Shown in pieces: positions 1-64,000 of a DNA stretch of 64,000 bases. The notes beneath the pieces were generated by a model that saw only the letters and a program-made list of their open reading frames with translations, made no database searches and was not told where the DNA came from. Every line of letters begins with the position of its first letter. Positions within the stretch are counted from its first letter, which is position 1. The DNA lies in IMG/VR virus record IMGVR_UViG_3300009512_000010, positions 95,935-159,934 of that record, one strand, 5' to 3'. The DNA comes from a virus. The position numbers were made by a program, and so were the translations under genes.

Positions 1-1209
1 AACCATGCCGTAGCGTGTTTTGAAACCGATTTTTGGTTGGAAGTTATCTTCACCAACAGCCCGCATCATTGTAAGCGGTACGTATGGGCAATAGAATACA
101 CCAGCATCGTATGGGTTTGTGCCTTTATAGCCTACAGTTACGTAGTCTACTGTTGCATATGGATCGATGTACACTTTTGTACGTCCGTTAAGAACACCAG
201 CAAACAAGTTACCTGTGTCATCTACGTTCAAGTTAGCCGCAATAGCTGGAGCGTAATCCAACATGCCAGCCGCCGCTAGTGCAGAAGCAACATCAGAAGA
301 ACACATAACTACGTTACCTTTTCCTCTACGTGTTTCTTTAGCAATTGCGTTTGCTTCACGTTCGATTTGTACCATCAAACCTTTAAACTTCTCAGCAGAC
401 CAACGACCATCAGCATCTGTGCTCATGTTGAAGATACCACGTACTGCAACGTTAGACTGTTGTGCACCTGATTTAGCTTGTGAGTTGATTGTACGGATTA
501 CTTCACGGTTCATTTCGCTCAAGATTTCAGTTGACAAGATGTTTGCCAATTCTGTTTCAGCATCCAAACCATGGATTGCTTTCAAGTCTTGTGCTAGTTC
601 TAGTGAGTACTCAGCTTTCAAAGCACGTGATTTTGCAGTCACTGTTGCTTTTTCGATTGAGAAGCCCATTTCAGCAAAAGCGTTACCAGCGGCATCGCCA
701 AGTGCTTCAGCAGAGTCTGTATCCATTCCGCCACCTGCAAGTGCAGTCAAACGGTCTGAGTCAATTGTTTTCACATCGTTTGCGTTTGCAACGTCAAGAC
801 CTGATGGGCTTGATGGTTGTGCGGCAGAGTTCTGTGTACCTGAGAAGCGTGTATCTGCTTCGTTGAACAAAGCTTCTGTACCACCTTGTGATGTGTACTT
901 TGACTTCATTGCGAAGATCAAGCCTGTTGGACCTGACATTGGCTGAACACCAGCAAGGTCATATGCCAACATGTTTGGAGCGGCACGACGAACTAGTGAG
1001 ATCAAGATTGGATCCCAGTTTGCTACGTTTGAGCCTGTTGCGTTAGTCGGTGCGGCTTCAGTCAACTGACGCTCTTCAAGAAGAGCCTTTTCAGTGTTTT
1101 CCAAAAGAGCGGCAGTTACCGAGCGTTTGTGTGAGTCTGTAATGGAACCAGCAGTTTCTTCGTTAAGAACTGGTGACCATTTTTCGACTAGGTTGTCGTA
1201 TGTATTCAT
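1..1209 (-). CDS. gp23: Major capsid protein (T4 gp23-like), 3' end runs off the window
   Basis: Absent from the ORF track because it has no stop in the window. Manual translation from ATG at 1209 gives MNTYDNLVEKWSPVL...LISLVRRAAPNMLAYDLAGVQPMSGPTGLIFAMKSKY...GEDNFQPKIGFKTRYGMV, which are hallmark gp23 motifs. It follows gp22. Confidence 0.97.
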   Translation of the reverse strand, partial: MNTYDNLVEKWSPVLNEETAGSITDSHKRSVTAALLENTEKALLEERQLTEAAPTNATGSNVANWDPILISLVRRAAPNMLAYDLAGVQPMSGPTGLIFAMKSKYTSQGGTEALFNEADTRFSGTQNSAAQPSSPSGLDVANANDVKTIDSDRLTALAGGGMDTDSAEALGDAAGNAFAEMGFSIEKATVTAKSRALKAEYSLELAQDLKAIHGLDAETELANILSTEILSEMNREVIRTINSQAKSGAQQSNVAVRGIFNMSTDADGRWSAEKFKGLMVQIEREANAIAKETRRGKGNVVMCSSDVASALAAAGMLDYAPAIAANLNVDDTGNLFAGVLNGRTKVYIDPYATVDYVTVGYKGTNPYDAGVFYCPYVPLTMMRAVGEDNFQPKIGFKTRYGMV

Positions 1210-1224
1210 TGGAATAATTCCCTT

Positions 1225-2238
1225 TTACTTTTGAGATTTTCTGATTGCAGAAAGGTAGGTTTGCATCACGTCTGAAGTTGCTTCGGAGATTGCATCAGAT
1301 GCATCGTCTACAGTTTCTTCTGCGATAGTGGATTCAATTGCTTCTGGTTTGAAATTTGCTTCCTTCACGATTGCAACTTTTTCTGCAAACGATTCAGCAT
1401 CATGGAATTCAAAACCTTCAACTAATTTGGTTAGTTTTTCAACTTGGGTATCTGCCAAACCTTTAGATGCTTCAGCAATAACTGCTTCACGTCTAAATGT
1501 GTCTAGCTCTACAGACAATGACATTGCTTCTTCAGTGCGCTCGTTAATTGCTGTTTCCAGTTCTTTAACTTGCTCAGATAGATCGTCAACTAGGTCGAGT
1601 TTCTCATCTGGTACTGCAATGTAAGATTCGGTGAATACGTCTTTCAACTTCTCCATGAATCCTTCTGCGATTTCTGTGCGAAGTCCTGATTGAATGGCAA
1701 CTTTGTTGTCCTCAACCCATGACTCAACTACATAGTTTAGGTAGCTATCAACTTGTTCAGCCAATTCAGCTTTCTGTGTAGAAAGTTCTTCAGCTAATTC
1801 AGTTGCATAAGTTTCTTCCAGACGATCAATTTCCTCTGTAAGCTTGGCTTTAATAGCAGATTCAAAGATAATGCTGGTTTTAGTCTTGAACTCTTCGGAA
1901 AGAGTTGCTTCAGACTCAACTAATGCATCAAGCTCGTTAGTATAGTTGAATTCTACTGCACTAGCTTCTGCTACTGCGGTTCCTTCAGCGTCTACTTCTT
2001 CGCCCATCATTTTACTGTAAGACGCTTGAAGATCTGTTTTCTTCATCTTCGAAATCTTACCGTACATTGCATTAATCATTCCAGCTTTGGTCTTTGGTGC
2101 CGCCGCCTGTGTTGTTGCTTTTGCGGCTTTATCGACAGAGTCGACAGAGTTCGCTTCAGCGTTTTTTGGATCATGAGCTTCTTCCACAACGTTCTCGTCA
2201 TGGAGTTCTGCATCGATGATCTGAGTTTCTTCAGACAT
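1225..2238 (-). CDS. gp22: Prohead core scaffold protein (gp22-like)
   Basis: Acidic coiled coil with LSEEFKTKTSIIFESAI and VDSYLNYVVESW motifs; lies between gp21 and gp23. Confidence 0.92.
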   Translation of the reverse strand: MSEETQIIDAELHDENVVEEAHDPKNAEANSVDSVDKAAKATTQAAAPKTKAGMINAMYGKISKMKKTDLQASYSKMMGEEVDAEGTAVAEASAVEFNYTNELDALVESEATLSEEFKTKTSIIFESAIKAKLTEEIDRLEETYATELAEELSTQKAELAEQVDSYLNYVVESWVEDNKVAIQSGLRTEIAEGFMEKLKDVFTESYIAVPDEKLDLVDDLSEQVKELETAINERTEEAMSLSVELDTFRREAVIAEASKGLADTQVEKLTKLVEGFEFHDAESFAEKVAIVKEANFKPEAIESTIAEETVDDASDAISEATSDVMQTYLSAIRKSQK

Positions 2239-2249
2239 GCTGTACTCCT

Positions 2250-2912
2250 TTACATGCTTTTTGTTTTGAGTAACGAGAGGAAATTCTTAAACTCACGTGT
2301 TTGAGCCTCATAGAGGTCAGCACGTGGAGCCTTCTTAATCTCAGTCTCCATTCTTTCAATTTCTCTTGCTTCGATTACGCCGTTATTCCAAACCCAGTCC
2401 ACACCTTCCATTATTCCATTTACGAAAGCTTGCGGGGCGGATGGATCTTGTACAATATCAACTGTATTTAGAATGAAATCGTCTTTGACCATTGTTACGC
2501 CGTTTCTCTGTTCGAGACTACCCATACCACGAGTTGACACACCTAGTTGAACACCACCATCCAGCAGACCTTTTACAATCTTACCCATAGGTGTATCCAA
2601 TATTTGCGCCTTACCCATCACATTATCACCAGCCCATTCGAGCTTGGTGATTAGATGGGATACCTTGTCTAAGTTAACAGTTGGACCTTCGGGGTGATTT
2701 AACTCACCAACTGCTCTCTTAGTCATTACTTGATCCGTAACGTATTTATCTACTGCCTTCTCCATTATGGCTTTAGGGTAGATACGCCCATTACGGTTTT
2801 TTGATTCAGCCATTGCAAAGATACCTTCGATAACATACGATTTCTCGCCTTTATCGTTAGCCTCGACTATGCATTGCACATCGGTCTCAGTATACTCTGT
2901 AATTAGCTTCAT
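2250..2912 (-). CDS. gp21: Prohead core protease (gp21-like)
   Basis: MKLITE, KNRNGRIYPK, GELNHP, GVSTRGMGSL, DIVQDPSAP motifs. Confidence 0.96.
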   Translation of the reverse strand: MKLITEYTETDVQCIVEANDKGEKSYVIEGIFAMAESKNRNGRIYPKAIMEKAVDKYVTDQVMTKRAVGELNHPEGPTVNLDKVSHLITKLEWAGDNVMGKAQILDTPMGKIVKGLLDGGVQLGVSTRGMGSLEQRNGVTMVKDDFILNTVDIVQDPSAPQAFVNGIMEGVDWVWNNGVIEAREIERMETEIKKAPRADLYEAQTREFKNFLSLLKTKSM

Positions 2913-2932
2913 GTTCTTGTGTCCTAATGTTC

Positions 2933-2987
2933 TATTTATACTATTTATACATTTTAGAACTTGTAGTTATATATAACTTTATTTATA
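2933..2987 (-). promoter_or_regulatory. Three T4-type late promoters (TATAAATA) upstream of gp21
   Basis: tatttata on the + strand at 2933-2940, 2942-2949 and 2980-2987. Confidence 0.8.
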
Positions 2988-3375
2988 ACCAAATTCTTTG
3001 TGGGGCAGAAGGTGTCACGCCATGTGACGTGTCCAATGCTTCCACTGCTTCTCTAACTTCATCACCCACTAAACGGATATTCACGTGCCAACCATCTAAG
3101 GCTTGTATCTCAGGATACTCCATGTCATTATCATCTGTCAGTGTATTGCCTGTAGGTTCGCTTAGTGTTCCCACAACATCAATAGCATAGTTAGATGTGT
3201 TTGACACTAGGTAAGGATCGCCTACGTTTGTAGTGGTCTCCTCGCCTGTATCCTCGTTTACTGTAGTTTCAGTGTCTTGTGTATAGAAGTCTGATAATAC
3301 TGTAGTCATTGCGGCTTCGTTAGCTAACTTTAAATAAAAGTCAATCTTTATTGTTTCTAATTCTTCAATGCTCAT
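2983..3375 (-). CDS. Small acidic fibre-associated protein
   Basis: 130 aa with AIDVVGT...GWHVNIR...P.RIW, a type of small gene often found after phage fibre genes; coupled to the upstream fibre gene. Confidence 0.5.
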   Translation of the reverse strand: MSIEELETIKIDFYLKLANEAAMTTVLSDFYTQDTETTVNEDTGEETTTNVGDPYLVSNTSNYAIDVVGTLSEPTGNTLTDDNDMEYPEIQALDGWHVNIRLVGDEVREAVEALDTSHGVTPSAPQRIWL

Positions 3376-4982
3376 GTTGTTAGCTCCTGTAGCTGTGTGT
3401 CTGATAATCTACGTGGGTAGTATTTGACTGACTTGATGTGTCCTAGTTGATCGCCAGCAAGTTGATAGTCTACGTCAGTATAGCCGGCTACTGTGGCAGT
3501 ATGTATGGTGGTATTAGAAAGAACCGAGTTTTGACCAATCGAACCACCATCTACACAAACAGATATATACTCGCCATTTTTAACCACAACCGCAATTTTA
3601 GATGTTTGGTTAGCTGTTATAGGGAAATTGGGACTAGAGGCACTATTCATAAACTGAGCAGTCATGGTACCCGAATATGTTGACCAAATGCTGAAATCAT
3701 AACCAGCCCCATATCTAGTTAGTAGCACCTGATTAGTATCAACAGATGGAAATGTTGGGGTAAACTCAACTACCCAAGTAGAAGCCTCGTTGTTATGTCC
3801 AAAACTTGACCTTGGGATGATAGCATCATCTGCCGCCCTAGTAACGGTGACACTAAATCCTGTTGGGATGTAGGACGAAGGGAAAGCGCCAGCTTCGAAT
3901 TGTGCGCCCCATAAGAACACACTATCTCCAATCGCATTAGTGACATTACTCCAAGGGTCGCCATTGCCCTCTGTTGGCTTTGGAGAGAACAACACACGAT
4001 TCCAGCCAGTAGTTATGCCCCATGCTTGGCAAAGATACCAACCATTAGGGTAAGCGGTTATTTTGGTGTGACCAATAGTAGTGGACTTGTTCCCTGTAAC
4101 GCCATTTGCAAGGTCAAAGTACGCCCAGCAATCCCCAGCTTGTCCGAAACCAAGCCAATCAACTGTGTCAGCTTTAGCGAAGACACTAACGCAACCACCA
4201 GTAGGCACATCTTCATTTGTAAAAGCTCCATTGTTTGCGGACGCATTCTTAGCGGCAATTCTGTCGGCTGTTAAATTGCCATCAGGTGCAACTGCTACAT
4301 TACCTGTTGTTGTTACTGCATTATATGCCTTCCAGTACGAATTCGTGAAATCCTCAGAATACCTCGCAATGTTAGTCCGAGCTTCCTCAATCAGTAAACC
4401 TTTGACTGCACCAGTAGCATCGTACTCAATGCGAGGGATGTTATTTGCATGGTTCCAAAGTTGAAGTGTGCCATCAGCTTGATCGAAGAGGACTTCTTCA
4501 ATGGATACGTTGTCAATAAACTTGTCAAAGCTATTAGAGATTACGTTATCAAAGGCCATATAGCCGTTTGCTGTTGGAGATATAAGAAGCTCGTTTGAGC
4601 CAGTGTTTATATAGCTTCCATTGTAGATAAATGTACCTGTTCCGTTATCATTACCCCAAATCCGAAGTTTCATGCTTGTGTTCACTGGAGTACCAACAGA
4701 TGTTGAAGCATCAAATCTAACTCTATATGTTTTTCCTACCTTTACATAAGCTTTAGTAGATGAAAGGCTTTGGTTAGGTTCACTATTAGCCAGAAGTGCC
4801 GCTTTGCCATTGCTGTAAGTCCAACTACTCTCAGCGTTCCAACCAGATAAATCAGTATCAAACGTGCCATTCGTAACCAAATTGTTGCCATAGCTAATCT
4901 TGCGTAGTGCTGTACCCCCACTTGCACGGGAGAATGTAAGTATATCAGTTGCACTGTCGTATTGTTTAGTACCCATGATCAT
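3372..4982 (-). CDS. Virion fibre/spike-like protein with carbohydrate-binding/LamG-like domains
   Basis: TFSRAS, NLVTNGTFDTD, PRIEYD...GLLIEEARTN, WGAQFE...SSYIPT...VTRAAD and C-terminal YYPRRLSD.QLQELT; beta-rich and G/S/T/N-rich. Confidence 0.6.
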   Translation of the reverse strand: MIMGTKQYDSATDILTFSRASGGTALRKISYGNNLVTNGTFDTDLSGWNAESSWTYSNGKAALLANSEPNQSLSSTKAYVKVGKTYRVRFDASTSVGTPVNTSMKLRIWGNDNGTGTFIYNGSYINTGSNELLISPTANGYMAFDNVISNSFDKFIDNVSIEEVLFDQADGTLQLWNHANNIPRIEYDATGAVKGLLIEEARTNIARYSEDFTNSYWKAYNAVTTTGNVAVAPDGNLTADRIAAKNASANNGAFTNEDVPTGGCVSVFAKADTVDWLGFGQAGDCWAYFDLANGVTGNKSTTIGHTKITAYPNGWYLCQAWGITTGWNRVLFSPKPTEGNGDPWSNVTNAIGDSVFLWGAQFEAGAFPSSYIPTGFSVTVTRAADDAIIPRSSFGHNNEASTWVVEFTPTFPSVDTNQVLLTRYGAGYDFSIWSTYSGTMTAQFMNSASSPNFPITANQTSKIAVVVKNGEYISVCVDGGSIGQNSVLSNTTIHTATVAGYTDVDYQLAGDQLGHIKSVKYYPRRLSDTQLQELTT

Positions 4983-7498
4983 TCACTCCAATCTAGTACG
5001 GTAAAGCTGGTTTCACTGCCGTCGAAGGTCAGGCTCAGAGATGGTTCAGTTGATGGTAGAGTTGCTTCAACTATACCTGCGTCTGTTAAGTCTTCATTCC
5101 ACACTCTGAATTGAGCTATTGTACCCATGAAGTCATAGCCTAAGTTTAGGTCTGTGGTTGACAGATCAGGTAAAGCTACAGGTGTTGTGTTGGCTGTTAG
5201 TGCTGTACCATCGGTAGCTCCGTTGATAAACGTAGAGCCTTGGCGAGAACTCAGGTTAAACGGAACAAGAATGCCTTCATTGTATACAACTCCAGTAGCA
5301 ATAGTGTCATTAACACCACCCGCAACCTGTTGAAACAAAACTCTAAGACCATCGCCTGTATTAGTCCCACCTACTATTGAGATATTGTCACTACCATTTG
5401 CTCTCCAACGCATAAATTGGTGAGCACTAAACTCATCCTGATCAGCATAAGTTATCTTACCGTCCATCTGTATTGACACAGAGAGAGGGTTGATTTCTTT
5501 TACTGAGATGTTGTCGAAAGCTGATACGTTACCTCCATTACCCATTACGATTGCGGAAATATAAGACGTTGTTGCTGTTGCCTTAAAAGTAAGACCTAAC
5601 GGCGCATCAGTGGCAGTATAGTTTATGATACCACCCTTAATCGTACCGCCACCACTATTTGTAAGGTAAAGTGTCGCCCCTGGTCCACCATTACCAGATA
5701 TGGCTCGACCAACGCCACTGACCTGATAAAACCTTCCAACGATAGTGGGAACACCTGTTACAACTCTACCATTGGCTGGCCCAGCAGTGAGATGCATTTC
5801 ACCACTAACAGCGGCAGAGGTTGCGGAGGAGCTACCAGCCACCCAACCAGATACATCCGTATCAAATGTACCATTAGTAACCAACTCAGTGCCTGTAGTC
5901 TCAACAGGAGTAGGATAAGTCAGGTTAGCGGCAGGGACTGTTAGTGTCTCAGCCGCCCTAGTAACGGCGACATTATCTGCCGAGATGTAGCTTGATGGGG
6001 TTGCGCCTTCTTCCATTTGTGCGCCATAAACAAAGATAGTACCAGCCTGTGTTGCTAAAATTCTAGCTCTAACTTGGTCAGGTGTTCCCGAAGCGAGAGT
6101 CGACGTAACGGTAAACCGTTGCCATTCATTAGTAAGGGTATGAGTTACTGCGGTGTAACCAAGTCCACCACCACTAAATAGCAGAACAGTGCTTACTTCA
6201 CTAGCAGTCCCTGCCTTTATCCAGACAGAGAACGTATAGGTCTGACCAACACTAGGAACATGACCAGATATCTTTCTAGTGTAGCCATTAGAAGCCATGT
6301 CAAACTTTGTAGCATTTGTTGTGCCATCAGGGGAAATTGCAGAGTTTGGGGTAACAGTGATGTTTGATGGAAGCCATTTAAGATATGCCACATTACCAAA
6401 GTCGTTAGAGTATGTGCATATGTTAGTCCGAGCTTCACTCTCGTGGAGGATGCCTTCGTTAACCCAAGCATCACCATTGTAGATGTGATGACCACGACGA
6501 GAAAGGTAGGCAGGAGTAGTTGTCGTTGGAACGTAGCTGTCACCACGGTCAGGGTTGTTTACCATGCCACCGAGGTCACTGCGGAATGTGTGTGCGCCCC
6601 AGACATAGATGCCCGAAGTTCCATCTCCTACAAGTGCAGGGCTTGGGTTAACAGGATTACCAGACTGGTTAAAAGGCATGATAGCCGCCCAAGGAGATGA
6701 GCCTGTCTGTGTTGTAATATCAACAGCGCACAAATACCATCCGTCTCCAACAGAAGTAATAGTGGGATTACCAACATAACCAACAGTACCGTATTGTACC
6801 CCACCAGCGAGTGTTCCTGATGTTAAGTTGAAAGTAGCAACTGACCAGTAACCTGAACCATTTGTAACAGCTAATGCAACATGGTCCCATTCTGCGGCTT
6901 TAGCATAAACAGCTATTGTTCTTCCCGCTACTGCCACACTCTGTTGAGACCTACCCCTTGTATCTCCAGAACCTTCGATTATCTTATCGGCAGTTAATGT
7001 ACCATCTGGTGCAGTAGTAGCGTTTGCAACAGATGTTAAGTTCGTTACCCAATTTGAATTAGTGAAGTCTTGACTATAGGTCATCAAGTTATGCGGACGC
7101 CACTTCAGCAAGCCATCACTGTCTGTCATGGTCGCATTAGAGGAAGCTGAGTGAGTTATAGATGCATCAAAGGTACTAGCAGTGCCATTCGTGTCAAAGA
7201 CACTCTCCTTGAAGTCGAGAATGAGCTTTGGTTCAAGAGCAAGTACTCCATACGAAGACACCGACGATCTCAAATCCCAATAGGATTTACTGATCTCGCC
7301 ATGAACATGGGGATCATTAGGATCAGCTTCATTACTTCCTACTCTGTGACAGCGCACATAGGTTGATTGACCGTGCTCAGTTCTTATACCATTTTCTGAT
7401 TTCTGCCATAGCGCACGTAGGGGGTGCCCGACACCTGGATCAGGAGGGGATTGGTCGTACTGATACTGAGAGTTTCCTGGTATATGCCTAAATGCCAT
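4979..7498 (-). CDS. Virion fibre/spike-like protein, paralogous in part to 3372..4982
   Basis: GILHESEARTN, YGAQMEEG.TPSSYI...VTRAAE and ELVTNGTFDTD modules are shared with the neighbour; it has a distinct ~78-aa N-terminal domain. Confidence 0.6.
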   Translation of the reverse strand: MAFRHIPGNSQYQYDQSPPDPGVGHPLRALWQKSENGIRTEHGQSTYVRCHRVGSNEADPNDPHVHGEISKSYWDLRSSVSSYGVLALEPKLILDFKESVFDTNGTASTFDASITHSASSNATMTDSDGLLKWRPHNLMTYSQDFTNSNWVTNLTSVANATTAPDGTLTADKIIEGSGDTRGRSQQSVAVAGRTIAVYAKAAEWDHVALAVTNGSGYWSVATFNLTSGTLAGGVQYGTVGYVGNPTITSVGDGWYLCAVDITTQTGSSPWAAIMPFNQSGNPVNPSPALVGDGTSGIYVWGAHTFRSDLGGMVNNPDRGDSYVPTTTTPAYLSRRGHHIYNGDAWVNEGILHESEARTNICTYSNDFGNVAYLKWLPSNITVTPNSAISPDGTTNATKFDMASNGYTRKISGHVPSVGQTYTFSVWIKAGTASEVSTVLLFSGGGLGYTAVTHTLTNEWQRFTVTSTLASGTPDQVRARILATQAGTIFVYGAQMEEGATPSSYISADNVAVTRAAETLTVPAANLTYPTPVETTGTELVTNGTFDTDVSGWVAGSSSATSAAVSGEMHLTAGPANGRVVTGVPTIVGRFYQVSGVGRAISGNGGPGATLYLTNSGGGTIKGGIINYTATDAPLGLTFKATATTSYISAIVMGNGGNVSAFDNISVKEINPLSVSIQMDGKITYADQDEFSAHQFMRWRANGSDNISIVGGTNTGDGLRVLFQQVAGGVNDTIATGVVYNEGILVPFNLSSRQGSTFINGATDGTALTANTTPVALPDLSTTDLNLGYDFMGTIAQFRVWNEDLTDAGIVEATLPSTEPSLSLTFDGSETSFTVLDWSE

Positions 7499-7500
7499 TG

Positions 7501-7713
7501 TTAAGCCTTATATTGCTTGACGAATTCCGCCCCAGCCTTTTTTGCTGTGTTTAAGTCACGGAATGTGTCCAACTTGTCGTTGTCAACGTAGGTAACAAAC
7601 TTGTTTTTTATCTTGTGAACCATTACACTAATACCAGAAATTTTGGTATCGAAGACATGTTCGCCCGGAGGCATCTTCTTTTTAGCTTCACGTATCTCTG
7701 AGAACTTCTTCAT
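7501..7713 (-). CDS. Small basic head-cluster protein (possible internal head/prohead core protein)
   Basis: 70 aa; N-terminus MKKFSEIRE resembles T4-type capsid-targeting leaders; sits behind a late promoter in the gp68 position. Confidence 0.55.
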   Translation of the reverse strand: MKKFSEIREAKKKMPPGEHVFDTKISGISVMVHKIKNKFVTYVDNDKLDTFRDLNTAKKAGAEFVKQYKA

Positions 7714-7738
7714 TGATGTTACCTTTTGTTTCAGCTAT

Positions 7739-7746
7739 TATTTATA
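7739..7746 (-). promoter_or_regulatory. T4-type late promoter TATAAATA
   Basis: tatttata on + at 7739-7746, upstream of 7501..7713. Confidence 0.75.
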
Positions 7747-7762
7747 ACAATTAGCCTTGCTA

Positions 7763-7996
7763 TTATGCGGCAGTTTCTTCTACTTCTGGTACATCAATTT
7801 CGACCTCAGTAGCGTCATTATCAACTACAGCATCTTCACCACCATTGTGGATGATATTAGCAACCGCAATCTTCTCAGCATCTAATGCGTCACCAATCTT
7901 TGCGGTCATCATATCTTGGAACGTTGGTTCCGCTTTCGCAAAGTCTTTGACTGCTACTTGATCAATGAAGTTTGTTAGTGTATCGTTCATTTCCAT
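7763..7996 (-). CDS. Prohead core protein (gp67-like)
   Basis: 77-aa acidic protein immediately downstream of the portal gene, the gp67 position. Confidence 0.65.
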   Translation of the reverse strand: MEMNDTLTNFIDQVAVKDFAKAEPTFQDMMTAKIGDALDAEKIAVANIIHNGGEDAVVDNDATEVEIDVPEVEETAA

Positions 7997-9654
7997 TATT
8001 TATCATCTTTCTTTTGTTTAGGATCCTTGGGATCTTTCTTAGGCTTGTCAGTGTCTACCCTTGGTTTCTCTTCGGGTTCGTCTGGCACTACCTTGACTTC
8101 AACTGGTGCAGGTTTGGGTTCGTTATACTCTTCATCCCCACCTTCATCTGGCATAGTCTCGCCATCAGCTTCTTCCTGCTTCATTTGTTTCTTCATCTCT
8201 TCCATCTCTTCATCAGATAGGTTCAAGACGTTCTTAAATACCCATTCCTTAGAATAGAACTCGCCAACGTACTGTTGTGTCATATCTAGGGTCTGTAGTC
8301 TTTCTCTGACCAATTCTGCATTGCGAAGTTCTGCAAAATGGTTATCAGACACATAGTCAACAACCATCTCGTTACGCCATGCTTCCCAATCTTCATTAGT
8401 AATAGTTCCTTTCAGAACAAGTTGCTTTCTAAGGATCTCTAGGAATAGTCCAGAGAAGCGGCGACGAAGTCTATCGACGAACTTCTGAAATTTAAGTTCG
8501 TCACGGTTGATCTCTGTGGATCTACCTAATAGCCCACTCTGTTGCTCTCCCTCTAGTCTTGAGGCAGGGACATTCAATGATCTATATAGACGTTTCTGGA
8601 AGTAGATAATATCGTCAATCTGTCCAAGGTTCTCTCCACCCGGAAGTGTAGAGATTTCTGTACCACGACCACCTTCACGTCTTGGTAGCCAAAAGTCTTC
8701 CAACATAGACATGTGCTTGCGGTCATCTTTAAGCTTACCTGTATTAGCATCGTATACCAACTTATTGCGGTACTTAGTCATAATGCCCTTCATGTACTCT
8801 TCTGACTTACCACGTGGCATGTTGCCTACGTCAATGTAGAAGATCCTACGTTCTGGTGCACGTGCTAAACGATAGATGACCAAACTGTCTTCCATCATAC
8901 GCAATTGGTTAATTGGTTTTAGAGCTTTATGTAGATATGAAACAACCTTCTTACGGCTCTCATCTAATAGACCAGATGTCACATAACTCACACTGTCTGG
9001 TGTTAACTTAATACCGTTGACTGTTTCTCCAGGTTTATCCTGATAGATGAAGTGTTCGTCAACTTTCTCGACGATCTTTGCACCTGTTAGTGGATCTTTC
9101 TTAGTCCTTACTTCCTTAACCTTACGGATCTTGGTAGCATCGATAGCACGTACTTCTTGAATACCTGCTTTTAGATTTGATTCATTTACAACTAGGTGGT
9201 GATACATCCGCCCATCGATATAAAAGCGTCTGAAGATGTCATGTCCAAGATCGTTGAACTTAAGCATAACCAATACGTTATCAAACTCTAGTTGGATCTC
9301 TTTCTTAATTTTATCTGAAGCTTCGACATCATCAAGAACAAGCTTGACTGATAGTCCCTTATCCTCAATGGTAACTGCTTCGTTTACAATATCTTCGATA
9401 GCCGCATCGACTTCGGGATGCATAGCAACCCCACGATACTGCCTAATTAGTTCTACGTTGTCTTTGGATTCATCACCGTCTAGGTTTACATATTGACCGA
9501 AGTGAGAACCAGATGCAGTAACGTATCCTGCTCCATCATCATCCGTTGGTGGTACAATGGAATCAAGTTGATTCTTAGCCGCCGCTTTACGTGCGCCAGC
9601 TCTACGAATCTCGAAGCCGAATAATTTAATGCCTTGATTACTGTTGTCTGCCAT
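7996..9654 (-). CDS. gp20: Portal protein (gp20-like)
   Basis: KLFGFEI, HPEVDAAIEDIVNEA, YRLARAPERRIFYIDVGN, MLEDFWLPRREGGRGTEISTLPGG motifs. Confidence 0.98.
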   Translation of the reverse strand: MADNSNQGIKLFGFEIRRAGARKAAAKNQLDSIVPPTDDDGAGYVTASGSHFGQYVNLDGDESKDNVELIRQYRGVAMHPEVDAAIEDIVNEAVTIEDKGLSVKLVLDDVEASDKIKKEIQLEFDNVLVMLKFNDLGHDIFRRFYIDGRMYHHLVVNESNLKAGIQEVRAIDATKIRKVKEVRTKKDPLTGAKIVEKVDEHFIYQDKPGETVNGIKLTPDSVSYVTSGLLDESRKKVVSYLHKALKPINQLRMMEDSLVIYRLARAPERRIFYIDVGNMPRGKSEEYMKGIMTKYRNKLVYDANTGKLKDDRKHMSMLEDFWLPRREGGRGTEISTLPGGENLGQIDDIIYFQKRLYRSLNVPASRLEGEQQSGLLGRSTEINRDELKFQKFVDRLRRRFSGLFLEILRKQLVLKGTITNEDWEAWRNEMVVDYVSDNHFAELRNAELVRERLQTLDMTQQYVGEFYSKEWVFKNVLNLSDEEMEEMKKQMKQEEADGETMPDEGGDEEYNEPKPAPVEVKVVPDEPEEKPRVDTDKPKKDPKDPKQKKDDK

Positions 9655-9669
9655 AGTTTCTTTCCATTT

Positions 9670-9703
9670 AAAAGTAAGGTAGAGGAGTTTCCCCCTCTAC
9701 CTT
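9670..9703 (-). terminator. Probable intrinsic terminator/attenuator between gp19 and gp20
   Basis: The minus strand reads AAGGTAGAGGGG-GAAA-CTCCTCTACCTT (12-bp stem with one G-U pair, GNRA loop) followed by ACTTTT. Confidence 0.7.
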
Positions 9704-9705
9704 GT

Positions 9706-9713
9706 TATTTATA
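9706..9713 (-). promoter_or_regulatory. T4-type late promoter TATAAATA
   Basis: tatttata on + at 9706-9713, upstream of gp20. Confidence 0.7.
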
Positions 9714-9719
9714 CTACTA

Positions 9720-10247
9720 TTAAGTAGTGGTATTTGATTCCCAGTATTGGATTTGGAATTCAACAGGGAACTCCTCAATCGCACCAGTTGTATCATAATT
9801 CAGATCAATAGCACCTACATTGGTTGGGAAACAACCACGGAAAGTGTATGATTTGAGTACTGTTTCGTCACGATCCAATTGCTCAACAATAAGATCAGAC
9901 TGATAGTCAGCAGGGTTAACAATACCAGTGTTAGTTGTGTGACCGTTAATACCGTTCATCCAACGTTCCATACTGTCACGAACACCGAAGTCCGTATCGT
10001 TAATGATTGTTACAGTCCATGGTTCAAATGTTCTGTCGCCAGCAATTTGCAATTGTCTACCTCTGAATGATACAGGGATAGGTGCAATCACAGATGCAGG
10101 TAACTGAGCACCCTTACACATGAATGATGTTTGTTCGACGTTGCCACCAGCATAAGCAGGGAAGTTGACTGTTACCTTAAATAGGTTAGGTCTAGCTCCA
10201 CCACCAGCGAGTTTGGCTTTAAAATCGTCTACTCCAAGAATAGCCAT
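9720..10247 (-). CDS. gp19: Tail tube protein (gp19-like)
   Basis: GGGARPNLFKV, FRGRQLQIAGDRTFEPWTVTIINDTDF, IEEFPVEFQIQYW. Confidence 0.96.
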   Translation of the reverse strand: MAILGVDDFKAKLAGGGARPNLFKVTVNFPAYAGGNVEQTSFMCKGAQLPASVIAPIPVSFRGRQLQIAGDRTFEPWTVTIINDTDFGVRDSMERWMNGINGHTTNTGIVNPADYQSDLIVEQLDRDETVLKSYTFRGCFPTNVGAIDLNYDTTGAIEEFPVEFQIQYWESNTTT

Positions 10248-10270
10248 TTAAATGTTCCTTTCTACTCTAC

Positions 10271-11998
10271 TTATACCGTGCCTACAACTTCTTCAAACTC
10301 TACGCCGCTACGTACTGCAACGAAGTTAAGGGTGATGAAGTTGATGGAACGTGCTGGTTTGATGAAAATGTTAGCGATAAATTCGTTACGATCAATAACA
10401 GACGATGTGTTATTTGTTTCGTCACAAACTACCTTAAAGTCTGTAATGCCACGGCGACCTTTGATTTCTCTTAGGACTGGCTCTACGATGTTAACAAATT
10501 CTGCACGAGTGAACTCATCATTAAGTTCAAACATTACGTTTTTAGCCGCTTCGCCAATGGCTCTCTCAACTACGAGGAACAATCTGCGAACATTGATACG
10601 ATCAAATGCGGATGGTCTACTCATGTGTGTCTTATCACCAAAGAGTAAAACACCTTGACCTGGAATATTGCCAACAGGGTTAATGCCTGCTTTATACAAT
10701 GTATCACGTTGCGTTTTAGTTGGATTGTAAACAGTAGATGTAACACCTAAGTATTGACCACGTCTTCCACCAGCTGGTGAGATCCATGGTGCACCGTTTG
10801 CATCAGATGCAGACATAATGCCCGCTGTAGATGAAGCGGCAGGGATGCTAACATACTTATCGTTGTACTTGTCATACACTTTCAGCCAGTTACAATCGAC
10901 AAACAATGTGCTGTCGTATGTAAATGTGTCGGCTGTAGCAGTAACATTTGTTGTGATTGTAGTTGAGTTGTTTACGCCAATGATGTCACTACTAGCAGGA
11001 CCTGCAACCACTACGCAATCTTTACGTAATTTTGCTGTTGCAACAAGATCGTTAACGACTGTTGTTTGGTCTGCACGACTTGTCATACCCGGAGCAATCA
11101 AGAAGTCTACTGTAACCGTATCAACGTCTTCGTATAGATCGAAGCTTGATGTGATATCTCCAGCAGTGAAGCCACTTGATGTTACGCCACCTGATAGGTT
11201 ATATGTCTTAACAGCAGGTGCTGATAGGATGAAATCTTCTCCACTATCTGCTAGTGTGCCTGCACCTACATCTGTAAATGCTGTTTCAAATCCAGCCATC
11301 CAAACATAGTTTGAACCTGTGTTGACGATGTCTTTAACGTAGTTGGTTGAGCCATCTGCGTTCTTAGCACCAAGTGCCAAAGATACGAATGGGTAAGTTT
11401 CAAGAACTGCACCCTTTGATCCAAAGTTACCATCTTTATCGATAACCGCAATGTGAACCTCATCGTTCAAAGCGTTTTTGTCTGCCGCATGTGCGGATGT
11501 TCCGGGTTGACCATCAAAGCTAGGTTTATAAGCCCAATTTGTGAATGATGCTGTGTGTGCAGGACATACTTGAATTTCTAATGCATCCCCAAGCTCACCT
11601 GGGTATTTTGCAATGAATGTGTGACCGTCTGAGTCACGGCTTGCGATTTGGGTGTCCCAATCGTCTGCGTTTTTGATTACTGGGTTGTCTGTAGTGGCGT
11701 TAACATTATCGTGTGCATTTCTTGCATTTGATGTGATAGAACGTGTTACAAACAAGTCTGAGCTATAACGTAAGTAGTATGCCGCAGTGTGAAAGTCTGA
11801 ACTGAAAGCATCGTTAGGTGTGCCAAATGTAGCCGCAAGTTCGGTCTCGTTAGAGATACGCTGTCTTGTTTCTACTGGACCCCAACGGAAGCCGCCAACT
11901 ATTGCACCAGTTGTAGATTGTACGTTAGGCACTGTGCCTGACAGATCTACTTCTTTGATAACAATCGCTGGACTTTGGGATGGTGTTCCAATTGCCAT
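10271..11998 (-). CDS. gp18: Tail sheath protein (gp18-like)
   Basis: SPAIVIKEVDLS, FRWGPV, PWISPAG, LFGDKT...SAFDRINVRRLF, FIKPARSINFITLNFVA. Confidence 0.97.
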   Translation of the reverse strand: MAIGTPSQSPAIVIKEVDLSGTVPNVQSTTGAIVGGFRWGPVETRQRISNETELAATFGTPNDAFSSDFHTAAYYLRYSSDLFVTRSITSNARNAHDNVNATTDNPVIKNADDWDTQIASRDSDGHTFIAKYPGELGDALEIQVCPAHTASFTNWAYKPSFDGQPGTSAHAADKNALNDEVHIAVIDKDGNFGSKGAVLETYPFVSLALGAKNADGSTNYVKDIVNTGSNYVWMAGFETAFTDVGAGTLADSGEDFILSAPAVKTYNLSGGVTSSGFTAGDITSSFDLYEDVDTVTVDFLIAPGMTSRADQTTVVNDLVATAKLRKDCVVVAGPASSDIIGVNNSTTITTNVTATADTFTYDSTLFVDCNWLKVYDKYNDKYVSIPAASSTAGIMSASDANGAPWISPAGGRRGQYLGVTSTVYNPTKTQRDTLYKAGINPVGNIPGQGVLLFGDKTHMSRPSAFDRINVRRLFLVVERAIGEAAKNVMFELNDEFTRAEFVNIVEPVLREIKGRRGITDFKVVCDETNNTSSVIDRNEFIANIFIKPARSINFITLNFVAVRSGVEFEEVVGTV

Positions 11999-12061
11999 GG
12001 TTATTTTCCTTTTGAAATGATAAGTAATACATAATGCGGTGGGATTTCAAGGTTACGCTGT

Positions 12062-12069
12062 TATTTATA
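12062..12069 (-). promoter_or_regulatory. T4-type late promoter TATAAATA
   Basis: tatttata on + at 12062-12069, upstream of gp18. Confidence 0.8.
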
Positions 12070-12081
12070 AGAAAACTATTC

Positions 12082-13683
12082 CTAGCTTAAGTCCCACTTA
12101 TCACTTACCGTTATCCCCCAACCGAATCTTTCGTGATCTACTGGTGGTGGTTGATCCCCCACACCATCATCCACAAACCCAAATGGTAAAACGTCCGCTT
12201 CAATATCAGCCATTCGTTGTTGAAACAACATGTCTTTGAGATTGATATCCGTCATATCACCAAAGAATGCACTAGAAGCAAAATATCCAAACATAACAAA
12301 GTTCATCACAAGATCGTCATGGTTGCCGTTAGATGCTTCAAAAGAGTTGCCTCTAGCCTCAAATGTGGAGATCTCAATGATGGTCTGTTCGTCCACAATA
12401 TCGAGTTTGTGGTTCTCAAGGATGTCTTTAAAACCAGAACAACCAATACGTTTAATCTTTCTGTTCATCTCAATGCCGATACCACTACTCTTTGTAGCAC
12501 TTTCGACGTGCATATTCTCATACTCTAGATCTTGGTATAACCCTTGACACACCAAAGACCCCTGATCATTACTCTCTACTATCACGTATGCGTTGTTATA
12601 TGCTGTGGCGAACTTAAAGATAATGTCTGGAAACAGAATAGGTGAGATCCTATTATTTCTATAGACAGCCACTTGTCTGAATGGTACTGTACTAATATCG
12701 ATCATATTGAATGTCGAGTAGTCTTGACCTCTGCCTTTAGCCACGTCAACACAACAAATGTATTCGTGGTTCTTTACTGTTTCTTCATAGATTAGACAAT
12801 CCCCATTAACTCTAATGGGGTTCTTGGCTCTCAACTTCATCAGTGTTTCAGCATCGATTAATGTATCACCTGTACCAAAGAACGTATTACCGTACTCTTG
12901 GTCAAACTGTAATTGGCTTGTGTTGTTGATCGTCTCTTGTTTCCACGCATCATCACGACCCGGAACATCCCACCAATCAACTCTGAACGGTATGAATGTA
13001 TTGGTTTGTTGTTGAGCACCTTCCCAAATCTTATGGAATACATTACCAATGCCGTTAGCAGTGGATGTAATGATAACCTTGGTGTCCTTACCAGATGACA
13101 CAACAGGATATGTTGATGTGTAGAATTGAGCATCGTTCTCAACGAATGCAAACTCGTCAAGGAACAGTAGGTTGATAGATAGACCACGAATAGAAGATCC
13201 GCTTGTAGCAGACGCAAGGATCTTAGAGTTGTTACTGAATTCTATTGAACCTTTGTTAAGTGCTTTAGTTCCTGGTTGTAGGAAGTATGGTAGGTTCTCT
13301 AACATAAGAGTAACACGTGCCAACATCTCCCTAGCAGTAGCACCTTTGTTTGCTAGGATAGCAACGTTCTTCTCTGTGTGGAAGATAGCATACCATAGAA
13401 TGTACGCAACGGATGAGATAGATTTACCAGATTGCCGACAGGCCAACACAATAGAGAAACGATTATTGTTGAAGTGGTCAAACATCGTCTCTTGATATGG
13501 ATACAGATCGAAGTTAACTAAGCCTCTGTCAAGGTGAATAACCTTACAGTAGTTCTTAGCAAAATACTTAGGATCTTCCATACACTTTTTGTACTCAAGG
13601 ATCGTTTCCTGAGACCATGGAGCTATTACCCCATCCTTCTTGACGTTATTATTGCCAAGGTAGCCTTGTTCTTTATTCACCAT
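12082..13683 (-). CDS. gp17: Terminase large subunit (gp17-like)
   Basis: Walker A CRQSGKS, Walker B LFLDEFAF, ITSTANG, DVAKGRGQDYS, HDDLVM. Start probably MVNKEQ at 13683 (the track gives 13698). Confidence 0.97.
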   Translation of the reverse strand: MVNKEQGYLGNNNVKKDGVIAPWSQETILEYKKCMEDPKYFAKNYCKVIHLDRGLVNFDLYPYQETMFDHFNNNRFSIVLACRQSGKSISSVAYILWYAIFHTEKNVAILANKGATAREMLARVTLMLENLPYFLQPGTKALNKGSIEFSNNSKILASATSGSSIRGLSINLLFLDEFAFVENDAQFYTSTYPVVSSGKDTKVIITSTANGIGNVFHKIWEGAQQQTNTFIPFRVDWWDVPGRDDAWKQETINNTSQLQFDQEYGNTFFGTGDTLIDAETLMKLRAKNPIRVNGDCLIYEETVKNHEYICCVDVAKGRGQDYSTFNMIDISTVPFRQVAVYRNNRISPILFPDIIFKFATAYNNAYVIVESNDQGSLVCQGLYQDLEYENMHVESATKSSGIGIEMNRKIKRIGCSGFKDILENHKLDIVDEQTIIEISTFEARGNSFEASNGNHDDLVMNFVMFGYFASSAFFGDMTDINLKDMLFQQRMADIEADVLPFGFVDDGVGDQPPPVDHERFGWGITVSDKWDLS

Positions 13684-14035
13684 CAGGCGTAATGTCAATC
13701 ACTTCTGTGGGTAATTCTTTGACATCCTGTAACATACGTTGAAGATCTGTACTAGATCCGATAAAGACATTGTTATTGGTTGTTCCAGCACTTTCAATAG
13801 CTGGAGCATCACTCTTCTGAATATCTTTATTCTTCTTATTAAGATCCATAAGCTTGTCGTTAACATCAGCAACGTTCTTGATCATACCAGACAACACCTC
13901 ATAGGCACGTGGATGTTCACTTTCTCGTGCAACTTCCATCATCATGCTTAAGGCATCTTGTCCCTTTTCGATCAGATCGTAATATGTCTCTCGTGACTTA
14001 TCATAATCACTCTTGATATTAGTCTCATCCGTCAT
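13673..14035 (-). CDS. gp16: Terminase small subunit (gp16-like)
   Basis: ESEHPRAYEV and TNNNVFIGSSTDLQRML; upstream of gp17. Confidence 0.92.
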   Translation of the reverse strand: MTDETNIKSDYDKSRETYYDLIEKGQDALSMMMEVARESEHPRAYEVLSGMIKNVADVNDKLMDLNKKNKDIQKSDAPAIESAGTTNNNVFIGSSTDLQRMLQDVKELPTEVIDITPDGE

Positions 14036-14801
14036 CGCTCGTTATTTCCTCATAATTATAAGTCTTAGTAAATCCGTAGTCAGAATCATACATTGGTATT
14101 ATTGTGGGGGTTGTCGTTGTCGTAAGTACCTTAGTACCCTTTTCGAGTTCGTATTCCATGATAGACTTAGTAATGACTTCGCCATCATCGATTGCACCTG
14201 TGAAGCTAGTCTTAACTTCAAAGTCCATTACATATTGTACTGACTGTCTTTGTTCTTGTTGACCCTCACCCTCATTGACAAACGCCACTGATTGTAGTGT
14301 AATTGGAACATCTTCTTTGATATCTGGATAGTCTTTGTACGGTCTCATAGTCACAGTGTATTGTGGTGCAAAGGTTGGTATGATCTGTTCTACAATTTGT
14401 AGAGCATCATCCTGATTATTTGCATAGATCCCAAGAGAAAATGTTACAATGTAGGGAACTGATTGTTTTACTTTGGCACGTTTACTGTTGTCGTTTACTG
14501 TCGCTTGTTGAAGTCTAGCGTTAGTCTTAGACAACTGTCGTGTCGCATCATATGCCATTGAAGTCATCTCAAAGGTCATGCGTGGCAACTTTATAGCAAC
14601 TGAATCGTCAACACCAAATTCGCCCACCTGTTGTAACCTAAGAAGAAACTTAGATCTAGGAGAGTATGCCAAAGGAACACGAATTGTGCTTAACACTTTG
14701 CCGTTCTTGTCCGTTCTCATTACATGGATCTTTGTAAAGAGCGAACCGAATATAGCTACTGTTTTACGTAGTCTCTCGTGATAAAAGTAATCATTAAACA
14801 T
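14025..14801 (-). CDS. gp15: Tail sheath stabiliser/terminator (gp15-like)
   Basis: YFYHERLRK...FGSLF, VPLAYSP, LPRMTFEM, DALQIVEQIIPTF.P. Confidence 0.93.
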   Translation of the reverse strand: MFNDYFYHERLRKTVAIFGSLFTKIHVMRTDKNGKVLSTIRVPLAYSPRSKFLLRLQQVGEFGVDDSVAIKLPRMTFEMTSMAYDATRQLSKTNARLQQATVNDNSKRAKVKQSVPYIVTFSLGIYANNQDDALQIVEQIIPTFAPQYTVTMRPYKDYPDIKEDVPITLQSVAFVNEGEGQQEQRQSVQYVMDFEVKTSFTGAIDDGEVITKSIMEYELEKGTKVLTTTTTPTIIPMYDSDYGFTKTYNYEEITSDDG

Positions 14802-15613
14802 TAGCTTGAAAGTCCTGTGCTTTTACTGATTTCGCCAAATGGATTGCCTTCACTAAAGTCTAGGAAGTCCTCTATCTCAGTAGCAAATTCGAAGTTCTGT
14901 TGATCTACAGTATCTTTCTGCGTAGAGCTAACAATCTTAGCAGTAGCACCTGAGTTTTGCCCAGTGAGATACTTGCCAGTCGATGGTAGTGCGAATGATC
15001 CCAAGTTGTTTGCCGAACCAACATGAATAAGCGATAAGATTTCGCTACTATCATTGTATGCCGCAACTTCGGCTGTCAAAACACCACCGTCTGATGCGCT
15101 GTCTTGGTTAACATATTCGCCAACAAGAAACGGTTGGAATAGCTGTGGATCTGATATTAGAATAGATGGTGGGGAAGTATAGAAATCTCCACTGTCCACA
15201 ATTGTTATTGAAGTAAGTTTACTAGTAGCACTGTCTAGATTTGGGTATCCAACTGCAATAAAGTCAGTCGCATTCTTACTTGGACCTAAAATCGTAACAG
15301 CAGGTACAGATTGATATCCTTGACCACTATCCGTTAGAGTAACCGAGTTAACTCTTCCGTTTAGAACTGTTGCAGTTGCAGTTGCCGTAGTGCCAACACT
15401 AGATGCAATTGTAATAGTAGGAGTAGATCCATCCTCATAGTAGCTTCCGCCACTATCGATGTTAATTTGGTTAAGACTGCCACTATTCAAAATAGCGATT
15501 AGTCTTGCTGGTTTCTTGGCTGTTGTGGGTGCCGAAAAGGTTATGGAAGGAACTGTTGTGTATAGATCACCACTGTCAGTAAGAGTAATGCTTGTGATAC
15601 CTTGTAATGACAT
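14801..15613 (-). CDS. Probable separated C-terminal part of neck protein gp14 with beta-repeat insert
   Basis: Four ITLTDSG..Y...P..TI-type repeats and a C-terminal DFLDFSEGNPFG typical of gp14 C-termini; TAATG overlap with gp14. Confidence 0.6.
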   Translation of the reverse strand: MSLQGITSITLTDSGDLYTTVPSITFSAPTTAKKPARLIAILNSGSLNQINIDSGGSYYEDGSTPTITIASSVGTTATATATVLNGRVNSVTLTDSGQGYQSVPAVTILGPSKNATDFIAVGYPNLDSATSKLTSITIVDSGDFYTSPPSILISDPQLFQPFLVGEYVNQDSASDGGVLTAEVAAYNDSSEILSLIHVGSANNLGSFALPSTGKYLTGQNSGATAKIVSSTQKDTVDQQNFEFATEIEDFLDFSEGNPFGEISKSTGLSS

Positions 15614-16206
15614 TATGAAATACTCGCTGTTGCTGTTGCGGTCTTACCACGATTAACTTTAATGTCATATCTATAGGCATTATCAATCTCAATTTGATCG
15701 ATATTCGCATTACCTGTATCAATATCTTCGTCATTGTATTCAAACAATTCACAACGGATCTTATATGTTGGTAGGTTGTTTAGCTGATAGAAAGGCTGTT
15801 CGTGCTCAACGTGCACGATCTGAAACAGTTTGCCTGCAAATGGGGTGTAAATAAGATCGCCTTCTGCTGGCCTATCTGTCTTAATCTCGTTATCAAACTT
15901 ACGTACTGTTTGGTTCCAACGCCTTTTGGCTACGACAAGTGTTACACTGTCTCTGATCTCTACACCAAACTTACTGAATAAGTCGCCTTCACCGTCAAAC
16001 CCATCATTGTTCTCCACATACATCTCAAGTCTGTAACTAGAGTTGAATGAGGATACTGGATCTTCTTTAAACACATCATCTACGTTCACTAGATCACGTG
16101 GCATGTAATACATGTCCTGACCATAGATCCGCAATGCTTCGATTGTTAGATCTTCGTAAAGAAGTTGTTCTGACTTATGACCATCTGAAAAGTATAAATT
16201 GCGCAT
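15613..16206 (-). CDS. gp14: Neck protein (gp14-like), N-terminal core
   Basis: EQLLYEDL..EAL.IYG.DMYY.PR, GEGDLFSKFG, RPAEGDLIY, VEHEQPFYQL, CELFEY. Confidence 0.92.
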   Translation of the reverse strand: MRNLYFSDGHKSEQLLYEDLTIEALRIYGQDMYYMPRDLVNVDDVFKEDPVSSFNSSYRLEMYVENNDGFDGEGDLFSKFGVEIRDSVTLVVAKRRWNQTVRKFDNEIKTDRPAEGDLIYTPFAGKLFQIVHVEHEQPFYQLNNLPTYKIRCELFEYNDEDIDTGNANIDQIEIDNAYRYDIKVNRGKTATATASIS

Positions 16207-16207
16207 A

Positions 16208-16960
16208 TTAACCTACAAAGAATTCTACAGGGAGTTCATGCTCTAGTCTCATATCCTCTTCGAGTTTCAATACTTCTGCGTTTGCGGCCTCTAGTATAGC
16301 CAAGCCATTCATCGTCACACCACCAGGCAATTGCATACCTTCAAACTTACTAAGGTTTTGCCCCCATTGTTGCTTGACCAATGCAGTAAAGTATGCCTTA
16401 ACAAACCTGTCGTTATACACTGATGTGTTTGCTACAGGATCTACAAGTTGAGTGCCTTCTACAATAATGTATTGGCCTTCTTTAATATCTTGTGTTTCAA
16501 ACTCGCCATGAATGTATAGCTTACTTTCGTATTGAGAGTAATTAACCTGTGGCATTCCGTTTAGTGTTTGGTCAATCATAGCAATGTGCTGTTGCATCAT
16601 TGTATAATATGCCATGTCTCCCATGAACTTACCCATGACTGCAAGATCGTTCAACCTAAGCTGATAGCCCAAAGAGAACATTCCGCTAGAAGAAGCCCCA
16701 CCATTGATTGGAAGGACTCTTTTCACAAATAGATAGTCGGATGGGATAGGGATATATTTGTTAGTGACATCATCTGCCGTAATAAGATACTTTAGATAGA
16801 CTGTCTTAGTCGCATCAGAATGGTACTCTTGAAAGTATTCAAGAGCTTCGTCCAATCTGTCTTCTACTTGATCCTCATCAACATTAATTTCGAGAACAGG
16901 CTCACCCAATCTTCGCTTTGCATAGTCAATTAATGTCGATCTTGAATTCGGTTTTGCCAT
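16208..16960 (-). CDS. gp13: Neck protein (gp13-like)
   Basis: RRLGEPVLEINVDEDQVEDR, KQQWGQNLSKFEGMQLPGGVTMNG. Confidence 0.95.
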   Translation of the reverse strand: MAKPNSRSTLIDYAKRRLGEPVLEINVDEDQVEDRLDEALEYFQEYHSDATKTVYLKYLITADDVTNKYIPIPSDYLFVKRVLPINGGASSSGMFSLGYQLRLNDLAVMGKFMGDMAYYTMMQQHIAMIDQTLNGMPQVNYSQYESKLYIHGEFETQDIKEGQYIIVEGTQLVDPVANTSVYNDRFVKAYFTALVKQQWGQNLSKFEGMQLPGGVTMNGLAILEAANAEVLKLEEDMRLEHELPVEFFVG

Positions 16961-16991
16961 CTAACTCGTCCCATGTGTAATCCGTTACTTC

Positions 16992-16999
16992 TATTTATA
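16992..16999 (-). promoter_or_regulatory. T4-type late promoter TATAAATA
   Basis: tatttata on + at 16992-16999, upstream of gp13. Confidence 0.8.
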
Positions 17000-18928
17000 C
17001 TAATTTATATCCCCAGGGTAGCGTTGTGTCCACATTGTAAAGCTATATTTCGTTCCCGAAACAAGTTCTGTACACTCATGACCGTGTGTGACCATGCCCG
17101 GAAACAGAATCATCTTACCACAAGGCACATCATCGTTGTTAACACCCTGTCTTGGGTAGATCAAAGACGCACCTTTATAGTCATCATTGAGCTTAACGGA
17201 TCCTGTAACAAGAGAGGCATCATTGTGCAAAGGCAAACTCTTTTGAGTGTCCACCGAATATCGCATAACGAATGCATCACGCATACCATACATTTCAATA
17301 GGGTGCCAAAGCTTCTCTACGATTGGTACGATATGTTCTTTCCAATGGGTTTCTAGCTCATTCCACAATCCTAGTTCTTTGACACGGATCTCATATGCTG
17401 GAAACTTATCTTCTGGCATAGGTGCCCACTTGCCGTGGTTATCACCCATTTCAATCAAACGATCACACTGGCTTTGTGTCATGAAGTCCACAACCATCAT
17501 GTCCTTTTCAAGCATGTCAACCTTACCGTGATGGGGGATGAACATCGGAGACTGTGGAGTTGTTCCTAAAGCGGTTTTAGGTTTAGGCAATGCCTTTGTG
17601 TATTTGGTGTGCACTTGGCTCCATAGGTTATCAAACTTTACTTTAGCCTCAAACCCACCGTTACCATGATATAGACAAGGAACAGTATTCGTGATTGGGT
17701 TCCATAGCTCATTACCTACGTCTACTTCTGGCTCGTGCGTTTGGAAGATATATTGTTCATAGTCCAACCCTACAGAGAATTTAGTAGTATCGTTTAGCCA
17801 GACACGTTGCATGTATAGCTGATCGTCATCATCATCGTTAAGTCGTTCTCCAAAGAAGTCTTTTAATGCACCAACCCTACCAATGTATTGTCCACTGTTG
17901 AGGTATTTGTAATGAAAGAGGTTGGGTTCTGGATGTAGGCTTTGCATGCTCTCGTCAGGCCAACAGCTTGCTTCTGCCCCGAATAGGATCTCTACAGAAG
18001 CGTCCATATACCGTTTAACGATTTCTTGTAGATTATTTGTAAAGAATACGTCATATGCATCTGTGAATAGAAGAATATCGTTTTCGGGCAAGGTGTCGAG
18101 ATAGTCTCGCACCAAGTTAACTTTATGTCCACCACCAGGGCCTTGCATGTCTGTACCAGCCCAATCGACATTAGTGCCCAAGTTCTTAACATCAAATCCC
18201 ATTAGTGCCGCACTGTCATTCAATGCTACACACTTAGATCTATCCGTACCAACCGTAACCGCATGAACATTGAAGTTTTGGAACCAATCGTCATGGCTTT
18301 GTGGCTCAATGTCAGATCCAAGAGCTTCTCTACTAATCTGTGTCGCAATCTCTACTTTGAGTGCTTGTACGTTATGTGTCTTTACCTTCTGAGCCAAGAC
18401 CTCATCTACAGGGATGATCTTTCTGTGGAAACCACTATTAATAAGATCATGCGCCATTTTAACAGTTAGCATATATGCATGACCATTGTATGGATAGCAA
18501 GGCTTAACTAGGTGTTGATTGCCACCTTCTGTGACACCAGTTTCGTTATTCTCGTTGTGACCCAAATATAGTAGATCGATATTATGCTCATCCATCCACT
18601 CGTGGTATTCGTTCTCTTTCCACTTAAATCTGTCGATCTTAACATCATCTTCGAAGATGATTGTAGTCTCGTTTAGTTCAACTACTTTCTGCCACGCCTG
18701 ATAGTGTGATAGGAAGCAACCAACCTCACCCTTTGTAATTCTACGGTTCTTGAATGGATCACGCCATTTGTGATTAACACCAAATTCATTGTCTACCATA
18801 CGTTGGTGATCAATGTCATGACCATCAATAGCAAATACGAATTGATAATCTTCCAACCAACCACATTCACCCATAAAGGATCTTTTTCTGTCAGTTCTTC
18901 GATTTAGATTAATAACTAGCTTGTGCAT
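17000..18928 (-). CDS. Three-domain fusion: GT25 glycosyltransferase + PLOD/LH3-type glycosyltransferase + lysyl-hydroxylase-type Fe/2OG dioxygenase
   Basis: GT25: VINLNRRTDR, AIDG, GEVGCFLSH, IFEDD. PLOD-GT: GGGHKVNL, LFTDAYDV, FGAEASCWPD, YLNSG.YIG, DDDDQLY. LH: FVMRY...LPLHNDAS...LNDDYKG...FPGMVTHGHE...GTKY. Confidence 0.85.
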   Translation of the reverse strand: MHKLVINLNRRTDRKRSFMGECGWLEDYQFVFAIDGHDIDHQRMVDNEFGVNHKWRDPFKNRRITKGEVGCFLSHYQAWQKVVELNETTIIFEDDVKIDRFKWKENEYHEWMDEHNIDLLYLGHNENNETGVTEGGNQHLVKPCYPYNGHAYMLTVKMAHDLINSGFHRKIIPVDEVLAQKVKTHNVQALKVEIATQISREALGSDIEPQSHDDWFQNFNVHAVTVGTDRSKCVALNDSAALMGFDVKNLGTNVDWAGTDMQGPGGGHKVNLVRDYLDTLPENDILLFTDAYDVFFTNNLQEIVKRYMDASVEILFGAEASCWPDESMQSLHPEPNLFHYKYLNSGQYIGRVGALKDFFGERLNDDDDDQLYMQRVWLNDTTKFSVGLDYEQYIFQTHEPEVDVGNELWNPITNTVPCLYHGNGGFEAKVKFDNLWSQVHTKYTKALPKPKTALGTTPQSPMFIPHHGKVDMLEKDMMVVDFMTQSQCDRLIEMGDNHGKWAPMPEDKFPAYEIRVKELGLWNELETHWKEHIVPIVEKLWHPIEMYGMRDAFVMRYSVDTQKSLPLHNDASLVTGSVKLNDDYKGASLIYPRQGVNNDDVPCGKMILFPGMVTHGHECTELVSGTKYSFTMWTQRYPGDIN

Positions 18929-18953
18929 AATGATTCCTTTTCAGTGTTATATA

Positions 18954-19514
18954 TTAGTCTCTGTAGAGATACAAATCAACAGGGACGCAGATCCGTAGTT
19001 CGGAGTAGTAAGGGTTGACGTGGTGATAAGCGAAACTTGGGAAGATCAAGAAGTCTCCTGTCTCAGGTTGATGATGATGTCTGTTAAACATTGGATTGAA
19101 ATATTCGTCATACCCCCGATTGGCATTAGATCTAGGATCGTGTAGCACCAAGTCGCCGCCCGAATTTTGATCTTCTGCTAGTATATAGAACACGCCAGAT
19201 AAGTGTGCTCCCGAATGATTGTGAATAGTCATTGAATAGTCTTTACCGTGACCAGTGATCCAACCCTTTAGCTTGTAGTTGTCCCAATCCTCAATAGAGC
19301 AATCAATAGTACTCTTTAGGTAGTCATTAAAAGCACTCTTAACAGTACTATTAAAGGCACTCATAACAGCACTCTTATCATCCAATATGTTATATCCACC
19401 CAAATCGCTAGGTGGTTCGTTTAGATTGTATGTGCTAAATATATGTTCCACTAAACCAGTGGTGTCGAACTTTCCTTGACCCATCTGTGTAGGCCATAGA
19501 TTATGGATATCCAT
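18954..19514 (-). CDS. Putative Fe(II)/2OG oxygenase (TIGR02466-like)
   Basis: HNHSGAHLSGVFY, LVLHDPR, GDFLIFPSFAYHHV, R near the C-terminus. Confidence 0.8.
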   Translation of the reverse strand: MDIHNLWPTQMGQGKFDTTGLVEHIFSTYNLNEPPSDLGGYNILDDKSAVMSAFNSTVKSAFNDYLKSTIDCSIEDWDNYKLKGWITGHGKDYSMTIHNHSGAHLSGVFYILAEDQNSGGDLVLHDPRSNANRGYDEYFNPMFNRHHHQPETGDFLIFPSFAYHHVNPYYSELRICVPVDLYLYRD

Positions 19515-19565
19515 CTCACTTCTTTCATCATGTTAATATACATCTATATATACTAGTAATAACAC

Positions 19566-19594
19566 TTGACTCTATGTTTCGGGTATGCTAGAAA
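19566..19594 (+). promoter_or_regulatory. Sigma70-like (early) promoter
   Basis: TTGACT at 19566-19571, 17-nt spacer, TG-n-TAGAAA extended -10 at 19586-19594, upstream of the + strand operon. Confidence 0.55.
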
Positions 19595-19624
19595 TAGGTA
19601 TAACAAATGAAAAGAGAGAATCAC

Positions 19625-19909
19625 ATGACTATGATGAACACAGTACTTGACCAAATCAATCGTATGGACGCTTCAGAAATCAACCGTGTAGTTGAAGCGA
19701 TCAAATCTCGCCGCAACTCACTGTCTTATGCCACAAACGCTACCTTGCGTGTTGGCGATATTGTCTCTTGGATGCGCCGTGATGGAAGCACTGTAACAGG
19801 ATCTGTTAAGAAAGTTAATCAGAAAACAGTTATAGTAAATGAACGTAATAACCCCAATGTTTGGAAAGTATCTTCAAGCATGCTTACTCCACTGTCTATA
19901 GGTGGATAA
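19625..19909 (+). CDS. Small hypothetical protein with SH3/KOW-like C-terminal half
   Basis: LRVGDIVSW...TGSVKKVNQKTVIV...WKVSSSML; GAGAG SD before the ATG at 19625 (the track starts at 19607). Confidence 0.6.
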   Translation: MTMMNTVLDQINRMDASEINRVVEAIKSRRNSLSYATNATLRVGDIVSWMRRDGSTVTGSVKKVNQKTVIVNERNNPNVWKVSSSMLTPLSIGG

Positions 19910-20373
19910 TGACATTTGACGAATTCTTCGACTTCTTGATGAGTGAAGAATGTTTTAATGACTGTTCGGTCTCCTTTATTAACAATAGAGGAGAACAACA
20001 GTACATAGAGCATGACGATTTATTTGCATATAGGGGCAAGGTGGTTGATCTTTGGTTTAGTGGAGATGATACGATTAAGGTAGAGGGATATGAACGTATC
20101 CAACCTTATGATGGGACTATCCATATATTCTATGCTCCTACAAATGCTCCTTCATTTCCTGTACATACAGATCCTATAGATATCTATATCGAATGCCTTG
20201 ATGGGCGTAAGATAATGGAAATTGACGACCAATACGTGATGATAGAAAAGGGAACGAAGATCTTTATTCCCGCAGACACACCACACGTTGCGCTCAACTC
20301 AGAGAAAGCATTGACATTAAGCTATGGCATTAACGACACAAACACATTCGGTAATCTACGTAAAGACTACTGA
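19909..20373 (+). CDS. JmjC/cupin-4-like Fe/2OG oxygenase
   Basis: FPVHTDPIDIYIECLDGRK...IFIPADTPHVA gives an HxD...H triad; start at MTFDEF by TAATG coupling (the track gives 19861). Confidence 0.7.
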   Translation: MTFDEFFDFLMSEECFNDCSVSFINNRGEQQYIEHDDLFAYRGKVVDLWFSGDDTIKVEGYERIQPYDGTIHIFYAPTNAPSFPVHTDPIDIYIECLDGRKIMEIDDQYVMIEKGTKIFIPADTPHVALNSEKALTLSYGINDTNTFGNLRKDY

Positions 20374-21355
20374 AACTTGTAATCTTAATTGCAGTCACTG
20401 TTTTACTTCTGGTATGAATGGGCGTAAGATCTATTTTGATCACGTGAAGACCGCAAATTGGTGTAACGAACTCGACACTGGCTCTAACCAGATCCATTTA
20501 GAGTACCATGGTGGTGAGCCTATGCTTGCGCCCATGGCACACCTACGAGAATTCCATGACATCACTAAAGCTCAATGGGGTGATCGTGCAACTCATGGTA
20601 TCACAACAAATCTTGTGTTTAAGCTTACCGAAGAGAAACTTGCATTCTTTAGTGAAATCATTACAGGTGGTAACATCGGCACCTCATGGGATCCTAATAT
20701 TCGTTTTACTAACGAACATCAAAGGAAGATGTGGGAAAATAATGTTAAGCAGTTGACAGGACTTGGGCATAGTGTCAAGTGCTTTATCTCTGTATCTAAG
20801 GATGTTATTAAACTACAACCGTTGGAGATTGCTGATTATATGGAGTCTCTTGGTGTTGCTGAGATCTCTTATGAACGACTTACCCATGATGGTAATGCCA
20901 CAATCAATACGGACATCTTTCCTCATAACTCTGAACTAGATGCTTGGTGGATGCTGATGCATGAACAAACTCAAGATCACCCTGTAGAAAACGGCTTTAT
21001 GGGATCCATCTACGACAAGTTCAACAAAGGGCAGTTCCAGATCGGCACATTCTGTCGTGATTGCGAACAAAAGATCCACACTATTAATGCAGACGGTACT
21101 GTCGCAGGCTGTCCTAACACCGCACCAACCATGCATTATGGTCATATAGATACACCAGCAAAGGAAGTAAGATTAAGTCCTAAGCGTATGGAGATCATAT
21201 CTTGTGAACAGCATGAACGTGATGAACGGTGTTACAAATGTCCAGTCTTTATGTATTGCCATTCTGACTGTCATCAGTTACAATGGATGGATGATGTGTG
21301 CCCTGCGCCTAAAACATTGATGATGAAGTTAGCGAAAGAGAAGAAATGGATTTAA
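20324..21355 (+). CDS. Radical SAM/SPASM protein
   Basis: CNLNCSHC, YHGGEPML, C-terminal C..C...GC...CYKCPVFMYCHSDC...C. Confidence 0.9.
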   Translation: MALTTQTHSVIYVKTTETCNLNCSHCFTSGMNGRKIYFDHVKTANWCNELDTGSNQIHLEYHGGEPMLAPMAHLREFHDITKAQWGDRATHGITTNLVFKLTEEKLAFFSEIITGGNIGTSWDPNIRFTNEHQRKMWENNVKQLTGLGHSVKCFISVSKDVIKLQPLEIADYMESLGVAEISYERLTHDGNATINTDIFPHNSELDAWWMLMHEQTQDHPVENGFMGSIYDKFNKGQFQIGTFCRDCEQKIHTINADGTVAGCPNTAPTMHYGHIDTPAKEVRLSPKRMEIISCEQHERDERCYKCPVFMYCHSDCHQLQWMDDVCPAPKTLMMKLAKEKKWI

Positions 21356-22383
21356 TCGTAAAGCCAACCGAAGCGTGTAACTTCAAGTGTACATTTTGCT
21401 CGTCAACAGATATCGATCCCAATGAGGTTGGTCTGTTAGACTTGAGCTATATCTATAGGTTCTTAGAAAGGTTTCCAGAGACTAACACAATTATTGTTAA
21501 TGGTGGTGACCCTCTTATGGTCAAGCCACAGTATTATCAAGATCTAATTGACCACCTTAATGAGCATGATTACCCAGCAAGCATTAGCTTTACGTCCAAC
21601 CTTTGGCCTTTCCTAATGAAACCTAAGAAGTGGTTACCCATCTTTCAGAACGAACGATTTGGTTGTGCCACATCATTTCAGTATGGTGGCGGTAGACTAA
21701 AAGGCGATTATTCAGAGTTCACAGAGGCAGACTTTTGGATGGTGTCTAATGCCATGTTGAAGCATACAGGTGAACGTCCAGATTTTATCGCAGTTATTAC
21801 AGAAGAGAATGAGCATCTCGCCATTAAGAATGTAGAACTAGCAAAAGAGATGGGCGTCGAGTGTAAGTTGAACTATGCTATGGCTTCTGGTGTACAGGGA
21901 TCTACGTATCAATTAAGCAAGATCTACGAAACATATCTTGAGATTTATGACCGTGGTCTAGCCGATCATGAGTTCAACACTAAGCAAATGATGAAACGTC
22001 TTGGGGGATCTTCTACATCATGCCCACAGAATAGAGCGTGTGATGAAGGTATCCGTGCATTTAACCCAGGAGGTGATTACTACTCTTGTGGTTCATTTGC
22101 AGATGATATGGATTATCCTATCGACTTCGAAACTGAGATGGCAGGAAAGTTGCAAACACCACTGCAACACGACCCCAACATTCAGACAATGAAGATGGCT
22201 TGTTACACATGCCCTATGTTTGAAATCTGCAATGGTTGTAAGAAAACTGTGCGTGATATGAAACGTGAAGGTACTGTTGAAGGTCATTGTAGGCAGATGA
22301 AAGCATTGGCACCTCGTATCCTTGCTACCAATAATATGAGTCCTGATGGAGTGACGCCCTATGTCGATGAATCTATCAATTAA
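21346..22383 (+). CDS. Radical SAM/SPASM protein
   Basis: CNFKCTFC, NGGDPL, C-terminal YYSCG...CYTCPMFEICNGC...HC. Confidence 0.9.
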   Translation: MDLIVKPTEACNFKCTFCSSTDIDPNEVGLLDLSYIYRFLERFPETNTIIVNGGDPLMVKPQYYQDLIDHLNEHDYPASISFTSNLWPFLMKPKKWLPIFQNERFGCATSFQYGGGRLKGDYSEFTEADFWMVSNAMLKHTGERPDFIAVITEENEHLAIKNVELAKEMGVECKLNYAMASGVQGSTYQLSKIYETYLEIYDRGLADHEFNTKQMMKRLGGSSTSCPQNRACDEGIRAFNPGGDYYSCGSFADDMDYPIDFETEMAGKLQTPLQHDPNIQTMKMACYTCPMFEICNGCKKTVRDMKREGTVEGHCRQMKALAPRILATNNMSPDGVTPYVDESIN

Positions 22384-23290
22384 CCCAACTTACTATTGTA
22401 ACTTCTCTTGCGACTTTTGTTACTTGACAAAGCAACAGTTAAATGATAGACACAAGATAAACCCAATGTGGTTACAACATTCTATGGGTCAAATAACAGA
22501 TCCTATAACTCATGTTGATTTATATGGCGGTGAGATTGGATTACTAACACCAGAGTATTATTATTCGATCAAAGAGGTGATTAGGAGATACTATGGTGGT
22601 AGTATCCACATCAACACAAATCTGTCAGCATTTCCAGACTTCTTCCGTGATGATGATGTTACCCTATCGGTATCTTATGACTTCCACGCAAGAGAGAAAG
22701 AACAGTTTGTTCTAAATAACATGATGAATGCTAATAAGGATCTTGCTGTCCTTATCCTTGCATCGCCTAAAGTATTGAAGATGGATGTGGAGTTTATGAT
22801 CTTCACTCTTAACATGGTTTCTAATGTCAAGTCGGTAGAGATCAAGCCTTACTCTATCAACCAAGCCAATGCATTTGATGTTACTCATAAAGACTTTGAG
22901 GACTTCGTTATTAGGTTTGATGAGGCTAAGACTAAGAAGAACTTTGACTTCCAAAACATACACAACATTTATAGAAGTATAGATAAAGAGTACAATGCCT
23001 TTTCCAATGACCACGTCTATATCACACCATCTGGTAAGTTTGGCGTATTGGAGTTTGATAAGCATGATAAAGAGTACTTCAAGGAGTATAGCACATATTA
23101 TGAATATAAACAATGGGCAGATAACGAAGCTGTTGATAATCTTAGCGACATTTGTCGTAGCTGTACCTATTTCGGTACATGTCTTACCGAGCACTATCGG
23201 TACGTATTGGATTTAGACAACAGTTGCAATGGATATAAAGGATTACTAGATTACTATGGAAAATTGGAAAGCGAGACAGAAGGCGTATAA
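22361..23290 (+). CDS. Radical SAM protein with C-terminal Cys cluster
   Basis: CNFSCDFC, LYGGEI, CRSCTYFGTC...SC. Confidence 0.88.
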   Translation: MSMNLSINPTYYCNFSCDFCYLTKQQLNDRHKINPMWLQHSMGQITDPITHVDLYGGEIGLLTPEYYYSIKEVIRRYYGGSIHINTNLSAFPDFFRDDDVTLSVSYDFHAREKEQFVLNNMMNANKDLAVLILASPKVLKMDVEFMIFTLNMVSNVKSVEIKPYSINQANAFDVTHKDFEDFVIRFDEAKTKKNFDFQNIHNIYRSIDKEYNAFSNDHVYITPSGKFGVLEFDKHDKEYFKEYSTYYEYKQWADNEAVDNLSDICRSCTYFGTCLTEHYRYVLDLDNSCNGYKGLLDYYGKLESETEGV

Positions 23291-23654
23291 TCATATGACA
23301 ACAAACCACCGTGACGATTTGACGGATGTTGATGTATTGAATAGGCCAGAATTTATTGTAGAAGATGCTTTGATGCACTTCGATAAGAGAGTGGATCAGT
23401 GGATCTACCCAGCGAAGTCGTTCTTCGTTGCAATCTGCTATGCCAATTGGATAGCCGAAGACTTTGGTGAGCAGTTCTATGATGTACTAAACTATAACGA
23501 ATTACTACCAGACGATCCACACTTCCTACCATATGAGAGAAGTAAAGAGATCTATGATGAGATCCTTTCTAAAGTTAATTTTGATAATACTAATGGTATG
23601 GTTCCAGATGTCTATGAGTATTACCAAGAGGAATTCATGATTGGACAACTTTGA
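23256..23654 (+). CDS. Hypothetical protein within radical SAM operon
   Basis: 132-aa acidic ORF overlapping both neighbours; WIYPAKS motif; no family recognised. Confidence 0.7.
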   Translation: MENWKARQKAYNHMTTNHRDDLTDVDVLNRPEFIVEDALMHFDKRVDQWIYPAKSFFVAICYANWIAEDFGEQFYDVLNYNELLPDDPHFLPYERSKEIYDEILSKVNFDNTNGMVPDVYEYYQEEFMIGQL

Positions 23655-24723
23655 CTTCACCAAACAGCTACTGGAATCTAAACGTCCAGACATAGCCGAG
23701 ATTGAGATGACACTCTTTGAGAACTGTCACCTCAACTGTTCTTTTTGTCACCACGACAAGAAGTCTACAGTAGGCTTGTCTCGTGAAGAGATCTTCTCCA
23801 AGATCCCTCTAGTAGAAGAGCATGTTATTAAGATGAAGAACCGTGCAGACGTTATTCAGATCAATATGCTTGGTGGAGAATTGTTTCAAGACCGAATATC
23901 TGAGTGGGCTTATGAGGTCTACTACGACTTCTTAGTTGAGATTAAGAAGATCTATGATGAACATAAGCAGAACATTAAAGTAGTTTGGGTAACATCCTTT
24001 CAGTTTAGTAAACGTGAGAGAGTTCAAAAACTACTTGATGATTTGAATGCAATAGACATTCCATCCTATATTATCTGTTCTTATGACTTTGATGGTAGAC
24101 CTGTCAAAGGACCTTATGGCAAGAACATAGAATACTTTGCTGATTATATCACATCTATTAATATGGTTGCAACCACTATTTCTATTAAAAAGTTTATGGC
24201 AGATGAGGACGAGTACTTTCACTATCTGTATAATAAGTTTGATAACTTCTACTTTGATGATTACATTCCTGATCGTGGTTATGACTATATGATCCCATCA
24301 GATAGTGAGTATCTTGAGTTCCTAAAGTTTGTGTATCATAACTATCCAGACATCAATCCTATCAAGGATCTGATCTATAACGAAACAAATCATATGCATT
24401 GCTTGGCTCTTAACAAGGTTACAATCTTTCCTGATAACTCTACATCAAACTGTAGATGGGATAGATATGACCAACGTGACTTCAACACGAAGTATGAGCC
24501 TAAAGATAATGCTGGTATGATGCAAGCTTATATGGATGAGAATGGTTGCTTGTCATGTAAGTGGTACAACAAGTGTGGCTTTAGATGTTATACACAATGG
24601 GATTGGAAGAACCGTGAACGAGATCTGCCCGACTGTATAATGCGCATGTGGTTTAACTACATGGACAAGACAGGACAAAACCAAATCACAGGATTTGATT
24701 ACGTGGGAACAAACACTCCGTAA
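23641..24723 (+). CDS. Radical SAM protein with SPASM-like C-terminus
   Basis: CHLNCSFC, MLGGELF, HC...NC...CLSCKWYNKCGFRC...DC. Confidence 0.88.
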   Translation: MDNFDFTKQLLESKRPDIAEIEMTLFENCHLNCSFCHHDKKSTVGLSREEIFSKIPLVEEHVIKMKNRADVIQINMLGGELFQDRISEWAYEVYYDFLVEIKKIYDEHKQNIKVVWVTSFQFSKRERVQKLLDDLNAIDIPSYIICSYDFDGRPVKGPYGKNIEYFADYITSINMVATTISIKKFMADEDEYFHYLYNKFDNFYFDDYIPDRGYDYMIPSDSEYLEFLKFVYHNYPDINPIKDLIYNETNHMHCLALNKVTIFPDNSTSNCRWDRYDQRDFNTKYEPKDNAGMMQAYMDENGCLSCKWYNKCGFRCYTQWDWKNRERDLPDCIMRMWFNYMDKTGQNQITGFDYVGTNTP

Positions 24724-25708
24724 CACCGTGATGCTCCATGTAGGATTGCACACCCTTATCGATACACGTCATCATATGAGCACATCCAGAACAACTATCT
24801 GTATTGGCAGTGTATGCTAATTGCGACCCAAAGTTGTCGCTTTTGGCACTTATCCAAGATTCAATATCATTCTCATCATGTACTTTAAACTTGTCTGTGC
24901 CTATCTTAACAATATCGTAGACGAATGGTGTCCAGAAGAAGTTGCCATTACAGTATGTGTAGTTAAGTTCTAAGGATCCGCCCTGTGCTTGATCGATGAT
25001 AGTAGAGGGAAAAGCGTCTTCTGCCCAATCATCTAGCTTCTTCCACTTGTCTATTAGATGTTTCTGTACCTTAAACTTATCCGCTCTAAGAAACGATGGG
25101 TTAAGAGTTAAGATCGTGTCAAACTCATCGTCAGCAATATCTGAGAACTCTATGACTTTGGCATTGGTCTTATCGTCATTACCCATATTCATTACAAGAT
25201 AGTAATTCAGATCGTCATCGAATAGGTTTAGCTTATCGATCATATCTTTGTATCCATGGGGGAACTTTTTAGGATCGATTGCTATGTTAGCATCGTACAT
25301 GAACCCATCTATTTTGGGTATGCTGTTAAGTAATTCGATAACCTCCGTTGAGATGTTGGTTAGAGTCGTCACGAATTGTATAGTAGAAACCTTACTCAAA
25401 CACTCTCGAAATGTTTCATCTCGCAATAACTCTATGACGTTGTTGTTGCCGAATAGATCAGTTGGTCCGATATTGATAGTGGAAACCCTATACCCATTAT
25501 TATTGAACAAGTCAATAGCATTGTTTAATCTTTCGTAGGATCCCATGTTAGTGCCTAGTTTGTTTACAAAACAACCCACACACTTGAACTCACATCCTGA
25601 CAGAACTTCAGCATTGAATATAACCTTGATCTCGTGTCCTTCGTTAAAGGATAGATCAAAGTCTGCATCAGCCTGAGCTTCTTTCTTGTTGTTAGTAACT
25701 ATTCCCAT
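24686..25708 (-). CDS. Radical SAM-like protein, IGPTD family paralogue 5
   Basis: GCEFKCVGCFV, NIGPTDLFG, CSGCAHMMTC...ECL; start MGIVTN at 25708 (the track gives 25741). Confidence 0.8.
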   Translation of the reverse strand: MGIVTNNKKEAQADADFDLSFNEGHEIKVIFNAEVLSGCEFKCVGCFVNKLGTNMGSYERLNNAIDLFNNNGYRVSTINIGPTDLFGNNNVIELLRDETFRECLSKVSTIQFVTTLTNISTEVIELLNSIPKIDGFMYDANIAIDPKKFPHGYKDMIDKLNLFDDDLNYYLVMNMGNDDKTNAKVIEFSDIADDEFDTILTLNPSFLRADKFKVQKHLIDKWKKLDDWAEDAFPSTIIDQAQGGSLELNYTYCNGNFFWTPFVYDIVKIGTDKFKVHDENDIESWISAKSDNFGSQLAYTANTDSCSGCAHMMTCIDKGVQSYMEHHGVTECLFPRNQIL

Positions 25709-26825
25709 GGTAATCCTCGTTATCGAATAGAGCAATAACATCTTTGTTTAATATACATTCAGATCTTCCCTCAAACATCGTATCCATAACTTTGGGTATC
25801 AATCTGTTGGAGCACACGTTGAGGTACTTACACGTTCCGCATTCTTTATTAGAACTATTTATTATCTGATCTGTAACGACTTGGTGTTTGTAATTTAAGA
25901 TACCTTCTACTGTATGTGTAGTGATCTCGAAGTCATCTTTATAGATCTGAGCATTCTCATAGATGAATGGTGACGCATATAGTTTGCCGTTGTGGATGTT
26001 CACCACCGCATAGTGAAATGCTTTGTGAGATAGATCCCCCTGTAAGAAGTGAAACTTGTTCTTAAAACGATTGACATCACTAGACAAGTTTGTCAACATA
26101 TCATTCCAAGCGAATAGTTTGTCTCCATGCTTGGTAGAATGGTTAAAGGATCTGACAACAGAGGGTAAGATTTCAATGACCGTGTCGTAGGTTTCACGTA
26201 TGTAGTCGATAGCTTCGTATAGCCTGTCTTCGATACCCTCTACAATGTTAGTTGCCATAGAGATCTCAAAGTCCAACGAACTCTCTTTGAAGTTCATCAC
26301 TCTGTTTCTCAATGCTTTCCTGTATCTTTTATCATCCAATACACGCACAAGATCTAAAGCAATCTGCACATCCCAAGACTCAACAACCTTACCAAGAGGA
26401 GACTTTTCGATAGCCTTGATCTTACCTAGAATATCATCTTCCGATAGAGACCCCATGATAGAACAGTTATGTTGAATGTTTCTATTACCTTCTGGTATCA
26501 TAGAGATGGCATCAGATAATCTGGCATTGTGTATGATTTCTTCTAGGTTTTCTGCACCATAGAAGTCTGTAGGTCCGATAACAATATCGTCTAACACGAC
26601 ATCAGTTCTACCATGTAATTCGTATGCCAGATTGTGAAACATCTTAATTGACTTGGGATTCCAATTACCTCTACGTTTAACAAAACAACCAGGACACATG
26701 TAAGAGCACCCTTCAAGTAATTCTAAAGTAACTTGGATCTTGTACTGCGTCATTGAGGATACTGAAGTAAACTCTTCTCCCACACCACCGTGCTTAACAA
26801 TGTCTTTCCAACTATTATTTAACAT
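25692..26825 (-). CDS. Radical SAM-like protein, IGPTD family paralogue 4
   Basis: GCSYMCPGCFV, VIGPTDFYG, CGTCKYLNVC...ECI. Confidence 0.8.
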   Translation of the reverse strand: MLNNSWKDIVKHGGVGEEFTSVSSMTQYKIQVTLELLEGCSYMCPGCFVKRRGNWNPKSIKMFHNLAYELHGRTDVVLDDIVIGPTDFYGAENLEEIIHNARLSDAISMIPEGNRNIQHNCSIMGSLSEDDILGKIKAIEKSPLGKVVESWDVQIALDLVRVLDDKRYRKALRNRVMNFKESSLDFEISMATNIVEGIEDRLYEAIDYIRETYDTVIEILPSVVRSFNHSTKHGDKLFAWNDMLTNLSSDVNRFKNKFHFLQGDLSHKAFHYAVVNIHNGKLYASPFIYENAQIYKDDFEITTHTVEGILNYKHQVVTDQIINSSNKECGTCKYLNVCSNRLIPKVMDTMFEGRSECILNKDVIALFDNEDYHGNSY

Positions 26826-27978
26826 AGGAGATGTCCTTAATTCGTTCTAGTTCTGGATCGTCATCTGTTGTAACAAGAAACCTCTTACGATAACCCTTCT
26901 TATCGTTTTCAACAGAATAGTCATCCCACTGATACATCTTCTGAGCAGGTGCATTATAGTTATGTATATGTTCCATCATATTCTGCTTAGGAGCAATACA
27001 ACGATCAACTCCAAGGTAATCTCTGAGTAGAATAATCTTTCTATTGTAACAAGACATCATCAAGGGACAAGTTTCGCACTCTGTGCCCTTGACCCTTTCC
27101 AACTGAGATTGTACAATAGGAAGCACATCGTCAAAGTTATCCACTTTAAACATCTCATGGTACAATGCCATGTTTTCGTACATAAACGGCGAAATGAACC
27201 ATTCGCCCTTTTTATAGTTTAGTACGGTATAGTTCATGCCACCGTGTGAGTGGTCTACCATTATGTTATTTAATTCTGTTTCTTTATAAGCACTTAGCTC
27301 GTTAAAGAAGTCATTAAACTTGTCTAATGTATCTAATATTAGTTTAGGCTTGTGAGAACGTGAAACAGACGGTACAAAGTCTAATATCGTTTTAAAGCGT
27401 TCTATTGCACTTTTATGCAGTTTAACGTAGTCTAGGCCATAATCACGTATATTGACCACAAACGTATATGTCACTTCATGTTCTAGGTTTTTATCAATGT
27501 ACTCCAACATCTTGTGAATATGCTGTACATAATCCTCATCAAAGAACTTGTTAACATTCGTTGCGATACCAATTTCAATCTCAGTATCTATGTTAATATT
27601 ATTTGTTATGAAAGCAACCCATCGTGGAAGATCCCCATCAATCAGTGTGCTGACAAATGCAAGAATGGGTGAGTTCTCATTAATGATATCGACTAGAGAT
27701 GGCATGACCTCATAGAAGTTTTCGGACGCAAGAAAGTCTGTAGGTCCGATAAGGATCTCGTCAACCAAGATGCCTCTATCAGTTATGTCTCGTATGAAGT
27801 CTTTGGCTTTATGGATCTGATGTTCATCACTAGCATTACCTCTGCGATGCACAAAACATCCCGGACATTTGTGATGACAACCATCTAGGATATCAAGCTG
27901 AAGTTTAACCGCCGAGACTGGTTTAGTTTGCGTCTCTGTGGTTAGCTCGTAATATAAGTTGTTCTTAATTAACGGCAT
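26815..27978 (-). CDS. Radical SAM-like protein, IGPTD family paralogue 3
   Basis: GCHHKCPGCFV, LIGPTDFLA, CETCPLMMSC...RCI. Confidence 0.8.
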   Translation of the reverse strand: MPLIKNNLYYELTTETQTKPVSAVKLQLDILDGCHHKCPGCFVHRRGNASDEHQIHKAKDFIRDITDRGILVDEILIGPTDFLASENFYEVMPSLVDIINENSPILAFVSTLIDGDLPRWVAFITNNINIDTEIEIGIATNVNKFFDEDYVQHIHKMLEYIDKNLEHEVTYTFVVNIRDYGLDYVKLHKSAIERFKTILDFVPSVSRSHKPKLILDTLDKFNDFFNELSAYKETELNNIMVDHSHGGMNYTVLNYKKGEWFISPFMYENMALYHEMFKVDNFDDVLPIVQSQLERVKGTECETCPLMMSCYNRKIILLRDYLGVDRCIAPKQNMMEHIHNYNAPAQKMYQWDDYSVENDKKGYRKRFLVTTDDDPELERIKDISYVK

Positions 27979-28990
27979 GCATATATTCTTTCAAGGCAAC
28001 ACAAGTGTTCAACTTCCTTGACTTCATATACACGTGTATGTTTCTTTCTGCGCAACTCATTAGGTATTCGCATGTGTTACAATCGTCTACTGTCTTTGCA
28101 TACTCTAGGTTAGTGCCCAACCATTCCTGATCCATTGTAGTTTGAAACTCAGGTGTTCTCTGAATGATTGCGTCATATAAAAATGGATTGATGTATAATT
28201 TGCCGTTGTAGAAACTATAGTTCTGACAGCCATATCCATTAAACCTAGCATCAAAGAATGTGTATAAGTTCCTCCACTCATCATTTATCTTCTGCTTACG
28301 CAGATCTGCCCTAAACATATCAAGAAACTTATTGACCTTACCACGTGCATTCTTGTCTGTCAAGAAAGAAGGTGCGATGACTATGGGTGCGTTAAAGTCT
28401 TCCTTGACTTTGGCACACAGATCATTATATCCTATTCTGTCAAACAAATCAGGAGTGTAGTTAACTCTGAACTGAACAGATCCAATGGTAAACATCTTTA
28501 TGTTTTCAAGGAAGTTGGGGTCAAGGTCATCATCAAGATACGCCTCAACATCTAACACAATCTTAAAGTCGATATCTGGAATTCTATTGATGTTACGATA
28601 GATCTGCCAAATCATATCAAGTTTAGGCTTGACAACCTTTGGGTCTTGTAATAGTGTAGATGTAAATCCGACACCACTTATAGCATACAGGTCTGTCATC
28701 GATGGGTGTGTCATCACCTCATCAAAGTTCTGAGCATCAAAGATGTCAGTTGGACCTATAGTAATTTCATCTGGATAGAACTGTCCCTTACACAACTCAT
28801 CGTATAGAGTAGCCATGTGATCAGGTGATGTCAAGTTCTTTCTTGGGATAAAGCATCCGGGACACATCTGATCACAACCATGGAGAATATCCAAGTTGAT
28901 CTCTGTGCGTAGGAAATCGGTATTAACAGGGCTTATGCCATGAACGTAACGATAGTACCCTGCTTCTGTTGCATTAAGCTTTGTTATCAT
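27965..28990 (-). CDS. Radical SAM-like protein, IGPTD family paralogue 2
   Basis: GCDQMCPGCFI, TIGPTDIFD, CNTCEYLMSC...TCV. Confidence 0.8.
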   Translation of the reverse strand: MITKLNATEAGYYRYVHGISPVNTDFLRTEINLDILHGCDQMCPGCFIPRKNLTSPDHMATLYDELCKGQFYPDEITIGPTDIFDAQNFDEVMTHPSMTDLYAISGVGFTSTLLQDPKVVKPKLDMIWQIYRNINRIPDIDFKIVLDVEAYLDDDLDPNFLENIKMFTIGSVQFRVNYTPDLFDRIGYNDLCAKVKEDFNAPIVIAPSFLTDKNARGKVNKFLDMFRADLRKQKINDEWRNLYTFFDARFNGYGCQNYSFYNGKLYINPFLYDAIIQRTPEFQTTMDQEWLGTNLEYAKTVDDCNTCEYLMSCAERNIHVYMKSRKLNTCVALKEYMHAVN

Positions 28991-29732
28991 CTAGAATCAA
29001 CATGAAATCGTCGGGAAAGAATGATACGATCTGATCCGTAATCTTAGTCTCACACATAATATGATAGAGATCTTTGCCGAAATATTTGGGGGAGTCGTTA
29101 AACACTTGTTTATTATATTCAATCGACAATCCGTTTTTACTCAAGATTAGTAGAAGCGCATCATAGCCTGTAGTGAGAAGTCTGGCAATATTAGGTCCAC
29201 ACGTAGCTGGTTTATCAACTACCTTGATGTCTTCAACCAGTTCTTTTAGATTTTTTTCGGTTAGCTTCATATCATCGTCAAGCCCATCGTATAGTTTAGT
29301 TAGGGCAAATGGTACTGAAGATGCAACTGTGGCGATTAAATCGTCAACCAATTGTTCATTATCTTCAATAAACTTATCGATAAGTTTTGGTGGGAACAGA
29401 TATAATAGTTGGCTCTCTTGTTCACCAATGTCATGTCTATATTTGAACTTAATAATAAGAACAATGATCCTAGCCAATAGAGGACAGTCAACCATAAAGT
29501 CTGATTTGATATACGCTTTAATCAAGTCTTCGTCAATAGAAGAGAACGTTGTCTTAAAGTTAGTGTTAGCCAAATAGATGATAATGTGCTGTGCAGACAA
29601 CTTCTCTTTACTCTTAGCATAATCAACCCAAAGAACGTATTCTTCAAGTTCACTCTTGTCTTTATAGATCTGTACTAAGTGTTGAGGAGATAGTGGTAAC
29701 TCATAACACGTACTCTCGTCTGGAGTTGTCAT
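28974..29732 (-). CDS. Hypothetical protein within radical SAM operon
   Basis: Start MTTPDES at 29732 with AAGGA SD (the track gives 29810); helical, no family recognised. Confidence 0.7.
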   Translation of the reverse strand: MTTPDESTCYELPLSPQHLVQIYKDKSELEEYVLWVDYAKSKEKLSAQHIIIYLANTNFKTTFSSIDEDLIKAYIKSDFMVDCPLLARIIVLIIKFKYRHDIGEQESQLLYLFPPKLIDKFIEDNEQLVDDLIATVASSVPFALTKLYDGLDDDMKLTEKNLKELVEDIKVVDKPATCGPNIARLLTTGYDALLLILSKNGLSIEYNKQVFNDSPKYFGKDLYHIMCETKITDQIVSFFPDDFMLILDDNKA

Positions 29733-29745
29733 AATATAGTATTCC

Positions 29746-30849
29746 TTACAATGGGTACTTGTGGATAAGATATGGAATGCGGTTTTGTCTCTTAGAGAAG
29801 AACTGCACATCTGTATTTATCAGCTTCAAATCTGCGGTTAGATTGTCCATGTCAAAGTCATTCTGCAATACCTTGCGCACGATAGGAAACACATTCTTAA
29901 ACTCTGTGTATAGATCCATATATTCCCAACCATCTGCGTCACTATCTGCCTTAGATTGGTGAGCCGCAAGGAATGCAGTATCGTCTTTAACCAAGTTCCA
30001 CAACTCTTCTAGTTGATAGAAAGCGGCAGTATAGTTTCCAGCATTAGCCTTAGTAACATAACAGGATCTGATCCACGTAGTCTTGTTGGTTGCATATTCT
30101 GCATTACGTGATACATTGGCATTCATCCAATCGATGACTGCTAAAATATAAGCCAAGTAGTGGCGTCTTGATGTAAAGTGTTCCATCACATCTTGTGCCA
30201 TTGTGGATTGGTGTACTGTAAACTTCTCTTTGATTAGTAGTTGTACTGAATTATTTGTATAGTAATCGTTTAAGAAGAACAGTAGGTCATAACTGAAGTT
30301 CTTGCCATTCTGATAGATCACCGTATAAGGAGTTACTGCCCCACCACCTGAGTCTGTGGAGAATAGTGTGTCTACATGATTTGATACATCTAAAATAGTT
30401 TCATTGTCAAGCACCATAGTGAGCATAACATCCATAGAGAAGATCTTCTCAAGGAATGCTCCAACCATTGCATTAACGTTAGTAGACGAGTCATAGAAAC
30501 CAGATGCCGTAATAAGACCTGATGTGTAACGTGCAAAAACTGTGATCATATCTTCAACAGTAGAAAATAGAATGATAACCTTATCACTGTTTTGAATATA
30601 GTCGATATCATCTACATCAGCGTAATCCATATAACTAATCAAATCGTTAGCATTTGCTCTAATCGTATTAGCAATAGACTCATACTGAGCCGCCAATAAT
30701 TGATCACCATTAGATCGGTGTACAATCACGATGTTACGTGGGGTTGCTGTGTGATAATACGAGTTTAACTCGAAACACACTGTTCCCAAGTTGTTAATAG
30801 TTGAGATATACTTTGAGTTGTTTAAGTAATAGAGATTTTGACCGATCAT
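29746..30849 (-). CDS. Hypothetical protein within radical SAM operon
   Basis: 367-aa ORF tightly packed in the operon; no family recognised. Confidence 0.7.
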   Translation of the reverse strand: MIGQNLYYLNNSKYISTINNLGTVCFELNSYYHTATPRNIVIVHRSNGDQLLAAQYESIANTIRANANDLISYMDYADVDDIDYIQNSDKVIILFSTVEDMITVFARYTSGLITASGFYDSSTNVNAMVGAFLEKIFSMDVMLTMVLDNETILDVSNHVDTLFSTDSGGGAVTPYTVIYQNGKNFSYDLLFFLNDYYTNNSVQLLIKEKFTVHQSTMAQDVMEHFTSRRHYLAYILAVIDWMNANVSRNAEYATNKTTWIRSCYVTKANAGNYTAAFYQLEELWNLVKDDTAFLAAHQSKADSDADGWEYMDLYTEFKNVFPIVRKVLQNDFDMDNLTADLKLINTDVQFFSKRQNRIPYLIHKYPL

Positions 30850-30851
30850 GG

Positions 30852-32030
30852 TTACGCTCCGTCTTTCATTTTGTATTTAGTTGCATCATCATTCCATGTA
30901 AAGTCGAATGGATTATAGTGTTTCAATGTTTCTTTAGGTAATACACACCCATCAATATTGAGACTATCTTGAGCCTCGAATACCAATCTACTTGCACAAG
31001 CCATAGCAAACTGACAGTCTGCACAATCTTTTACCTTACTAGACTTATTTATACCCTTTGTAATCAGTTCGTTCTTACGTTGTAAGATCTCTTCGAATGT
31101 AAGTCCTGTTACGTCTAGGTTCTTATTAGTTATAAAGAACGCTTGTTCGTGAAGCATTACATTCAAGTGTGTCGTAGGTCCGTTCTCTCCTGGAACAATA
31201 GTAATGCCCACAAAGTTGATTGAGTTACAGTAGAGATTAGCCATAGACATAACAGTCTCACTAGCATTGTTCTCATCAATAACCGACTCAAGGAACTTAT
31301 TCCACGCAAACAAGTTGTTACGTTGAATGATTTGATTAGGTGCCCTAGCGAATGCAGGGTTCATTTCCATAATAGTGCCGAAGTCGTTTACAGAACGATC
31401 AATCAGCCTATTGTATTTCTCTTTGTCAATCTGCTTACCGACAACGTTAGAAGCCTGTAATGTCCAAGACCAATCCATCATCTTTGGAGTTTCGTTCTTA
31501 AAGAACTCTATTTTCTCCATAACTCTGTTATAGTAATCGTCATCATCCAACATCTCGTTAATACGACCAATCGGCATAATGAATTCGATAACCATGTCAC
31601 GTCTATACGCATCTAGGTCATCCAGAATAGCAAAGATCTCTCTGACCTTTTCCATTGAAGCATTGTCGAACTTAGCTGGAGACGCAATACGTGCATTAGT
31701 GTGTTCTCTCATTATAGCTTGAACAGTTGGGTTTGTCAATACTTCTTTTGTATTCTTAGCAGAAAATAGATCTGTAGGTCCGATAACAAACTCTCTTAGG
31801 TTACCACCCACACGTAATACACCATCAGCAAGTTCCTTAGCACGATCAATGATCTGTTGATTGCTTACAGGATCAATTGCTTTGTCAACGAAACATCCAA
31901 GACAGCCCTGTTCACATCCAGCCAGAACTTCCATCTGAATAAGAACATCGAACTTTGTTGCATCAGATGGTGCCAGACTTTCGGGTCCTGAGTATCTCAT
32001 CTGCTTACAATATGATTGTTGCATTGTCAT
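30852..32030 (-). CDS. Radical SAM-like protein, IGPTD family paralogue 1
   Basis: GCEQGCLGCFV, VIGPTDLFS, CADCQFAMAC...GCV; start MTMQQSY at 32030 with GAGGA SD, 1 nt after the upstream stop (the track gives 32123). Confidence 0.8.
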   Translation of the reverse strand: MTMQQSYCKQMRYSGPESLAPSDATKFDVLIQMEVLAGCEQGCLGCFVDKAIDPVSNQQIIDRAKELADGVLRVGGNLREFVIGPTDLFSAKNTKEVLTNPTVQAIMREHTNARIASPAKFDNASMEKVREIFAILDDLDAYRRDMVIEFIMPIGRINEMLDDDDYYNRVMEKIEFFKNETPKMMDWSWTLQASNVVGKQIDKEKYNRLIDRSVNDFGTIMEMNPAFARAPNQIIQRNNLFAWNKFLESVIDENNASETVMSMANLYCNSINFVGITIVPGENGPTTHLNVMLHEQAFFITNKNLDVTGLTFEEILQRKNELITKGINKSSKVKDCADCQFAMACASRLVFEAQDSLNIDGCVLPKETLKHYNPFDFTWNDDATKYKMKDGA

Positions 32031-32031
32031 G

Positions 32032-32418
32032 TTATCGTCTTCCTCTTGATGTATGACAGCTGGTGTGACAGCTTGAATGGCATAATACTGCTGAGATAGA
32101 TCTGTTAGTAAGTCTATCTTCAATGAGGTCTACGGTTCTTCGCACTCCGTCCTCTAATGTGTCTACGATGTCTTGTGAATATATCCTACTACCTGCGGAG
32201 ACTCCAGCATCAATATAGTTATCAAATAGAGAGTCAGCCGCACCTGTATATTCGAACCTATGTGTCGTAGTATTAGATCCTGTTCCACCCATAGCAGTGG
32301 GATTGTTATTCTGATATGCTGTAGTTGTTATAGTAATAGTTTTGTCAAACGTTCTTAACTTACCACCTGCGTAAGTTTGCATGTAGCTATCTATACTATC
32401 TCTGGTTAAATTGCCCAT
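32032..32418 (-). CDS. Cys-His-Xaa-Ser repeat protein B (candidate radical SAM substrate/precursor)
   Basis: 128 aa ending LCHSSCHTSCHTSRGRR; paralogue of 32418..32804; immediately upstream of the radical SAM operon. Confidence 0.75.
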   Translation of the reverse strand: MGNLTRDSIDSYMQTYAGGKLRTFDKTITITTTAYQNNNPTAMGGTGSNTTTHRFEYTGAADSLFDNYIDAGVSAGSRIYSQDIVDTLEDGVRRTVDLIEDRLTNRSISAVLCHSSCHTSCHTSRGRR

Positions 32419-32804
32419 TATCTACGACCTCTTGATGTGTGACAACTAGTGTGACAAGAGCTATGACATAACAATGCTGAAATGGATCTGTCAGTGATAC
32501 GAGATTCAACCTGATCTACTGTTCTTTGCATAACACTATTAATTGAGTCGATAACATCTTGACTGTACATTCGACTTCCTGTGTATATTCCACCATCCAA
32601 ATCGTTATTATAAGTTGAGTCAGCCGCACCTGTATATTCAAAGCGTTGGTTAAAGCCAGCCGAGCTTTGCGGTCCCGCTTGAGTCTGCGACACTGTTTGT
32701 AATGTATATGCAGTTACAGTAAACGTCATCGTTTTATCAAACGTCCTTAACTGGCTTCCAGCCTGTGCCTGTAAACTAGTGTTATTTTGTGCATAGGTTG
32801 GCAT
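32418..32804 (-). CDS. Cys-His-Xaa-Ser repeat protein A (candidate radical SAM substrate/precursor)
   Basis: 128 aa ending LCHSSCHTSCHTSRGRR; shares LRTFDKT, RFEYTGAADS, GSR.YSQD, RTVD and RSISA with B. Confidence 0.75.
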   Translation of the reverse strand: MPTYAQNNTSLQAQAGSQLRTFDKTMTFTVTAYTLQTVSQTQAGPQSSAGFNQRFEYTGAADSTYNNDLDGGIYTGSRMYSQDVIDSINSVMQRTVDQVESRITDRSISALLCHSSCHTSCHTSRGRR

Positions 32805-33878
32805 TTATACTTTAACCTCAACTAGCCCTTCACCATCCTCTAGTGCCACACCCACAAAGTTCAAGAAGTTCATGCGCATTGCGGCAGTCGTATCAGCTGG
32901 AAGTGCTTTACATTTACCATTATCATCTGCTACTATATAGTCGCCTTTTTGAGCAGTACCATTTATCTTACAAGGGATACGTCCTTTAAGCGCAATGAAA
33001 GGCCATAGAGGATCCTCCATGTTATCTTCATTAACGTTCATTCGAACACCCGGACGTGTAGAGATAATGCCAGCGATAGCCATACCCTTTTTGTATAGAG
33101 TTACCTCTTTTTCGCCACCAACAGCCAACAGATCTCCATGTTCATATCCTCTATCGGCTAAATATTTCTCCGCTAAATCCGACCAGTTTGCAGACGTTGC
33201 TGTACCATTAAATGTACCATCATTAGCAATATATGATGTATCTGTACCATTTCTTCTAAACTGAACAATTCTGTCTGATGATTCGTCTGCAACAATATAC
33301 CATCTATTTGAGTGGTACTGAATTTTACCTTTTGTGCCCGGATCACCTGTCCAGTTAGATGACGCATTGGAGAAAAGACCACCGTTGGTGATATCAAGGT
33401 TACCACCACCGAACTGACCAATCTCACCTTTTTGTCCTTTAGATCCTGTGGCTCCAACTTCTCCCTTTTGTCCTTTTGCTCCAGTTACACCAACTTCGCC
33501 TTTTTGACCTTTTGCTCCAGTTACACCAACTTCGCCTTTTTGACCTTTTTGACCTTTTTCACCAGTAAGTCCAACTTCGCCCTTTTGTCCTTTTTGACCC
33601 TTATCTCCAGTAAGTCCAACTTCACCTTTTTGACCCTTTTGACCTTTAACGCCAACTTCGCCTTTTTGTCCGATCTCGCCTTTTTGACCTTTTGCGCCAG
33701 TGTCTCCAGTCTGTCCTTTTTGTCCTTTTTCGCCCTTTTGTCCCTTTGGGCCAGTTGGAGCATCGGTAAAGGTAGTGGCTCTCCACACACCTTTTGCACT
33801 TTCAAATGTCCACGTGACATTGTTAGCGGTGTGGGTTGCGCCATTCGATGGCGATGATGGGAAATTAATTGCCGCCAT
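32805..33878 (-). CDS. Collagen-like fibre protein with C-terminal chaperone/peptidase G2-like domain
   Basis: N-terminal INFPSSPSNG...WTF module, about 38 Gly-X-Y triplets, C-terminal SDLAEKY...GIISTRPG..MN...ALKGRIPCK...KGDYIV. Confidence 0.8.
   Translation of the reverse strand: MAAINFPSSPSNGATHTANNVTWTFESAKGVWRATTFTDAPTGPKGQKGEKGQKGQTGDTGAKGQKGEIGQKGEVGVKGQKGQKGEVGLTGDKGQKGQKGEVGLTGEKGQKGQKGEVGVTGAKGQKGEVGVTGAKGQKGEVGATGSKGQKGEIGQFGGGNLDITNGGLFSNASSNWTGDPGTKGKIQYHSNRWYIVADESSDRIVQFRRNGTDTSYIANDGTFNGTATSANWSDLAEKYLADRGYEHGDLLAVGGEKEVTLYKKGMAIAGIISTRPGVRMNVNEDNMEDPLWPFIALKGRIPCKINGTAQKGDYIVADDNGKCKALPADTTAAMRMNFLNFVGVALEDGEGLVEVKV
33411..33752 (-). repeat. Gly-X-Y collagen repeat, Lys-rich and Pro-poor
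   Basis: By manual count 22 of 38 triplets are G-X-K (mostly GQK), with a single Pro. Confidence 0.95.
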
Positions 33879-33881
33879 GGA

Positions 33882-35582
33882 TTATGCGCCTCCTGCGCCA
33901 TATAGAGTTTTCAATGCAGTTCCACCTGAGTTGTAAATAACAAAGGATACGACAGATTTTAATTCATTTGAGCCAACAGCATCATCTGCAAGCTTATCTT
34001 GTATTACGGAATTATTTGCTAAATGTTCTGAATCTATGGAATACGCCGCATAGTGTTCGGAGTTAATTGTATCATCAGCAATCTTAGCACCAGTTACGGC
34101 ATCATTAGCAAGTTTAGCTGTAGAAATAGCACCATCAGAAACAACCGAATTATTAAATTGCACCCATTGACTAGATGTACCATCATCGTAGTAGATATAT
34201 AGGGATCCTGTTTCATCGTCCCACCACAAGTCACCGTCTACTGCACTACCTGGTGCTGTGGTGTTTGTAATGGCTTCGTTGCCTTCACCCTTTTGGCCTT
34301 GAGTACCAGTTCCACCCTTTTGACCAACTTCACCCTTTTGGCCTTTGTCACCAGTTTGACCCTTTTGGCCCTTAGTACCAGACGCACCGTTACCATCAGC
34401 ACCAATCTCGCCTTTTTGACCCTTTTGACCCTTGCTTCCAGTTTCGCCCTTTTGACCCTTAGCTCCGTTAGTTCCAGCTTCGCCTTTTTGACCCTTGTCT
34501 CCAGCACCACCAGTAGAACCCTTTACGCCAACTTCACCTTTTTGGCCTTTTGATCCGTTAGCTCCACCTTCGCCTTTTTGACCCTTGGCTCCATCACCAC
34601 CTGCACCACCAGTCTGTCCCTTTTGGCCTTTTTGACCTGCGAGACCTGCGTTGGTAATAGTATGCTTTTCCCATGTGCCAGCGGACACATCGAATACAGG
34701 AATAATATCAGTTCCTACCGCATCAGTACCTGTTGTGAATGCTGTTAAAGCAGATCCAACATTAGCCGCATCTGTGACATCGGCATTAGCTTCCACATTG
34801 TCTAGCTTACCACCGTCCGTCGAAACATCTCTTCCATCAACAGTACCTGTTACAGTAATGTTTCTAATGCCAGAAATGTCACCGCTATCATCTTTCGAGA
34901 TAACCGTACCAGATGTTGGCAAAGTAAGTGCAGTTGTTCCGCCTGTAGTAAGTGTCGTTGCATACGCACCTGATGTCGTAAACGAACCACCGAATGCTAG
35001 GTTGCCCAATGCACTTAATGTTCTATTGGCATTGCCAACATCGAAAGTTAGTGTTCTATCAGCACTTGCATTTACAGAACTGTTAGCGGCAAGTATTAGT
35101 TCATATGAAGCAACAGTATTATCTCTAAGAGAGAATGTGCTAATATCTGTAATAGATCCGCCAATTGCACCAACACCAGTAATGCTTGGTGTTGTAAGTG
35201 TCTTGTTAGTAAAAGTTTCTGTACCAGTAAGTGTTGCAAAGGAATTGCCGCCACTGAGTGCGGCGTTCCACTGACCAATAGTACCAGTCAGTGAGTTGTT
35301 TGTTAGGTTAATACTTTTGTTAGTAAGAGTTTGAGTGCCACTTAATGTAGCCGCAACTGCCGAGTCTAATCTTAGTAAGACATCAGCATCGTTAGTTCCT
35401 GAGTTAAGTACAGTAATGCCAGCATTAGACCCTTTGGGGCCAATGGTGCCAACGAAGTCACCCATCGTGCCAGAGTCCATAGCAATGTTAGTGTCTCTGA
35501 TAATAGCAGTAACTGCCGCAGAGTCAACGAGTGCCTGTAGACCTAGACTGATGTTTAGATGATCACTTAGTTTAACAACCAT
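33882..35582 (-). CDS. Collagen-like fibre protein
   Basis: TLTNKT fibre motifs, about 40 Gly-X-Y triplets, GDLWWD...LYIYYDDG.SSQWV module, AVT..KIADD repeats. Confidence 0.8.
   Translation of the reverse strand: MVVKLSDHLNISLGLQALVDSAAVTAIIRDTNIAMDSGTMGDFVGTIGPKGSNAGITVLNSGTNDADVLLRLDSAVAATLSGTQTLTNKSINLTNNSLTGTIGQWNAALSGGNSFATLTGTETFTNKTLTTPSITGVGAIGGSITDISTFSLRDNTVASYELILAANSSVNASADRTLTFDVGNANRTLSALGNLAFGGSFTTSGAYATTLTTGGTTALTLPTSGTVISKDDSGDISGIRNITVTGTVDGRDVSTDGGKLDNVEANADVTDAANVGSALTAFTTGTDAVGTDIIPVFDVSAGTWEKHTITNAGLAGQKGQKGQTGGAGGDGAKGQKGEGGANGSKGQKGEVGVKGSTGGAGDKGQKGEAGTNGAKGQKGETGSKGQKGQKGEIGADGNGASGTKGQKGQTGDKGQKGEVGQKGGTGTQGQKGEGNEAITNTTAPGSAVDGDLWWDDETGSLYIYYDDGTSSQWVQFNNSVVSDGAISTAKLANDAVTGAKIADDTINSEHYAAYSIDSEHLANNSVIQDKLADDAVGSNELKSVVSFVIYNSGGTALKTLYGAGGA
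34281..34646 (-). repeat. Gly-X-Y collagen repeat, Lys-rich and Pro-free
   Basis: About 40 triplets with one interruption; about 20 are G-X-K. Confidence 0.95.
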
Positions 35583-35599
35583 TAGTTCTTATTCCCTTA

Positions 35600-38548
35600 T
35601 TAAGCCTGTGCTTCTGACCAGCGAAGCTGAATAGACGCTTTAACATCACCCGATAGACAGAAAGCATTAACTGCTAGAATGTCAGGACCATCAGGGAATT
35701 TATAGTCTCCCCCAAGAGGAGCACCCGATAGTTCTTTCAAGTCTCCAAGTTCTAGTGTTGACACAACTGAATCTGATCTTGATGTACCAGCAACGAATGA
35801 GAAAACACGTTCTCCTGGTAGCGCATAAGATCCAGTAGACCATGTGATAGTACCTTTGTTTGCAACTTGAGCAAAGCTAGGCTGTCCACCCTCTGCCGAT
35901 CCTGATAGACCTTTCCATGTAGCGTCCGAGAAGTTCTTAGGATTAATGATCCCTTGAATATGAACCTCACCCGAAGAAGATGACCCACGACCACACACAA
36001 CAGAACATTGCTTGAGGAGTAGCTGTGATCTATTGAGAAGATCCTTAGCCCCAAGTCTGCCCACTGAGGAGTTAGACACAGAAGGTGCAAGTCTAATTAC
36101 AAACGATGTAATTGGAGTTGTCTGAATTTGGTCTGAACCAGAGTTATGTGAGTTAGAGTAGTTAAAGATATAACCACGGTCAAAGTCAAAGTCTCCATCA
36201 ATAACTAGGGCAGAACCCCAGTGAGATAGAGTTGGCGAACAAGTGTTTGAGATCTCAATAATACCTGTCTTGTTAGCATGAGTAGCCGCCGAACCAGCAG
36301 TAAGGTTATTCGTTGTACCTTGCTGATATTGTGTTAGTGTTGCGGATCTTGTACACCCTGTAAAGTTTCCAGGACCTGTTGTCACTGATCTACCTGTATA
36401 GTTGATAATCTCGTTATCAATCATAATAGTACCAGAATCATCAAACTCGCCAAGTTCTAAAGCCCCAATGGTAGTGGTAGAGGCGTTGATCGTAGCAGTC
36501 AAGCTAGTGGTAGGCGAGTCATTCTCAATAGAATATCTCACTGGAAGGTTACCAGATCTCATAAATGCTTCGTTATTGACGTTGTTGTTCTTCATTCTAT
36601 GAACCATAGTCCAATGACCATCAGGTCCTCTGATCATGAAGTCGATGAATCCAGCACCATACCATGAGTATTGGAAACCAACCATCTGCATCTTATTAAC
36701 ATCTAGAGTGTGTAGTGATGGGTTGTGGATACCTGTTCCATTCATTCGATCCAAGTTCCAACGGTTTTGCGGAACTTTGTGATCAGTAATCATATTACCC
36801 TTAATACCCCCAGCAGTGATGCCACGATAATCGGGAGTAATATACATAGTAGTATCAGAGGTAACTTGAGTAACAAAGTGGATCATACCACGAATAGCGA
36901 TCCTGTCGCCAGCTTTACACTGTTCTGTAAGTCTTGTGCTTAAACCTGTAACTTCACTGTTGTTGTTCGTCACACTAATCGTACCAGTGATCTGTTGGGT
37001 TGATGTGCGCTTACAACAGTAAACTTGTTTACCATCAAACTCATAGAAAATTCCGTTAACATCATCAAACATACCTGCACGAACCGCAGATCCACGCCAC
37101 TCAGTAACATACATTGTACATACACGTTTAAGAACTGGATCTGTAGCACCTAATGTTTGAGTAGCCGCAACTCTATAGACATAGTCATCTACGATAGAGT
37201 CAACTACATATGTTCCTTCATATCCAGATGTCTCAATACCCTCAAGACGAACCTTAGCTCCGGGCTGTAGTCCATGGTCAATCTCATCAGTACCGATTGT
37301 AATCAATGACCCTACTGTAGTACCAGCCGCAGAAATGCTTCTTACGTCATAGTTTGGTGCTAAGAGAGTACCTGTTGAGAACAAGAAGCCCTTACCAGAC
37401 TGATAGCGGAAATAACGTTTACTAACACGAACAACCGAAGCCGCATATGTCGGTGTCTTAGTCTGTAGAATAACACCACCATCTGATGGTCTGTGTAGAA
37501 TTGTAGCGTTAGAAAGAGCATACAGTGTAATGTTTGATGGGTTTGCAACAACTGCCCCAGTACGTGCAGTGTATGTTATTGAAGTAAGACTTGGGGTTGA
37601 CTTGATAAAGAACGGACCAGAAGCCTCTTCTTTATTAGTACCACTTGCCGCAATAGCGTGAATATTTGTTCCTGGAATAAGTCCGTGTGGATTGGCAAAG
37701 TTTAGAGTTATAATACTTGGGTTTGCGCCATTTGATGATGCCGAAGTAACTGGAATAGATGCACCTGCGTAAATACCACCAACTCTTGTTAATGTTTCTT
37801 CTGTGTGTAACGATTGACCGTTTGATGTACCAACAATACCACGTGCATAGTATTTAAGCTTTGTACTGTTAACAATTGTTTCCACAATGAATGAACCATC
37901 ACCACGAGAGAAACCAGCCACCGCAGAATTTAAGCCAGTTACGTTAACAACACTACCAACAGCAAGTTCGTGAGCGGATCCAAAGGTAACTGTAATTAAC
38001 GAGTTCGAAGACGAACCTGTATTATAGTCTGTCGTAACTGCCGTTGTTGCAATATCAATACCTTCGTTCTGATACACAGAAGGATACCCCTTAACAGTAC
38101 CATATCCAGCCCATTTAGTAGGCTGTAGTCCGTACTCAAAGTCGGCATCAATCATTGATTCTGGAAGAGATACACGCATACGTTCGATAGCGTCTGTGCC
38201 AAATGCATACGGTCTTACGACCACATCACCCTGTGGATCTTCTACAAAGATTTGTAGCGCATCCGTTGCCGCCATACCCGCACTACTTTTGGCTAAAGTA
38301 ATGACTGTATAGCCATTCTCTCTTTCCATGATGTGGGGCCAATGTCCAGAAGCCCCTGTGTTCTGCGAGTTGATCGTGGTTGTTGTTCCTGCATAGTCTG
38401 TGCTTGCGAAGTTGTAAAGAACTACGTTGTCTGTGACGTTTGTGATAATTAGAATTTGATCTAAAGCGTATGTACCCGCAATTTCGACGGTGCCTGCACC
38501 ACCATTGCCTGGAGTAAATACATAATCACGTATAAGTTGTTTTCCCAT
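35600..38548 (-). CDS. Large virion structural protein
   Basis: 982 aa; RMRVSLPESMIDADFEYGLQPTKW, YFRYQSGKG and YSWYGAG motifs typical of marine T4-like structural proteins. Confidence 0.7.
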   Translation of the reverse strand: MGKQLIRDYVFTPGNGGAGTVEIAGTYALDQILIITNVTDNVVLYNFASTDYAGTTTTINSQNTGASGHWPHIMERENGYTVITLAKSSAGMAATDALQIFVEDPQGDVVVRPYAFGTDAIERMRVSLPESMIDADFEYGLQPTKWAGYGTVKGYPSVYQNEGIDIATTAVTTDYNTGSSSNSLITVTFGSAHELAVGSVVNVTGLNSAVAGFSRGDGSFIVETIVNSTKLKYYARGIVGTSNGQSLHTEETLTRVGGIYAGASIPVTSASSNGANPSIITLNFANPHGLIPGTNIHAIAASGTNKEEASGPFFIKSTPSLTSITYTARTGAVVANPSNITLYALSNATILHRPSDGGVILQTKTPTYAASVVRVSKRYFRYQSGKGFLFSTGTLLAPNYDVRSISAAGTTVGSLITIGTDEIDHGLQPGAKVRLEGIETSGYEGTYVVDSIVDDYVYRVAATQTLGATDPVLKRVCTMYVTEWRGSAVRAGMFDDVNGIFYEFDGKQVYCCKRTSTQQITGTISVTNNNSEVTGLSTRLTEQCKAGDRIAIRGMIHFVTQVTSDTTMYITPDYRGITAGGIKGNMITDHKVPQNRWNLDRMNGTGIHNPSLHTLDVNKMQMVGFQYSWYGAGFIDFMIRGPDGHWTMVHRMKNNNVNNEAFMRSGNLPVRYSIENDSPTTSLTATINASTTTIGALELGEFDDSGTIMIDNEIINYTGRSVTTGPGNFTGCTRSATLTQYQQGTTNNLTAGSAATHANKTGIIEISNTCSPTLSHWGSALVIDGDFDFDRGYIFNYSNSHNSGSDQIQTTPITSFVIRLAPSVSNSSVGRLGAKDLLNRSQLLLKQCSVVCGRGSSSSGEVHIQGIINPKNFSDATWKGLSGSAEGGQPSFAQVANKGTITWSTGSYALPGERVFSFVAGTSRSDSVVSTLELGDLKELSGAPLGGDYKFPDGPDILAVNAFCLSGDVKASIQLRWSEAQA

Positions 38549-38559
38549 TGTCTATCCTA

Positions 38560-40878
38560 TTATCCTAAAGCAATTGCATATGCTATGGCGTTACTGTTAA
38601 GTGTGTCTGAATCTGCGTTAACACCTGCGGCACCAGTAAATCCCTGTTCGCCACGCTGTCCGATTGCCGCATATACGTTCCATGTGTTATTTATGAAGAT
38701 AAAATCAACCGTATTTTGACCAAGATCTAATCTAAAATTATCTGCCACGCCCTCAATAGTATTACCATTTCTGGCAACGTCTAAGTAAAGTGTCGCATTC
38801 CAATTAGCTATATCTATAAATCTAATAGTGTTCCCTGTTACAGGGTTAGAAGGAAGTGTTACCGTAAACGCACCACCTGATGTATCAATTGCTAGTCTAT
38901 CTCCAGCAACTGCCGTATAGTTTCCAGTCTTAACACTGTAATTACTTTGGAATGCTGAGAAGTCCGAGTCAAATCCTAGATAAGATCCACGAAGCGCACC
39001 GAAGTTCCACGTTCCTAGTTCCCAACCAGTTCCGTTAACATTGATAGTCTGATCAGCTACTGATGAATCTAATCCATCTTGTACCAACCCTTGGAAAGCG
39101 TAGAACTCACCATTAGATGCATCTCTAACAAAGCCTGCTCTTCTTAATGTAGAGCCACCATCATCAGAGTATCTACCAACAAGACCAATATCAACAGCAT
39201 CTGTAGTATTGGAGTCAGCAAGTTTGATCATTGCGTTGGTAACACGAAGATCTGTTACCTGATTGCTAATTTGATCACCACCAACAACAAGGTCACCCGA
39301 AACGTTCAAGTTACCAGAGATTGTTGATCCACCAGCGAATGTAACTACTGATGATGTACTAACATCCTGACCAATTGAGATTACGCCGTTTGAAGAATTA
39401 AGTGTGACACCTGTGCCACCTGAGAAGTGTGCTCTAGCATCTGCCGCAACAGGACCTTGATAAGTGACAACACCTGTGGTATTGTTATAAGATAATGAAC
39501 CATCCCCACCAGCGTCCGTTACTGATACAGATCTTTTAGCATCTGAGTCTGCACGTGCTGTTGTGTAGTATAGATTACCACCTTCGCTCAGATCACCTGT
39601 GTTTCTTGCATCAAATGCTGAGTCTATATCTGAGTCGGCTCTTGATTTCAAGTAGTATTTGTTACTACCTTCGCTCAAATCGCCTGTGTTGTGGTTTGAT
39701 ATATCCGTTACTTGACCAGTAAGGTTACCAATGAAATTACCTTGGGATTGTATGTTACCAGATGCGATAATCTCAGAACCACGAAGATCTCCCGATACAC
39801 CAACACCACCTGTAATAACCAAAGCACCACTAGTCTTATTAGTAGAAGCTTGATTTGATGGGATAAGTACACGACCTTCTGAGTCGATAGAGAACATATC
39901 CGTACCAGTAGATAGATCGTAGTTGGCACCTACATCCTTTTTGATCTTAAAGTTTGTAGCATTACCCTCAAAGCCAATAACAAAGTCATTAGCATTCTGT
40001 ACACCAGTTACACCAATACCATGATTGAACTGATCGTTCTTACCAAGAGATATGACTGTGTCTCTTGACGAGTCGCCACCAAAGTGATATACAGTATGGT
40101 TTGAGTCGCCAAAGTTTGCACCAGTATTAAAAGAAATACCACTGTATGCATGAGTATGTACTGTAGACTGATCCCCTGCACTATCACGCAATATGATTGA
40201 TTGTAGGATAGGAGCGGTTAATGTTTTGTTGGTGAGGGTTTGTGTAGCAGTCTTAGTGACATAAGCTTTAGCAAGTAGATCAAGTTGATCACTATCCATA
40301 ACAGCAATAACACGTGCATCTGCACGAGCATTTGTATAGTATAGGTTTGACCCTTCGGCAAGATTTGAAGTTGTTTTGATAGCAAGTCTTGTATCAAAGT
40401 CGCTGTCTACTCTTGCTTCTGTATAGTATAGGTTTGACCCTTCGGCAACGTTAGTAGTACTCTTTGTATCCAAACGTGTATCAAAGTCAGCATCTTTATA
40501 TGTTGTTACACTAAACTGGCCTGTGGTACTGTTGAAGGATAAGTCTCCTCCAGCAGACAGGTGTGCGAGAACATCTGCCTTAGCAGGTCCAACATAAGTA
40601 ATTACACCTGTTGCTTCCGTGTAGGTAAGAGATCCATCACCACCGTTATCTGTGACAGAAATAGATCCTCTTGCACCAGGAATTAGGGCAGACGTGATCT
40701 TACTATTAATAAGAGCTTCTGTAACAGCCGAGTCAAGTACCCTATTAACATCATTGTTAGATGCTTTGTAGTACAAATACCCATCTGCGTAGTTTACGGC
40801 TAATTCGCCGTATTCCAAATCAGAACTATCGGGAATTCTGCCACTAACAGAACTCTTCTTATGTATAAGTTTGACCAT
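38560..40878 (-). CDS. Tail fibre-like structural protein
   Basis: N-terminal LEYGELAVNYADG.LYYK, four EGSNLYYT.ARAD-type repeats, C-terminal DTSGGAFTVTLP.NP..G module, ends AIAYAIALG. Confidence 0.7.
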   Translation of the reverse strand: MVKLIHKKSSVSGRIPDSSDLEYGELAVNYADGYLYYKASNNDVNRVLDSAVTEALINSKITSALIPGARGSISVTDNGGDGSLTYTEATGVITYVGPAKADVLAHLSAGGDLSFNSTTGQFSVTTYKDADFDTRLDTKSTTNVAEGSNLYYTEARVDSDFDTRLAIKTTSNLAEGSNLYYTNARADARVIAVMDSDQLDLLAKAYVTKTATQTLTNKTLTAPILQSIILRDSAGDQSTVHTHAYSGISFNTGANFGDSNHTVYHFGGDSSRDTVISLGKNDQFNHGIGVTGVQNANDFVIGFEGNATNFKIKKDVGANYDLSTGTDMFSIDSEGRVLIPSNQASTNKTSGALVITGGVGVSGDLRGSEIIASGNIQSQGNFIGNLTGQVTDISNHNTGDLSEGSNKYYLKSRADSDIDSAFDARNTGDLSEGGNLYYTTARADSDAKRSVSVTDAGGDGSLSYNNTTGVVTYQGPVAADARAHFSGGTGVTLNSSNGVISIGQDVSTSSVVTFAGGSTISGNLNVSGDLVVGGDQISNQVTDLRVTNAMIKLADSNTTDAVDIGLVGRYSDDGGSTLRRAGFVRDASNGEFYAFQGLVQDGLDSSVADQTINVNGTGWELGTWNFGALRGSYLGFDSDFSAFQSNYSVKTGNYTAVAGDRLAIDTSGGAFTVTLPSNPVTGNTIRFIDIANWNATLYLDVARNGNTIEGVADNFRLDLGQNTVDFIFINNTWNVYAAIGQRGEQGFTGAAGVNADSDTLNSNAIAYAIALG

Positions 40879-40945
40879 TATGACCCTTAAGAAAGCTTAA
40901 ACCGAACTAAAAAGCCCAGCGTATTGTATTACATCATAGTGCTAT

Positions 40946-42490
40946 TTAGTACGTCCCACCATTGACCTCATGGATGATAACATCACCAGCGCCAGATACA
41001 GTAAAGTAATCTGTATTAAACTTAGCAACACCTAGATTAGACGAACTTGCTATTTCAGCCGTAACAGTTAATGTACCTGCACCATCATTGTAAGTAAGGT
41101 CAATAGCCTCACCTGCAAGAAGCAAGTTATTCATTCTGTCATCTATACGTTCATCGAACCCAATGCCATCAATTTTAAAGTCATTACCAGTTAAAAGGTT
41201 TACATGTCTATTAAAGTCCCAAGCGGCAGTAGATGAGTTGTATTTGATAGATGCACCTGCGGTATCAACTTGGATACCAGCACCAGTTGCCGCCGCACTA
41301 TCGGCAGAGCCTTGGGCAACAATAACAAGTTTGTCTGTGATAGACAGGTCTGTTGAGTTGATTATTGTTTGCGTACCATCAACCTGTAGGTCACCACGAA
41401 TGATAACTTTACCAGTGACTTCCATGTTATTACCTGGATCGATCCACATATAACCATTAGCAGAGTCAGTCGTTGATATGACATTACCATTTACACGGAC
41501 ATTGTCAACATCTAATTGTGTAAGACCTGCTAGATCTGTAACTGTTGCACCCGGATTTAAGTTAGTTGAACCAAGTGTGGATGCCGCAACTGTGATAGCA
41601 CCGTTGCTATTACCGAAGTCTGTAGCATCAAACCTAGCAACACCAAGGTTTGTATCAGTAGCAACTTCTGCGCCGACTGTAACAATACCACCAGAAGTAG
41701 TAATGTCAATACCCTCCATACCTTTAAAGGCAAGAGTTCCAGATCCAAGAGCAACTGAACCAGAGGAAGCACTGTCGCCAGTGAGGTTAAGAGTTGTAGA
41801 GATATTGTTAGTGCCAGCAGAAGTCAAACGACCTTGATCGTCAACCGTGAACACTGGAATAGCTGTTGCGCTACCATATGAACCTGCTGTAACCGCAGTA
41901 TTGTCTAGAGCAATGGAAACTTGGTTGTTAGTAACCGAAGATGTTAATCCAATTCCGCCTACGACAGCAAGAGTGTCAGTAGCAATTAGAACTAGGTCTG
42001 AGTCAGCACCATCTGAAATTCTAAGACCAGTTGCGGCGTTATACGAATCTACATAGCCCTTAGTCGCCGCATCAGCCGAATCTACCGGGGTAGCAAGGTC
42101 TTCGATCTTATTAAAGTTAAGAACAACAGATCCTGTACCATTTGGTTCTAGGAAGATGTCGCCATTCGTATCTGTAGCAGTGATGGTATTACCATCAATT
42201 GTCAGATTGTCAACAAGTAATTCGTTGATCTTTTTGTTTGCGTCTACAAGTAATGCAGAGGACGCTGTTAGAGTACCTTTAGCATGATCTAATTGATCGG
42301 TAAAATACTTACCACCAATGATTTCATGATTTGCGGCATCTCCGTCTGTTTCTGTTCCATGACCAAAATAGAGACGATCACCACCGTTGGAACCGTTATC
42401 TGCTAAGGATGAGTATGCTAATTCGCCAGCCGCCAACGTGGTAGGGTTACCTGATGTCGCACTGCGTTTAATTCTAATTATTGATGCCAT
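40946..42490 (-). CDS. Tail fibre-like structural protein
   Basis: MASIIRIKRS...LAAGELAYS, AATKGYVD, VTAGSYGSATAIPVFTVD.QGRLT, ends NGGTY. Confidence 0.7.
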   Translation of the reverse strand: MASIIRIKRSATSGNPTTLAAGELAYSSLADNGSNGGDRLYFGHGTETDGDAANHEIIGGKYFTDQLDHAKGTLTASSALLVDANKKINELLVDNLTIDGNTITATDTNGDIFLEPNGTGSVVLNFNKIEDLATPVDSADAATKGYVDSYNAATGLRISDGADSDLVLIATDTLAVVGGIGLTSSVTNNQVSIALDNTAVTAGSYGSATAIPVFTVDDQGRLTSAGTNNISTTLNLTGDSASSGSVALGSGTLAFKGMEGIDITTSGGIVTVGAEVATDTNLGVARFDATDFGNSNGAITVAASTLGSTNLNPGATVTDLAGLTQLDVDNVRVNGNVISTTDSANGYMWIDPGNNMEVTGKVIIRGDLQVDGTQTIINSTDLSITDKLVIVAQGSADSAAATGAGIQVDTAGASIKYNSSTAAWDFNRHVNLLTGNDFKIDGIGFDERIDDRMNNLLLAGEAIDLTYNDGAGTLTVTAEIASSSNLGVAKFNTDYFTVSGAGDVIIHEVNGGTY

Positions 42491-42747
42491 CAGTATTGGC
42501 CTCCGTTAAAGTTTGTATCTGTTAAGTCTAGTTGGGCAACGAACTTACCCACCTGTTCATCATAAACTAAAACAGAACCTGTAACGGCCCCGGTGGTATC
42601 AACTCCACCCAAATTTGATACGTTAAAGGCACCAGAAGTAACTCTCTTTACAGGAGTTCCTACGACAACTTTAGCAACTTGTACTCCACTTGAGCCAAGT
42701 TTAATTTTAGCAACTCGTACTCCACTCACACCAACTTGAATAGACAT
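42490..42747 (-). CDS. Small structural protein
   Basis: 85 aa; L..VDT......GSVLVYD...KFV, ends NGGQY like its neighbour. Confidence 0.55.
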   Translation of the reverse strand: MSIQVGVSGVRVAKIKLGSSGVQVAKVVVGTPVKRVTSGAFNVSNLGGVDTTGAVTGSVLVYDEQVGKFVAQLDLTDTNFNGGQY

Positions 42748-42753
42748 TATTTT

Positions 42754-43107
42754 CTACCTTGTTACTGATGGAGATACGACAATACGTCCTTCAAGGACAC
42801 GTTCTATAATGGCATTGGAGTCGCTATCTGTAAAGCTTATCTCAACATCATATACATACTTACCTGCTCTTAGAGAATCTGTCTGCGCATTCGTTAAAGA
42901 TAACGTAATTATACCATCCGTAGCTGGTGTTGCTATAATTGAATTGAAAATTTGAGTGTCTGCACTATCGGAGTTAAAGTTCTTCTTCATCTTGGCGTTT
43001 ATAGTGTGGTTATTCAGATCCTTGGCACCGCCTGTAGGATCAATCAGGTGAAGCTCAATAGCCACATCAGCACCCTGATCAATTGTAAATGTTTCTTCTT
43101 GTGCCAT
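42754..43107 (-). CDS. Small baseplate/fibre adaptor-like protein
   Basis: IDQGAD, GIITLSLTNAQT..L.AGKYVYDVEI, RVLEGRIVVSPSVT; first gene after the late promoters. Confidence 0.65.
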   Translation of the reverse strand: MAQEETFTIDQGADVAIELHLIDPTGGAKDLNNHTINAKMKKNFNSDSADTQIFNSIIATPATDGIITLSLTNAQTDSLRAGKYVYDVEISFTDSDSNAIIERVLEGRIVVSPSVTR

Positions 43108-43143
43108 GCATCGTACCCATAAATTGCTATGTTTTGTTACTTC

Positions 43144-43212
43144 TATTTATACAGATTATATCGTGAGAGTTTCATTAACACTGCATAAATCATAACGTTT
43201 CTTCTATTTATA
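43144..43212 (-). promoter_or_regulatory. Two T4-type late promoters heading the fibre/precursor/radical SAM operon
   Basis: tatttata on + at 43144-43151 and 43205-43212. Confidence 0.8.
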
Positions 43213-43224
43213 CATTTTAGGGAC

Positions 43225-43253
43225 TTGACAAAAATGACGAATCTGGGTATAAT
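43225..43253 (+). promoter_or_regulatory. Perfect consensus sigma70 promoter
   Basis: TTGACA (43225-43230), 17 nt, TATAAT (43248-43253). Confidence 0.8.
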
Positions 43254-43286
43254 AAAGGATCAGCTTCGAGAATAGGGGAGAGAGTG

Positions 43287-44243
43287 TTAATCATCTATTG
43301 AATAATAGTGGTTATCAACTTCCATGGCAAAACCATTTAGGTAACTTCTTAGTTCCGTAGGTGATGTTGCATGACGCAAGTATCTTTGGGGGTGTTCCGT
43401 TACGCTATTTGTTTTGAAATCAAACTGAGACACCTTAGTGGGCGTATTACCATTACCAGTATTCCAACTAGTATGCTGAACACTTACTGATATCTCAGAA
43501 CCCTTATCTTTCTGGTGCTTGAAGTAGAAACCGTCATGATAATGGTCACCCGATATAAATGATCCAAAGCATACTGTGGGTAGGTTTATAATAGCCGCAC
43601 CATAATAACTACCACCATGTAAAGTGAAATGCATTTTGCTGTGTTTCAATAGGGTGAAGATCTGCTCCTCTCCCATTGTATAATCGACACGCTTCACTGG
43701 TAGCTTACATATGTTATCTATATCATCAATAACATCTAGTTGTCCAGAATGTCTAGCAATTTCATACTTGGCAGATCCTTTTAGATCATCTTGAAAGTCG
43801 TGGAGTGTAATGTAATCTCCATCACGTTTAGCTTGCCAACTTTCATTCAAAGGCCATATGGAAGATGATGCCCATCTTTCTTGGATTGTATTAGCGTAAA
43901 CATCTTCATATTCGTATATGGTGAATATCACACCATTAGTGGGTGGGTGGTAGTTTTCCAGAAGCCATATGATGGTCTCCATGACTGTCCAACTATTACT
44001 GTCCTTAACCTTCTTACCATTACACCATTCAGTGTCTATCATGATACATACTTTGTATGGTTCTTTGACAATCCCACTGTCATTCATGACTTGTATTCTA
44101 TAGAGCAATGGGGCGAACTGTGAAGTCAATGCCGCATATGCTCTACAGTTACCATCATCAAGTTTTACGATGTGGTTTTCTGGTGTAGCTCTTTCGTTGC
44201 TTTTACACCCTAATGCAATGGTCTTTATATGCTTCATTTTCAA
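43287..44243 (-). CDS. Hypothetical protein, possibly GT-B glycosyltransferase-related
   Basis: HSKMHFTLHGGSYYGAAIINLPTVCFG weakly resembles the GT9 C-terminal motif; start uncertain. Confidence 0.4.
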   Translation of the reverse strand: MKMKHIKTIALGCKSNERATPENHIVKLDDGNCRAYAALTSQFAPLLYRIQVMNDSGIVKEPYKVCIMIDTEWCNGKKVKDSNSWTVMETIIWLLENYHPPTNGVIFTIYEYEDVYANTIQERWASSSIWPLNESWQAKRDGDYITLHDFQDDLKGSAKYEIARHSGQLDVIDDIDNICKLPVKRVDYTMGEEQIFTLLKHSKMHFTLHGGSYYGAAIINLPTVCFGSFISGDHYHDGFYFKHQKDKGSEISVSVQHTSWNTGNGNTPTKVSQFDFKTNSVTEHPQRYLRHATSPTELRSYLNGFAMEVDNHYYSIDD

Positions 44244-44700
44244 TCCTTGTTGGGTCTACTAGAAAGTAGTTATATGTATATCTTGTTTCGTCGCTAGACT
44301 TATAATCATGCCACGTCACACCTGTTTCTCCACAGAATATCATTAGACGATTAGGTTTCCATTCAATGGTCTCTTGTTTGCCATCGATATAAAATGTCGT
44401 TCCATGGTTTTTCTCTGGACTGAGATATATGATTGCTGACATGATCTTAAACTCTGCTTCATCATGCATCTTGTGGGTAAAGTTTGGGACTGTGGTTGCG
44501 GTGTGTATAAACCTAGCCAATTCTCTATAACCACGTTTCTTACCAAAGTAATTTGCAAACTGCGCAATCTCTGGTGTTGGATCATAGTCGTACCAATGCC
44601 TACTAACACTACCGTCTTGCTTGGTAGATCTTGCATCAAAGAGTATAGCATTGTATGTTTCTTCTGATAAGAAGTTATCTCTTATAAGTATTTTTGTCAT
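44203..44700 (-). CDS. Fe(II)/2OG oxygenase
   Basis: IRDNFL, MHDEA..KIMSAIIYLSP...GT.FY, EWKPNRLMIF, TWH.Y...RYT. Confidence 0.75.
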   Translation of the reverse strand: MTKILIRDNFLSEETYNAILFDARSTKQDGSVSRHWYDYDPTPEIAQFANYFGKKRGYRELARFIHTATTVPNFTHKMHDEAEFKIMSAIIYLSPEKNHGTTFYIDGKQETIEWKPNRLMIFCGETGVTWHDYKSSDETRYTYNYFLVDPTRIENEAYKDHCIRV

Positions 44701-45641
44701 ATTCTATATTTCTCCATTGTGAAAGTTGAGCCAGTTAGTGTATTGTAATCAGCATCAAAGTTAGACCACACCAAAGCATCAGGTGCATCATATAACATGT
44801 CACAGTTCTTACAGTATTCTATAGAGTCGAAGTCATGGAACTCGTGCGCTCTTCTTAATTCATTATACTTCTCTCCATGCCAAATATCCATGATAGACTC
44901 TTCGGATAGATGACCAAGAACCGCTTTACTATCTTGACCTAGAACCATACAACAAGGTACAACCGCACCTGTCTTTTTATCATTCCCCCCTGCTCTTACA
45001 ATGAGATCTGGCGAGAATGGTCTGCCACAACTGCGCTTCTTCTTACCCTCACGCCAATCAACACCCAACTGTCCCGACCAATTGTGCATCTTCCAAATCG
45101 ACGCTTTAATACCAGGAACGTGATTAATCCAATTCTCACGGTATTGACGTACTTCTTCTGCTATGTTATTGTTGTCTAGGATGAGTGAATAAGATCCAAG
45201 GTTTCCACCATATTCTATTGCGGCATTGGCATTGTCCATTACCTGATAGAAAGCATCTTTGCTCATATTCTCTTCGTAGGTTTTCTGATCGTAACCAGTG
45301 ACTGAGACACGTGCAAAGTGCATACCCGCATCAATAGTCTTTTTCATTAAATCGTTCTTAAACCAAAAGCCATTAGTGATGAACGACATCTTAAACCCAC
45401 GATCAGATCCAGCCTTAACAAAGTCTGGTAATCTTTTGTTCATGGTAGGTTCTCCCGAACCCTCAAGATAGATCTCCTCACACTCGCCAATATCAACCAA
45501 TTGATCTAAGGTATTAATGAACTGTTGATATGACATCATCCTTTTAAAGGACTTCTCTCTACCATCGTCAAAAGAGTGTGGGCAGAACGTACAACTGTAG
45601 TTGCACGAGCCACATATCTCTATCACTGCTTTTTTAATCAT
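44697..45641 (-). CDS. Radical SAM protein with SPASM/twitch domain
   Basis: CNYSCTFC, EGSGEP, CGRPF...VVPCC...LGHL...CKNC. Confidence 0.9.
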   Translation of the reverse strand: MIKKAVIEICGSCNYSCTFCPHSFDDGREKSFKRMMSYQQFINTLDQLVDIGECEEIYLEGSGEPTMNKRLPDFVKAGSDRGFKMSFITNGFWFKNDLMKKTIDAGMHFARVSVTGYDQKTYEENMSKDAFYQVMDNANAAIEYGGNLGSYSLILDNNNIAEEVRQYRENWINHVPGIKASIWKMHNWSGQLGVDWREGKKKRSCGRPFSPDLIVRAGGNDKKTGAVVPCCMVLGQDSKAVLGHLSEESIMDIWHGEKYNELRRAHEFHDFDSIEYCKNCDMLYDAPDALVWSNFDADYNTLTGSTFTMEKYRI

Positions 45642-45643
45642 GT

Positions 45644-45675
45644 TATAAATACCCCTGAATACTTCACTATTTATA
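45644..45675. promoter_or_regulatory. Paired late promoters serving divergent operons
   Basis: TATAAATA on + at 45644-45651 and on - at 45668-45675, between the two divergent start codons (45641 and 45687). Confidence 0.8.
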
Positions 45676-45686
45676 GGGAAATTAAA

Positions 45687-46238
45687 ATGACTATAGAAGA
45701 ACTCTTTACAACAAGAAGGCAGATAAGATCCTTTGATAGTGAGAAGATCCCATCAAGAGAACTTATAGAAGATCTTTTGCACAAGACCTTTTCCTTGACG
45801 CCATCCAAACAGAACATCTTTCCATATTCTGTTCACGTTATAGGTCCTGAGCATTATGCCTTGAAGGATGAACTATATCTATTAAGTCAACACTTGGGTC
45901 AAACATCAAACACTCAATCACTTGCTCCATATAACCTATTATTCACTCCAAGACTTGCTAAACCGAATAGTTTTAGTAACGAAATAGCTCAAGTCAACAT
46001 TGAAGTGGGCATGTTCAGCGCAATACTTACTGGACTATGTGTTGAGCAAGGACTATCGGTTGGATATATGTTATGTTATAAAGATGATGTGAGCTATTGG
46101 ACTAACTTTCCTAATGATGGTTTGAGGGTCGAATTCACCATGCATATAGGTTATGCTGATGATGCTGTTAGACCGTTTATCTCAGAATCTAAACCAGAAT
46201 ATGATGAGGTAATAAATTGGTATAAGGCGATAAAATGA
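45687..46238 (+). CDS. Nitroreductase-family protein
   Basis: RRQIRSF...IP...TPSKQN..PY, IEVGMF...CVEQGL.VGY, IGY; start MTIEEL at 45687 (the track gives 45576). Confidence 0.75.
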   Translation: MTIEELFTTRRQIRSFDSEKIPSRELIEDLLHKTFSLTPSKQNIFPYSVHVIGPEHYALKDELYLLSQHLGQTSNTQSLAPYNLLFTPRLAKPNSFSNEIAQVNIEVGMFSAILTGLCVEQGLSVGYMLCYKDDVSYWTNFPNDGLRVEFTMHIGYADDAVRPFISESKPEYDEVINWYKAIK

Positions 46239-46966
46239 GAATTACACATGCTAACCAGACGATAGAGTTTTTTACGGATTCGTCTCTTCCTAGTATTCCC
46301 AAACATATTGGATTGTCTGTATCTGGGGGTCTCGATTCGGCTTCCCTTTTATTCCTAATATGTAAACACTATCCACAGATTAAAGTGTCTCCTATGATCG
46401 GAATAGATGCTTATGCAAAGTTTGATGCTCTGTGTGCATTTGACATTATTGAGTGGATGAAAGATAGATTTCCTAATCATAACATACTAGACAATCAATC
46501 ATTTACCTTTGATCATTGGGATCCGTATTGGATAGAGAAAGCTCAAGATCTACACGATAGGGGTGTGGCGACAGCACTACAGGCTGAAGGAACCTCTAAG
46601 AACTTGCAAATGAGGAATGGACTACAGACGATCAAGGATGAGATAAAGTATGAATGGCATGTTACAGGAACAACTGCAAACCCCCCTGATGATTATATGA
46701 AGAAGCATGGGTTCTATCATAAGGCTGAACATGTCAGAGATGAACCGCATAATAGAAAGACTTTTGTGAGAGGTCTATATACTCCATACATAAATGTAAA
46801 CAAGAAATTTGTGGCTGGTGTGTACAAAGATAACGATTTAATGGATGAGTTATATCCATACACAAGCTCGTGTGTGGGGATGCCAGACAAGACAGACTAT
46901 GGAACTGTTGCTTGCGGAACTTGCTTCTGGTGTCATGAAAAGAAATGGGGATTTGAAGATGATTAA
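46235..46966 (+). CDS. QueC-like PP-loop ATPase
   Basis: LSVSGGLDSA PP-loop; TSSC...CGTCFWCHEKKWGF zinc site. Confidence 0.75.
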   Translation: MRITHANQTIEFFTDSSLPSIPKHIGLSVSGGLDSASLLFLICKHYPQIKVSPMIGIDAYAKFDALCAFDIIEWMKDRFPNHNILDNQSFTFDHWDPYWIEKAQDLHDRGVATALQAEGTSKNLQMRNGLQTIKDEIKYEWHVTGTTANPPDDYMKKHGFYHKAEHVRDEPHNRKTFVRGLYTPYINVNKKFVAGVYKDNDLMDELYPYTSSCVGMPDKTDYGTVACGTCFWCHEKKWGFEDD

Positions 46967-47690
46967 ATACAACAATATAGAACTAGATCTATTCTCACGT
47001 GGAGTTCCAGACAAGGTTATGCTATCATTGTCTGGTGGACTTGACTCGGCGTCCTTACTTTATATCATATGTAAGGAGTATCCCCAAATGGAAATCATTC
47101 CATACACTGGTAAGGATAAATATGCTCCATTTGATTTCTTATCCGCAACTATGGTCATTCAGTGGATGCAAGATAAGTTTCCCGATAACAATATTAAGGA
47201 ACACGAATGGTTTGAATTTGATGTTCAAGATCCTGTTCAGCGTAAAAGAGCGGAAGACGAGTGGGAGAATGAAAAGGTATTGGTTGGTGGTAAAAGAGTT
47301 GAAAGGTGTAGCACAATAAATGGTCTAGCCAAGATCCTAATGATTAGAGAGTTTACTCATTCTGTTTGGGATAAGCACAAAAACCCTATGATTGTGACTG
47401 GTATGACTGGCAACCCATCAGTTGAGGAAATGAAGAAACATGGGTTCTATGATGTTCGTGAGAAACGAAGGGATGATGGTAAGGTTGCTAAGGAATATGG
47501 ATTTAACTATCAACCATTTGTCAACGTAGACAAGAAGTTTGTTGCCGATATATATCGAAGTAATGATATCATGGATCTCTATGAAGTAACTTCATCGTGC
47601 ATTGGTAGTGCTAAAAATACTAATTTTCATACCGAACCGTGTGGCGTATGCTTCTGGTGTCATGAAAAGAAGTGGGCATTTGAGTGTTAA
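46959..47690 (+). CDS. QueC-like PP-loop ATPase (paralogue)
   Basis: LSLSGGLDSA; TSSC...CGVCFWCHEKKWAF; start MIKYNN at 46959 (the track gives 46845). Confidence 0.75.
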   Translation: MIKYNNIELDLFSRGVPDKVMLSLSGGLDSASLLYIICKEYPQMEIIPYTGKDKYAPFDFLSATMVIQWMQDKFPDNNIKEHEWFEFDVQDPVQRKRAEDEWENEKVLVGGKRVERCSTINGLAKILMIREFTHSVWDKHKNPMIVTGMTGNPSVEEMKKHGFYDVREKRRDDGKVAKEYGFNYQPFVNVDKKFVADIYRSNDIMDLYEVTSSCIGSAKNTNFHTEPCGVCFWCHEKKWAFEC

Positions 47691-48556
47691 ACATTGTAGT
47701 AACAGGTAAACCATCTGATGGTCTATTCTTCTACAGTTGTGAACACTACTTCAAACTCTCATCTCTAGGAATTGATGTACAATTGATTGTCTTTAGGGCA
47801 GGGGGAGGAAATGGAACACATTTTCCTAAGAAGGAATATCTAAATTCGGTAAAAGAGAAATACACTAAAACCATACCAATTATATTCGATGATTACTTTC
47901 CAGAACCCAATGAAGTTAATCTAATTATGGGCAGAAGTATGCTTACTCTTGCTTATAAACAGAGAGGCGATCATGATGAAGATAAACAGTTTAGTATGTC
48001 TCTTCTATTTAAAAACCCATTGATATCTGTTTACTCGGAAAACCACCCTATAGAGTATGATGAGGCTGTTGACTTCTTTAAGCCCAAGAAGATTTATGAT
48101 TTGTGTGACCATGATGTATATCCTAATGGTGTAGGAGAACAGTTTGAGAAGTATATTCACTTTGATAACTATAAAGATCCTGTGGATGATATACAATTCA
48201 AGTATCTATTTCTTGGAACCACACCAGACTATTACAAATGGGCAGAAGAATCTATTGACAAATATCCTGATCATGGTATAATAGGTTACTGTCCACCAGA
48301 CTACGTTAATCTAAATCTCAATAACGTAAGAGCACCTGTTAAGAACTTAATGGGAATATTCGATACGTATGTTTACCTCAAGAAGACATTCGATCCTGCA
48401 CCTAGAATACTACAAGAGTGTTGGCACTATGGGAAGAACGTTGTAGTTGATAGACCAGACATGCACGATGGTGGATCTGTATATATAGAACGTGGTGCAA
48501 AAACGCCTAATGTTAACGCTATACTAAGGGCGTATGATGAAATACATAGTAGTTAG
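47684..48556 (+). CDS. Hypothetical protein, possibly glycosyltransferase-related
   Basis: 290 aa in the operon; FDPAPRILQECWHYGK resembles a GT-B C-terminal segment. Confidence 0.4.
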   Translation: MLNIVVTGKPSDGLFFYSCEHYFKLSSLGIDVQLIVFRAGGGNGTHFPKKEYLNSVKEKYTKTIPIIFDDYFPEPNEVNLIMGRSMLTLAYKQRGDHDEDKQFSMSLLFKNPLISVYSENHPIEYDEAVDFFKPKKIYDLCDHDVYPNGVGEQFEKYIHFDNYKDPVDDIQFKYLFLGTTPDYYKWAEESIDKYPDHGIIGYCPPDYVNLNLNNVRAPVKNLMGIFDTYVYLKKTFDPAPRILQECWHYGKNVVVDRPDMHDGGSVYIERGAKTPNVNAILRAYDEIHSS

Positions 48557-49316
48557 TGGTTGTAGTTGGACATCTCCATACAGACCCAAATACGATAGAG
48601 GTGGAACAAGTTATGACTTTGTTAAATGGCCTGACCATCTGAGAAACATGATAGACTGTGATGCCGAAGTAATCAATTTTGGTCGGAGTGGTATGGGTAA
48701 TGAATTTATATACACAACTCTAAAGGATACTATATTAGAAATTGATCCAAAGGATATATTGTTAGTCGTAGCCGCATGGAGTGGATGTAGGCGTGAAGAT
48801 TGGATTACACATGATCCAAGCCTAAGAGACAAACAATGGCAAAGTGTCATACCAAGGCACGAAGGGTACACAAGATACTCTAAGGATCTCGACTTTATGG
48901 TTGCAAAATCTAACAATTGGAGATGGTCTCTGGGGAGTTTATGTAAACAATTGGGTGTTAGACTTGTAGACTTTAATATGCTTTGTGCTTCTAGTGAAGA
49001 AAGTCATGGAAAAGATCCAATGTTTGACCTAATTGACCCACGACAGTCACTATCGCAACAAAAAGCAGAAAGATTAGGGCTTCCATCTACAACATCAGTA
49101 GGAGAACTGCTCTTTTGCAATAGGGAAGCAATTTATAATTATTATTGGGGCAGAGCTAAACGATTAACTTCATACAATGCTCTTCCAGAAGTTCAGTATG
49201 AGGTATGCATTGATCCGAAATATAGAATAGAAATTGACGACTCTCACCCAAACGCCCAAGGGCACAAACAGATAGCAGAATGGATATATGATGAAATACA
49301 ACGGTTGGGACATTGA
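48534..49316 (+). CDS. SGNH/GDSL-hydrolase-like protein
   Basis: VSGCSWT, INFGRSGMGN, DSHPNAQGH. Confidence 0.65.
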   Translation: MMKYIVVSGCSWTSPYRPKYDRGGTSYDFVKWPDHLRNMIDCDAEVINFGRSGMGNEFIYTTLKDTILEIDPKDILLVVAAWSGCRREDWITHDPSLRDKQWQSVIPRHEGYTRYSKDLDFMVAKSNNWRWSLGSLCKQLGVRLVDFNMLCASSEESHGKDPMFDLIDPRQSLSQQKAERLGLPSTTSVGELLFCNREAIYNYYWGRAKRLTSYNALPEVQYEVCIDPKYRIEIDDSHPNAQGHKQIAEWIYDEIQRLGH

Positions 49317-50364
49317 ATACTTAGAGAGCATTGACGATTATACGGCAGTGTTTGATTTGATGATGGCTAAGGATCCCGAAGGACAGACTGAGAACCTTGA
49401 GAATGCCATTGCTGAATATACTGGTAGAAAGCATTGTGTCAGTATGGCAAATGCAACGGACGCTCTTAGGTTTTCCCTTATGGGAATTTGGGAAGGTGAT
49501 GAGGTACTTGTCACAGACTTCTCTTGGATCTCTACATCCTCTTGCATCTCACACGTAGGAGCAACACCTGTCTTCTGTGACATCGATCCAGATAGCTACC
49601 ACATATCCATTGAAAGCATTAAACGGATGAAATCGGATAAGACCAAGGCTCTTATCTACACACATCTCTATGGTAACATGACAGACACTACTGAGATCGA
49701 AAATTGGTGTGATAGTAACGGCATTCGTTTCATTGAGGATAGTGCTCAATCATTTGGATCTTCTTTGAATGGACGCAAAGCAGGTACTATCGGACATGTT
49801 AGCTCATATAGCTTTAACGCCAATAAGGTTATTGCTGGGCTGTGTGGCGGTGGTGTGTTGATGACTGATGACGATGCTCTAGGCGATTATGCTAAACTGA
49901 TGAGACGCCATGGTAAGAACAAAGACTTCTCTATGTTGGGTTACAACTCTAAGATGTACACAGGCAATGCTGATGTCATTCTTATGCGTATGAGAAGCAT
50001 GGAGACATGGCAGAAAAGGCGTAATGAGATTGCTTGGATCTACCACGAGATGTTGAGTGATGAATTCCGTTGCCAAATTGTATCCGAAGGACTTGAGCAC
50101 AACTTCCATAAATATGTCATTGGCTTTGAAAGTAAGGATGAGCGTAAACGAGTAAAGAATGCAGTTAAGGCTCAGGGGCAAAACTTGTCCATTCACTACG
50201 AGAATACTCTATCTAACAATTCGCTATATAGTAACATAGAGTATAGAAAAGATGACTGCCACAACGCACAACATGCGGCAGACACTGTAATGTCATTGCC
50301 TATTCATGCATGGCTAATGGACGAAGAAGTAGAACGCTTATGCAATATGATACTGATGAGTTAA
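49288..50364 (+). CDS. DegT/DnrJ/EryC1/StrS PLP-dependent sugar aminotransferase
   Basis: GDEVLV..FSWIST, GATPVFCDI, IEDSAQSFG, SYSFNANKVI...GGG, GYNSKM, SLPIH. Confidence 0.93.
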   Translation: MMKYNGWDIEYLESIDDYTAVFDLMMAKDPEGQTENLENAIAEYTGRKHCVSMANATDALRFSLMGIWEGDEVLVTDFSWISTSSCISHVGATPVFCDIDPDSYHISIESIKRMKSDKTKALIYTHLYGNMTDTTEIENWCDSNGIRFIEDSAQSFGSSLNGRKAGTIGHVSSYSFNANKVIAGLCGGGVLMTDDDALGDYAKLMRRHGKNKDFSMLGYNSKMYTGNADVILMRMRSMETWQKRRNEIAWIYHEMLSDEFRCQIVSEGLEHNFHKYVIGFESKDERKRVKNAVKAQGQNLSIHYENTLSNNSLYSNIEYRKDDCHNAQHAADTVMSLPIHAWLMDEEVERLCNMILMS

Positions 50365-50714
50365 ACTTAATTTGGGATAAAGACCTGTCTACGTTTTGTC
50401 TACTCGATTCCAATTACAACATGATACAAATGGATCTTGAAAAGGAAAACGTTCTGCACAAACTAATATCCAATCTAGTACAAGATGATATTATCGATCA
50501 CAGTCTTATAGGCGATGAGGTGGATGACATATACCTATTTCTAATAGAGAAGATATATGCGACAACCAACCCAACGAACCATAGTATATATAAATTTAGT
50601 AAGACTTTAAATCAAAAAACTAAGATGAAAATCATCACGGCATTCAATGTGTTTCTCAATGGTGTCATGCAAACCAAAACGAACTCAAGGATAGTGGCAC
50701 AATATGAGACCTGA
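50340..50714 (+). CDS. Hypothetical protein
   Basis: Fills the gap in the operon; likely start MQYDTD (the track gives 50310). Confidence 0.55.
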   Translation: MQYDTDELNLIWDKDLSTFCLLDSNYNMIQMDLEKENVLHKLISNLVQDDIIDHSLIGDEVDDIYLFLIEKIYATTNPTNHSIYKFSKTLNQKTKMKIITAFNVFLNGVMQTKTNSRIVAQYET

Positions 50715-51384
50715 TCAGCACAGTATGTTTTCTAGAAAGAAGATGAATTTAGACATTACTCATAGGTGCCCCCTTGAGTGTCTTTGTTGTCAACGGTGGA
50801 GTTCATTTATCCGCCATGGAATAAAAGTTCCTGGCGAAGACATTTCGCTTGATAACTTTAAGAAGTTAGCTGATCACTTCCTACATCTGAACTTCTGTGG
50901 ACAGGTATCTGATCCAGTACATCACCCTAAATTTATTGAGATCCTTGAACATACTGCCGTTATGAAACGTAGTGTGAGTGTTCATCACGCATCGGGAGCA
51001 AAGCCTGAGAAATGGTATCCAAAGGCATTTGCCGCTAATCCCAAAGCTAGGTGGATATTTGGTATTGATGGATTGCCAGAAGAGAGTAATATGTATCGGA
51101 TCAATCAAGACGGTGAAAAGATATATAGGATGATGGAAGTTGCTAGAGGTATCTTGGTATCAAAACCAGTATGGCAGTACATCGTATTCAGTTATAACGA
51201 GAACCACATACAGGATGCTTTAAAAATGGCAAAGGCTATTGATGTAGAGTTTATGACTCTCATATCTTCACGGTGGAGAAGTCATGATGATCCGTTAAAG
51301 CCTAAGAACTCTGCTATGAGATTAGATTTGTATAGCGAAGACGTTAACAAAAAGAATGATAGGATTGTGAAAAATGAAAAATAA
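50704..51384 (+). CDS. Radical SAM core protein
   Basis: LDITHRCPLECLCCQR, FCGQVSDP, FGIDGL...YRIN, WQYIVFSYNE. Confidence 0.85.
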   Translation: MRPDQHSMFSRKKMNLDITHRCPLECLCCQRWSSFIRHGIKVPGEDISLDNFKKLADHFLHLNFCGQVSDPVHHPKFIEILEHTAVMKRSVSVHHASGAKPEKWYPKAFAANPKARWIFGIDGLPEESNMYRINQDGEKIYRMMEVARGILVSKPVWQYIVFSYNENHIQDALKMAKAIDVEFMTLISSRWRSHDDPLKPKNSAMRLDLYSEDVNKKNDRIVKNEK

Positions 51385-51730
51385 AGATAATGTTGAAATA
51401 GATCCTAAGTGTATGAATGGTAAGCAAGAGGCTTTTGGCTTAACCAATAGGGGAGAAGTCATTCCATGCTGTTGGGCTGATACCGATAGAGTGAGGAGAG
51501 ATCCTGTCTATAAGAATCTAGTGGCTGTTTCTAACATTAATGATTACGATAGTGTTGAAGAAATCTTCCTACAAGACGAGTGGATTGAATTTGCAGAGAA
51601 CTTAGAAAAAGGCGATAATGTCTTTGATGTGTGTTATACTATATGTAAAAAGAGAGAATCTCCACAACATAAAGCAGAGTTGTTTATAGATACCGAAACT
51701 GGGGAAGTGAAAAAGGGTAAACACACCTAA
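51374..51730 (+). CDS. Stand-alone SPASM/twitch-like Fe-S domain
   Basis: PKC...GEVIPCCW...VCYTIC. Confidence 0.7.
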   Translation: MKNKDNVEIDPKCMNGKQEAFGLTNRGEVIPCCWADTDRVRRDPVYKNLVAVSNINDYDSVEEIFLQDEWIEFAENLEKGDNVFDVCYTICKKRESPQHKAELFIDTETGEVKKGKHT

Positions 51731-52563
51731 TGAAATTAGGCACAAAGCATCTGTATGGTAGTAACTACAAGTCTGTGGATTTCTACCTAAGTAAGTCGTG
51801 TAACAAATCGTGCCATTATTGCACGGCGTGGACACTACAGATGCGCAATCTTCATGTTGATATGGAGTTCCTGAGAACATGTTTAGATGGCCTTGCTCCG
51901 TTTCCCACTAAGATAAATCTGTTGGGTGGTGAGCCCGGACTTATTAAGAACCTTGACGAAGTCATTGCAGAAATCCGTAAGTATCCTAACTTCATAATAT
52001 CAGTTCTATCAAACTCTTTAATTAGAAAGTTCTATCCACACATTCTTGAGGATCCAGATATCATTTACATGGAGCATCTAGTATTGGACTTTCATGAAGA
52101 TAGAATTGAAAAGCTAGGTAACTATCCTTTTATTCAGCCTAATGAATGCAACAACTACAATCTCGTAATTCAAACTCCCAACTACTTCAAGTATAGAGAG
52201 AACCACGATTTAACAGAGATTGATCACGCATCAACTATATTAAAACCGTTCAATTCAAGATCCCCCGACTATGATGCGACATCACAAGCCGCCGTTGAAG
52301 ACAGGAAGATGTGTTCTATGTTCCCATCAGTCCCTGTGATTGACTTTGAGATAAAGAAGATACGACACTGTAGTAAGAAGTTCATTAATGGGTCTAGGCA
52401 CTTTGATGTGACCGAGGATAACTTGCATAAGATGATGACGTTTAAGTTGTTTAAGTATGAAAAGTATTGCGTTAATTGTACCGAGCATTTGGGGGCAACA
52501 GGACATTATAGGGCAGTCAAGGTATTAGAAATGTTAAACGAATATGAGATGAGGAATGTATAA
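51730..52563 (+). CDS. Radical SAM protein
   Basis: CNKSCHYC, LLGGEPG, MC...HCS...YCVNC. Confidence 0.87.
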   Translation: MKLGTKHLYGSNYKSVDFYLSKSCNKSCHYCTAWTLQMRNLHVDMEFLRTCLDGLAPFPTKINLLGGEPGLIKNLDEVIAEIRKYPNFIISVLSNSLIRKFYPHILEDPDIIYMEHLVLDFHEDRIEKLGNYPFIQPNECNNYNLVIQTPNYFKYRENHDLTEIDHASTILKPFNSRSPDYDATSQAAVEDRKMCSMFPSVPVIDFEIKKIRHCSKKFINGSRHFDVTEDNLHKMMTFKLFKYEKYCVNCTEHLGATGHYRAVKVLEMLNEYEMRNV

Positions 52564-53233
52564 GTCCCATGGCCTTAGCGTATTCTTAGACATATCGACA
52601 TACTGCAATGCCGCCTGTCCTCAGTGTCATAGAACTGATCCTAACGGTCTAGGGAAAGTAAATTGGTTGCCTCTGATTCAATGGAATCTTGAAACCTTTA
52701 AGAAGGCTTATAATTTAGATAAACCTAGAGTTCGATATCACTCCTTTGAGTTCTGTGGAACTTGGGGCGATCCTGTAATGAATAGAGAACTGTTGGGCAT
52801 GGTACAATATATTATTGACAACAGCAATGCCACCATTAGCATAGACACTAACGGAAGTATAAGAGATGAAGAATGGTGGTGGAATTTAGGAATAATTGGT
52901 GGCAGAAGGCTACACGCAACCTTTGCTGTTGATGGCATAGACCAGAAGATGCATTCTCACTATAGAAGAAATACTGACCTTAAAAAGGTATTAGCTAATA
53001 TGGAATCTATATCACAAACACGATCTAAACCTAGAGTACGTACAATCGTATTTAAACACAACGAAGACTACCTTGAACAAATAGAAGAGTTGGTGCGTTC
53101 TCATGGAGCAAGCACAATTGAGTTTACTCCTTCGGATCGATGGGAAAAGGGCGCAGTATTTAACTTTACAGATGAATTGGGTAATGCTCAAAAGTTAGAA
53201 CAAAGTAGGATACTTGATGGTTATAAAGTGTAA
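52556..53233 (+). CDS. Radical SAM core protein
   Basis: LDISTYCNAACPQCHR, FCGTWGDP, TNGS, FAVDGI...YRRNT, IVFKHNE. Confidence 0.87.
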   Translation: MYKSHGLSVFLDISTYCNAACPQCHRTDPNGLGKVNWLPLIQWNLETFKKAYNLDKPRVRYHSFEFCGTWGDPVMNRELLGMVQYIIDNSNATISIDTNGSIRDEEWWWNLGIIGGRRLHATFAVDGIDQKMHSHYRRNTDLKKVLANMESISQTRSKPRVRTIVFKHNEDYLEQIEELVRSHGASTIEFTPSDRWEKGAVFNFTDELGNAQKLEQSRILDGYKV

Positions 53234-53507
53234 GTGGTTAGAGGATAATAGAATACTTGTTAATCCAGATGGTCAAGTATTACCTTGTTGTTACCTTGCC
53301 AACAAAGATTGGCAACTAAAGCAAAAGGATAGAACCAACAACGAGGTGGTTATGCAAGAATATAATGATAACAAAGAAAAGTACAATATACATACCAATG
53401 ATATGAAAGATATCATTAATGGAGAATGGTTTACTAAAACCTTACCAGATTCATGGAAAGATGAAACCAAAACCATATCTCAATGTAAAATATGGTGTGG
53501 GGAATAG
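53214..53507 (+). CDS. Stand-alone SPASM/twitch-like Fe-S domain
   Basis: IKCKW...VNPDGQVLPCCY...QCKIWC. Confidence 0.7.
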   Translation: MMVIKCKWLEDNRILVNPDGQVLPCCYLANKDWQLKQKDRTNNEVVMQEYNDNKEKYNIHTNDMKDIINGEWFTKTLPDSWKDETKTISQCKIWCGE

Positions 53508-53508
53508 A

Positions 53509-54051
53509 ATGCGTAAGAACTTATTGGTAAGTGGGTGTAGTTTTACTAATCACGACCCTGAGAGTGATGGTATAAATAGTCGTTGGTATCATTACATTGC
53601 CGATAAGTTGGATATGGATACCATAAACTTAGCACGTAATGGTTCTGGAAATGAACACATCTTCTCTAGCATATATGATTACCTTGCATCTGATGCCGTG
53701 AAGCCAGATATGATAATTGCCGCATGGTCTAAGTCCCAAAGGAGAGATTATCAAAATCATGGAAGATGGATGAACGATAGAGTGGATCTTCGTGGAGATA
53801 TCTCATATCATTTAAAAAGAACCGCTAGATATAAGCGTATGTTAGAGCTATTATGTAATCATTATGGTATAAGATATATATCGCTTCAAATGCTTGAATT
53901 GCTACATAAGGAAGAGCTTGGGGCAAGAATATCCGTGCAAGACAAAGTGCTTAGATGGAATACTAGTGATATGATAAGCAAGACTGATCACCATCCGTCT
54001 GAAATTGGTCATGAAAAAATAGGAAAATACGTCTATGAAAACTATCTTTAG
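53509..54051 (+). CDS. SGNH/GDSL-hydrolase-like protein
   Basis: VSGCSFT, INLARNGSGN, DHHPSEIGH; start MRKNLL at 53509. Confidence 0.65.
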   Translation: MRKNLLVSGCSFTNHDPESDGINSRWYHYIADKLDMDTINLARNGSGNEHIFSSIYDYLASDAVKPDMIIAAWSKSQRRDYQNHGRWMNDRVDLRGDISYHLKRTARYKRMLELLCNHYGIRYISLQMLELLHKEELGARISVQDKVLRWNTSDMISKTDHHPSEIGHEKIGKYVYENYL

Positions 54052-55546
54052 TGCATCTTATGGTCCTCACGATCACAATACGTATGATGGTGTGTGGCAC
54101 AATCAAGTAGAAAGATATAGTAGATTAAAGCACAATGTGCCTTGGCATTTCGATTCATACCCTCATCACACCACCGCAGATAAGATGAATCAAAACGATA
54201 ACAGTGCTGGGCAGAAGTTCTATGATGAGACATACAAACCTGATGAGCATGAGGTATTTGCTTTCACAACAACTATAGGTGGGTTGAAGCAGATTGATAA
54301 TGCCGCATTCCCTCAAAAGTTCTTAGACTTTACACCCACCAACCTGTGGGACTATTCTATGGAAGGTAATCAATATTACATTGATCATCACCAATCTCAT
54401 GCGGCATATGCATTTCTTCAATCTGGTTACAAAGAGAGTGATATCCTTGCTATTGATGGTAGGGGGTGGAAGTTCAATTGCATCTTCGTGAATAAGAACG
54501 GTGACATAACAGATCTGTCTGATGATATGAATATGGGAATCCTTTGGAACCATTTCGCAAAAGAATTAGGATTTGGTAATCTAGGTGCAAGCAAACTTAT
54601 GGGGTTAGCCGCTTATGGCGAATACTGTCATGAGATACATATGCATTTAGAAAGATATTGGGAATTCGGTAAGTTACCCGATAGCCGAATGTCTTGGGGA
54701 AAACTAAGATCACTACATCAACTTAGGCCAGAAAACATCGCCAAAACACTTCAAGTAGCAACTGAAGAACGTGTTAGAGACTATGTACTTGCTTTGAAAA
54801 CAAGTGATAACTTATGTGTATCTGGTGGAGTTGCATACAATGGCTACATGAATGAGATGCTAACCAAGACTTGGGATAACGTATATGTGCCACCTGCTCC
54901 TGGAGATGAAGGTCAGTCGATTGGTACTTACATGCATGCAGACTATATTCTAAACGATAATGTACATATACCAAGTGTATATTCTGGTGAAGATTATGAC
55001 TATGTTGGTGAAGAGAAAGTTAATATTAAAGAGGTAGCACAGGCTATAGCTGATGGTAAGATTGTTGGTTGGTTCCAAGGTAAGTCTGAGAGTGGTCATA
55101 GGGCATTGGGTAATCGCAGTATCCTTGCAGATCCACGAAACCCTGAGATCAAATCTATTATTAACAACACCATTAAGAATCGTGAAGACTTTAGACCATT
55201 TGCACCGTCTGTCCTTGTAGAGCATTACCAAGAATATTTTGATACTAATCAGCCTAGTCCGTACATGGCAAGGATCTGTCCTGTCAAATCTGATAAGGTT
55301 CCTGGTATTACACATCTAGATAACACTGCCAGAATACAAACTGTTAGTAAGGAAGACAACCCTAAGTATCATGAGTTGATTAGCGAATTCTACAAGATCA
55401 CTGGCATTCCTATGGTACTTAACACTAGCTTCAACTGTCAAGAGCCTATTGTAGAGACTCCTAAAGAAGCTCTATATACTTTTAATAAAACAAAAATGGA
55501 TATGGTGGTAATCAATGATTATATCGTGCGTAAAGTGGGGCGATAA
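54035..55546 (+). CDS. Carbamoyltransferase (NodU/CmcH/TobZ family)
   Basis: HHQSHAA, AIDGRG, KLMGLAAYG, SGGVAYNG, PAPGDEGQSIG, GWFQGKSESGHRALGNRSILADPR, REDFRPFAP, LNTSFN. Confidence 0.95.
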   Translation: MKTIFSASYGPHDHNTYDGVWHNQVERYSRLKHNVPWHFDSYPHHTTADKMNQNDNSAGQKFYDETYKPDEHEVFAFTTTIGGLKQIDNAAFPQKFLDFTPTNLWDYSMEGNQYYIDHHQSHAAYAFLQSGYKESDILAIDGRGWKFNCIFVNKNGDITDLSDDMNMGILWNHFAKELGFGNLGASKLMGLAAYGEYCHEIHMHLERYWEFGKLPDSRMSWGKLRSLHQLRPENIAKTLQVATEERVRDYVLALKTSDNLCVSGGVAYNGYMNEMLTKTWDNVYVPPAPGDEGQSIGTYMHADYILNDNVHIPSVYSGEDYDYVGEEKVNIKEVAQAIADGKIVGWFQGKSESGHRALGNRSILADPRNPEIKSIINNTIKNREDFRPFAPSVLVEHYQEYFDTNQPSPYMARICPVKSDKVPGITHLDNTARIQTVSKEDNPKYHELISEFYKITGIPMVLNTSFNCQEPIVETPKEALYTFNKTKMDMVVINDYIVRKVGR

Positions 55547-56255
55547 GTTTAGTCACGAGCATGTGAATAGACTATACAAGATGGTATGTAAGAACTTCCA
55601 TGAGGAGTTCACATTCGTGTGTCATACCGAAGATCCTACAAACATTCATCCCGACATTAAGATCATTCCTCTTGACTTGTCATTAGATCTTGAGGTGTGG
55701 TGGTGGAAGCTTGTCTTGTTCCAACAACCGACTGATGAAGTCAATATGTTCTTTGATCTCGACAATGTAATCCAAGGCGATATAACACACTACAAAGATT
55801 ACGTTGAAAAAGATAAACTAATGATGATCAAGGCGTATTGGAAACCTTGGTTGGAAGATATTGAGCCTATTGCTAAGAAGGGTTTCGACATGAATCTAAA
55901 CTCATCTGTCTTAGTTTGGAGCGGAGATCTTACTGAAATATGGAATACGTTTCACGCAGATATCGAATTCTATCTACTGAAATATAGAGGAATTGATTCG
56001 TATCTTAATTTCGATCATGGGGAAAAATTAACTTTCTTCCCAAGGGGAGAGATCTACTCAAGAGCATATGGTATAGATGAGAATGATTATTGGTACACAT
56101 ATGGTACTCCTGGCCCTGAGAAGTTGTACTACAGTGAAGACCATACGATATGTATCTTTAATGGGTGGAGACGAAAGCGTTGGAGCGATAAGGCTGAAAA
56201 CGATTATATATTAGACAATGAGGGTTACAATGGTTTCGAACATTACTGGAATTAA
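55515..56255 (+). CDS. Glycosyltransferase-like protein (GT-A, DxD)
   Basis: CVKWGDKF...VNRLYKMV, WWWKLVLF, FFDLDNVI, NSSVLVW. Confidence 0.7.
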   Translation: MIISCVKWGDKFSHEHVNRLYKMVCKNFHEEFTFVCHTEDPTNIHPDIKIIPLDLSLDLEVWWWKLVLFQQPTDEVNMFFDLDNVIQGDITHYKDYVEKDKLMMIKAYWKPWLEDIEPIAKKGFDMNLNSSVLVWSGDLTEIWNTFHADIEFYLLKYRGIDSYLNFDHGEKLTFFPRGEIYSRAYGIDENDYWYTYGTPGPEKLYYSEDHTICIFNGWRRKRWSDKAENDYILDNEGYNGFEHYWN

Positions 56256-57006
56256 TAGACATGCTTGGCATAGTATATGGAAGCTGAACGATGTTGTAGA
56301 TGATTTGGGCAAATCTATTCATGCCGTGAGAGATCTATTGCAACCTCATATGAGACCAGAACAGTTTAAAGCACTGATGTTTGCTATCAATAGGGACTAT
56401 GATATTCCTCACTTTTGGGACAGCATGTCACCCAATCAGAGTGTCAGCAAAACGTGGCTTAAAGAAGAGTTGAGTAAAGTTTCCGAATTCAAACAAGGGG
56501 GGAAATTGAAAGATGGCACATATCCAGTTGGAAAGAAAAGAATTCAATTAGTGGGTGGATGGTTTGGATTTCCATTAACCAACATTCTTCTGGATATCTT
56601 TAAAGGCGATCTGGACTTTATAGAAAATATCGACCTTGACGAAAATGCGATATCAGTATTTCATCAGATTGCTAACGAAAAGAAGCTAGATAAAGATGTT
56701 CGACTAATTGGCACTTGTGCAAATTTCTTGGATAATAATCCTAGATCTAATAGCATTGATGTCCTAATCAATACATCATCCGAACATATGCCACCACTAC
56801 CTCAACTGTTTAAGGATAAGAACCCAAAGCCAACATGTTTATATGTGCTACAAAGTAACAACATGACGCACCTTGAGGAGCATGTCAACTGCGTAAATAG
56901 TGAAGATGAGCTTGTCGAAACTTCTGAAATAACAGAGGTTGTATATAAAGGCAGTATGATGATGACTAATGGTTATAAAAGGTTTATGGTAATTGGCTAT
57001 CAGTAG
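56218..57006 (+). CDS. SAM-dependent methyltransferase-like protein
   Basis: LVGGWFG, NIDLD, INTSSEHM, LQSNNM...HVNCV, RFMVIG. Confidence 0.65.
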   Translation: MRVTMVSNITGINRHAWHSIWKLNDVVDDLGKSIHAVRDLLQPHMRPEQFKALMFAINRDYDIPHFWDSMSPNQSVSKTWLKEELSKVSEFKQGGKLKDGTYPVGKKRIQLVGGWFGFPLTNILLDIFKGDLDFIENIDLDENAISVFHQIANEKKLDKDVRLIGTCANFLDNNPRSNSIDVLINTSSEHMPPLPQLFKDKNPKPTCLYVLQSNNMTHLEEHVNCVNSEDELVETSEITEVVYKGSMMMTNGYKRFMVIGYQ

Positions 57007-57847
57007 AGTTATATACAGTTTCTACATTGAAATTCCCACAGAATTATTGGTATCACACCACAGCTCCAAGGAGAAGTTTGCCGATAATTACGATTGGCTA
57101 TTGACAAGTCAGAAACATTATGCTAATAAGATAGGTGTAGAGTACAAACACTTCACTAAAGACGAAGCGTTTGATACATATGCTGAATGGTTTGAGGATA
57201 ACTATCCACAGATCTCTTACTATGATATCATCAACTTTTACAAGATCCGTCTAATGATGGACTTGTCTGAAGAGTATGATGAGGTTCTTTACCTAGACAT
57301 TGATGTCATACCAATGACAGATCTAAACTTCTTTGAGGAGATAGATCTGTCTAAAGGTATTGCTGTTATGACTGGTACTGCCAATGGACAAATGCCTGTC
57401 ACCAAGCAAGCAACCCTTTCATACACACATAGTGTGAGGTCTCCTATGGCTAAGATGTGGAACAGTAAATGTCTCATATCCGACTATGGTATGGGAGTAG
57501 ATCAACCTGATGTGTTCAACACTGCGATAGTGGGGGCAAAACGAGAACATCTAAAACAACTTAAATACTTCGATGATTTTGAGGAAACTCTTGACACGAT
57601 GGAAGGTATGATATGTGATGAGTTCTATCCCGATACCATCAGTTACATGTTTGGTTATGATAACGAAACTGTATGGGGGGTTAAGACATATCTAAACGAA
57701 GTTCCTTATCAGGAGTTAGGAGAATGGCACCACCTTATGGACAAGTGGAGCTATATAACTAAAGAAGCAAAGTTTGTACATTGTATTAGTAAGGACTTTG
57801 ACTATGTGAGGCAATGGTGTGAAAAGAATAATATTCAGTTTATATAG
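56993..57847 (+). CDS. Glycosyltransferase-like protein (GT-A, DxD)
   Basis: YANKIGVEY, FYKI, YDEVLYLDIDVIP, FNTAIV, FVHCISKDF. Confidence 0.65.
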   Translation: MAISRVIYSFYIEIPTELLVSHHSSKEKFADNYDWLLTSQKHYANKIGVEYKHFTKDEAFDTYAEWFEDNYPQISYYDIINFYKIRLMMDLSEEYDEVLYLDIDVIPMTDLNFFEEIDLSKGIAVMTGTANGQMPVTKQATLSYTHSVRSPMAKMWNSKCLISDYGMGVDQPDVFNTAIVGAKREHLKQLKYFDDFEETLDTMEGMICDEFYPDTISYMFGYDNETVWGVKTYLNEVPYQELGEWHHLMDKWSYITKEAKFVHCISKDFDYVRQWCEKNNIQFI

Positions 57848-58592
57848 AAATGATCTTGATGATCATGCTTCTGTGCCCGATATCAAACGACAACAGTTCG
57901 CTAAGTATGCGGATCAGTTAGAAAATAAGCAGAGAGAATATGCAGATCTGTGTGGCGCAGACTATAAGATATTCAAACCAAACTCAACAGACTACATTGA
58001 CGTACAATTCGAAAAGCTTAACATGTTTGAGGAGTTGAGACATAAGTACGATCAAGTAATGTACCTAGATTTTGATGTCATACCGAATACTACAGTGAAC
58101 ATCTTCGATAAGTTTGATCTAAACACCATATGCGCTTTTAACATAGATGTTGCTATGGATCCAGAAATTATCAAACATAGATTTAGAGATAATTTTGCTT
58201 GGGATGCCATGGACATGTATAGCAAAGCCCTTAACAAGAAGGCCATGCTTCTCTTACACGACATATATGGAAGTGAAAGTTGCATCAACACAGGTGTTCT
58301 ATTAATGAACTCTGATTGTATTGCTAACCTAAACTTTGCAGAGAGATCTGTAGAGGCTGTACTCACATTCGATGAGTCATTAGAAGATAGCCTATATATG
58401 CCCGAAATGACTAAGAGTTGGGAATTAAACAATGAAGTCATAATATCATATATTATAGAGAAAGATAACCTACCGTTTACTAATATTGGAATGTCTTGGA
58501 ACTTCATAGTAGATCATAATGAGCAACAGATTACATCTGCCGCACACTTTCTACACTTTGTTCATAAGAAGTTTGATCTATACTTCGGGTGA
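57819..58592 (+). CDS. Glycosyltransferase-like protein, paralogue of 56993..57847
   Basis: YADLCGADY, FEKL, YDQVMYLDFDVIP, INTGVL, FLHFVHKKF. Confidence 0.65.
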   Translation: MKRIIFSLYRNDLDDHASVPDIKRQQFAKYADQLENKQREYADLCGADYKIFKPNSTDYIDVQFEKLNMFEELRHKYDQVMYLDFDVIPNTTVNIFDKFDLNTICAFNIDVAMDPEIIKHRFRDNFAWDAMDMYSKALNKKAMLLLHDIYGSESCINTGVLLMNSDCIANLNFAERSVEAVLTFDESLEDSLYMPEMTKSWELNNEVIISYIIEKDNLPFTNIGMSWNFIVDHNEQQITSAAHFLHFVHKKFDLYFG

Positions 58593-59087
58593 GAGGAGCA
58601 TTGTTGTATACTTCACAACGTCAATAAAGGTTTTAGCCTTTCTAAGCTTCGCCTTAGTCTCACGGTCTTTACTCGTTTTGATAATGTCCATTTCAAATAT
58701 TCTGAGCTTTGTTAGAAACAACTTTTCTTTCATATCATCATCGTCATATGGTTCAAATAGTGTATCCACCAACGCTTCGTGTAGGTTATTATCTACACCT
58801 TCGCCCTCATAAATAAGTTCCATCTCTTTGCCAGTGGCAATGATCATCTCTTTGAATGCTTCGTTCTCTCTACGGAACTTGTTGAAAGTGTTTTCGTGAA
58901 TGATGTCGATGTCGATCTTACTTGTCAACCACTCATAATCAGCATCTCCAGCCTTAGCTTCGATGTGAAAGGGAATAAGAACCACATGATCTTCAGTCGA
59001 TTCTTCAGCAAAAAGCATTGCCTCAATCTCGGTACGTTCATTGTTAGTGAAGTGTGCTGTGCTGATTTCTAAATTGTGTATTGTCAT
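58578..59087 (-). CDS. Hypothetical protein downstream of fibre genes
   Basis: Start MTIHNL at 59087, directly after the upstream stop (the track gives 59207). Confidence 0.6.
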   Translation of the reverse strand: MTIHNLEISTAHFTNNERTEIEAMLFAEESTEDHVVLIPFHIEAKAGDADYEWLTSKIDIDIIHENTFNKFRRENEAFKEMIIATGKEMELIYEGEGVDNNLHEALVDTLFEPYDDDDMKEKLFLTKLRIFEMDIIKTSKDRETKAKLRKAKTFIDVVKYTTMLLSPEV

Positions 59088-59088
59088 T

Positions 59089-60015
59089 TTACACCTGTTC
59101 CATTTTAAGTCTGTGGGTTGAAGCAGTAACGGCAGAACCGTTAGGGAATTCCTGTGCACGATAGTCATCAAGACCAACGTAACGTGTTTGGTGATCACCA
59201 TCGCCATTAAGGATAGTATCTGCCATACCAGATCCTAGATTAGTTCCAGTGCCATTAAGATTGTATGATATTTTACTCCCAACGATCTCTGATGCGGCAT
59301 GTTTCATACAGTTCTGTAGCCACGCATCCATCTCTGCCTGAGTATATTGTTCTATATTCTTATCTGCGTTTCTGATAAACAACATCTGTGACATAGAAGG
59401 AGCCGCAATGTTATCAGCCGCCAGAAGATAGTAGTTAGTAACTGTAGTAGGTTGGTCTAATGTCTCTTCTATTTCAGCCGCAGTATATAGAGTGGTATCT
59501 GCTCTTGTATCGGCATATACTATGTCTGTAGATACTGCACTATATCCACTTAATGTTGTGGCTGTATGAATGTAATATGTTCCTGGTTGTCCAGCGGCAC
59601 CTGTGATCGTATCAATAGAAGGGTAGATAAATGTATCATAAACATCAGTTAAAGTCATGGCTTGGATATCACCACTTGTCTGATAGACTGGAAATGCAAC
59701 ACTATTAGTATCTGCCGTAGCCGTTGTATCGGTTCTAGTTTCAGTAATATGAGCACGTTGGACTGTAACTGTAGATGGTTCCGCCGTGGTTGCTTCATCT
59801 GGTAATGCTGTTGTGCTTGTTGACACTGCACCAGCTTGTTTACGTGTATCAGAAAGATTACCCAACCCACCAGAAGACGCAACACGTGATAGTGTAACAG
59901 ATGGAGAGGCTCCATACAAATATCTACATCTATCTTTAACTGCGTCTATTTGAGCCGTTGTCATCTCTATGAGATTATTCGACCCATCTAGTATAAGAGG
60001 AGTTCTAACTGTCAT
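59089..60015 (-). CDS. Virion structural protein (fibre-associated)
   Basis: 308 aa, T/A/S-rich; MTVRTPL, YRAQEFPNG; coupled to the upstream fibre gene. Confidence 0.55.
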   Translation of the reverse strand: MTVRTPLILDGSNNLIEMTTAQIDAVKDRCRYLYGASPSVTLSRVASSGGLGNLSDTRKQAGAVSTSTTALPDEATTAEPSTVTVQRAHITETRTDTTATADTNSVAFPVYQTSGDIQAMTLTDVYDTFIYPSIDTITGAAGQPGTYYIHTATTLSGYSAVSTDIVYADTRADTTLYTAAEIEETLDQPTTVTNYYLLAADNIAAPSMSQMLFIRNADKNIEQYTQAEMDAWLQNCMKHAASEIVGSKISYNLNGTGTNLGSGMADTILNGDGDHQTRYVGLDDYRAQEFPNGSAVTASTHRLKMEQV

Positions 60016-60019
60016 CTAA

Positions 60020-61441
60020 TTAACTTCCTGCACCATATAGTGTCTTGACTGCCGTGCCATCAGAACTATATATCACGAATGTAACAACGTCTTTTAGTTC
60101 TGCTTGAGAAACGGCATCATCTCCAATTTCACTTTCGCCCACTGCACCTGCTGATATACCATCCGCAGTTACGGCATTTGTCGCAATGTGATCCGCAGTT
60201 ACCGCATCGTCAGAAATGTGTTCTGAAGCGATAGCATCGTCTGAAATCTTAGTTCCGTTAACAGCATCAGCACCAAGTAAGTCTGAAGTGATTAATAGCT
60301 CAGAAACAACACCGCCTGCTGATGTGGATCCTAATACTCTATTAGCCGTAACGACATTCTGCATCTTGGCATAAGTGATTGCATCATCTGCCACCTTACC
60401 TGTGGTCACATTTAAATCTGCGATCTTTGCAGTTGTCACCGCTAAAGCATTAATCTTTGTTGTTGTCACCGCCGAAGTATTGAGTTTATTGGTAATGACT
60501 GAGTTTGTTGCTAATTTAACCGCAGTGATAGATCCGTCTTCAATCAAAGAAGCATCTAATGAGCCTGACTTGATAGCAATGTGACCACTAGTTGCATCAA
60601 ATGATGCTGAGTCGAATGATGCAATGCCTTTGTTAGTTAATGAAGCATCCTCACCTGATATCACACCAGATGAAATGTCTATACCTTCGCCTGCTGAAAT
60701 AGCACTTCTAATATTAGTATTCGTTACTTTATTATATGTGTAGACACCATTGTTACCATATGCAAGAGAACCATATCCTGTACCACTATTTGCCGCACCG
60801 AATATTTCAATAACAACGTCTGAGTCAACACCAGCGATCTTAACTTCGTTAATAGCTCCAACAATACTATTTTTTGCTACTGTCAGTAGATCCCCAAGAG
60901 GACCCACAACTGTCGCCGCACTATCCACTTGTGCATGGATTTCGCCAATAGCCGCACCAACTGTGCTTGCTGTCGTACCCATAACACCAACTGAAATCGT
61001 ACCTAGAGATGTTTCTGCCGCATTCGCTTTTGTTAGTGCAGTTGAAGCATTAGCATCTACTTCGTTAATAGCAACAACAATGTTCTGATCAGCATCTGTA
61101 GTCAAGGAAGTTCTTGTACCTACGTCACTGTCAAGGTTATTGATTTGGACTTCGTGTTCGTTGATTGCGCCCTTAATAGTGGACGCACTAGTTGTTAGGG
61201 AAGCTGAACCAATCTCTGCATCTAGCTCGTTAATAGCCGATTTGATGCTAGACTTGTCTATTGTTGTGAGATTGGCAATTCCTCCAATGTCACTATCCAA
61301 ACTGTTAATGGCTTGTACAACGTCACTGTCTGCCCCCGAAGTGGACATCAGTGTGATATCACCGACATCATAAGAGATATCGTTGACTTTTGTTTTGAAA
61401 GCGGATACAGTATCCGTGAGTGTTACGTGCGTTCTAGCCAT
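60020..61441 (-). CDS. Fibre protein with coiled-coil and AVT..KIA repeats
   Basis: IG....L.T......AINE repeats, AGEGIDI, about ten AVTxxKI-type repeats, C-terminal KTLYGAGS. Confidence 0.75.
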   Translation of the reverse strand: MARTHVTLTDTVSAFKTKVNDISYDVGDITLMSTSGADSDVVQAINSLDSDIGGIANLTTIDKSSIKSAINELDAEIGSASLTTSASTIKGAINEHEVQINNLDSDVGTRTSLTTDADQNIVVAINEVDANASTALTKANAAETSLGTISVGVMGTTASTVGAAIGEIHAQVDSAATVVGPLGDLLTVAKNSIVGAINEVKIAGVDSDVVIEIFGAANSGTGYGSLAYGNNGVYTYNKVTNTNIRSAISAGEGIDISSGVISGEDASLTNKGIASFDSASFDATSGHIAIKSGSLDASLIEDGSITAVKLATNSVITNKLNTSAVTTTKINALAVTTAKIADLNVTTGKVADDAITYAKMQNVVTANRVLGSTSAGGVVSELLITSDLLGADAVNGTKISDDAIASEHISDDAVTADHIATNAVTADGISAGAVGESEIGDDAVSQAELKDVVTFVIYSSDGTAVKTLYGAGS

Positions 61442-61660
61442 TTAAATTTTCTCTACAATTTGAGCCAACAGTTGTTTGATATCGCCTAATTCATTCTGTA
61501 GGTTTCGTACATCTGCTTTCAGTTGTTTATCTTCTCGGTCTTTTGTAGCTCGTGTCTTTTTACGTTCACGTGCTGTTGTGATCTCATCTCTATTTATATT
61601 GATTATAGCACCCGAATTTGGGTCTCTTACCAAATCCGAATGCCCACTTACTTTAATCAT
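61442..61660 (-). CDS. Small conserved T4-like hypothetical protein
   Basis: KVSGHSDLVRD..SGAIIN followed by a coiled coil; typical follower of the large structural gene. Confidence 0.7.
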   Translation of the reverse strand: MIKVSGHSDLVRDPNSGAIININRDEITTARERKKTRATKDREDKQLKADVRNLQNELGDIKQLLAQIVEKI

Positions 61661-64000
61661 TATACACTCAACGCTATGATTCTTAGGTCTTTGATGACTG
61701 GTGGTGTTGATGTGTTACTAGATTTCAGCACAATCTTAAGTTGGAATTGTGAGAATGCTTCCATAGTGCCACCATCTCCACCTACAAGGTATCTATATTC
61801 TCTAAACACGTTAGGGTTTTCATCTGAAGGTATTTCAGTTTCTTTAGTGGCTAACACCCAAGTCGAGTCTAATAGGTTACCAACCGCATCCGTATCTGAG
61901 GCATTTGTTCTATAGTAAACATCAAAGTCTGCCGCAGAAGGTCTGTTTGCGCCAATTAGGATCTTAATTCCTACTGCACTTTCTTCTAAAGCAACTGGTT
62001 GTGTGATGTGCTTAGATAGACTTGAGCCACCTGTTGAGTTGGTTTCTGCAATGTATACGAGTGGAACGTTTTCATTACTTGCCGCACTACTGGCAACCTG
62101 TCTATCCACTAAGTTCTTGATACCAGTTACAGACGAGCGTTGTAGATCCACCACAGGACATACAAGATCAGTGTTAGTCTTTAGATTGATCTTGTGTGTA
62201 ATAGACTTAGCACCACTCATGTTTAGCGTCGAGTTCTCTGAAGAAGCAATCGTTCTAGTTGTTAAGAAGATATTGTTGTTTCTATTAGAGATGGGCGCAT
62301 AAACCGTATCTTTAGTGTACGCCGTTTCAGTTCCAGCCCAAGACTTACCTGATGTAAACTTAGCTGAGTGTGATATCAAGGTTGATGGTGGTGATAACGT
62401 TTCGAAGTAAGGAATTAGTGTGTCGATTTCAACGTTTCTCGTCATAGTCACGGCAGAACCACCGCCTGCTACAGTAGAAGACGCTACATCTGATGCACCT
62501 GCCGTAAATTCAAATCCATAGCCATCTACCTTAGTCACTGTTCTTTGACCATTGATGTTAGCCGCCGCAATACCACCGAATGTTACTGCGCCTGCAATTG
62601 TTGTCTTGTCATTAACTAATAGACCATGACCAATTGACAATACTTGAACAGTTCCTGATGAGTTTGTAACTCCCAATGGATTTGCTCCTAAAGCAACTAC
62701 TGGTACATTGGCATTCTCTAGAACCACATCACCTGTCGTATCAAACTTAGCACGATCAAGTGTAAATGTCAAGTCTCTCTCTTGATCTGCTGTCCAAGTT
62801 CTTGCGTTTTGAGACTTAAACAATGAACCCAATGTAGGTTGTTTAGTAACACGTTTCTCTGTAGATCCCACGATAAGATCCCCTGCCTTCGCAACGAATA
62901 CGTGATATCCAGTTGTGTCTGCTAGTAATACCATAGAGTATTCTGTATTACCGTTTAAGTATACAGGCTCTTCAAACTCAAAGTATGTTACCACAGTACC
63001 ATCTTCACTTGTACTAATAGCACTTGGTGATAATGATTTTACACCGTTAGGAACAATTTCATCTGCCGATGGTACACCATTAACTGTTGGTCTAATTTGA
63101 CAAATAACAGGAACAGTAGTATCCTTTGATTGAAACCTAACACCGATACGAGTTACGAACAGACCTTCAGTCTCATTGACCATAAATGTCTGAGCTAATG
63201 GATCCGATCTTCTGTTATTATTACGGTTAGTAGTTTGTTGTGGTTGAGTAACAGGGCGATTTGGTCTCGGTCTTGGAACAGTAGTCGTTGAACCACCGAT
63301 AGTAAGTACACGAGTAGATGTGAATGTCGCTTGTCTTGTTTCCAACACACCAGCCGATGTGAATGGAGACATCGCAACAGATGTTGCAAACTCTTCTTCT
63401 GGAACACTAATGTCTAGAATTTTGAATTCACGAGTACCTGTTCTAAATTTAGTTGCACCGTTTGGAATGAAGAACGAACCTTCAATACTACCTTCTGCAT
63501 CTGTGGTAAGTGTTGACTTTCCATTTGGATGCTCAACAGCATTAATATACTGGTTACCATAATCTTCAACAGTATTAGCAAATCTTGTAAACGATTCTGC
63601 TTTTACCCAATCTGCAATTGGCTTGTTATTAAAGAATGCATACACTTGAGTATTTGGTCTTAAACCAAATCCACGGAAGCTTACTTTCTTAGATCTCATG
63701 AATGGGATGAAAGCAACGTCTAGTACACGATCTTCAACAAACTCACGAACTGTCTCTGAAGCAACAACTCTATCGACTGATGTAGTTCTTCCCACTGTCG
63801 ATGATGCAAGTTGTGTTCCAACGTTTAGCTGATCCTCACGACCAACCCAATTCCATCTCCAATTGTTCCACAGTGTTGCAGTGCCGTTGTTACGTAGTCT
63901 TGTACCACCGTCTTCAACACGATCTGGTTTACGGTCAACGTCAACCCACTCATCTGAAGCGGGAGATAGCTCAATAAACCCTTGACCAATAATAACCGCA
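61660..64000 (-). CDS. Large virion structural protein (DUF4815-like), 5' end outside the window
   Basis: The frame stays open upstream of 63795 to the window edge (IELSPASDEW...WNNWRWNW); DPLAQTF, GSLFKSQNA.TW, P.IKDLRIIAL. Confidence 0.8.
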   Translation of the reverse strand, partial: AVIIGQGFIELSPASDEWVDVDRKPDRVEDGGTRLRNNGTATLWNNWRWNWVGREDQLNVGTQLASSTVGRTTSVDRVVASETVREFVEDRVLDVAFIPFMRSKKVSFRGFGLRPNTQVYAFFNNKPIADWVKAESFTRFANTVEDYGNQYINAVEHPNGKSTLTTDAEGSIEGSFFIPNGATKFRTGTREFKILDISVPEEEFATSVAMSPFTSAGVLETRQATFTSTRVLTIGGSTTTVPRPRPNRPVTQPQQTTNRNNNRRSDPLAQTFMVNETEGLFVTRIGVRFQSKDTTVPVICQIRPTVNGVPSADEIVPNGVKSLSPSAISTSEDGTVVTYFEFEEPVYLNGNTEYSMVLLADTTGYHVFVAKAGDLIVGSTEKRVTKQPTLGSLFKSQNARTWTADQERDLTFTLDRAKFDTTGDVVLENANVPVVALGANPLGVTNSSGTVQVLSIGHGLLVNDKTTIAGAVTFGGIAAANINGQRTVTKVDGYGFEFTAGASDVASSTVAGGGSAVTMTRNVEIDTLIPYFETLSPPSTLISHSAKFTSGKSWAGTETAYTKDTVYAPISNRNNNIFLTTRTIASSENSTLNMSGAKSITHKINLKTNTDLVCPVVDLQRSSVTGIKNLVDRQVASSAASNENVPLVYIAETNSTGGSSLSKHITQPVALEESAVGIKILIGANRPSAADFDVYYRTNASDTDAVGNLLDSTWVLATKETEIPSDENPNVFREYRYLVGGDGGTMEAFSQFQLKIVLKSSNTSTPPVIKDLRIIALSV

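Follow-up and report, generated by a model that had tools for sequence, protein, structure and literature searches.

The locus and its genomic context

The window (the whole 64,000-nucleotide stretch analyzed here) comes from a marine T4-like myovirus, in which genes for the sheath, terminase, gp13, gp14, gp15 and portal were found. Within its virion morphogenesis block lies P0001 (17000..18928 including the stop codon, minus strand), a single ORF encoding a 642-aa three-domain enzyme, delimited by the ORF itself, Pfam, phmmer and phrog_61. It begins with an ATG codon, and an AAGGA Shine-Dalgarno sequence is located 6-7 nt before the start. A chance ORF is ruled out by homology that extends over the 642 residues, with E values reaching 0, and the same homology dismisses the overlapping plus-strand ORFs (16973-17356 and others) as real genes.

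A small 2OG-Fe(II) oxygenase, Oxy5 (PF13759, TIGR02466-like, phrog_81; 18954..19514, minus strand), is encoded 25 bp upstream of P0001 and is a conserved neighbor of the enzyme in the clade of the window. Directly downstream we found a gp13-type head-tail adaptor gene (16208..16960, minus strand), and a gene of this type is the downstream neighbor of the enzyme in 43 of 80 related loci. Between the P0001 stop codon and gp13 there is a copy of the T4-type late promoter consensus, TATAAATA (16992..16999, minus strand), present 14 times in the window when 4.4 copies are expected. No perfect TATAAATA was found before P0001 or before Oxy5, the nearest one being this copy after the P0001 stop codon.

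A radical-SAM (rSAM) cassette near P0001 encodes small (Cys-His-x-Ser)x3-RGRR proteins. The phage also encodes an NDP-sugar dehydrogenase and an SDR epimerase, the latter considered as a possible GalE supplying UDP-Gal, but scoring equally as GalE and as heptose epimerase and below both cut-offs. A search with 10 kb of the window gave no megablast match among cultured phages, and the closest tail sheath, that of Phage C48C1, is only 47% identical.

The 159.9-kb genome contains just two collagen genes, both located 14 kb upstream of P0001, whose products are candidate substrates of the enzyme. The collagen-like fibre protein P0122 (357 aa; 32805..33878, minus strand) has 39 G-X-Y triplets (33402-33752), in which 22 of the Y positions and none of the X positions are Lys. 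The second one, P0123 (566 aa; 33882..35582, minus strand), has 40 triplets (34281-34646), with Lys at 20 Y positions and, again, at no X position.

Domain architecture of P0001

The three domains of P0001 are, from the N- to the C-terminus, a GT25 glycosyltransferase, a PLOD-type glycosyltransferase (PLOD-GT) and a lysyl hydroxylase (LH). The first-pass annotation had proposed such a fusion of GT25, PLOD/LH3-type GT and LH-type Fe/2OG domains in 642 aa, which was confirmed by Pfam, phmmer and Foldseek, and the likeness to LH3, COLGALT1 and mimivirus L230 that it had suggested was upheld by HMM and structure comparison. The whole protein is matched full-length by phrog_61 (E 3e-107), and its AlphaFold2 model is compact (pLDDT 89.2, pTM 0.86). 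Nearly all the matches obtained in HMM, PDB and fold searches were collagen-modifying enzymes, i.e., LH3, COLGALT1 and the mimivirus proteins R699, R655 and L230. When the family profile was compared with the PDB, the E values were 1e-53 for LH3, 2e-41 for R699, 5e-32 for COLGALT1, 4e-13 for R655 and 9e-11 for the L230 LH domain, and no other 2OG oxygenase appeared at 1e-3 or better. Across 120 full-length homologues (46-99% identity), no metal- or donor-binding residue of any of the three domains varies, which speaks for selection acting on three active sites.

The GT25 domain, of the COLGALT1 GT2 type (residues 1-200; 18329..18928, minus strand), was delimited by Pfam, PDB matches, conservation and Foldseek. 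Pfam Glyco_transf_25 (PF01755) matches residues 2-110 (E 1e-23, 84.4 bits vs a cut-off of 24), and the catalytic GT2 domain of COLGALT1 aligns with residues 5-194 (E 5e-19, phmmer against the PDB) and superposes on the model with an rmsd of 3.4-3.9 A (Foldseek). The invariant residues of this domain are E93-D94-D95, C71, H75, P173 and D175. E93-D94-D95, which is kept in 120/120 homologues, aligns with the FEDD sequence of COLGALT1, where EDD binds Mn2+ (PMC12003778); the Roseobacter phage CRP-6 enzyme has EED in its place. By analogy with COLGALT1 the sugar donor could be UDP-Gal, and by analogy with L230 it could be UDP-Glc.

The central PLOD/LH3-type GT domain (residues 220-444; 17597..18271, minus strand) is supported by Pfam, phmmer, conservation and Foldseek. 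It is matched by Pfam GT_PLOD (PF25342) over its whole length (E 1e-45, 156 bits vs a cut-off of 27), and phmmer against the PDB aligns the LH3 GT domain with residues 224-430. Foldseek superposes the LH3 GT domain 6wfv on the model with a TM score of 0.83 and an rmsd of 2.3 A, and R699 on the central domain with an rmsd of 1.7-2.0 A. The invariant residues D290/D293 correspond to D112/D115 of LH3 (DxxD Mn2+ motif), D368-D369-Q370 to D190-D191-Q192 (poly-Asp), and H421 to H253; W256, E319 and N344 are also invariant. The acidic motif initially read as DDDDQLY is real, since N364-DDDDD-QLY372 aligns with D187-D191/Q192 of LH3. W323, checked as the counterpart of LH3 Trp145, is W or Y among the homologues, and LH3 W148 is not conserved in the family, the equivalent position (E326) being variable. 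Conservation of GT motifs is no guarantee that the domain is active; LH1 and LH2 retain a PLOD GT domain with little GT activity, as discussed in PMC13382579.

The LH-type Fe(II)/2OG domain (residues 471-642; 17003..17518, minus strand) was assigned by phmmer, conservation and Foldseek. The Pfam match to 2OG-FeII_Oxy_3 (residues 565-634) is weak and below the cut-off (E 0.015, 16.7 bits vs 27), whereas phmmer against the PDB aligns the LH domain of LH3 with residues 476-631 (E 1e-7/1e-8), and Foldseek superposes that of L230 with a TM score of 0.75 and an rmsd of 2.3 A. The His-x-Asp...His Fe(II) triad of this double-stranded beta-helix, H568, D570 and H617, equivalent to H667, D669 and H719 of LH3, is invariant in the 120 homologues. 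The Arg that binds the 2OG C5-carboxylate (LH3 R729, L230 R887) is absent, and K627 occupies its position in 120/120 homologues; as Lys is basic, this residue plausibly keeps the 2OG-binding function. Collagen prolyl 4-hydroxylase also has Lys at the 2OG-binding position. At the position of L873 of L230, the conserved Leu through which L230 forms the tail-to-tail dimer needed for activity on collagen, P0001 has Val613 (Val in 119/120 homologues). The alignment with LH3 and the AlphaFold2 model showed that an LH3-type accessory domain is absent between GT and LH, and that these domains are joined instead by a linker of about 26 residues (445-470; 17519..17596, minus strand), which has the lowest confidence of the model (pLDDT 59-79).

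Distribution of the P0001 family

The family is large and virus-specific, being present in 506 IMG/VR contigs. Among 185,579 prokaryotic species there were only four hits, all in short MAG or single-cell-genome contigs, and a prophage or cellular origin was rejected on this basis. It is abundant in marine phages, with, besides these 506 contigs, 990 clusters at 90% identity and, at 50% identity, 4,084 clusters with related domains. Cultured relatives are gp162 of S-PRM1, gp218 of S-CAM9, WLW37668 of S-8S55 and gp58 of CRP-6, all of them annotated merely as generic oxygenase or hypothetical proteins. The phrog_61 cyanophage proteins named '2OG-Fe(II) oxygenase' and CRP-6 gp58 are full-length kin of P0001 (42-46% identity), and our literature search found no paper giving phage proteins of the phrog_61 type a collagen-modifying role.

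The enzyme gene is linked to lysine-rich collagen genes

To define informative loci, we took from 80 IMG/VR loci those with at least 5 kb of upstream sequence and no Oxy5/cupin neighbor, and counted as collagen the ORFs with at least 10 triplets. A collagen ORF was present upstream of the enzyme and on the same strand in 27/27 of these loci (14/14 clusters at 90% identity and 8/8 at 70%), and none was found downstream in 513 kb of the same IMG/VR loci. In the clade of the window, the rSAM cassette separates the enzyme and collagen genes by 13-15.5 kb (5/5 records), and clusters of K-G-Q-K-G were found upstream on the same strand in 5/5 whole records of the clade, the reversed-pattern control giving 0-1. 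The majority of the family members have no rSAM cassette and yet always have a collagen gene, and the cassette seems to have been inserted into a more ancient gene order, collagen-enzyme-gp13.

The linkage is also found in unrelated cultured phages. In the Roseobacter phage CRP-6, the enzyme gene is 377 bp from a fibre gene with 99 triplets of the GAKGQKGEVG type, and the cyanophages S-PRM1, S-CAM9 and S-8S55 share the module of enzyme and collagen gene, the latter being upstream and on the same strand, as in CRP-6. The proteins with the collagen segments are gp60 in CRP-6, gp158 in S-PRM1 and gp222 in S-CAM9. The association of the homologues with Lys-rich collagen genes, set beforehand as the test on which the proposed function could fail, was thus observed in 27/27 loci, 5/5 clade records and four cultured species, and this comparative genomics supports the suggested link between the enzyme and the phage's own Lys-rich collagen fibres. 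Collagen loci were sought with degenerate DNA patterns; tblastn against 50,697 phage records masked the collagen segment as low-complexity. In the reverse direction, among the GxKGQKGExG collagen loci that extend 4 kb or more downstream, the three-domain enzyme is encoded in about half, and several of the others have two-domain GT25+LH variants.

The position of Lys in the enzyme-linked collagens is strictly biased. In 41 distinct collagens of this kind (3,961 triplets), Lys occurs 1,327 times at Y (33.5%) and never at X, whereas in 79 random viral collagens (4,754 triplets), with none of which the three-domain enzyme was found, it occurs 208 times at Y (4.4%) and 86 times at X (1.8%). In 11 of these 79 random loci, Lys reaches at least 15% of the Y positions without the enzyme nearby; the enzyme was absent from the eight records of these loci that were searched, most of which are fragments. 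A Y-position Lys that precedes a Glu or Asp at the next X is known to stabilize collagens devoid of hydroxyproline, and thus the restriction of Lys to Y does not on its own prove that these residues are modified.

Proposed function and alternative explanations

The best explanation for these observations, to which we assign a probability of roughly 75%, is that P0001 is a collagen-modifying enzyme acting on the phage's own fibres P0122 and P0123. What each domain catalyzes, in which order the steps occur, which sugars are added and what the decoration does are all inferred from genomics. The phage would produce P0001 in the cytoplasm, where it would act on P0122/P0123 either as they trimerise or beforehand. 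Its C-terminal Fe(II)/2-oxoglutarate domain would hydroxylate the Y-position Lys of G-X-K-G, typically in the context G-[AS]-K-G-Q-K-G-E-[VI]-G, the GT25 domain (with the EDD Mn2+ site of COLGALT1 GT2 and L230) would transfer a first hexose from a UDP-sugar onto the new hydroxyl, and the central PLOD-type GT (with the DxxD and poly-Asp motifs of LH3 and R699) would add a second sugar, yielding a fibre decorated with glycosyl-glycosyl-hydroxylysine. This decoration is likely to stabilize or solubilize a triple helix free of hydroxyproline, or to shape the contact between fibre and host.

The collagen could also be modified with fewer than three activities, one GT being structural or both contributing to a single sugar, so that the product would be hydroxylysine (Hyl) or monosaccharide-Hyl. 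L230 made Glc-Hyl alone in vitro (PMC9614988), many phages have two-domain GT25+LH enzymes beside similar collagens, and non-catalytic GT-A domains are common in the collagen enzyme system (PMC12003778), where COLGALT1 GT1 and the LH3 accessory domain are examples of structural domains. However, both GTs keep all their metal and donor residues in the 120 homologues, down to 46% identity, and the central domain is closest to the LH3 GT domain and R699, which are proven Gal-Hyl glucosyltransferases (PMC9546862), and we regard this reduced activity as unlikely. The usual annotation of such phage genes would make P0001 an auxiliary enzyme modifying the host surface or LPS, whose GTs remodel lipo-oligosaccharide or O-antigen, for instance to block superinfection, and whose oxygenase acts on a small molecule or nucleic acid. 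Homologues are indeed named 'GR25 family glycosyltransferase involved in LPS biosynthesis' and '2OG-Fe(II) oxygenase', phage GTs are taken as O-chain modifiers in the pelagimyophage literature (PMC7029224), and Iyer et al. take cyanophage dioxygenase arrays as secondary-metabolite enzymes (PMC2938197). Bacterial GT25 beta-1,4-galactosyltransferases do appear as distant PDB matches (E 7e-10), but COLGALT1 reaches 5e-32 and all three domains match collagen enzymes best. An LPS-directed role, which leaves unexplained the 27/27 upstream linkage, the restriction of Lys to Y and the site in the morphogenesis block, is in our opinion very unlikely.

The 14 kb that separate P0001 from the collagen genes in the window were counted against the collagen reading, and the nearest neighbors of P0001 there are Oxy5 and the rSAM cassette rather than the collagen genes. 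It might be argued that the substrates are lysines of other virion or host proteins, or the (Cys-His-x-Ser)x3-RGRR proteins of the cassette, and that the linkage only reflects a shared hypervariable fibre region. Proteins other than collagen are indeed substrates of 2OG lysyl hydroxylases of the JmjC and other types (PMC2938197). Nevertheless, the LH domain is PLOD/L230-like and not JmjC-like, most members of the family lack the cassette while always having a collagen gene, and no collagen ORF was found in the 513 kb downstream. To this explanation we give the least credence.

Significance and comparison with known systems

If the activity of the collagen-modifying enzyme proposed here is real, the phage auxiliary genes annotated as 'LPS glycosyltransferase' and '2OG oxygenase' need to be re-read, and a post-translational layer is added to phage host-recognition fibres. 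A compact, cytoplasmic single polypeptide would also be available with which to hydroxylate and glycosylate recombinant collagen in E. coli, an unmet need according to the mimivirus papers (PMC9546862). The idea is directly testable with the cultured carriers CRP-6, S-PRM1, S-CAM9 and S-8S55.

Our literature search found this collagen-Lys chemistry described for animals and giant viruses only. In the collagen literature, hydroxylysine O-glycosylation has been linked with the emergence of animal basement membranes (e.g., PMC13382579), and glycosylated hydroxylysine is considered a hallmark of metazoan collagen, mimivirus being so far the lone outsider. It is conceivable, though doubtful, that glycosylated hydroxylysine is widespread in the virions of marine tailed phages (cyanophages, roseophages and pelagiphage-like myoviruses) by means of modular LH/GT fusions (three-domain, two-domain or split), and that the LH, COLGALT and PLOD-GT of animals and giant viruses have a common ancestry with this phage pool or descend from it.

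The human enzymes LH3/PLOD3 and COLGALT1/GLT25D1 (8zgc, 6fxk, 9evj) have the same three types of catalytic module as P0001, with the same metal motifs (EDD; DxxD, poly-Asp and His; HxD...H), and the substrate logic proposed for P0001, Lys at Y of G-X-K-G, is common to both systems. The phage enzyme differs in being one polypeptide instead of two, in lacking the LH3 accessory domain (roughly 240 residues, replaced by the linker), the COLGALT1 GT1 scaffold domain, the signal peptide and the ER retention signal, and in its domain order (GT25, PLOD-GT, LH), the identity with LH3 and COLGALT1 being 16-28%. In humans, LH3 and COLGALT1 bind each other non-covalently and work as a complex (PDB 8zgc, PMC11897130), of which, by analogy, the P0001 fusion would be the covalent equivalent.

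In mimivirus, the galactosylhydroxylysyl glucosyltransferase R699 (9dyt) resembles the central domain of P0001 and the GT25-like R655 (9crz) its N-terminal domain, but there they are separate proteins, whereas in P0001 they are fused together and to the hydroxylase. Another parallel is L230 (YP_003986726; LH domain PDB 6ax6, 9nev), a bifunctional collagen lysyl hydroxylase and hydroxylysine glucosyltransferase, likewise viral, with an N-terminal GT25 bearing EDD and a C-terminal PLOD-type LH. L230 acts on mimivirus's own Lys-rich, Pro-poor collagen-like proteins (PMC9614988, PMC5802723), and its GT25 domain adds Glc, not Gal (PMC9614988). Like the L230-type fusions, P0001 is a single viral polypeptide that contains both GT25 and LH, and the virus that encodes it also has genes for Lys-rich collagens. 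Nevertheless, it has 642 aa compared with the 895 of L230, without a middle region of the size of an accessory domain, its LH domain shares only ~20% identity with that of L230 and has Lys for Arg at the 2OG-binding position, and it comes from tailed phages of bacteria and not from a giant virus of amoebae. The linkage to collagen genes is also far tighter than that reported for mimivirus.

Anonymous L230 relatives of ~900 aa (LH 181-193 bits to 6ax6) have GT25 fused to an entire LH3-like GT-AC-LH body, with a PLOD GT lying between GT25 and LH, suggesting that L230 itself may hold a PLOD GT. The one-polypeptide pathway envisaged in the first-pass annotation is therefore less singular than was implied there. 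Because these relatives combine the same modules, P0001 is to be seen as a smaller, phage-borne form of an enzyme type already known from viruses.

Domain architecture and active sites of the enzyme

The P0001 gene (17000-18928, minus strand) has an ATG start preceded by an AAGGA ribosome-binding site and encodes a protein of 642 residues. The first-pass annotation had described it as a fusion of a GT25 domain, a PLOD/LH3-type glycosyltransferase (GT) domain and a lysyl hydroxylase (LH)-type domain, and this is correct according to Pfam, PDB and Foldseek. Pfam places Glyco_transf_25 at residues 2-110 (E 1e-23), the PLOD GT domain at residues 220-444 (E 1e-45) and a sub-threshold 2OG-FeII_Oxy_3 match at residues 565-634. 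Among PDB sequences, P0001 matches the GT and hydroxylase domains of human LH3 in two separate stretches, as well as the catalytic GT2 domain of COLGALT1 and the mimivirus proteins R699, R655 and L230 (hydroxylase domain). A profile built from 44 family members retrieved LH3 (1e-53), R699 (2e-41), COLGALT1 (5e-32), R655 (4e-13) and the L230 LH domain (9e-11); bacterial GT25 galactosyltransferases were the only other PDB entries to pass 1e-3.

AlphaFold2 models the protein with confidence (pLDDT 89.2, pTM 0.86), leaving a single soft linker at residues 445-470. In Foldseek, each domain superposes on its collagen-enzyme counterpart: the PLOD-GT domain on LH3 GT (TM 0.83, 2.3 Å) and R699 (1.7-2.0 Å), the GT25 domain on COLGALT1 (3.4-3.9 Å), and the hydroxylase domain on L230 LH (TM 0.75, 2.3 Å), the next-best oxygenases being Bacillus prolyl hydroxylases (TM about 0.55). 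The comparison with LH3, COLGALT1 and L230 proposed earlier has therefore matched every domain by both profile and structure. The LH3 accessory domain is missing from P0001, and about 26 residues join PLOD-GT and LH.

Conservation was analyzed in an alignment of 120 full-length homologues (46-99% identity). In the GT25 domain, E93-D94-D95 is invariant, and so are C71, H75, P173 and D175; EDD is the unusual Mn2+ motif that defines the catalytic site of COLGALT1 (PMC12003778). In the PLOD-GT domain, the invariant residues are D290 and D293 (LH3 D112 and D115), W256 (W75), E319, N344, D368-D369-Q370 (D190-D191-Q192) and H421 (H253), W323 (W145) varies between W and Y, and LH3 W148 is not retained. 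The acidic motif noticed earlier in this domain is real and reads DDDDDQLY (residues 365-372), equivalent to LH3 D187-Q192. In the hydroxylase, H568, D570 and H617 (LH3 H667, D669 and H719) are invariant, and the 2OG-binding Arg (LH3 R729, L230 R887) is swapped for an equally invariant Lys627. Judging from the alignment, Lys627 truly sets the family apart from the PLOD signature, though a basic side chain is kept. Conserved GT motifs need not guarantee activity. The homologue of Roseobacter phage CRP-6 (gp58; L001 33029-34798) has a shorter GT25 N-terminus, with 34 residues before the conserved block versus 54, and its metal motif is EED, not EDD.

Distribution of the family

At 90% identity, the family comprises 990 clusters (E <1e-5), the best 120 of which are all 609-645 aa long with a common architecture; in IMG/VR it occurs on 506 contigs. 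In a 50%-identity library, 4,084 clusters match at E 1e-3 or better and 197 at 1e-30 or better. Among 185,579 prokaryote species, each represented by one genome, there were only four matches, located on MAG contigs of 2.5-4.9 kb and a Prochlorococcus single-cell contig, and thus the family is virus-specific. Its cultured representatives are the Synechococcus phages S-PRM1, S-CAM9 and S-8S53/55/56 and Roseobacter phage CRP-6, where its label is '2OG-Fe(II) oxygenase' or hypothetical; the PHROGs entry (phrog_61) is also named '2OG-Fe(II) oxygenase', and no NCBIfam model was found for the family. Two variants are larger: P0124 (942 aa) carries about 315 extra N-terminal residues with a second GT25 match before the three-domain body, and P0135 (875 aa) a class-I methyltransferase (TylF-like) N-terminal to GT25 and PLOD-GT.

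Genomic context

The window belongs to a T4-like myovirus record of 159.9 kb (G000:95935-159934), and its minus strand encodes the tail sheath, large terminase, portal, gp13-type adaptor, gp14 and gp15. The gp14-type head-closure gene is apparently split into two adjacent ORFs (14801-15613 and 15613-16206, minus strand). Each has a phrog_460 match, one pairing residues 4-193 with profile positions 18-209 and the other pairing residues 72-267 with positions 214-382. The T4 late-promoter consensus TATAAATA occurs at 14 sites versus 4.4 expected, mostly on the minus strand (e.g., 9706-9713, 12062-12069, 16992-16999 and 43144-43151). Most copies lie in short gaps immediately upstream of structural genes, and this placement, together with the excess, suggests that this divergent marine myovirus transcribes its late genes in a T4-like manner. 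The consensus search of the window found no perfect late promoter ahead of the enzyme gene. Outside the window (G000:C1:74885-76732; locus L217 886-2733), an SDR nucleotide-sugar epimerase/dehydratase gene lies beside an NDP-sugar (UDP-glucose-6-) dehydrogenase-like gene. The SDR protein scores equally for GalE and heptose epimerase, both below the cut-offs; the two genes may let the phage modify its own sugar donors.

Linkage to Lys-rich collagen genes

The whole genome contains exactly two collagen-like ORFs, both tail-fibre-like by PHROGs and both on the minus strand of the window, P0122 (32805-33878) and P0123 (33882-35582). Of the Y positions in their 79 G-X-Y triplets, 42 are Lys, and none of the X positions is. 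The first-pass annotation had held that its proposal would fail if homologues were not associated with Lys-rich collagen genes, and the linkage was found in IMG/VR loci, in the window's clade and in cultured phages. In a sample of 80 IMG/VR loci, where a collagen ORF was defined by at least 10 triplets, the 27 informative ones (at least 5 kb of upstream sequence, without Oxy5/cupin neighbours) all have a same-strand upstream collagen ORF. This holds after collapsing near-identical enzymes (14/14 clusters at 90% identity, 8/8 at 70%), and no collagen ORF was found downstream of the enzyme in 513 kb from the 80 loci. In CRP-6, a 45-kb phage of different build, one small gene separates the enzyme from a 'tail fiber protein' whose 99 triplets follow the GAKGQKGEVG motif, as in the window's phage. 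In S-PRM1, S-CAM9 and S-8S55, the gene for a fibre protein of 1,466-1,831 aa bearing 55-59 Lys-rich triplets precedes a small ORF, after which come two small 2OG oxygenase genes and then the enzyme.

Conversely, about half of 28 contigs with G-x-K-G-Q-K-G-E-x-G collagens and at least 4 kb of downstream sequence carry the enzyme, against a background of 506 among 2.9 million IMG/VR contigs. A giant-virus MAG contig (L107, 1-2435) has the same linkage: its collagen ORF (145 triplets, 59% Lys at Y) adjoins a GT25-like stretch that is 31% identical to residues 1-123.

The window's own clade is made up of the loci with Oxy5/cupin neighbours. Here, the collagen genes are separated from the Oxy5-enzyme-gp13 block by a radical-SAM cassette; in the window it spans roughly 13 kb (19861-32804) and contains a cupin, nine radical-SAM/SPASM-like genes and two 128-aa proteins. 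In all five whole records of the clade that were searched, K-G-Q-K-G-coding clusters occur on the same strand as the enzyme, 13-15.5 kb upstream of it, versus 0-1 hits for a reversed-pattern control. Given this recurrent spacing, the 14-kb gap looks like a lineage-specific insertion into an older collagen, enzyme, gp13 order. A TIGR02466/PF13759-type small 2OG-Fe(II) oxygenase gene (Oxy5; 18954-19514, minus strand, in the window) stands immediately upstream of the enzyme in 20 clade loci. S-PRM1, S-CAM9 and S-8S55 have their two small oxygenases at the equivalent place (L002 18839-20004; L218 10839-12004; L219 10824-12004), and the G-P-T triplet (Pro at X) is abundant in their fibres. These small oxygenases may be further fibre hydroxylases.

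Proposed role

In 41 distinct enzyme-linked collagen ORFs (3,961 triplets), Lys occupies Y 1,327 times (33.5%) and X never; a few ORFs were located via the K motif, which leaves the X count unaffected. The control, 79 viral collagen loci sampled by a Gly-only pattern and all lacking the three-domain enzyme, shows Lys at Y in 208 of 4,754 triplets (4.4%) and at X in 86. Eleven of these loci reach at least 15% Lys at Y without the enzyme, most of their records being fragments. In hydroxyproline-free collagens, a Y-position Lys with Glu or Asp next in line is likewise a stabilizing pattern, so the positional bias is suggestive of modification but not decisive.

Our literature search found no paper that gives any phage protein this collagen-modifying role. 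Hydroxylation has been proposed for bacterial collagen-like proteins, and the dioxygenase arrays of cyanophages were taken as secondary-metabolite enzymes (Iyer et al., 2010; PMC2938197), while phage GTs have been taken as LPS modifiers in pelagimyophages (PMC7029224). Comparative genomics supports the earlier proposal that the phage modifies its own fibres, and we consider it probable (about three chances in four) that the enzyme hydroxylates and glycosylates their Y-position lysines. Our confidence in the exact disaccharide is much lower.

Comparison with known collagen-modifying enzymes

The closest characterized protein is mimivirus L230, described as bifunctional, with an N-terminal GT25 and a C-terminal LH that make Hyl and Glc-Hyl on viral collagen (PMC9614988, PMC5802723). 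Its GT25 adds glucose (PMC9614988), and R699 is a separate PLOD-type glucosyltransferase of mimivirus (PMC9546862, PMC12279948). The 50% library contains L230-like proteins about 900 aa long, among them the metagenomic P0175, P0178, P0181 and P0183 (about 900-936 aa), which combine GT25 with a complete LH3-like GT-AC-LH body; scored against the L230 LH domain, theirs reaches 181-193 bits. Judged by these relatives, the three-module fusion very probably already exists in the L230 lineage, which would imply that proteins of the L230 type include a PLOD GT domain unmentioned in the cited L230 papers.

The LH/GT system is modular. Two-domain or split GT25/LH forms occur on several other contigs with GxKGQKGExG collagen genes. 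GT25+LH without PLOD-GT forms one ORF of 473-820 aa in records G006, G027, G032, G033 and G034, and two ORFs in G028 (G006, G027, G032, G033, G034 and G028 were reached from loci L093, L152, L112, L102, L109 and L162). In humans, the same modules are divided between LH3 and COLGALT1, which assemble as a complex (8zgc, PMC11897130). The phage enzyme differs from the L230 lineage in lacking the accessory domain, in using Lys instead of Arg at the 2OG site and in belonging to tailed phages of bacteria, and it is best classed as a compact phage variant of the L230/LH3-COLGALT kind.

What the first reader, a model, noticed from the sequence alone, without database searches (positions are those of the whole stretch)
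19909..32804. Phage-encoded RiPP-like system: two (Cys-His-Xaa-Ser)3-RGRR proteins next to nine radical SAM enzymes
Seen: two tandem paralogous 128-aa genes end in the identical 17-mer LCHSSCHTSCHTSRGRR, which contains their only cysteines. They are followed directly (1-nt gap) by an operon of five radical SAM-like paralogues and two unknown proteins. That operon converges on a second one with four radical SAM/SPASM proteins, a JmjC-like oxygenase and an unknown protein. Established: a long leader plus short Cys/His/Ser-rich C-terminal core beside SPASM radical SAM genes is the layout of ranthipeptide/sactipeptide clusters (the SCIFF core CQTSCQSACKTSC has the same period-4 Cys spacing) and of His-Xaa-Ser (Hxs) repeat systems. 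Inference: the tail is cross-linked or otherwise modified (Cys-to-Ser/Thr thioethers or His cyclophanes). No exporter or leader peptidase is visible and the genes sit at the end of a late fibre operon, so the product may be a modified virion protein such as a fibre tip rather than a secreted peptide. I know of no characterised phage system like this.
Basis: partly seen in the sequence, partly recalled or inferred. Interest (0 to 1): 0.95.

Follow-up and report, generated by a model that had tools for sequence, protein, structure and literature searches.

The report
Radical-SAM cassette maturing Cys-His-tailed virion proteins
A marine T4-like phage carries, directly behind its collagen-like fibre genes, nine radical-SAM enzymes, two iron oxygenases and a helper protein built around two small proteins ending in an invariant (Cys-His-x-Ser)x3-RGRR tail. 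The same undescribed kit occurs in jumbo phages and predatory bacteria and probably finishes a virus-particle protein chemically.

Summary
In detail: two 128-aa genes end in the same 17-mer, and nine CX3CX2C genes, a cupin, a 2OG oxygenase and three unknowns flank them. The tail is the defining feature of a large family. It always sits at the extreme C-terminus, Cys and His are invariant, Ser is not, and the protein bodies are unrelated. It is tightly linked to the same enzyme set in marine phages, in Ralstonia, Burkholderia and Agrobacterium jumbo phages, and in Bdellovibrionota and Flavobacteriaceae chromosomes. Among 301 Bdellovibrionota genomes the tail occurred in 8 of the 10 with the A2 enzyme and in 0 of 291 without it. 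One unknown (unk278) is a core component predicted to bind the N-terminal helix of the tailed protein. A family member, Agrobacterium phage Atu_ph07 gp170, is in the published virion proteome and runs far above its size. The enzymes are not in that proteome. In bacteria the cassette also lies beside short fibre genes. No curated family threshold is met (HXS, SCIFF, PapB, triceptide, anSME), and I found no paper describing the system. The covalent modification itself and its chemistry remain inferred. This scan already found the same cassette on DNA of at least ten other genomes. One earlier check reported that part of the claim fell, but it did not say which part.

The parts
32418..32804 (-). 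pre1: 128-aa tailed protein (N-terminal helix, beta-hairpin, long helix, (CHxS)3-RGRR tail). It starts directly after the stop of the collagen-like fibre gene.
32032..32418 (-). pre2: paralogue of pre1 (58% identical) with the identical 17-residue tail
30852..32030 (-). B1: divergent radical SAM (CEQGCLGC, IGPTD, C-terminal CX2CX5C..C). The ATG start at 32030 is preferred over the TTG at 32123.
29746..30849 (-). unk367: unknown protein conserved in the marine phage cassettes only
28974..29732 (-). unk278: core helper protein, mostly helical with a few short strands, homologous to the ~230-aa gene that follows the tailed gene in other cassettes. Predicted to bind residues 1-30 of pre1.
27965..28990 (-). 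B2: divergent radical SAM paralogue
26815..27978 (-). B3: divergent radical SAM paralogue (PF04055 E 6.5e-4)
25692..26825 (-). B4: divergent radical SAM paralogue (weak SPASM hit)
24686..25741 (-). B5: divergent radical SAM paralogue; its 3' end overlaps that of A4
23641..24723 (+). A4: radical SAM with a partial SPASM motif; core component
23256..23654 (+). unk132: small core protein of unknown function (phrog_20737), also present in the RSL2 and bacterial cassettes
22361..23290 (+). A3: radical SAM with one C-terminal CX2CX5C..C motif; core component
21346..22383 (+). A2: radical SAM/SPASM, the best conserved core enzyme (50-60% identical in bacteria and jumbo phages)
20324..21355 (+). A1: radical SAM/SPASM (full 7-Cys motif), usually encoded next to the tailed gene in other cassettes
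19909..20373 (+). cupin/JmjC-like Fe(II) oxygenase; core component
18954..19514 (-). 2OG-Fe(II)_Oxy_5 oxygenase, with homologues inside the RSL2 cassette and beside the tailed gene in L016
32805..33878 (-). Context: collagen-like fibre protein. Its C-terminal domain is always encoded just before the tailed gene in the marine loci.

Best explanation
This is one copy of a widespread, undescribed radical-SAM protein-maturation cassette. Its substrates are pre1 and pre2, small proteins with an N-terminal recognition helix, a variable body and an invariant C-terminal tail: (Cys-His-x-Ser/Asn/Ala)x3-Arg-x-Arg-Arg-COOH. The helper unk278 holds the N-terminal helix. The SPASM-type enzymes A1-A4, the divergent B-type enzymes (five paralogues here) and the two Fe(II) oxygenases then alter the Cys/His tail covalently, most likely by cross-links or oxidation at Cys and His. 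The finished protein is built into the virion, probably with the fibre encoded just upstream. The enzymes stay behind in the cell. Shown: the motif, the linkage, the core gene set, and virion residence of a family member. Predicted: helper binding. Inferred: that the tail is modified, what the chemistry is, and the fibre partner.
For: 1. Tail conservation. 120 homologues all end in CHxSCHxSCHxSRGRR. A profile search gave 168 hits with E up to 0.001; among the 148 of the 150 best that are not already counted among the 120, 122 end exactly in (CHxx)n-RGRR, 121 of them with three repeats, on bodies of 58-609 aa. The two tails in the window differ in 9 of 17 codons but in no residue.
2. Linkage found from the motif alone. 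All 18 GTDB loci carrying the tail pattern have cassette radical-SAM homologues (A- or B-type) within 8 kb, although the protein bodies are unrelated.
3. Co-occurrence. In 301 Bdellovibrionota genomes A2 is in 10 and the tail in 8, all among those 10; none of the other 291 has it. Fisher p = 3e-14.
4. Same gene set in unrelated phages. RSL2 ORF066-081 and Atu_ph07 gp164-172.
5. Helper. unk278 is homologous to the gene that follows the tailed gene elsewhere (hhalign 97.5%). The co-fold score is 0.82 against a best control of 0.00. That mark was reached by 58 of 80 solved complexes and 2 of 110 mismatched pairs. The runs agree in at least 42% of contacts and the partner pLDDT is at least 84. Contacts fall on pre1 residues 1-30.
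6. Virion residence. Atu_ph07 gp170 ends in CHSSCHASCHNSRSRR. It is in the virion proteome with 8 peptides and 35% coverage, and it is most abundant in the top gel band although it is 31.9 kDa. gp165, 168, 169, 171 and 172 are not listed (PMC6102473 Table S5).
7. Fibre linkage. The gene abuts a collagen-like fibre gene here and in all marine loci. Short S74-chaperone fibre genes lie 3-17 kb from the tailed gene in 9 of 10 bacterial genomes.
8. Enzyme type. A1 and A2 resemble peptide- or protein-modifying SPASM enzymes such as DarE, PapB, AmcB, DynA and anSME.
Against: No mass or structural data show any modification of any tail. Every match to a peptide maturase is far below its family cut-off, so the chemistry cannot be read from homology. 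Five to nine enzymes for a 16-residue tail is more than any simple scheme needs, so some may act elsewhere. The virion evidence comes from a distant member that shares only the tail, the N-terminal helix pattern and synteny with pre1/pre2. In the co-fold the precursor itself had low confidence (pLDDT 44-47). An earlier check in this scan of the same claim on other DNA reported that part of it fell, without saying which part.
Confidence: 0.6

Rival explanations
1. The tail is a metal- or iron-sulfur-binding motif that is not covalently modified. The tailed protein would be a metallated fibre part, or a scaffold or carrier on which the radical-SAM enzymes build or deliver a cofactor, or the enzymes would act on another substrate such as the fibre.
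For: Only Cys and His are invariant, and Ser can be Asn, Ala or Asp. The i, i+4 spacing would put the Cys on one face of a helix, and the model gives a weak helix at 115-122. From established knowledge, T4 fibre tips bind metal through His. Marine T4-like genomes rich in radical-SAM genes also carry Fe-S assembly genes (PMC5332604).
Against: Metal binding alone does not explain an invariant R-x-R-R C-terminus. It also does not explain a dedicated helper for the N-terminal helix, or the strict coupling to four distinct SPASM-type enzymes that resemble peptide maturases.
Confidence: 0.17
2. The cassette makes an HXS-like effector. The matured basic Cys-His-x-Ser tail would bind DNA or block genome entry, and the phage would use it for superinfection exclusion or counter-defence.
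For: The bacterial HXS system uses two radical-SAM enzymes and a small partner to mature a protein with His-x-Ser repeats rich in basic residues. A +8 Da change maps to one repeat, and the effector blocks phage DNA entry (PMC13128918). The tail here contains three H-x-S units and ends in RGRR.
Against: HxsB and HxsC scores are 27 and 25 bits against cut-offs of 370 and 268. The tailed proteins have no signal peptide or peptidoglycan-binding domain. HXS is 99.7% Pseudomonadota with a fixed D-B-C-A order. Here the gene lies in a late fibre operon and a family member is in virions.
Confidence: 0.08
3. It is a classical RiPP: the body is a leader, and the modified 16-residue tail is cut off and released as a peptide or cofactor.
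For: The layout fits: precursor beside SPASM enzymes, an N-terminal recognition helix, and a short Cys-rich C-terminal core.
Against: No protease or exporter appears in any cassette examined. The bodies are long, diverse and partly folded. The body of Atu_ph07 gp170 is found in virions at 35% coverage.
Confidence: 0.05

Closest known systems
HXS antiphage system (HxsA/B/C/D; Li et al., Nat Commun 2026, PMC13128918)
   Same: Radical-SAM enzymes plus a small partner mature a protein, not a short peptide, at His-x-Ser repeats next to basic residues. The substrate stays a functional protein.
   Different: HXS has two enzymes and a fixed four-gene order, and its effector is periplasmic, binds peptidoglycan and is processed at the N-terminus. 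Here there are 5-9 enzymes plus oxygenases, an invariant Cys before each His, a strictly C-terminal tail, no export signal, fibre linkage and virion residence. Family cut-offs are far from met.
Ranthipeptide/SCIFF systems (CteA/CteB; PapA/PapB)
   Same: Cys residues at a period of four in a C-terminal core, beside SPASM radical-SAM enzymes. A1 aligns end to end with PapB at E 1e-9.
   Different: PapB scores 38 bits against a cut-off of 340. The precursors match no SCIFF model. Those systems use one enzyme and a short released peptide. Here His is invariant and the would-be acceptor (Ser) is not.
Triceptide (three-residue cyclophane) maturases such as AmcB, YhhB, XyeB and GrrM
   Same: H-x-(S/N/A) fits the aromatic-x-X3 motif these enzymes cross-link (established knowledge). 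A1-A3 give weak hits to AmcB, YhhB, XyeB and GrrM.
   Different: All scores are 17-36 bits against cut-offs of 310-450. Triceptide precursors are short peptides handled by one enzyme. The invariant Cys has no role in that chemistry.
Anaerobic sulfatase-maturating enzyme (anSME, PDB 4K36)
   Same: A SPASM enzyme that oxidises a Cys or Ser of a full-length protein. It is the only solved structure that A2 matches by sequence (E 5e-6).
   Different: TIGR03942 scores 37.5 bits against a cut-off of 349, and the target motif C/S-x-P/A-x-R is absent from the tail.
QhpD/QhpC of quinohemoprotein amine dehydrogenase (from my own knowledge)
   Same: A SPASM enzyme installs several Cys thioether cross-links in a small subunit that stays part of a larger assembly.
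   Different: That system has one enzyme and a periplasmic redox enzyme, with no Cys-His repeat. A1 scores only 25.9 bits against a cut-off of 453.

Membership tests
Radical SAM superfamily (PF04055) | CX3CX2C cluster motif near the N-terminus | tested here: met
   All nine proteins carry it, at residues 11-70.
Radical SAM superfamily (PF04055) | Score over the Pfam gathering cut-off (29.5 bits) | tested here: inconclusive
   Only A2 passes (31.0). A1, A3, A4 and B3 score 19-22 bits. B1, B2, B4 and B5 give no hit, but they are 20-30% identical to B3.
SPASM domain (TIGR04085 / PF13186) | Seven-Cys pattern CX9-15GX4C ... CX2CX5CX3C ... C, and score over the cut-off | tested here: met
   Met for A1 (29.9 against 27, full pattern). 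A2 has the pattern but scores 21.1 bits. A4 is partial. A3 and B1-B5 have only CX2CX5C...C, so the feature is not met for them.
HXS system | HxsB (TIGR03978, cut-off 370) and HxsC (TIGR03977, cut-off 267.9) equivalogs | tested here: not met
   A1 scores 27.4 bits and A2 25.2 bits.
HXS system | HxsA effector with a peptidoglycan-binding domain, five HxS repeats and N-terminal processing | tested here: not met
   pre1 and pre2 match no NCBIfam or Pfam family and have no signal-like N-terminus. The H-x-S units are C-terminal and each is preceded by Cys.
SCIFF / ranthipeptide | Precursor matching the SCIFF model, and a maturase over the family cut-off (PapB NF047865, 340 bits) | tested here: not met
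   The precursors give 0 families at E up to 0.1. A1 scores 38 bits against PapB.
Triceptide maturases (AmcB, YhhB, XyeB, GrrM) | Score over the equivalog cut-offs (310-450 bits) | tested here: not met
   The best score is A1 against AmcB at 35.7 bits; the others are 17-25 bits.
Triceptide maturases (AmcB, YhhB, XyeB, GrrM) | C-C bond between the aromatic ring of residue 1 and C-beta of residue 3 | not testable with these tools
   This needs MS/MS or NMR of the matured tail.
anSME | TIGR03942 over 349 bits, and a C/S-x-P/A-x-R target motif | tested here: not met
   A2 scores 37.5 bits and A1 30.6 bits. The motif is absent from the tail.
CHxS-tail cassette (unnamed family defined in this scan) | Protein ending in (C-H-x-x)n-R-x-R-R, with A1-A4-type radical-SAM genes, a unk278-type helper, unk132, a cupin and a 2OG oxygenase within a few kb | tested here: met
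   All components are present in the window and share homology with RSL2, Atu_ph07 and the bacterial cassettes.

The most novel reading that the evidence does not exclude
The radical-SAM enzymes install covalent cross-links through the Cys/His tail that tie the small protein into a very large, SDS- and heat-resistant species in the particle, for example to itself as an oligomer or to a fibre protein. This would be the first radical-SAM-made covalent link in a virus particle. Predatory bacteria would use the same chemistry for their short surface fibres.
Probability: 0.25. Interest if true: 0.92.

Novelty: new variant of a known kind. Interest (0 to 1): 0.8.

Why it matters
Radical-SAM maturation is known for short peptides (RiPPs) and for a few enzymes and one defence effector, but not for virus-particle proteins. 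Here a 14-kb kit, about 9% of the genome, is kept by abundant marine phages; near-identical DNA appears in runs of 11 studies. Unrelated jumbo phages of plant pathogens and predatory bacteria keep it too, always around the same 16 residues and usually beside fibre genes. If the tail is modified, this is a new post-translational chemistry acting at the host-contact apparatus. It has cultured models ready for testing (RSL2, FLC6, Atu_ph07). It also offers several new radical-SAM families (A1-A4 and B) and a new substrate-recognition protein.

Tried and rejected
- **Cultured-phage searches.** Megablast of the whole cluster and tblastn of pre1 against cultured phages gave no match. Relatives were reached only through B1, A2 and the RSL2 tailed protein.
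- **pre1 fold searches.** Foldseek PDB had nothing at E up to 0.001 (best E 0.44). BFVD returned only family members. VIA-align wide had a best Z of 5.3. No usable match.
- **unk278 fold searches.** Foldseek PDB's best E was 0.13 and VIA-align wide's best Z was 5.0. Both are uninformative. Atlas look-ups of unk278 and unk132 gave nothing usable.
- **PDB sequence search.** A1, A3 and A4 gave nothing relevant; A2 matched only anSME weakly.
- **PADLOC.** Only generic viperin-model hits to the radical-SAM core.
- **unk367.** It shows no detectable relation to the ~365-aa gene of the other cassettes (hhalign probability 0.3%).
- **coll357.** It shows no similarity to the bacterial S74 fibre proteins. 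Its Peptidase_G2 hit is below the cut-off.
- **Literature.** Searches for phage radical-SAM/RiPP systems found no description. Jumbo-phage papers only list the genes.
- **DNA hypermodification role (PMC8989533 type).** Rejected because the linkage is to the tail, not to DNA-modification genes.
- **Metatranscriptome contigs.** They cover parts of the cluster, and one 2.6-kb contig spans the 5' part of unk367, B1, pre2 and most of pre1. DNA carry-over cannot be excluded, and the uncovered stretches mean nothing.
- **Earlier check.** I could not learn which part of the earlier checked claim fell.
Full report
**What is in the window.** The window is the 3' 64 kb of a 159.9-kb IMG/VR myovirus record estimated 91% complete. 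Its structural genes are at most about 45% identical to those of T4-like cyanophages. Near-identical DNA occurs in marine metagenome runs of 11 studies.

On the minus strand, late-type structural genes run without large gaps. Two collagen-like fibre proteins (33882-35582 and 32805-33878) lead straight into pre1 (32418-32804), pre2 (32032-32418), B1, unk367, unk278 and B2-B5. The plus-strand run converges on this one. It holds the cupin, A1, A2, A3, unk132 and A4 (19909-24723). A 2OG-Fe(II)_Oxy_5 gene lies just before it, at 18954-19514 on the minus strand.

pre1 and pre2 are 128 aa each and end in the same 17 residues, which hold their only Cys. Nine of 17 tail codons differ without any amino-acid change. 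All nine enzymes have CX3CX2C. A1 and A2 have a full SPASM pattern and A4 a partial one. A3 and B1-B5 have one CX2CX5C...C motif. Curated models see them only weakly.

**The tail defines a large family.** A word-seeded search gave 120 clusters at 38-94% identity to pre1. Nearly every one ends in CHxSCHxSCHxSRGRR; three have a lost or altered repeat. A profile search of 1.8 billion representatives gave 168 hits with E up to 0.001. Among the 148 of the 150 best that are not already counted among the 120, 122 end exactly in (CHxx)n-RGRR, 121 of them with three repeats. Most of the others vary only in R-[S/N/T]-R-R. Bodies range from 58 to 609 aa.

Across the family Cys and His are invariant, while the fourth position is Ser, Asn, Ala or Asp. 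A few members have four repeats. The motif is always at the extreme C-terminus.

**Linkage to the enzymes.** All 12 related IMG/VR loci keep the same gene order as far as their contigs reach. In one, L012, the A operon is inverted but still adjacent.

A scan of GTDB genomes with the back-translated tail alone found 18 loci. All 18 have cassette radical-SAM homologues (A- or B-type) within 8 kb, although the protein bodies are unrelated to pre1.

In an even sample of 301 Bdellovibrionota genomes, A2 homologues occur in 10 and the tail in 8. All 8 are among those 10, and 7 have the two on the same contig 2-14 kb apart. None of the other 291 genomes has the tail, and a reversed-pattern control found nothing (Fisher p = 3e-14).

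One such locus lies beside PilQ/PilM and ABC-transporter genes. Another sits 2.2 Mb into a contig. These copies are therefore chromosomal.

Among cultured phages the cassette is in the RSL2/RSF1/FLC6/S13 group, in Agrobacterium phage Atu_ph07, and judging by A2 in Sinorhizobium phage Phosso and Pseudomonas phage pPa_SNUABM_DT01. Papers on these phages merely list cupin, radical-SAM and 2OG genes as accessory.

**The core set.** Comparing cassettes gives this core:
- the tailed protein;
- a ~230-aa helper, which is unk278 here (hhalign 97.5%, E 6e-12);
- A1, A2, A3 and A4;
- at least one B-type enzyme;
- unk132;
- the cupin;
- one or more 2OG oxygenases.

Bacteria often add a B12-binding radical-SAM enzyme. 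The marine phages have expanded B to five paralogues, duplicated the substrate, and added unk367.

**How the substrate is handled.**
- The AlphaFold model of pre1 (pLDDT 81) has an N-terminal helix (4-19), a long hairpin, a long helix (81-102) and a poorly defined tail. It matches no known fold.
- unk278 folds confidently (pLDDT 87, mostly helical), also without a clear match.
- Co-folding pre1 with unk278 scored 0.82 against a best control of 0.00. That mark was reached by 58 of 80 solved complexes and 2 of 110 mismatched pairs. The runs agree in at least 42% of contacts and the partner pLDDT is at least 84. All confident contacts fall on pre1 residues 1-30, although pre1 itself had low pLDDT in the complex.
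- The unrelated bacterial and jumbo-phage tailed proteins also begin with an amphipathic helix and lack signal peptides.

The picture this suggests is a helper holding the N-terminus while enzymes work on the C-terminus. This is a prediction, not a measurement.

**Where the product goes.** A note from earlier work in this scan claimed that one family member is in phage particles, and I checked this. Atu_ph07 gp170 (296 aa) ends in CHSSCHASCHNSRSRR. It lies in the order cupin gp172, A1-like gp171, gp170, helper-sized gp169 (263 aa, in the helper's position), then further radical-SAM genes.

In Attai et al. 2018 (PMC6102473, Table S5), gp170 is in the virion proteome with 8 unique peptides and 35% coverage. 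It was found in bands 1-9 and was most abundant in band 1. Other proteins of about 30 kDa peak in bands 7-8, and a 137-kDa protein peaks in band 2. The neighbouring gp176 and gp177 are also listed, but the enzymes, cupin and gp169 are not.

So a tailed protein is a particle component, and it migrates far above its size after boiling in SDS. That fits a covalent or very stable assembly but does not prove one.

**Fibre linkage.** Fibre linkage recurs. Here and in the marine loci the tailed gene directly follows a collagen-like fibre gene, whose C-terminal domain has only a sub-threshold Peptidase_G2 match. In 9 of 10 bacterial genomes a short protein of 340-440 aa carrying the S74 fibre chaperone domain lies 3-17 kb from the tailed gene. 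The per-genome chance of that is 0.5-7%.

**Expression.** RNA-library contigs from one study cover parts of both operons, and one spans the 5' part of unk367, B1, pre2 and most of pre1. This is only weak evidence of expression.

**What it is not.** No curated family threshold is approached:

| Family model | Best score here (bits) | Cut-off (bits) |
|---|---|---|
| HxsB | 27 | 370 |
| HxsC | 25 | 268 |
| PapB | 38 | 340 |
| AmcB | 36 | 425 |
| anSME | 37.5 | 349 |

The precursors match nothing. The HXS defence system (PMC13128918) is the closest described analogue in logic but differs in every defining feature.

Because Ser is replaceable, a Cys-to-Ser thioether cannot be the conserved step. 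Chemistry centred on Cys and His remains open, including a His-x-X3 cyclophane, Cys oxidation, or Cys-His or intermolecular links.

**Verdict.** Its RiPP framing, its phage-only scope and its proposed chemistry need revision. I put 0.6 on radical-SAM maturation of a virion or fibre-module protein. The rivals are 0.17 for a non-covalent metal or cofactor role, 0.08 for an HXS-like function and 0.05 for a released peptide.

The scan has met this cassette on at least ten other genomes.

Noticed in passing
window 17000-18928 (-): A 642-aa fusion of a GT25 domain, a PLOD-type glycosyltransferase domain (E 1e-45) and a weak 2OG oxygenase domain. It lies near two collagen-like fibre genes rich in Gly-X-Lys, so it may be a one-protein collagen lysine hydroxylation and glycosylation enzyme.
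   Followed up: partly
window 44697-55546: A second, separate enzyme cluster. It holds a well-scoring radical SAM/SPASM gene (44697-45641, -) and three small radical-SAM genes (50704-53233). It also holds a DegT-type aminotransferase, a QueC-like gene, a nitroreductase-like gene and a Nol-type carbamoyltransferase. It looks like sugar or small-molecule tailoring. One more radical-SAM gene lies outside the window at G000:C1:25242-25610.
   Followed up: partly
window 19600-19909 (+): RNA-library contigs from two runs of one study both begin at 19600, 7 nt before a 100-aa DUF2187-like ORF (19607-19909). The cupin's ATG shares its first base (19909) with the last base of that ORF's stop codon. A DNA contig runs on across 19600. 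This may be the transcript start of the plus-strand operon.
   Followed up: no
window, whole: The T4-type late-promoter word TATAAATA occurs 14 times against 4.4 expected. Sites at 43144 and 43205 (-) lie upstream of the fibre operon, and one at 31046 (-) lies inside B1, 200 nt before unk367.
   Followed up: no
L038 (Atu_ph07) 7983-8873; PMC6102473 Table S5: The 31.9-kDa tailed protein gp170 is most abundant in the top SDS-PAGE band of purified virions. The 480-kDa neighbour gp180 is absent from the part of Table S5 read here (gp20-gp197; later rows of the table were not read).
   Followed up: partly
L023 864-1433; L027 120-764: Two Bacteriovoracia tailed proteins have four Cys-His repeats instead of three. 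An earlier scan note reports a phage with 13, which I did not check.
   Followed up: no
L037 439-4075 (-); L035 7655-9324; L036 17895-19621: Bacterial cassettes are flanked by one to three short S74-chaperone fibre proteins (~340 aa), each paired with a conserved ~200-aa protein that has a faint Peptidase_G2 match.
   Followed up: partly
L011 15531-16231: About 700 nt with no match to any window protein lies between the B3 and B4 homologues in one related phage locus.
   Followed up: no
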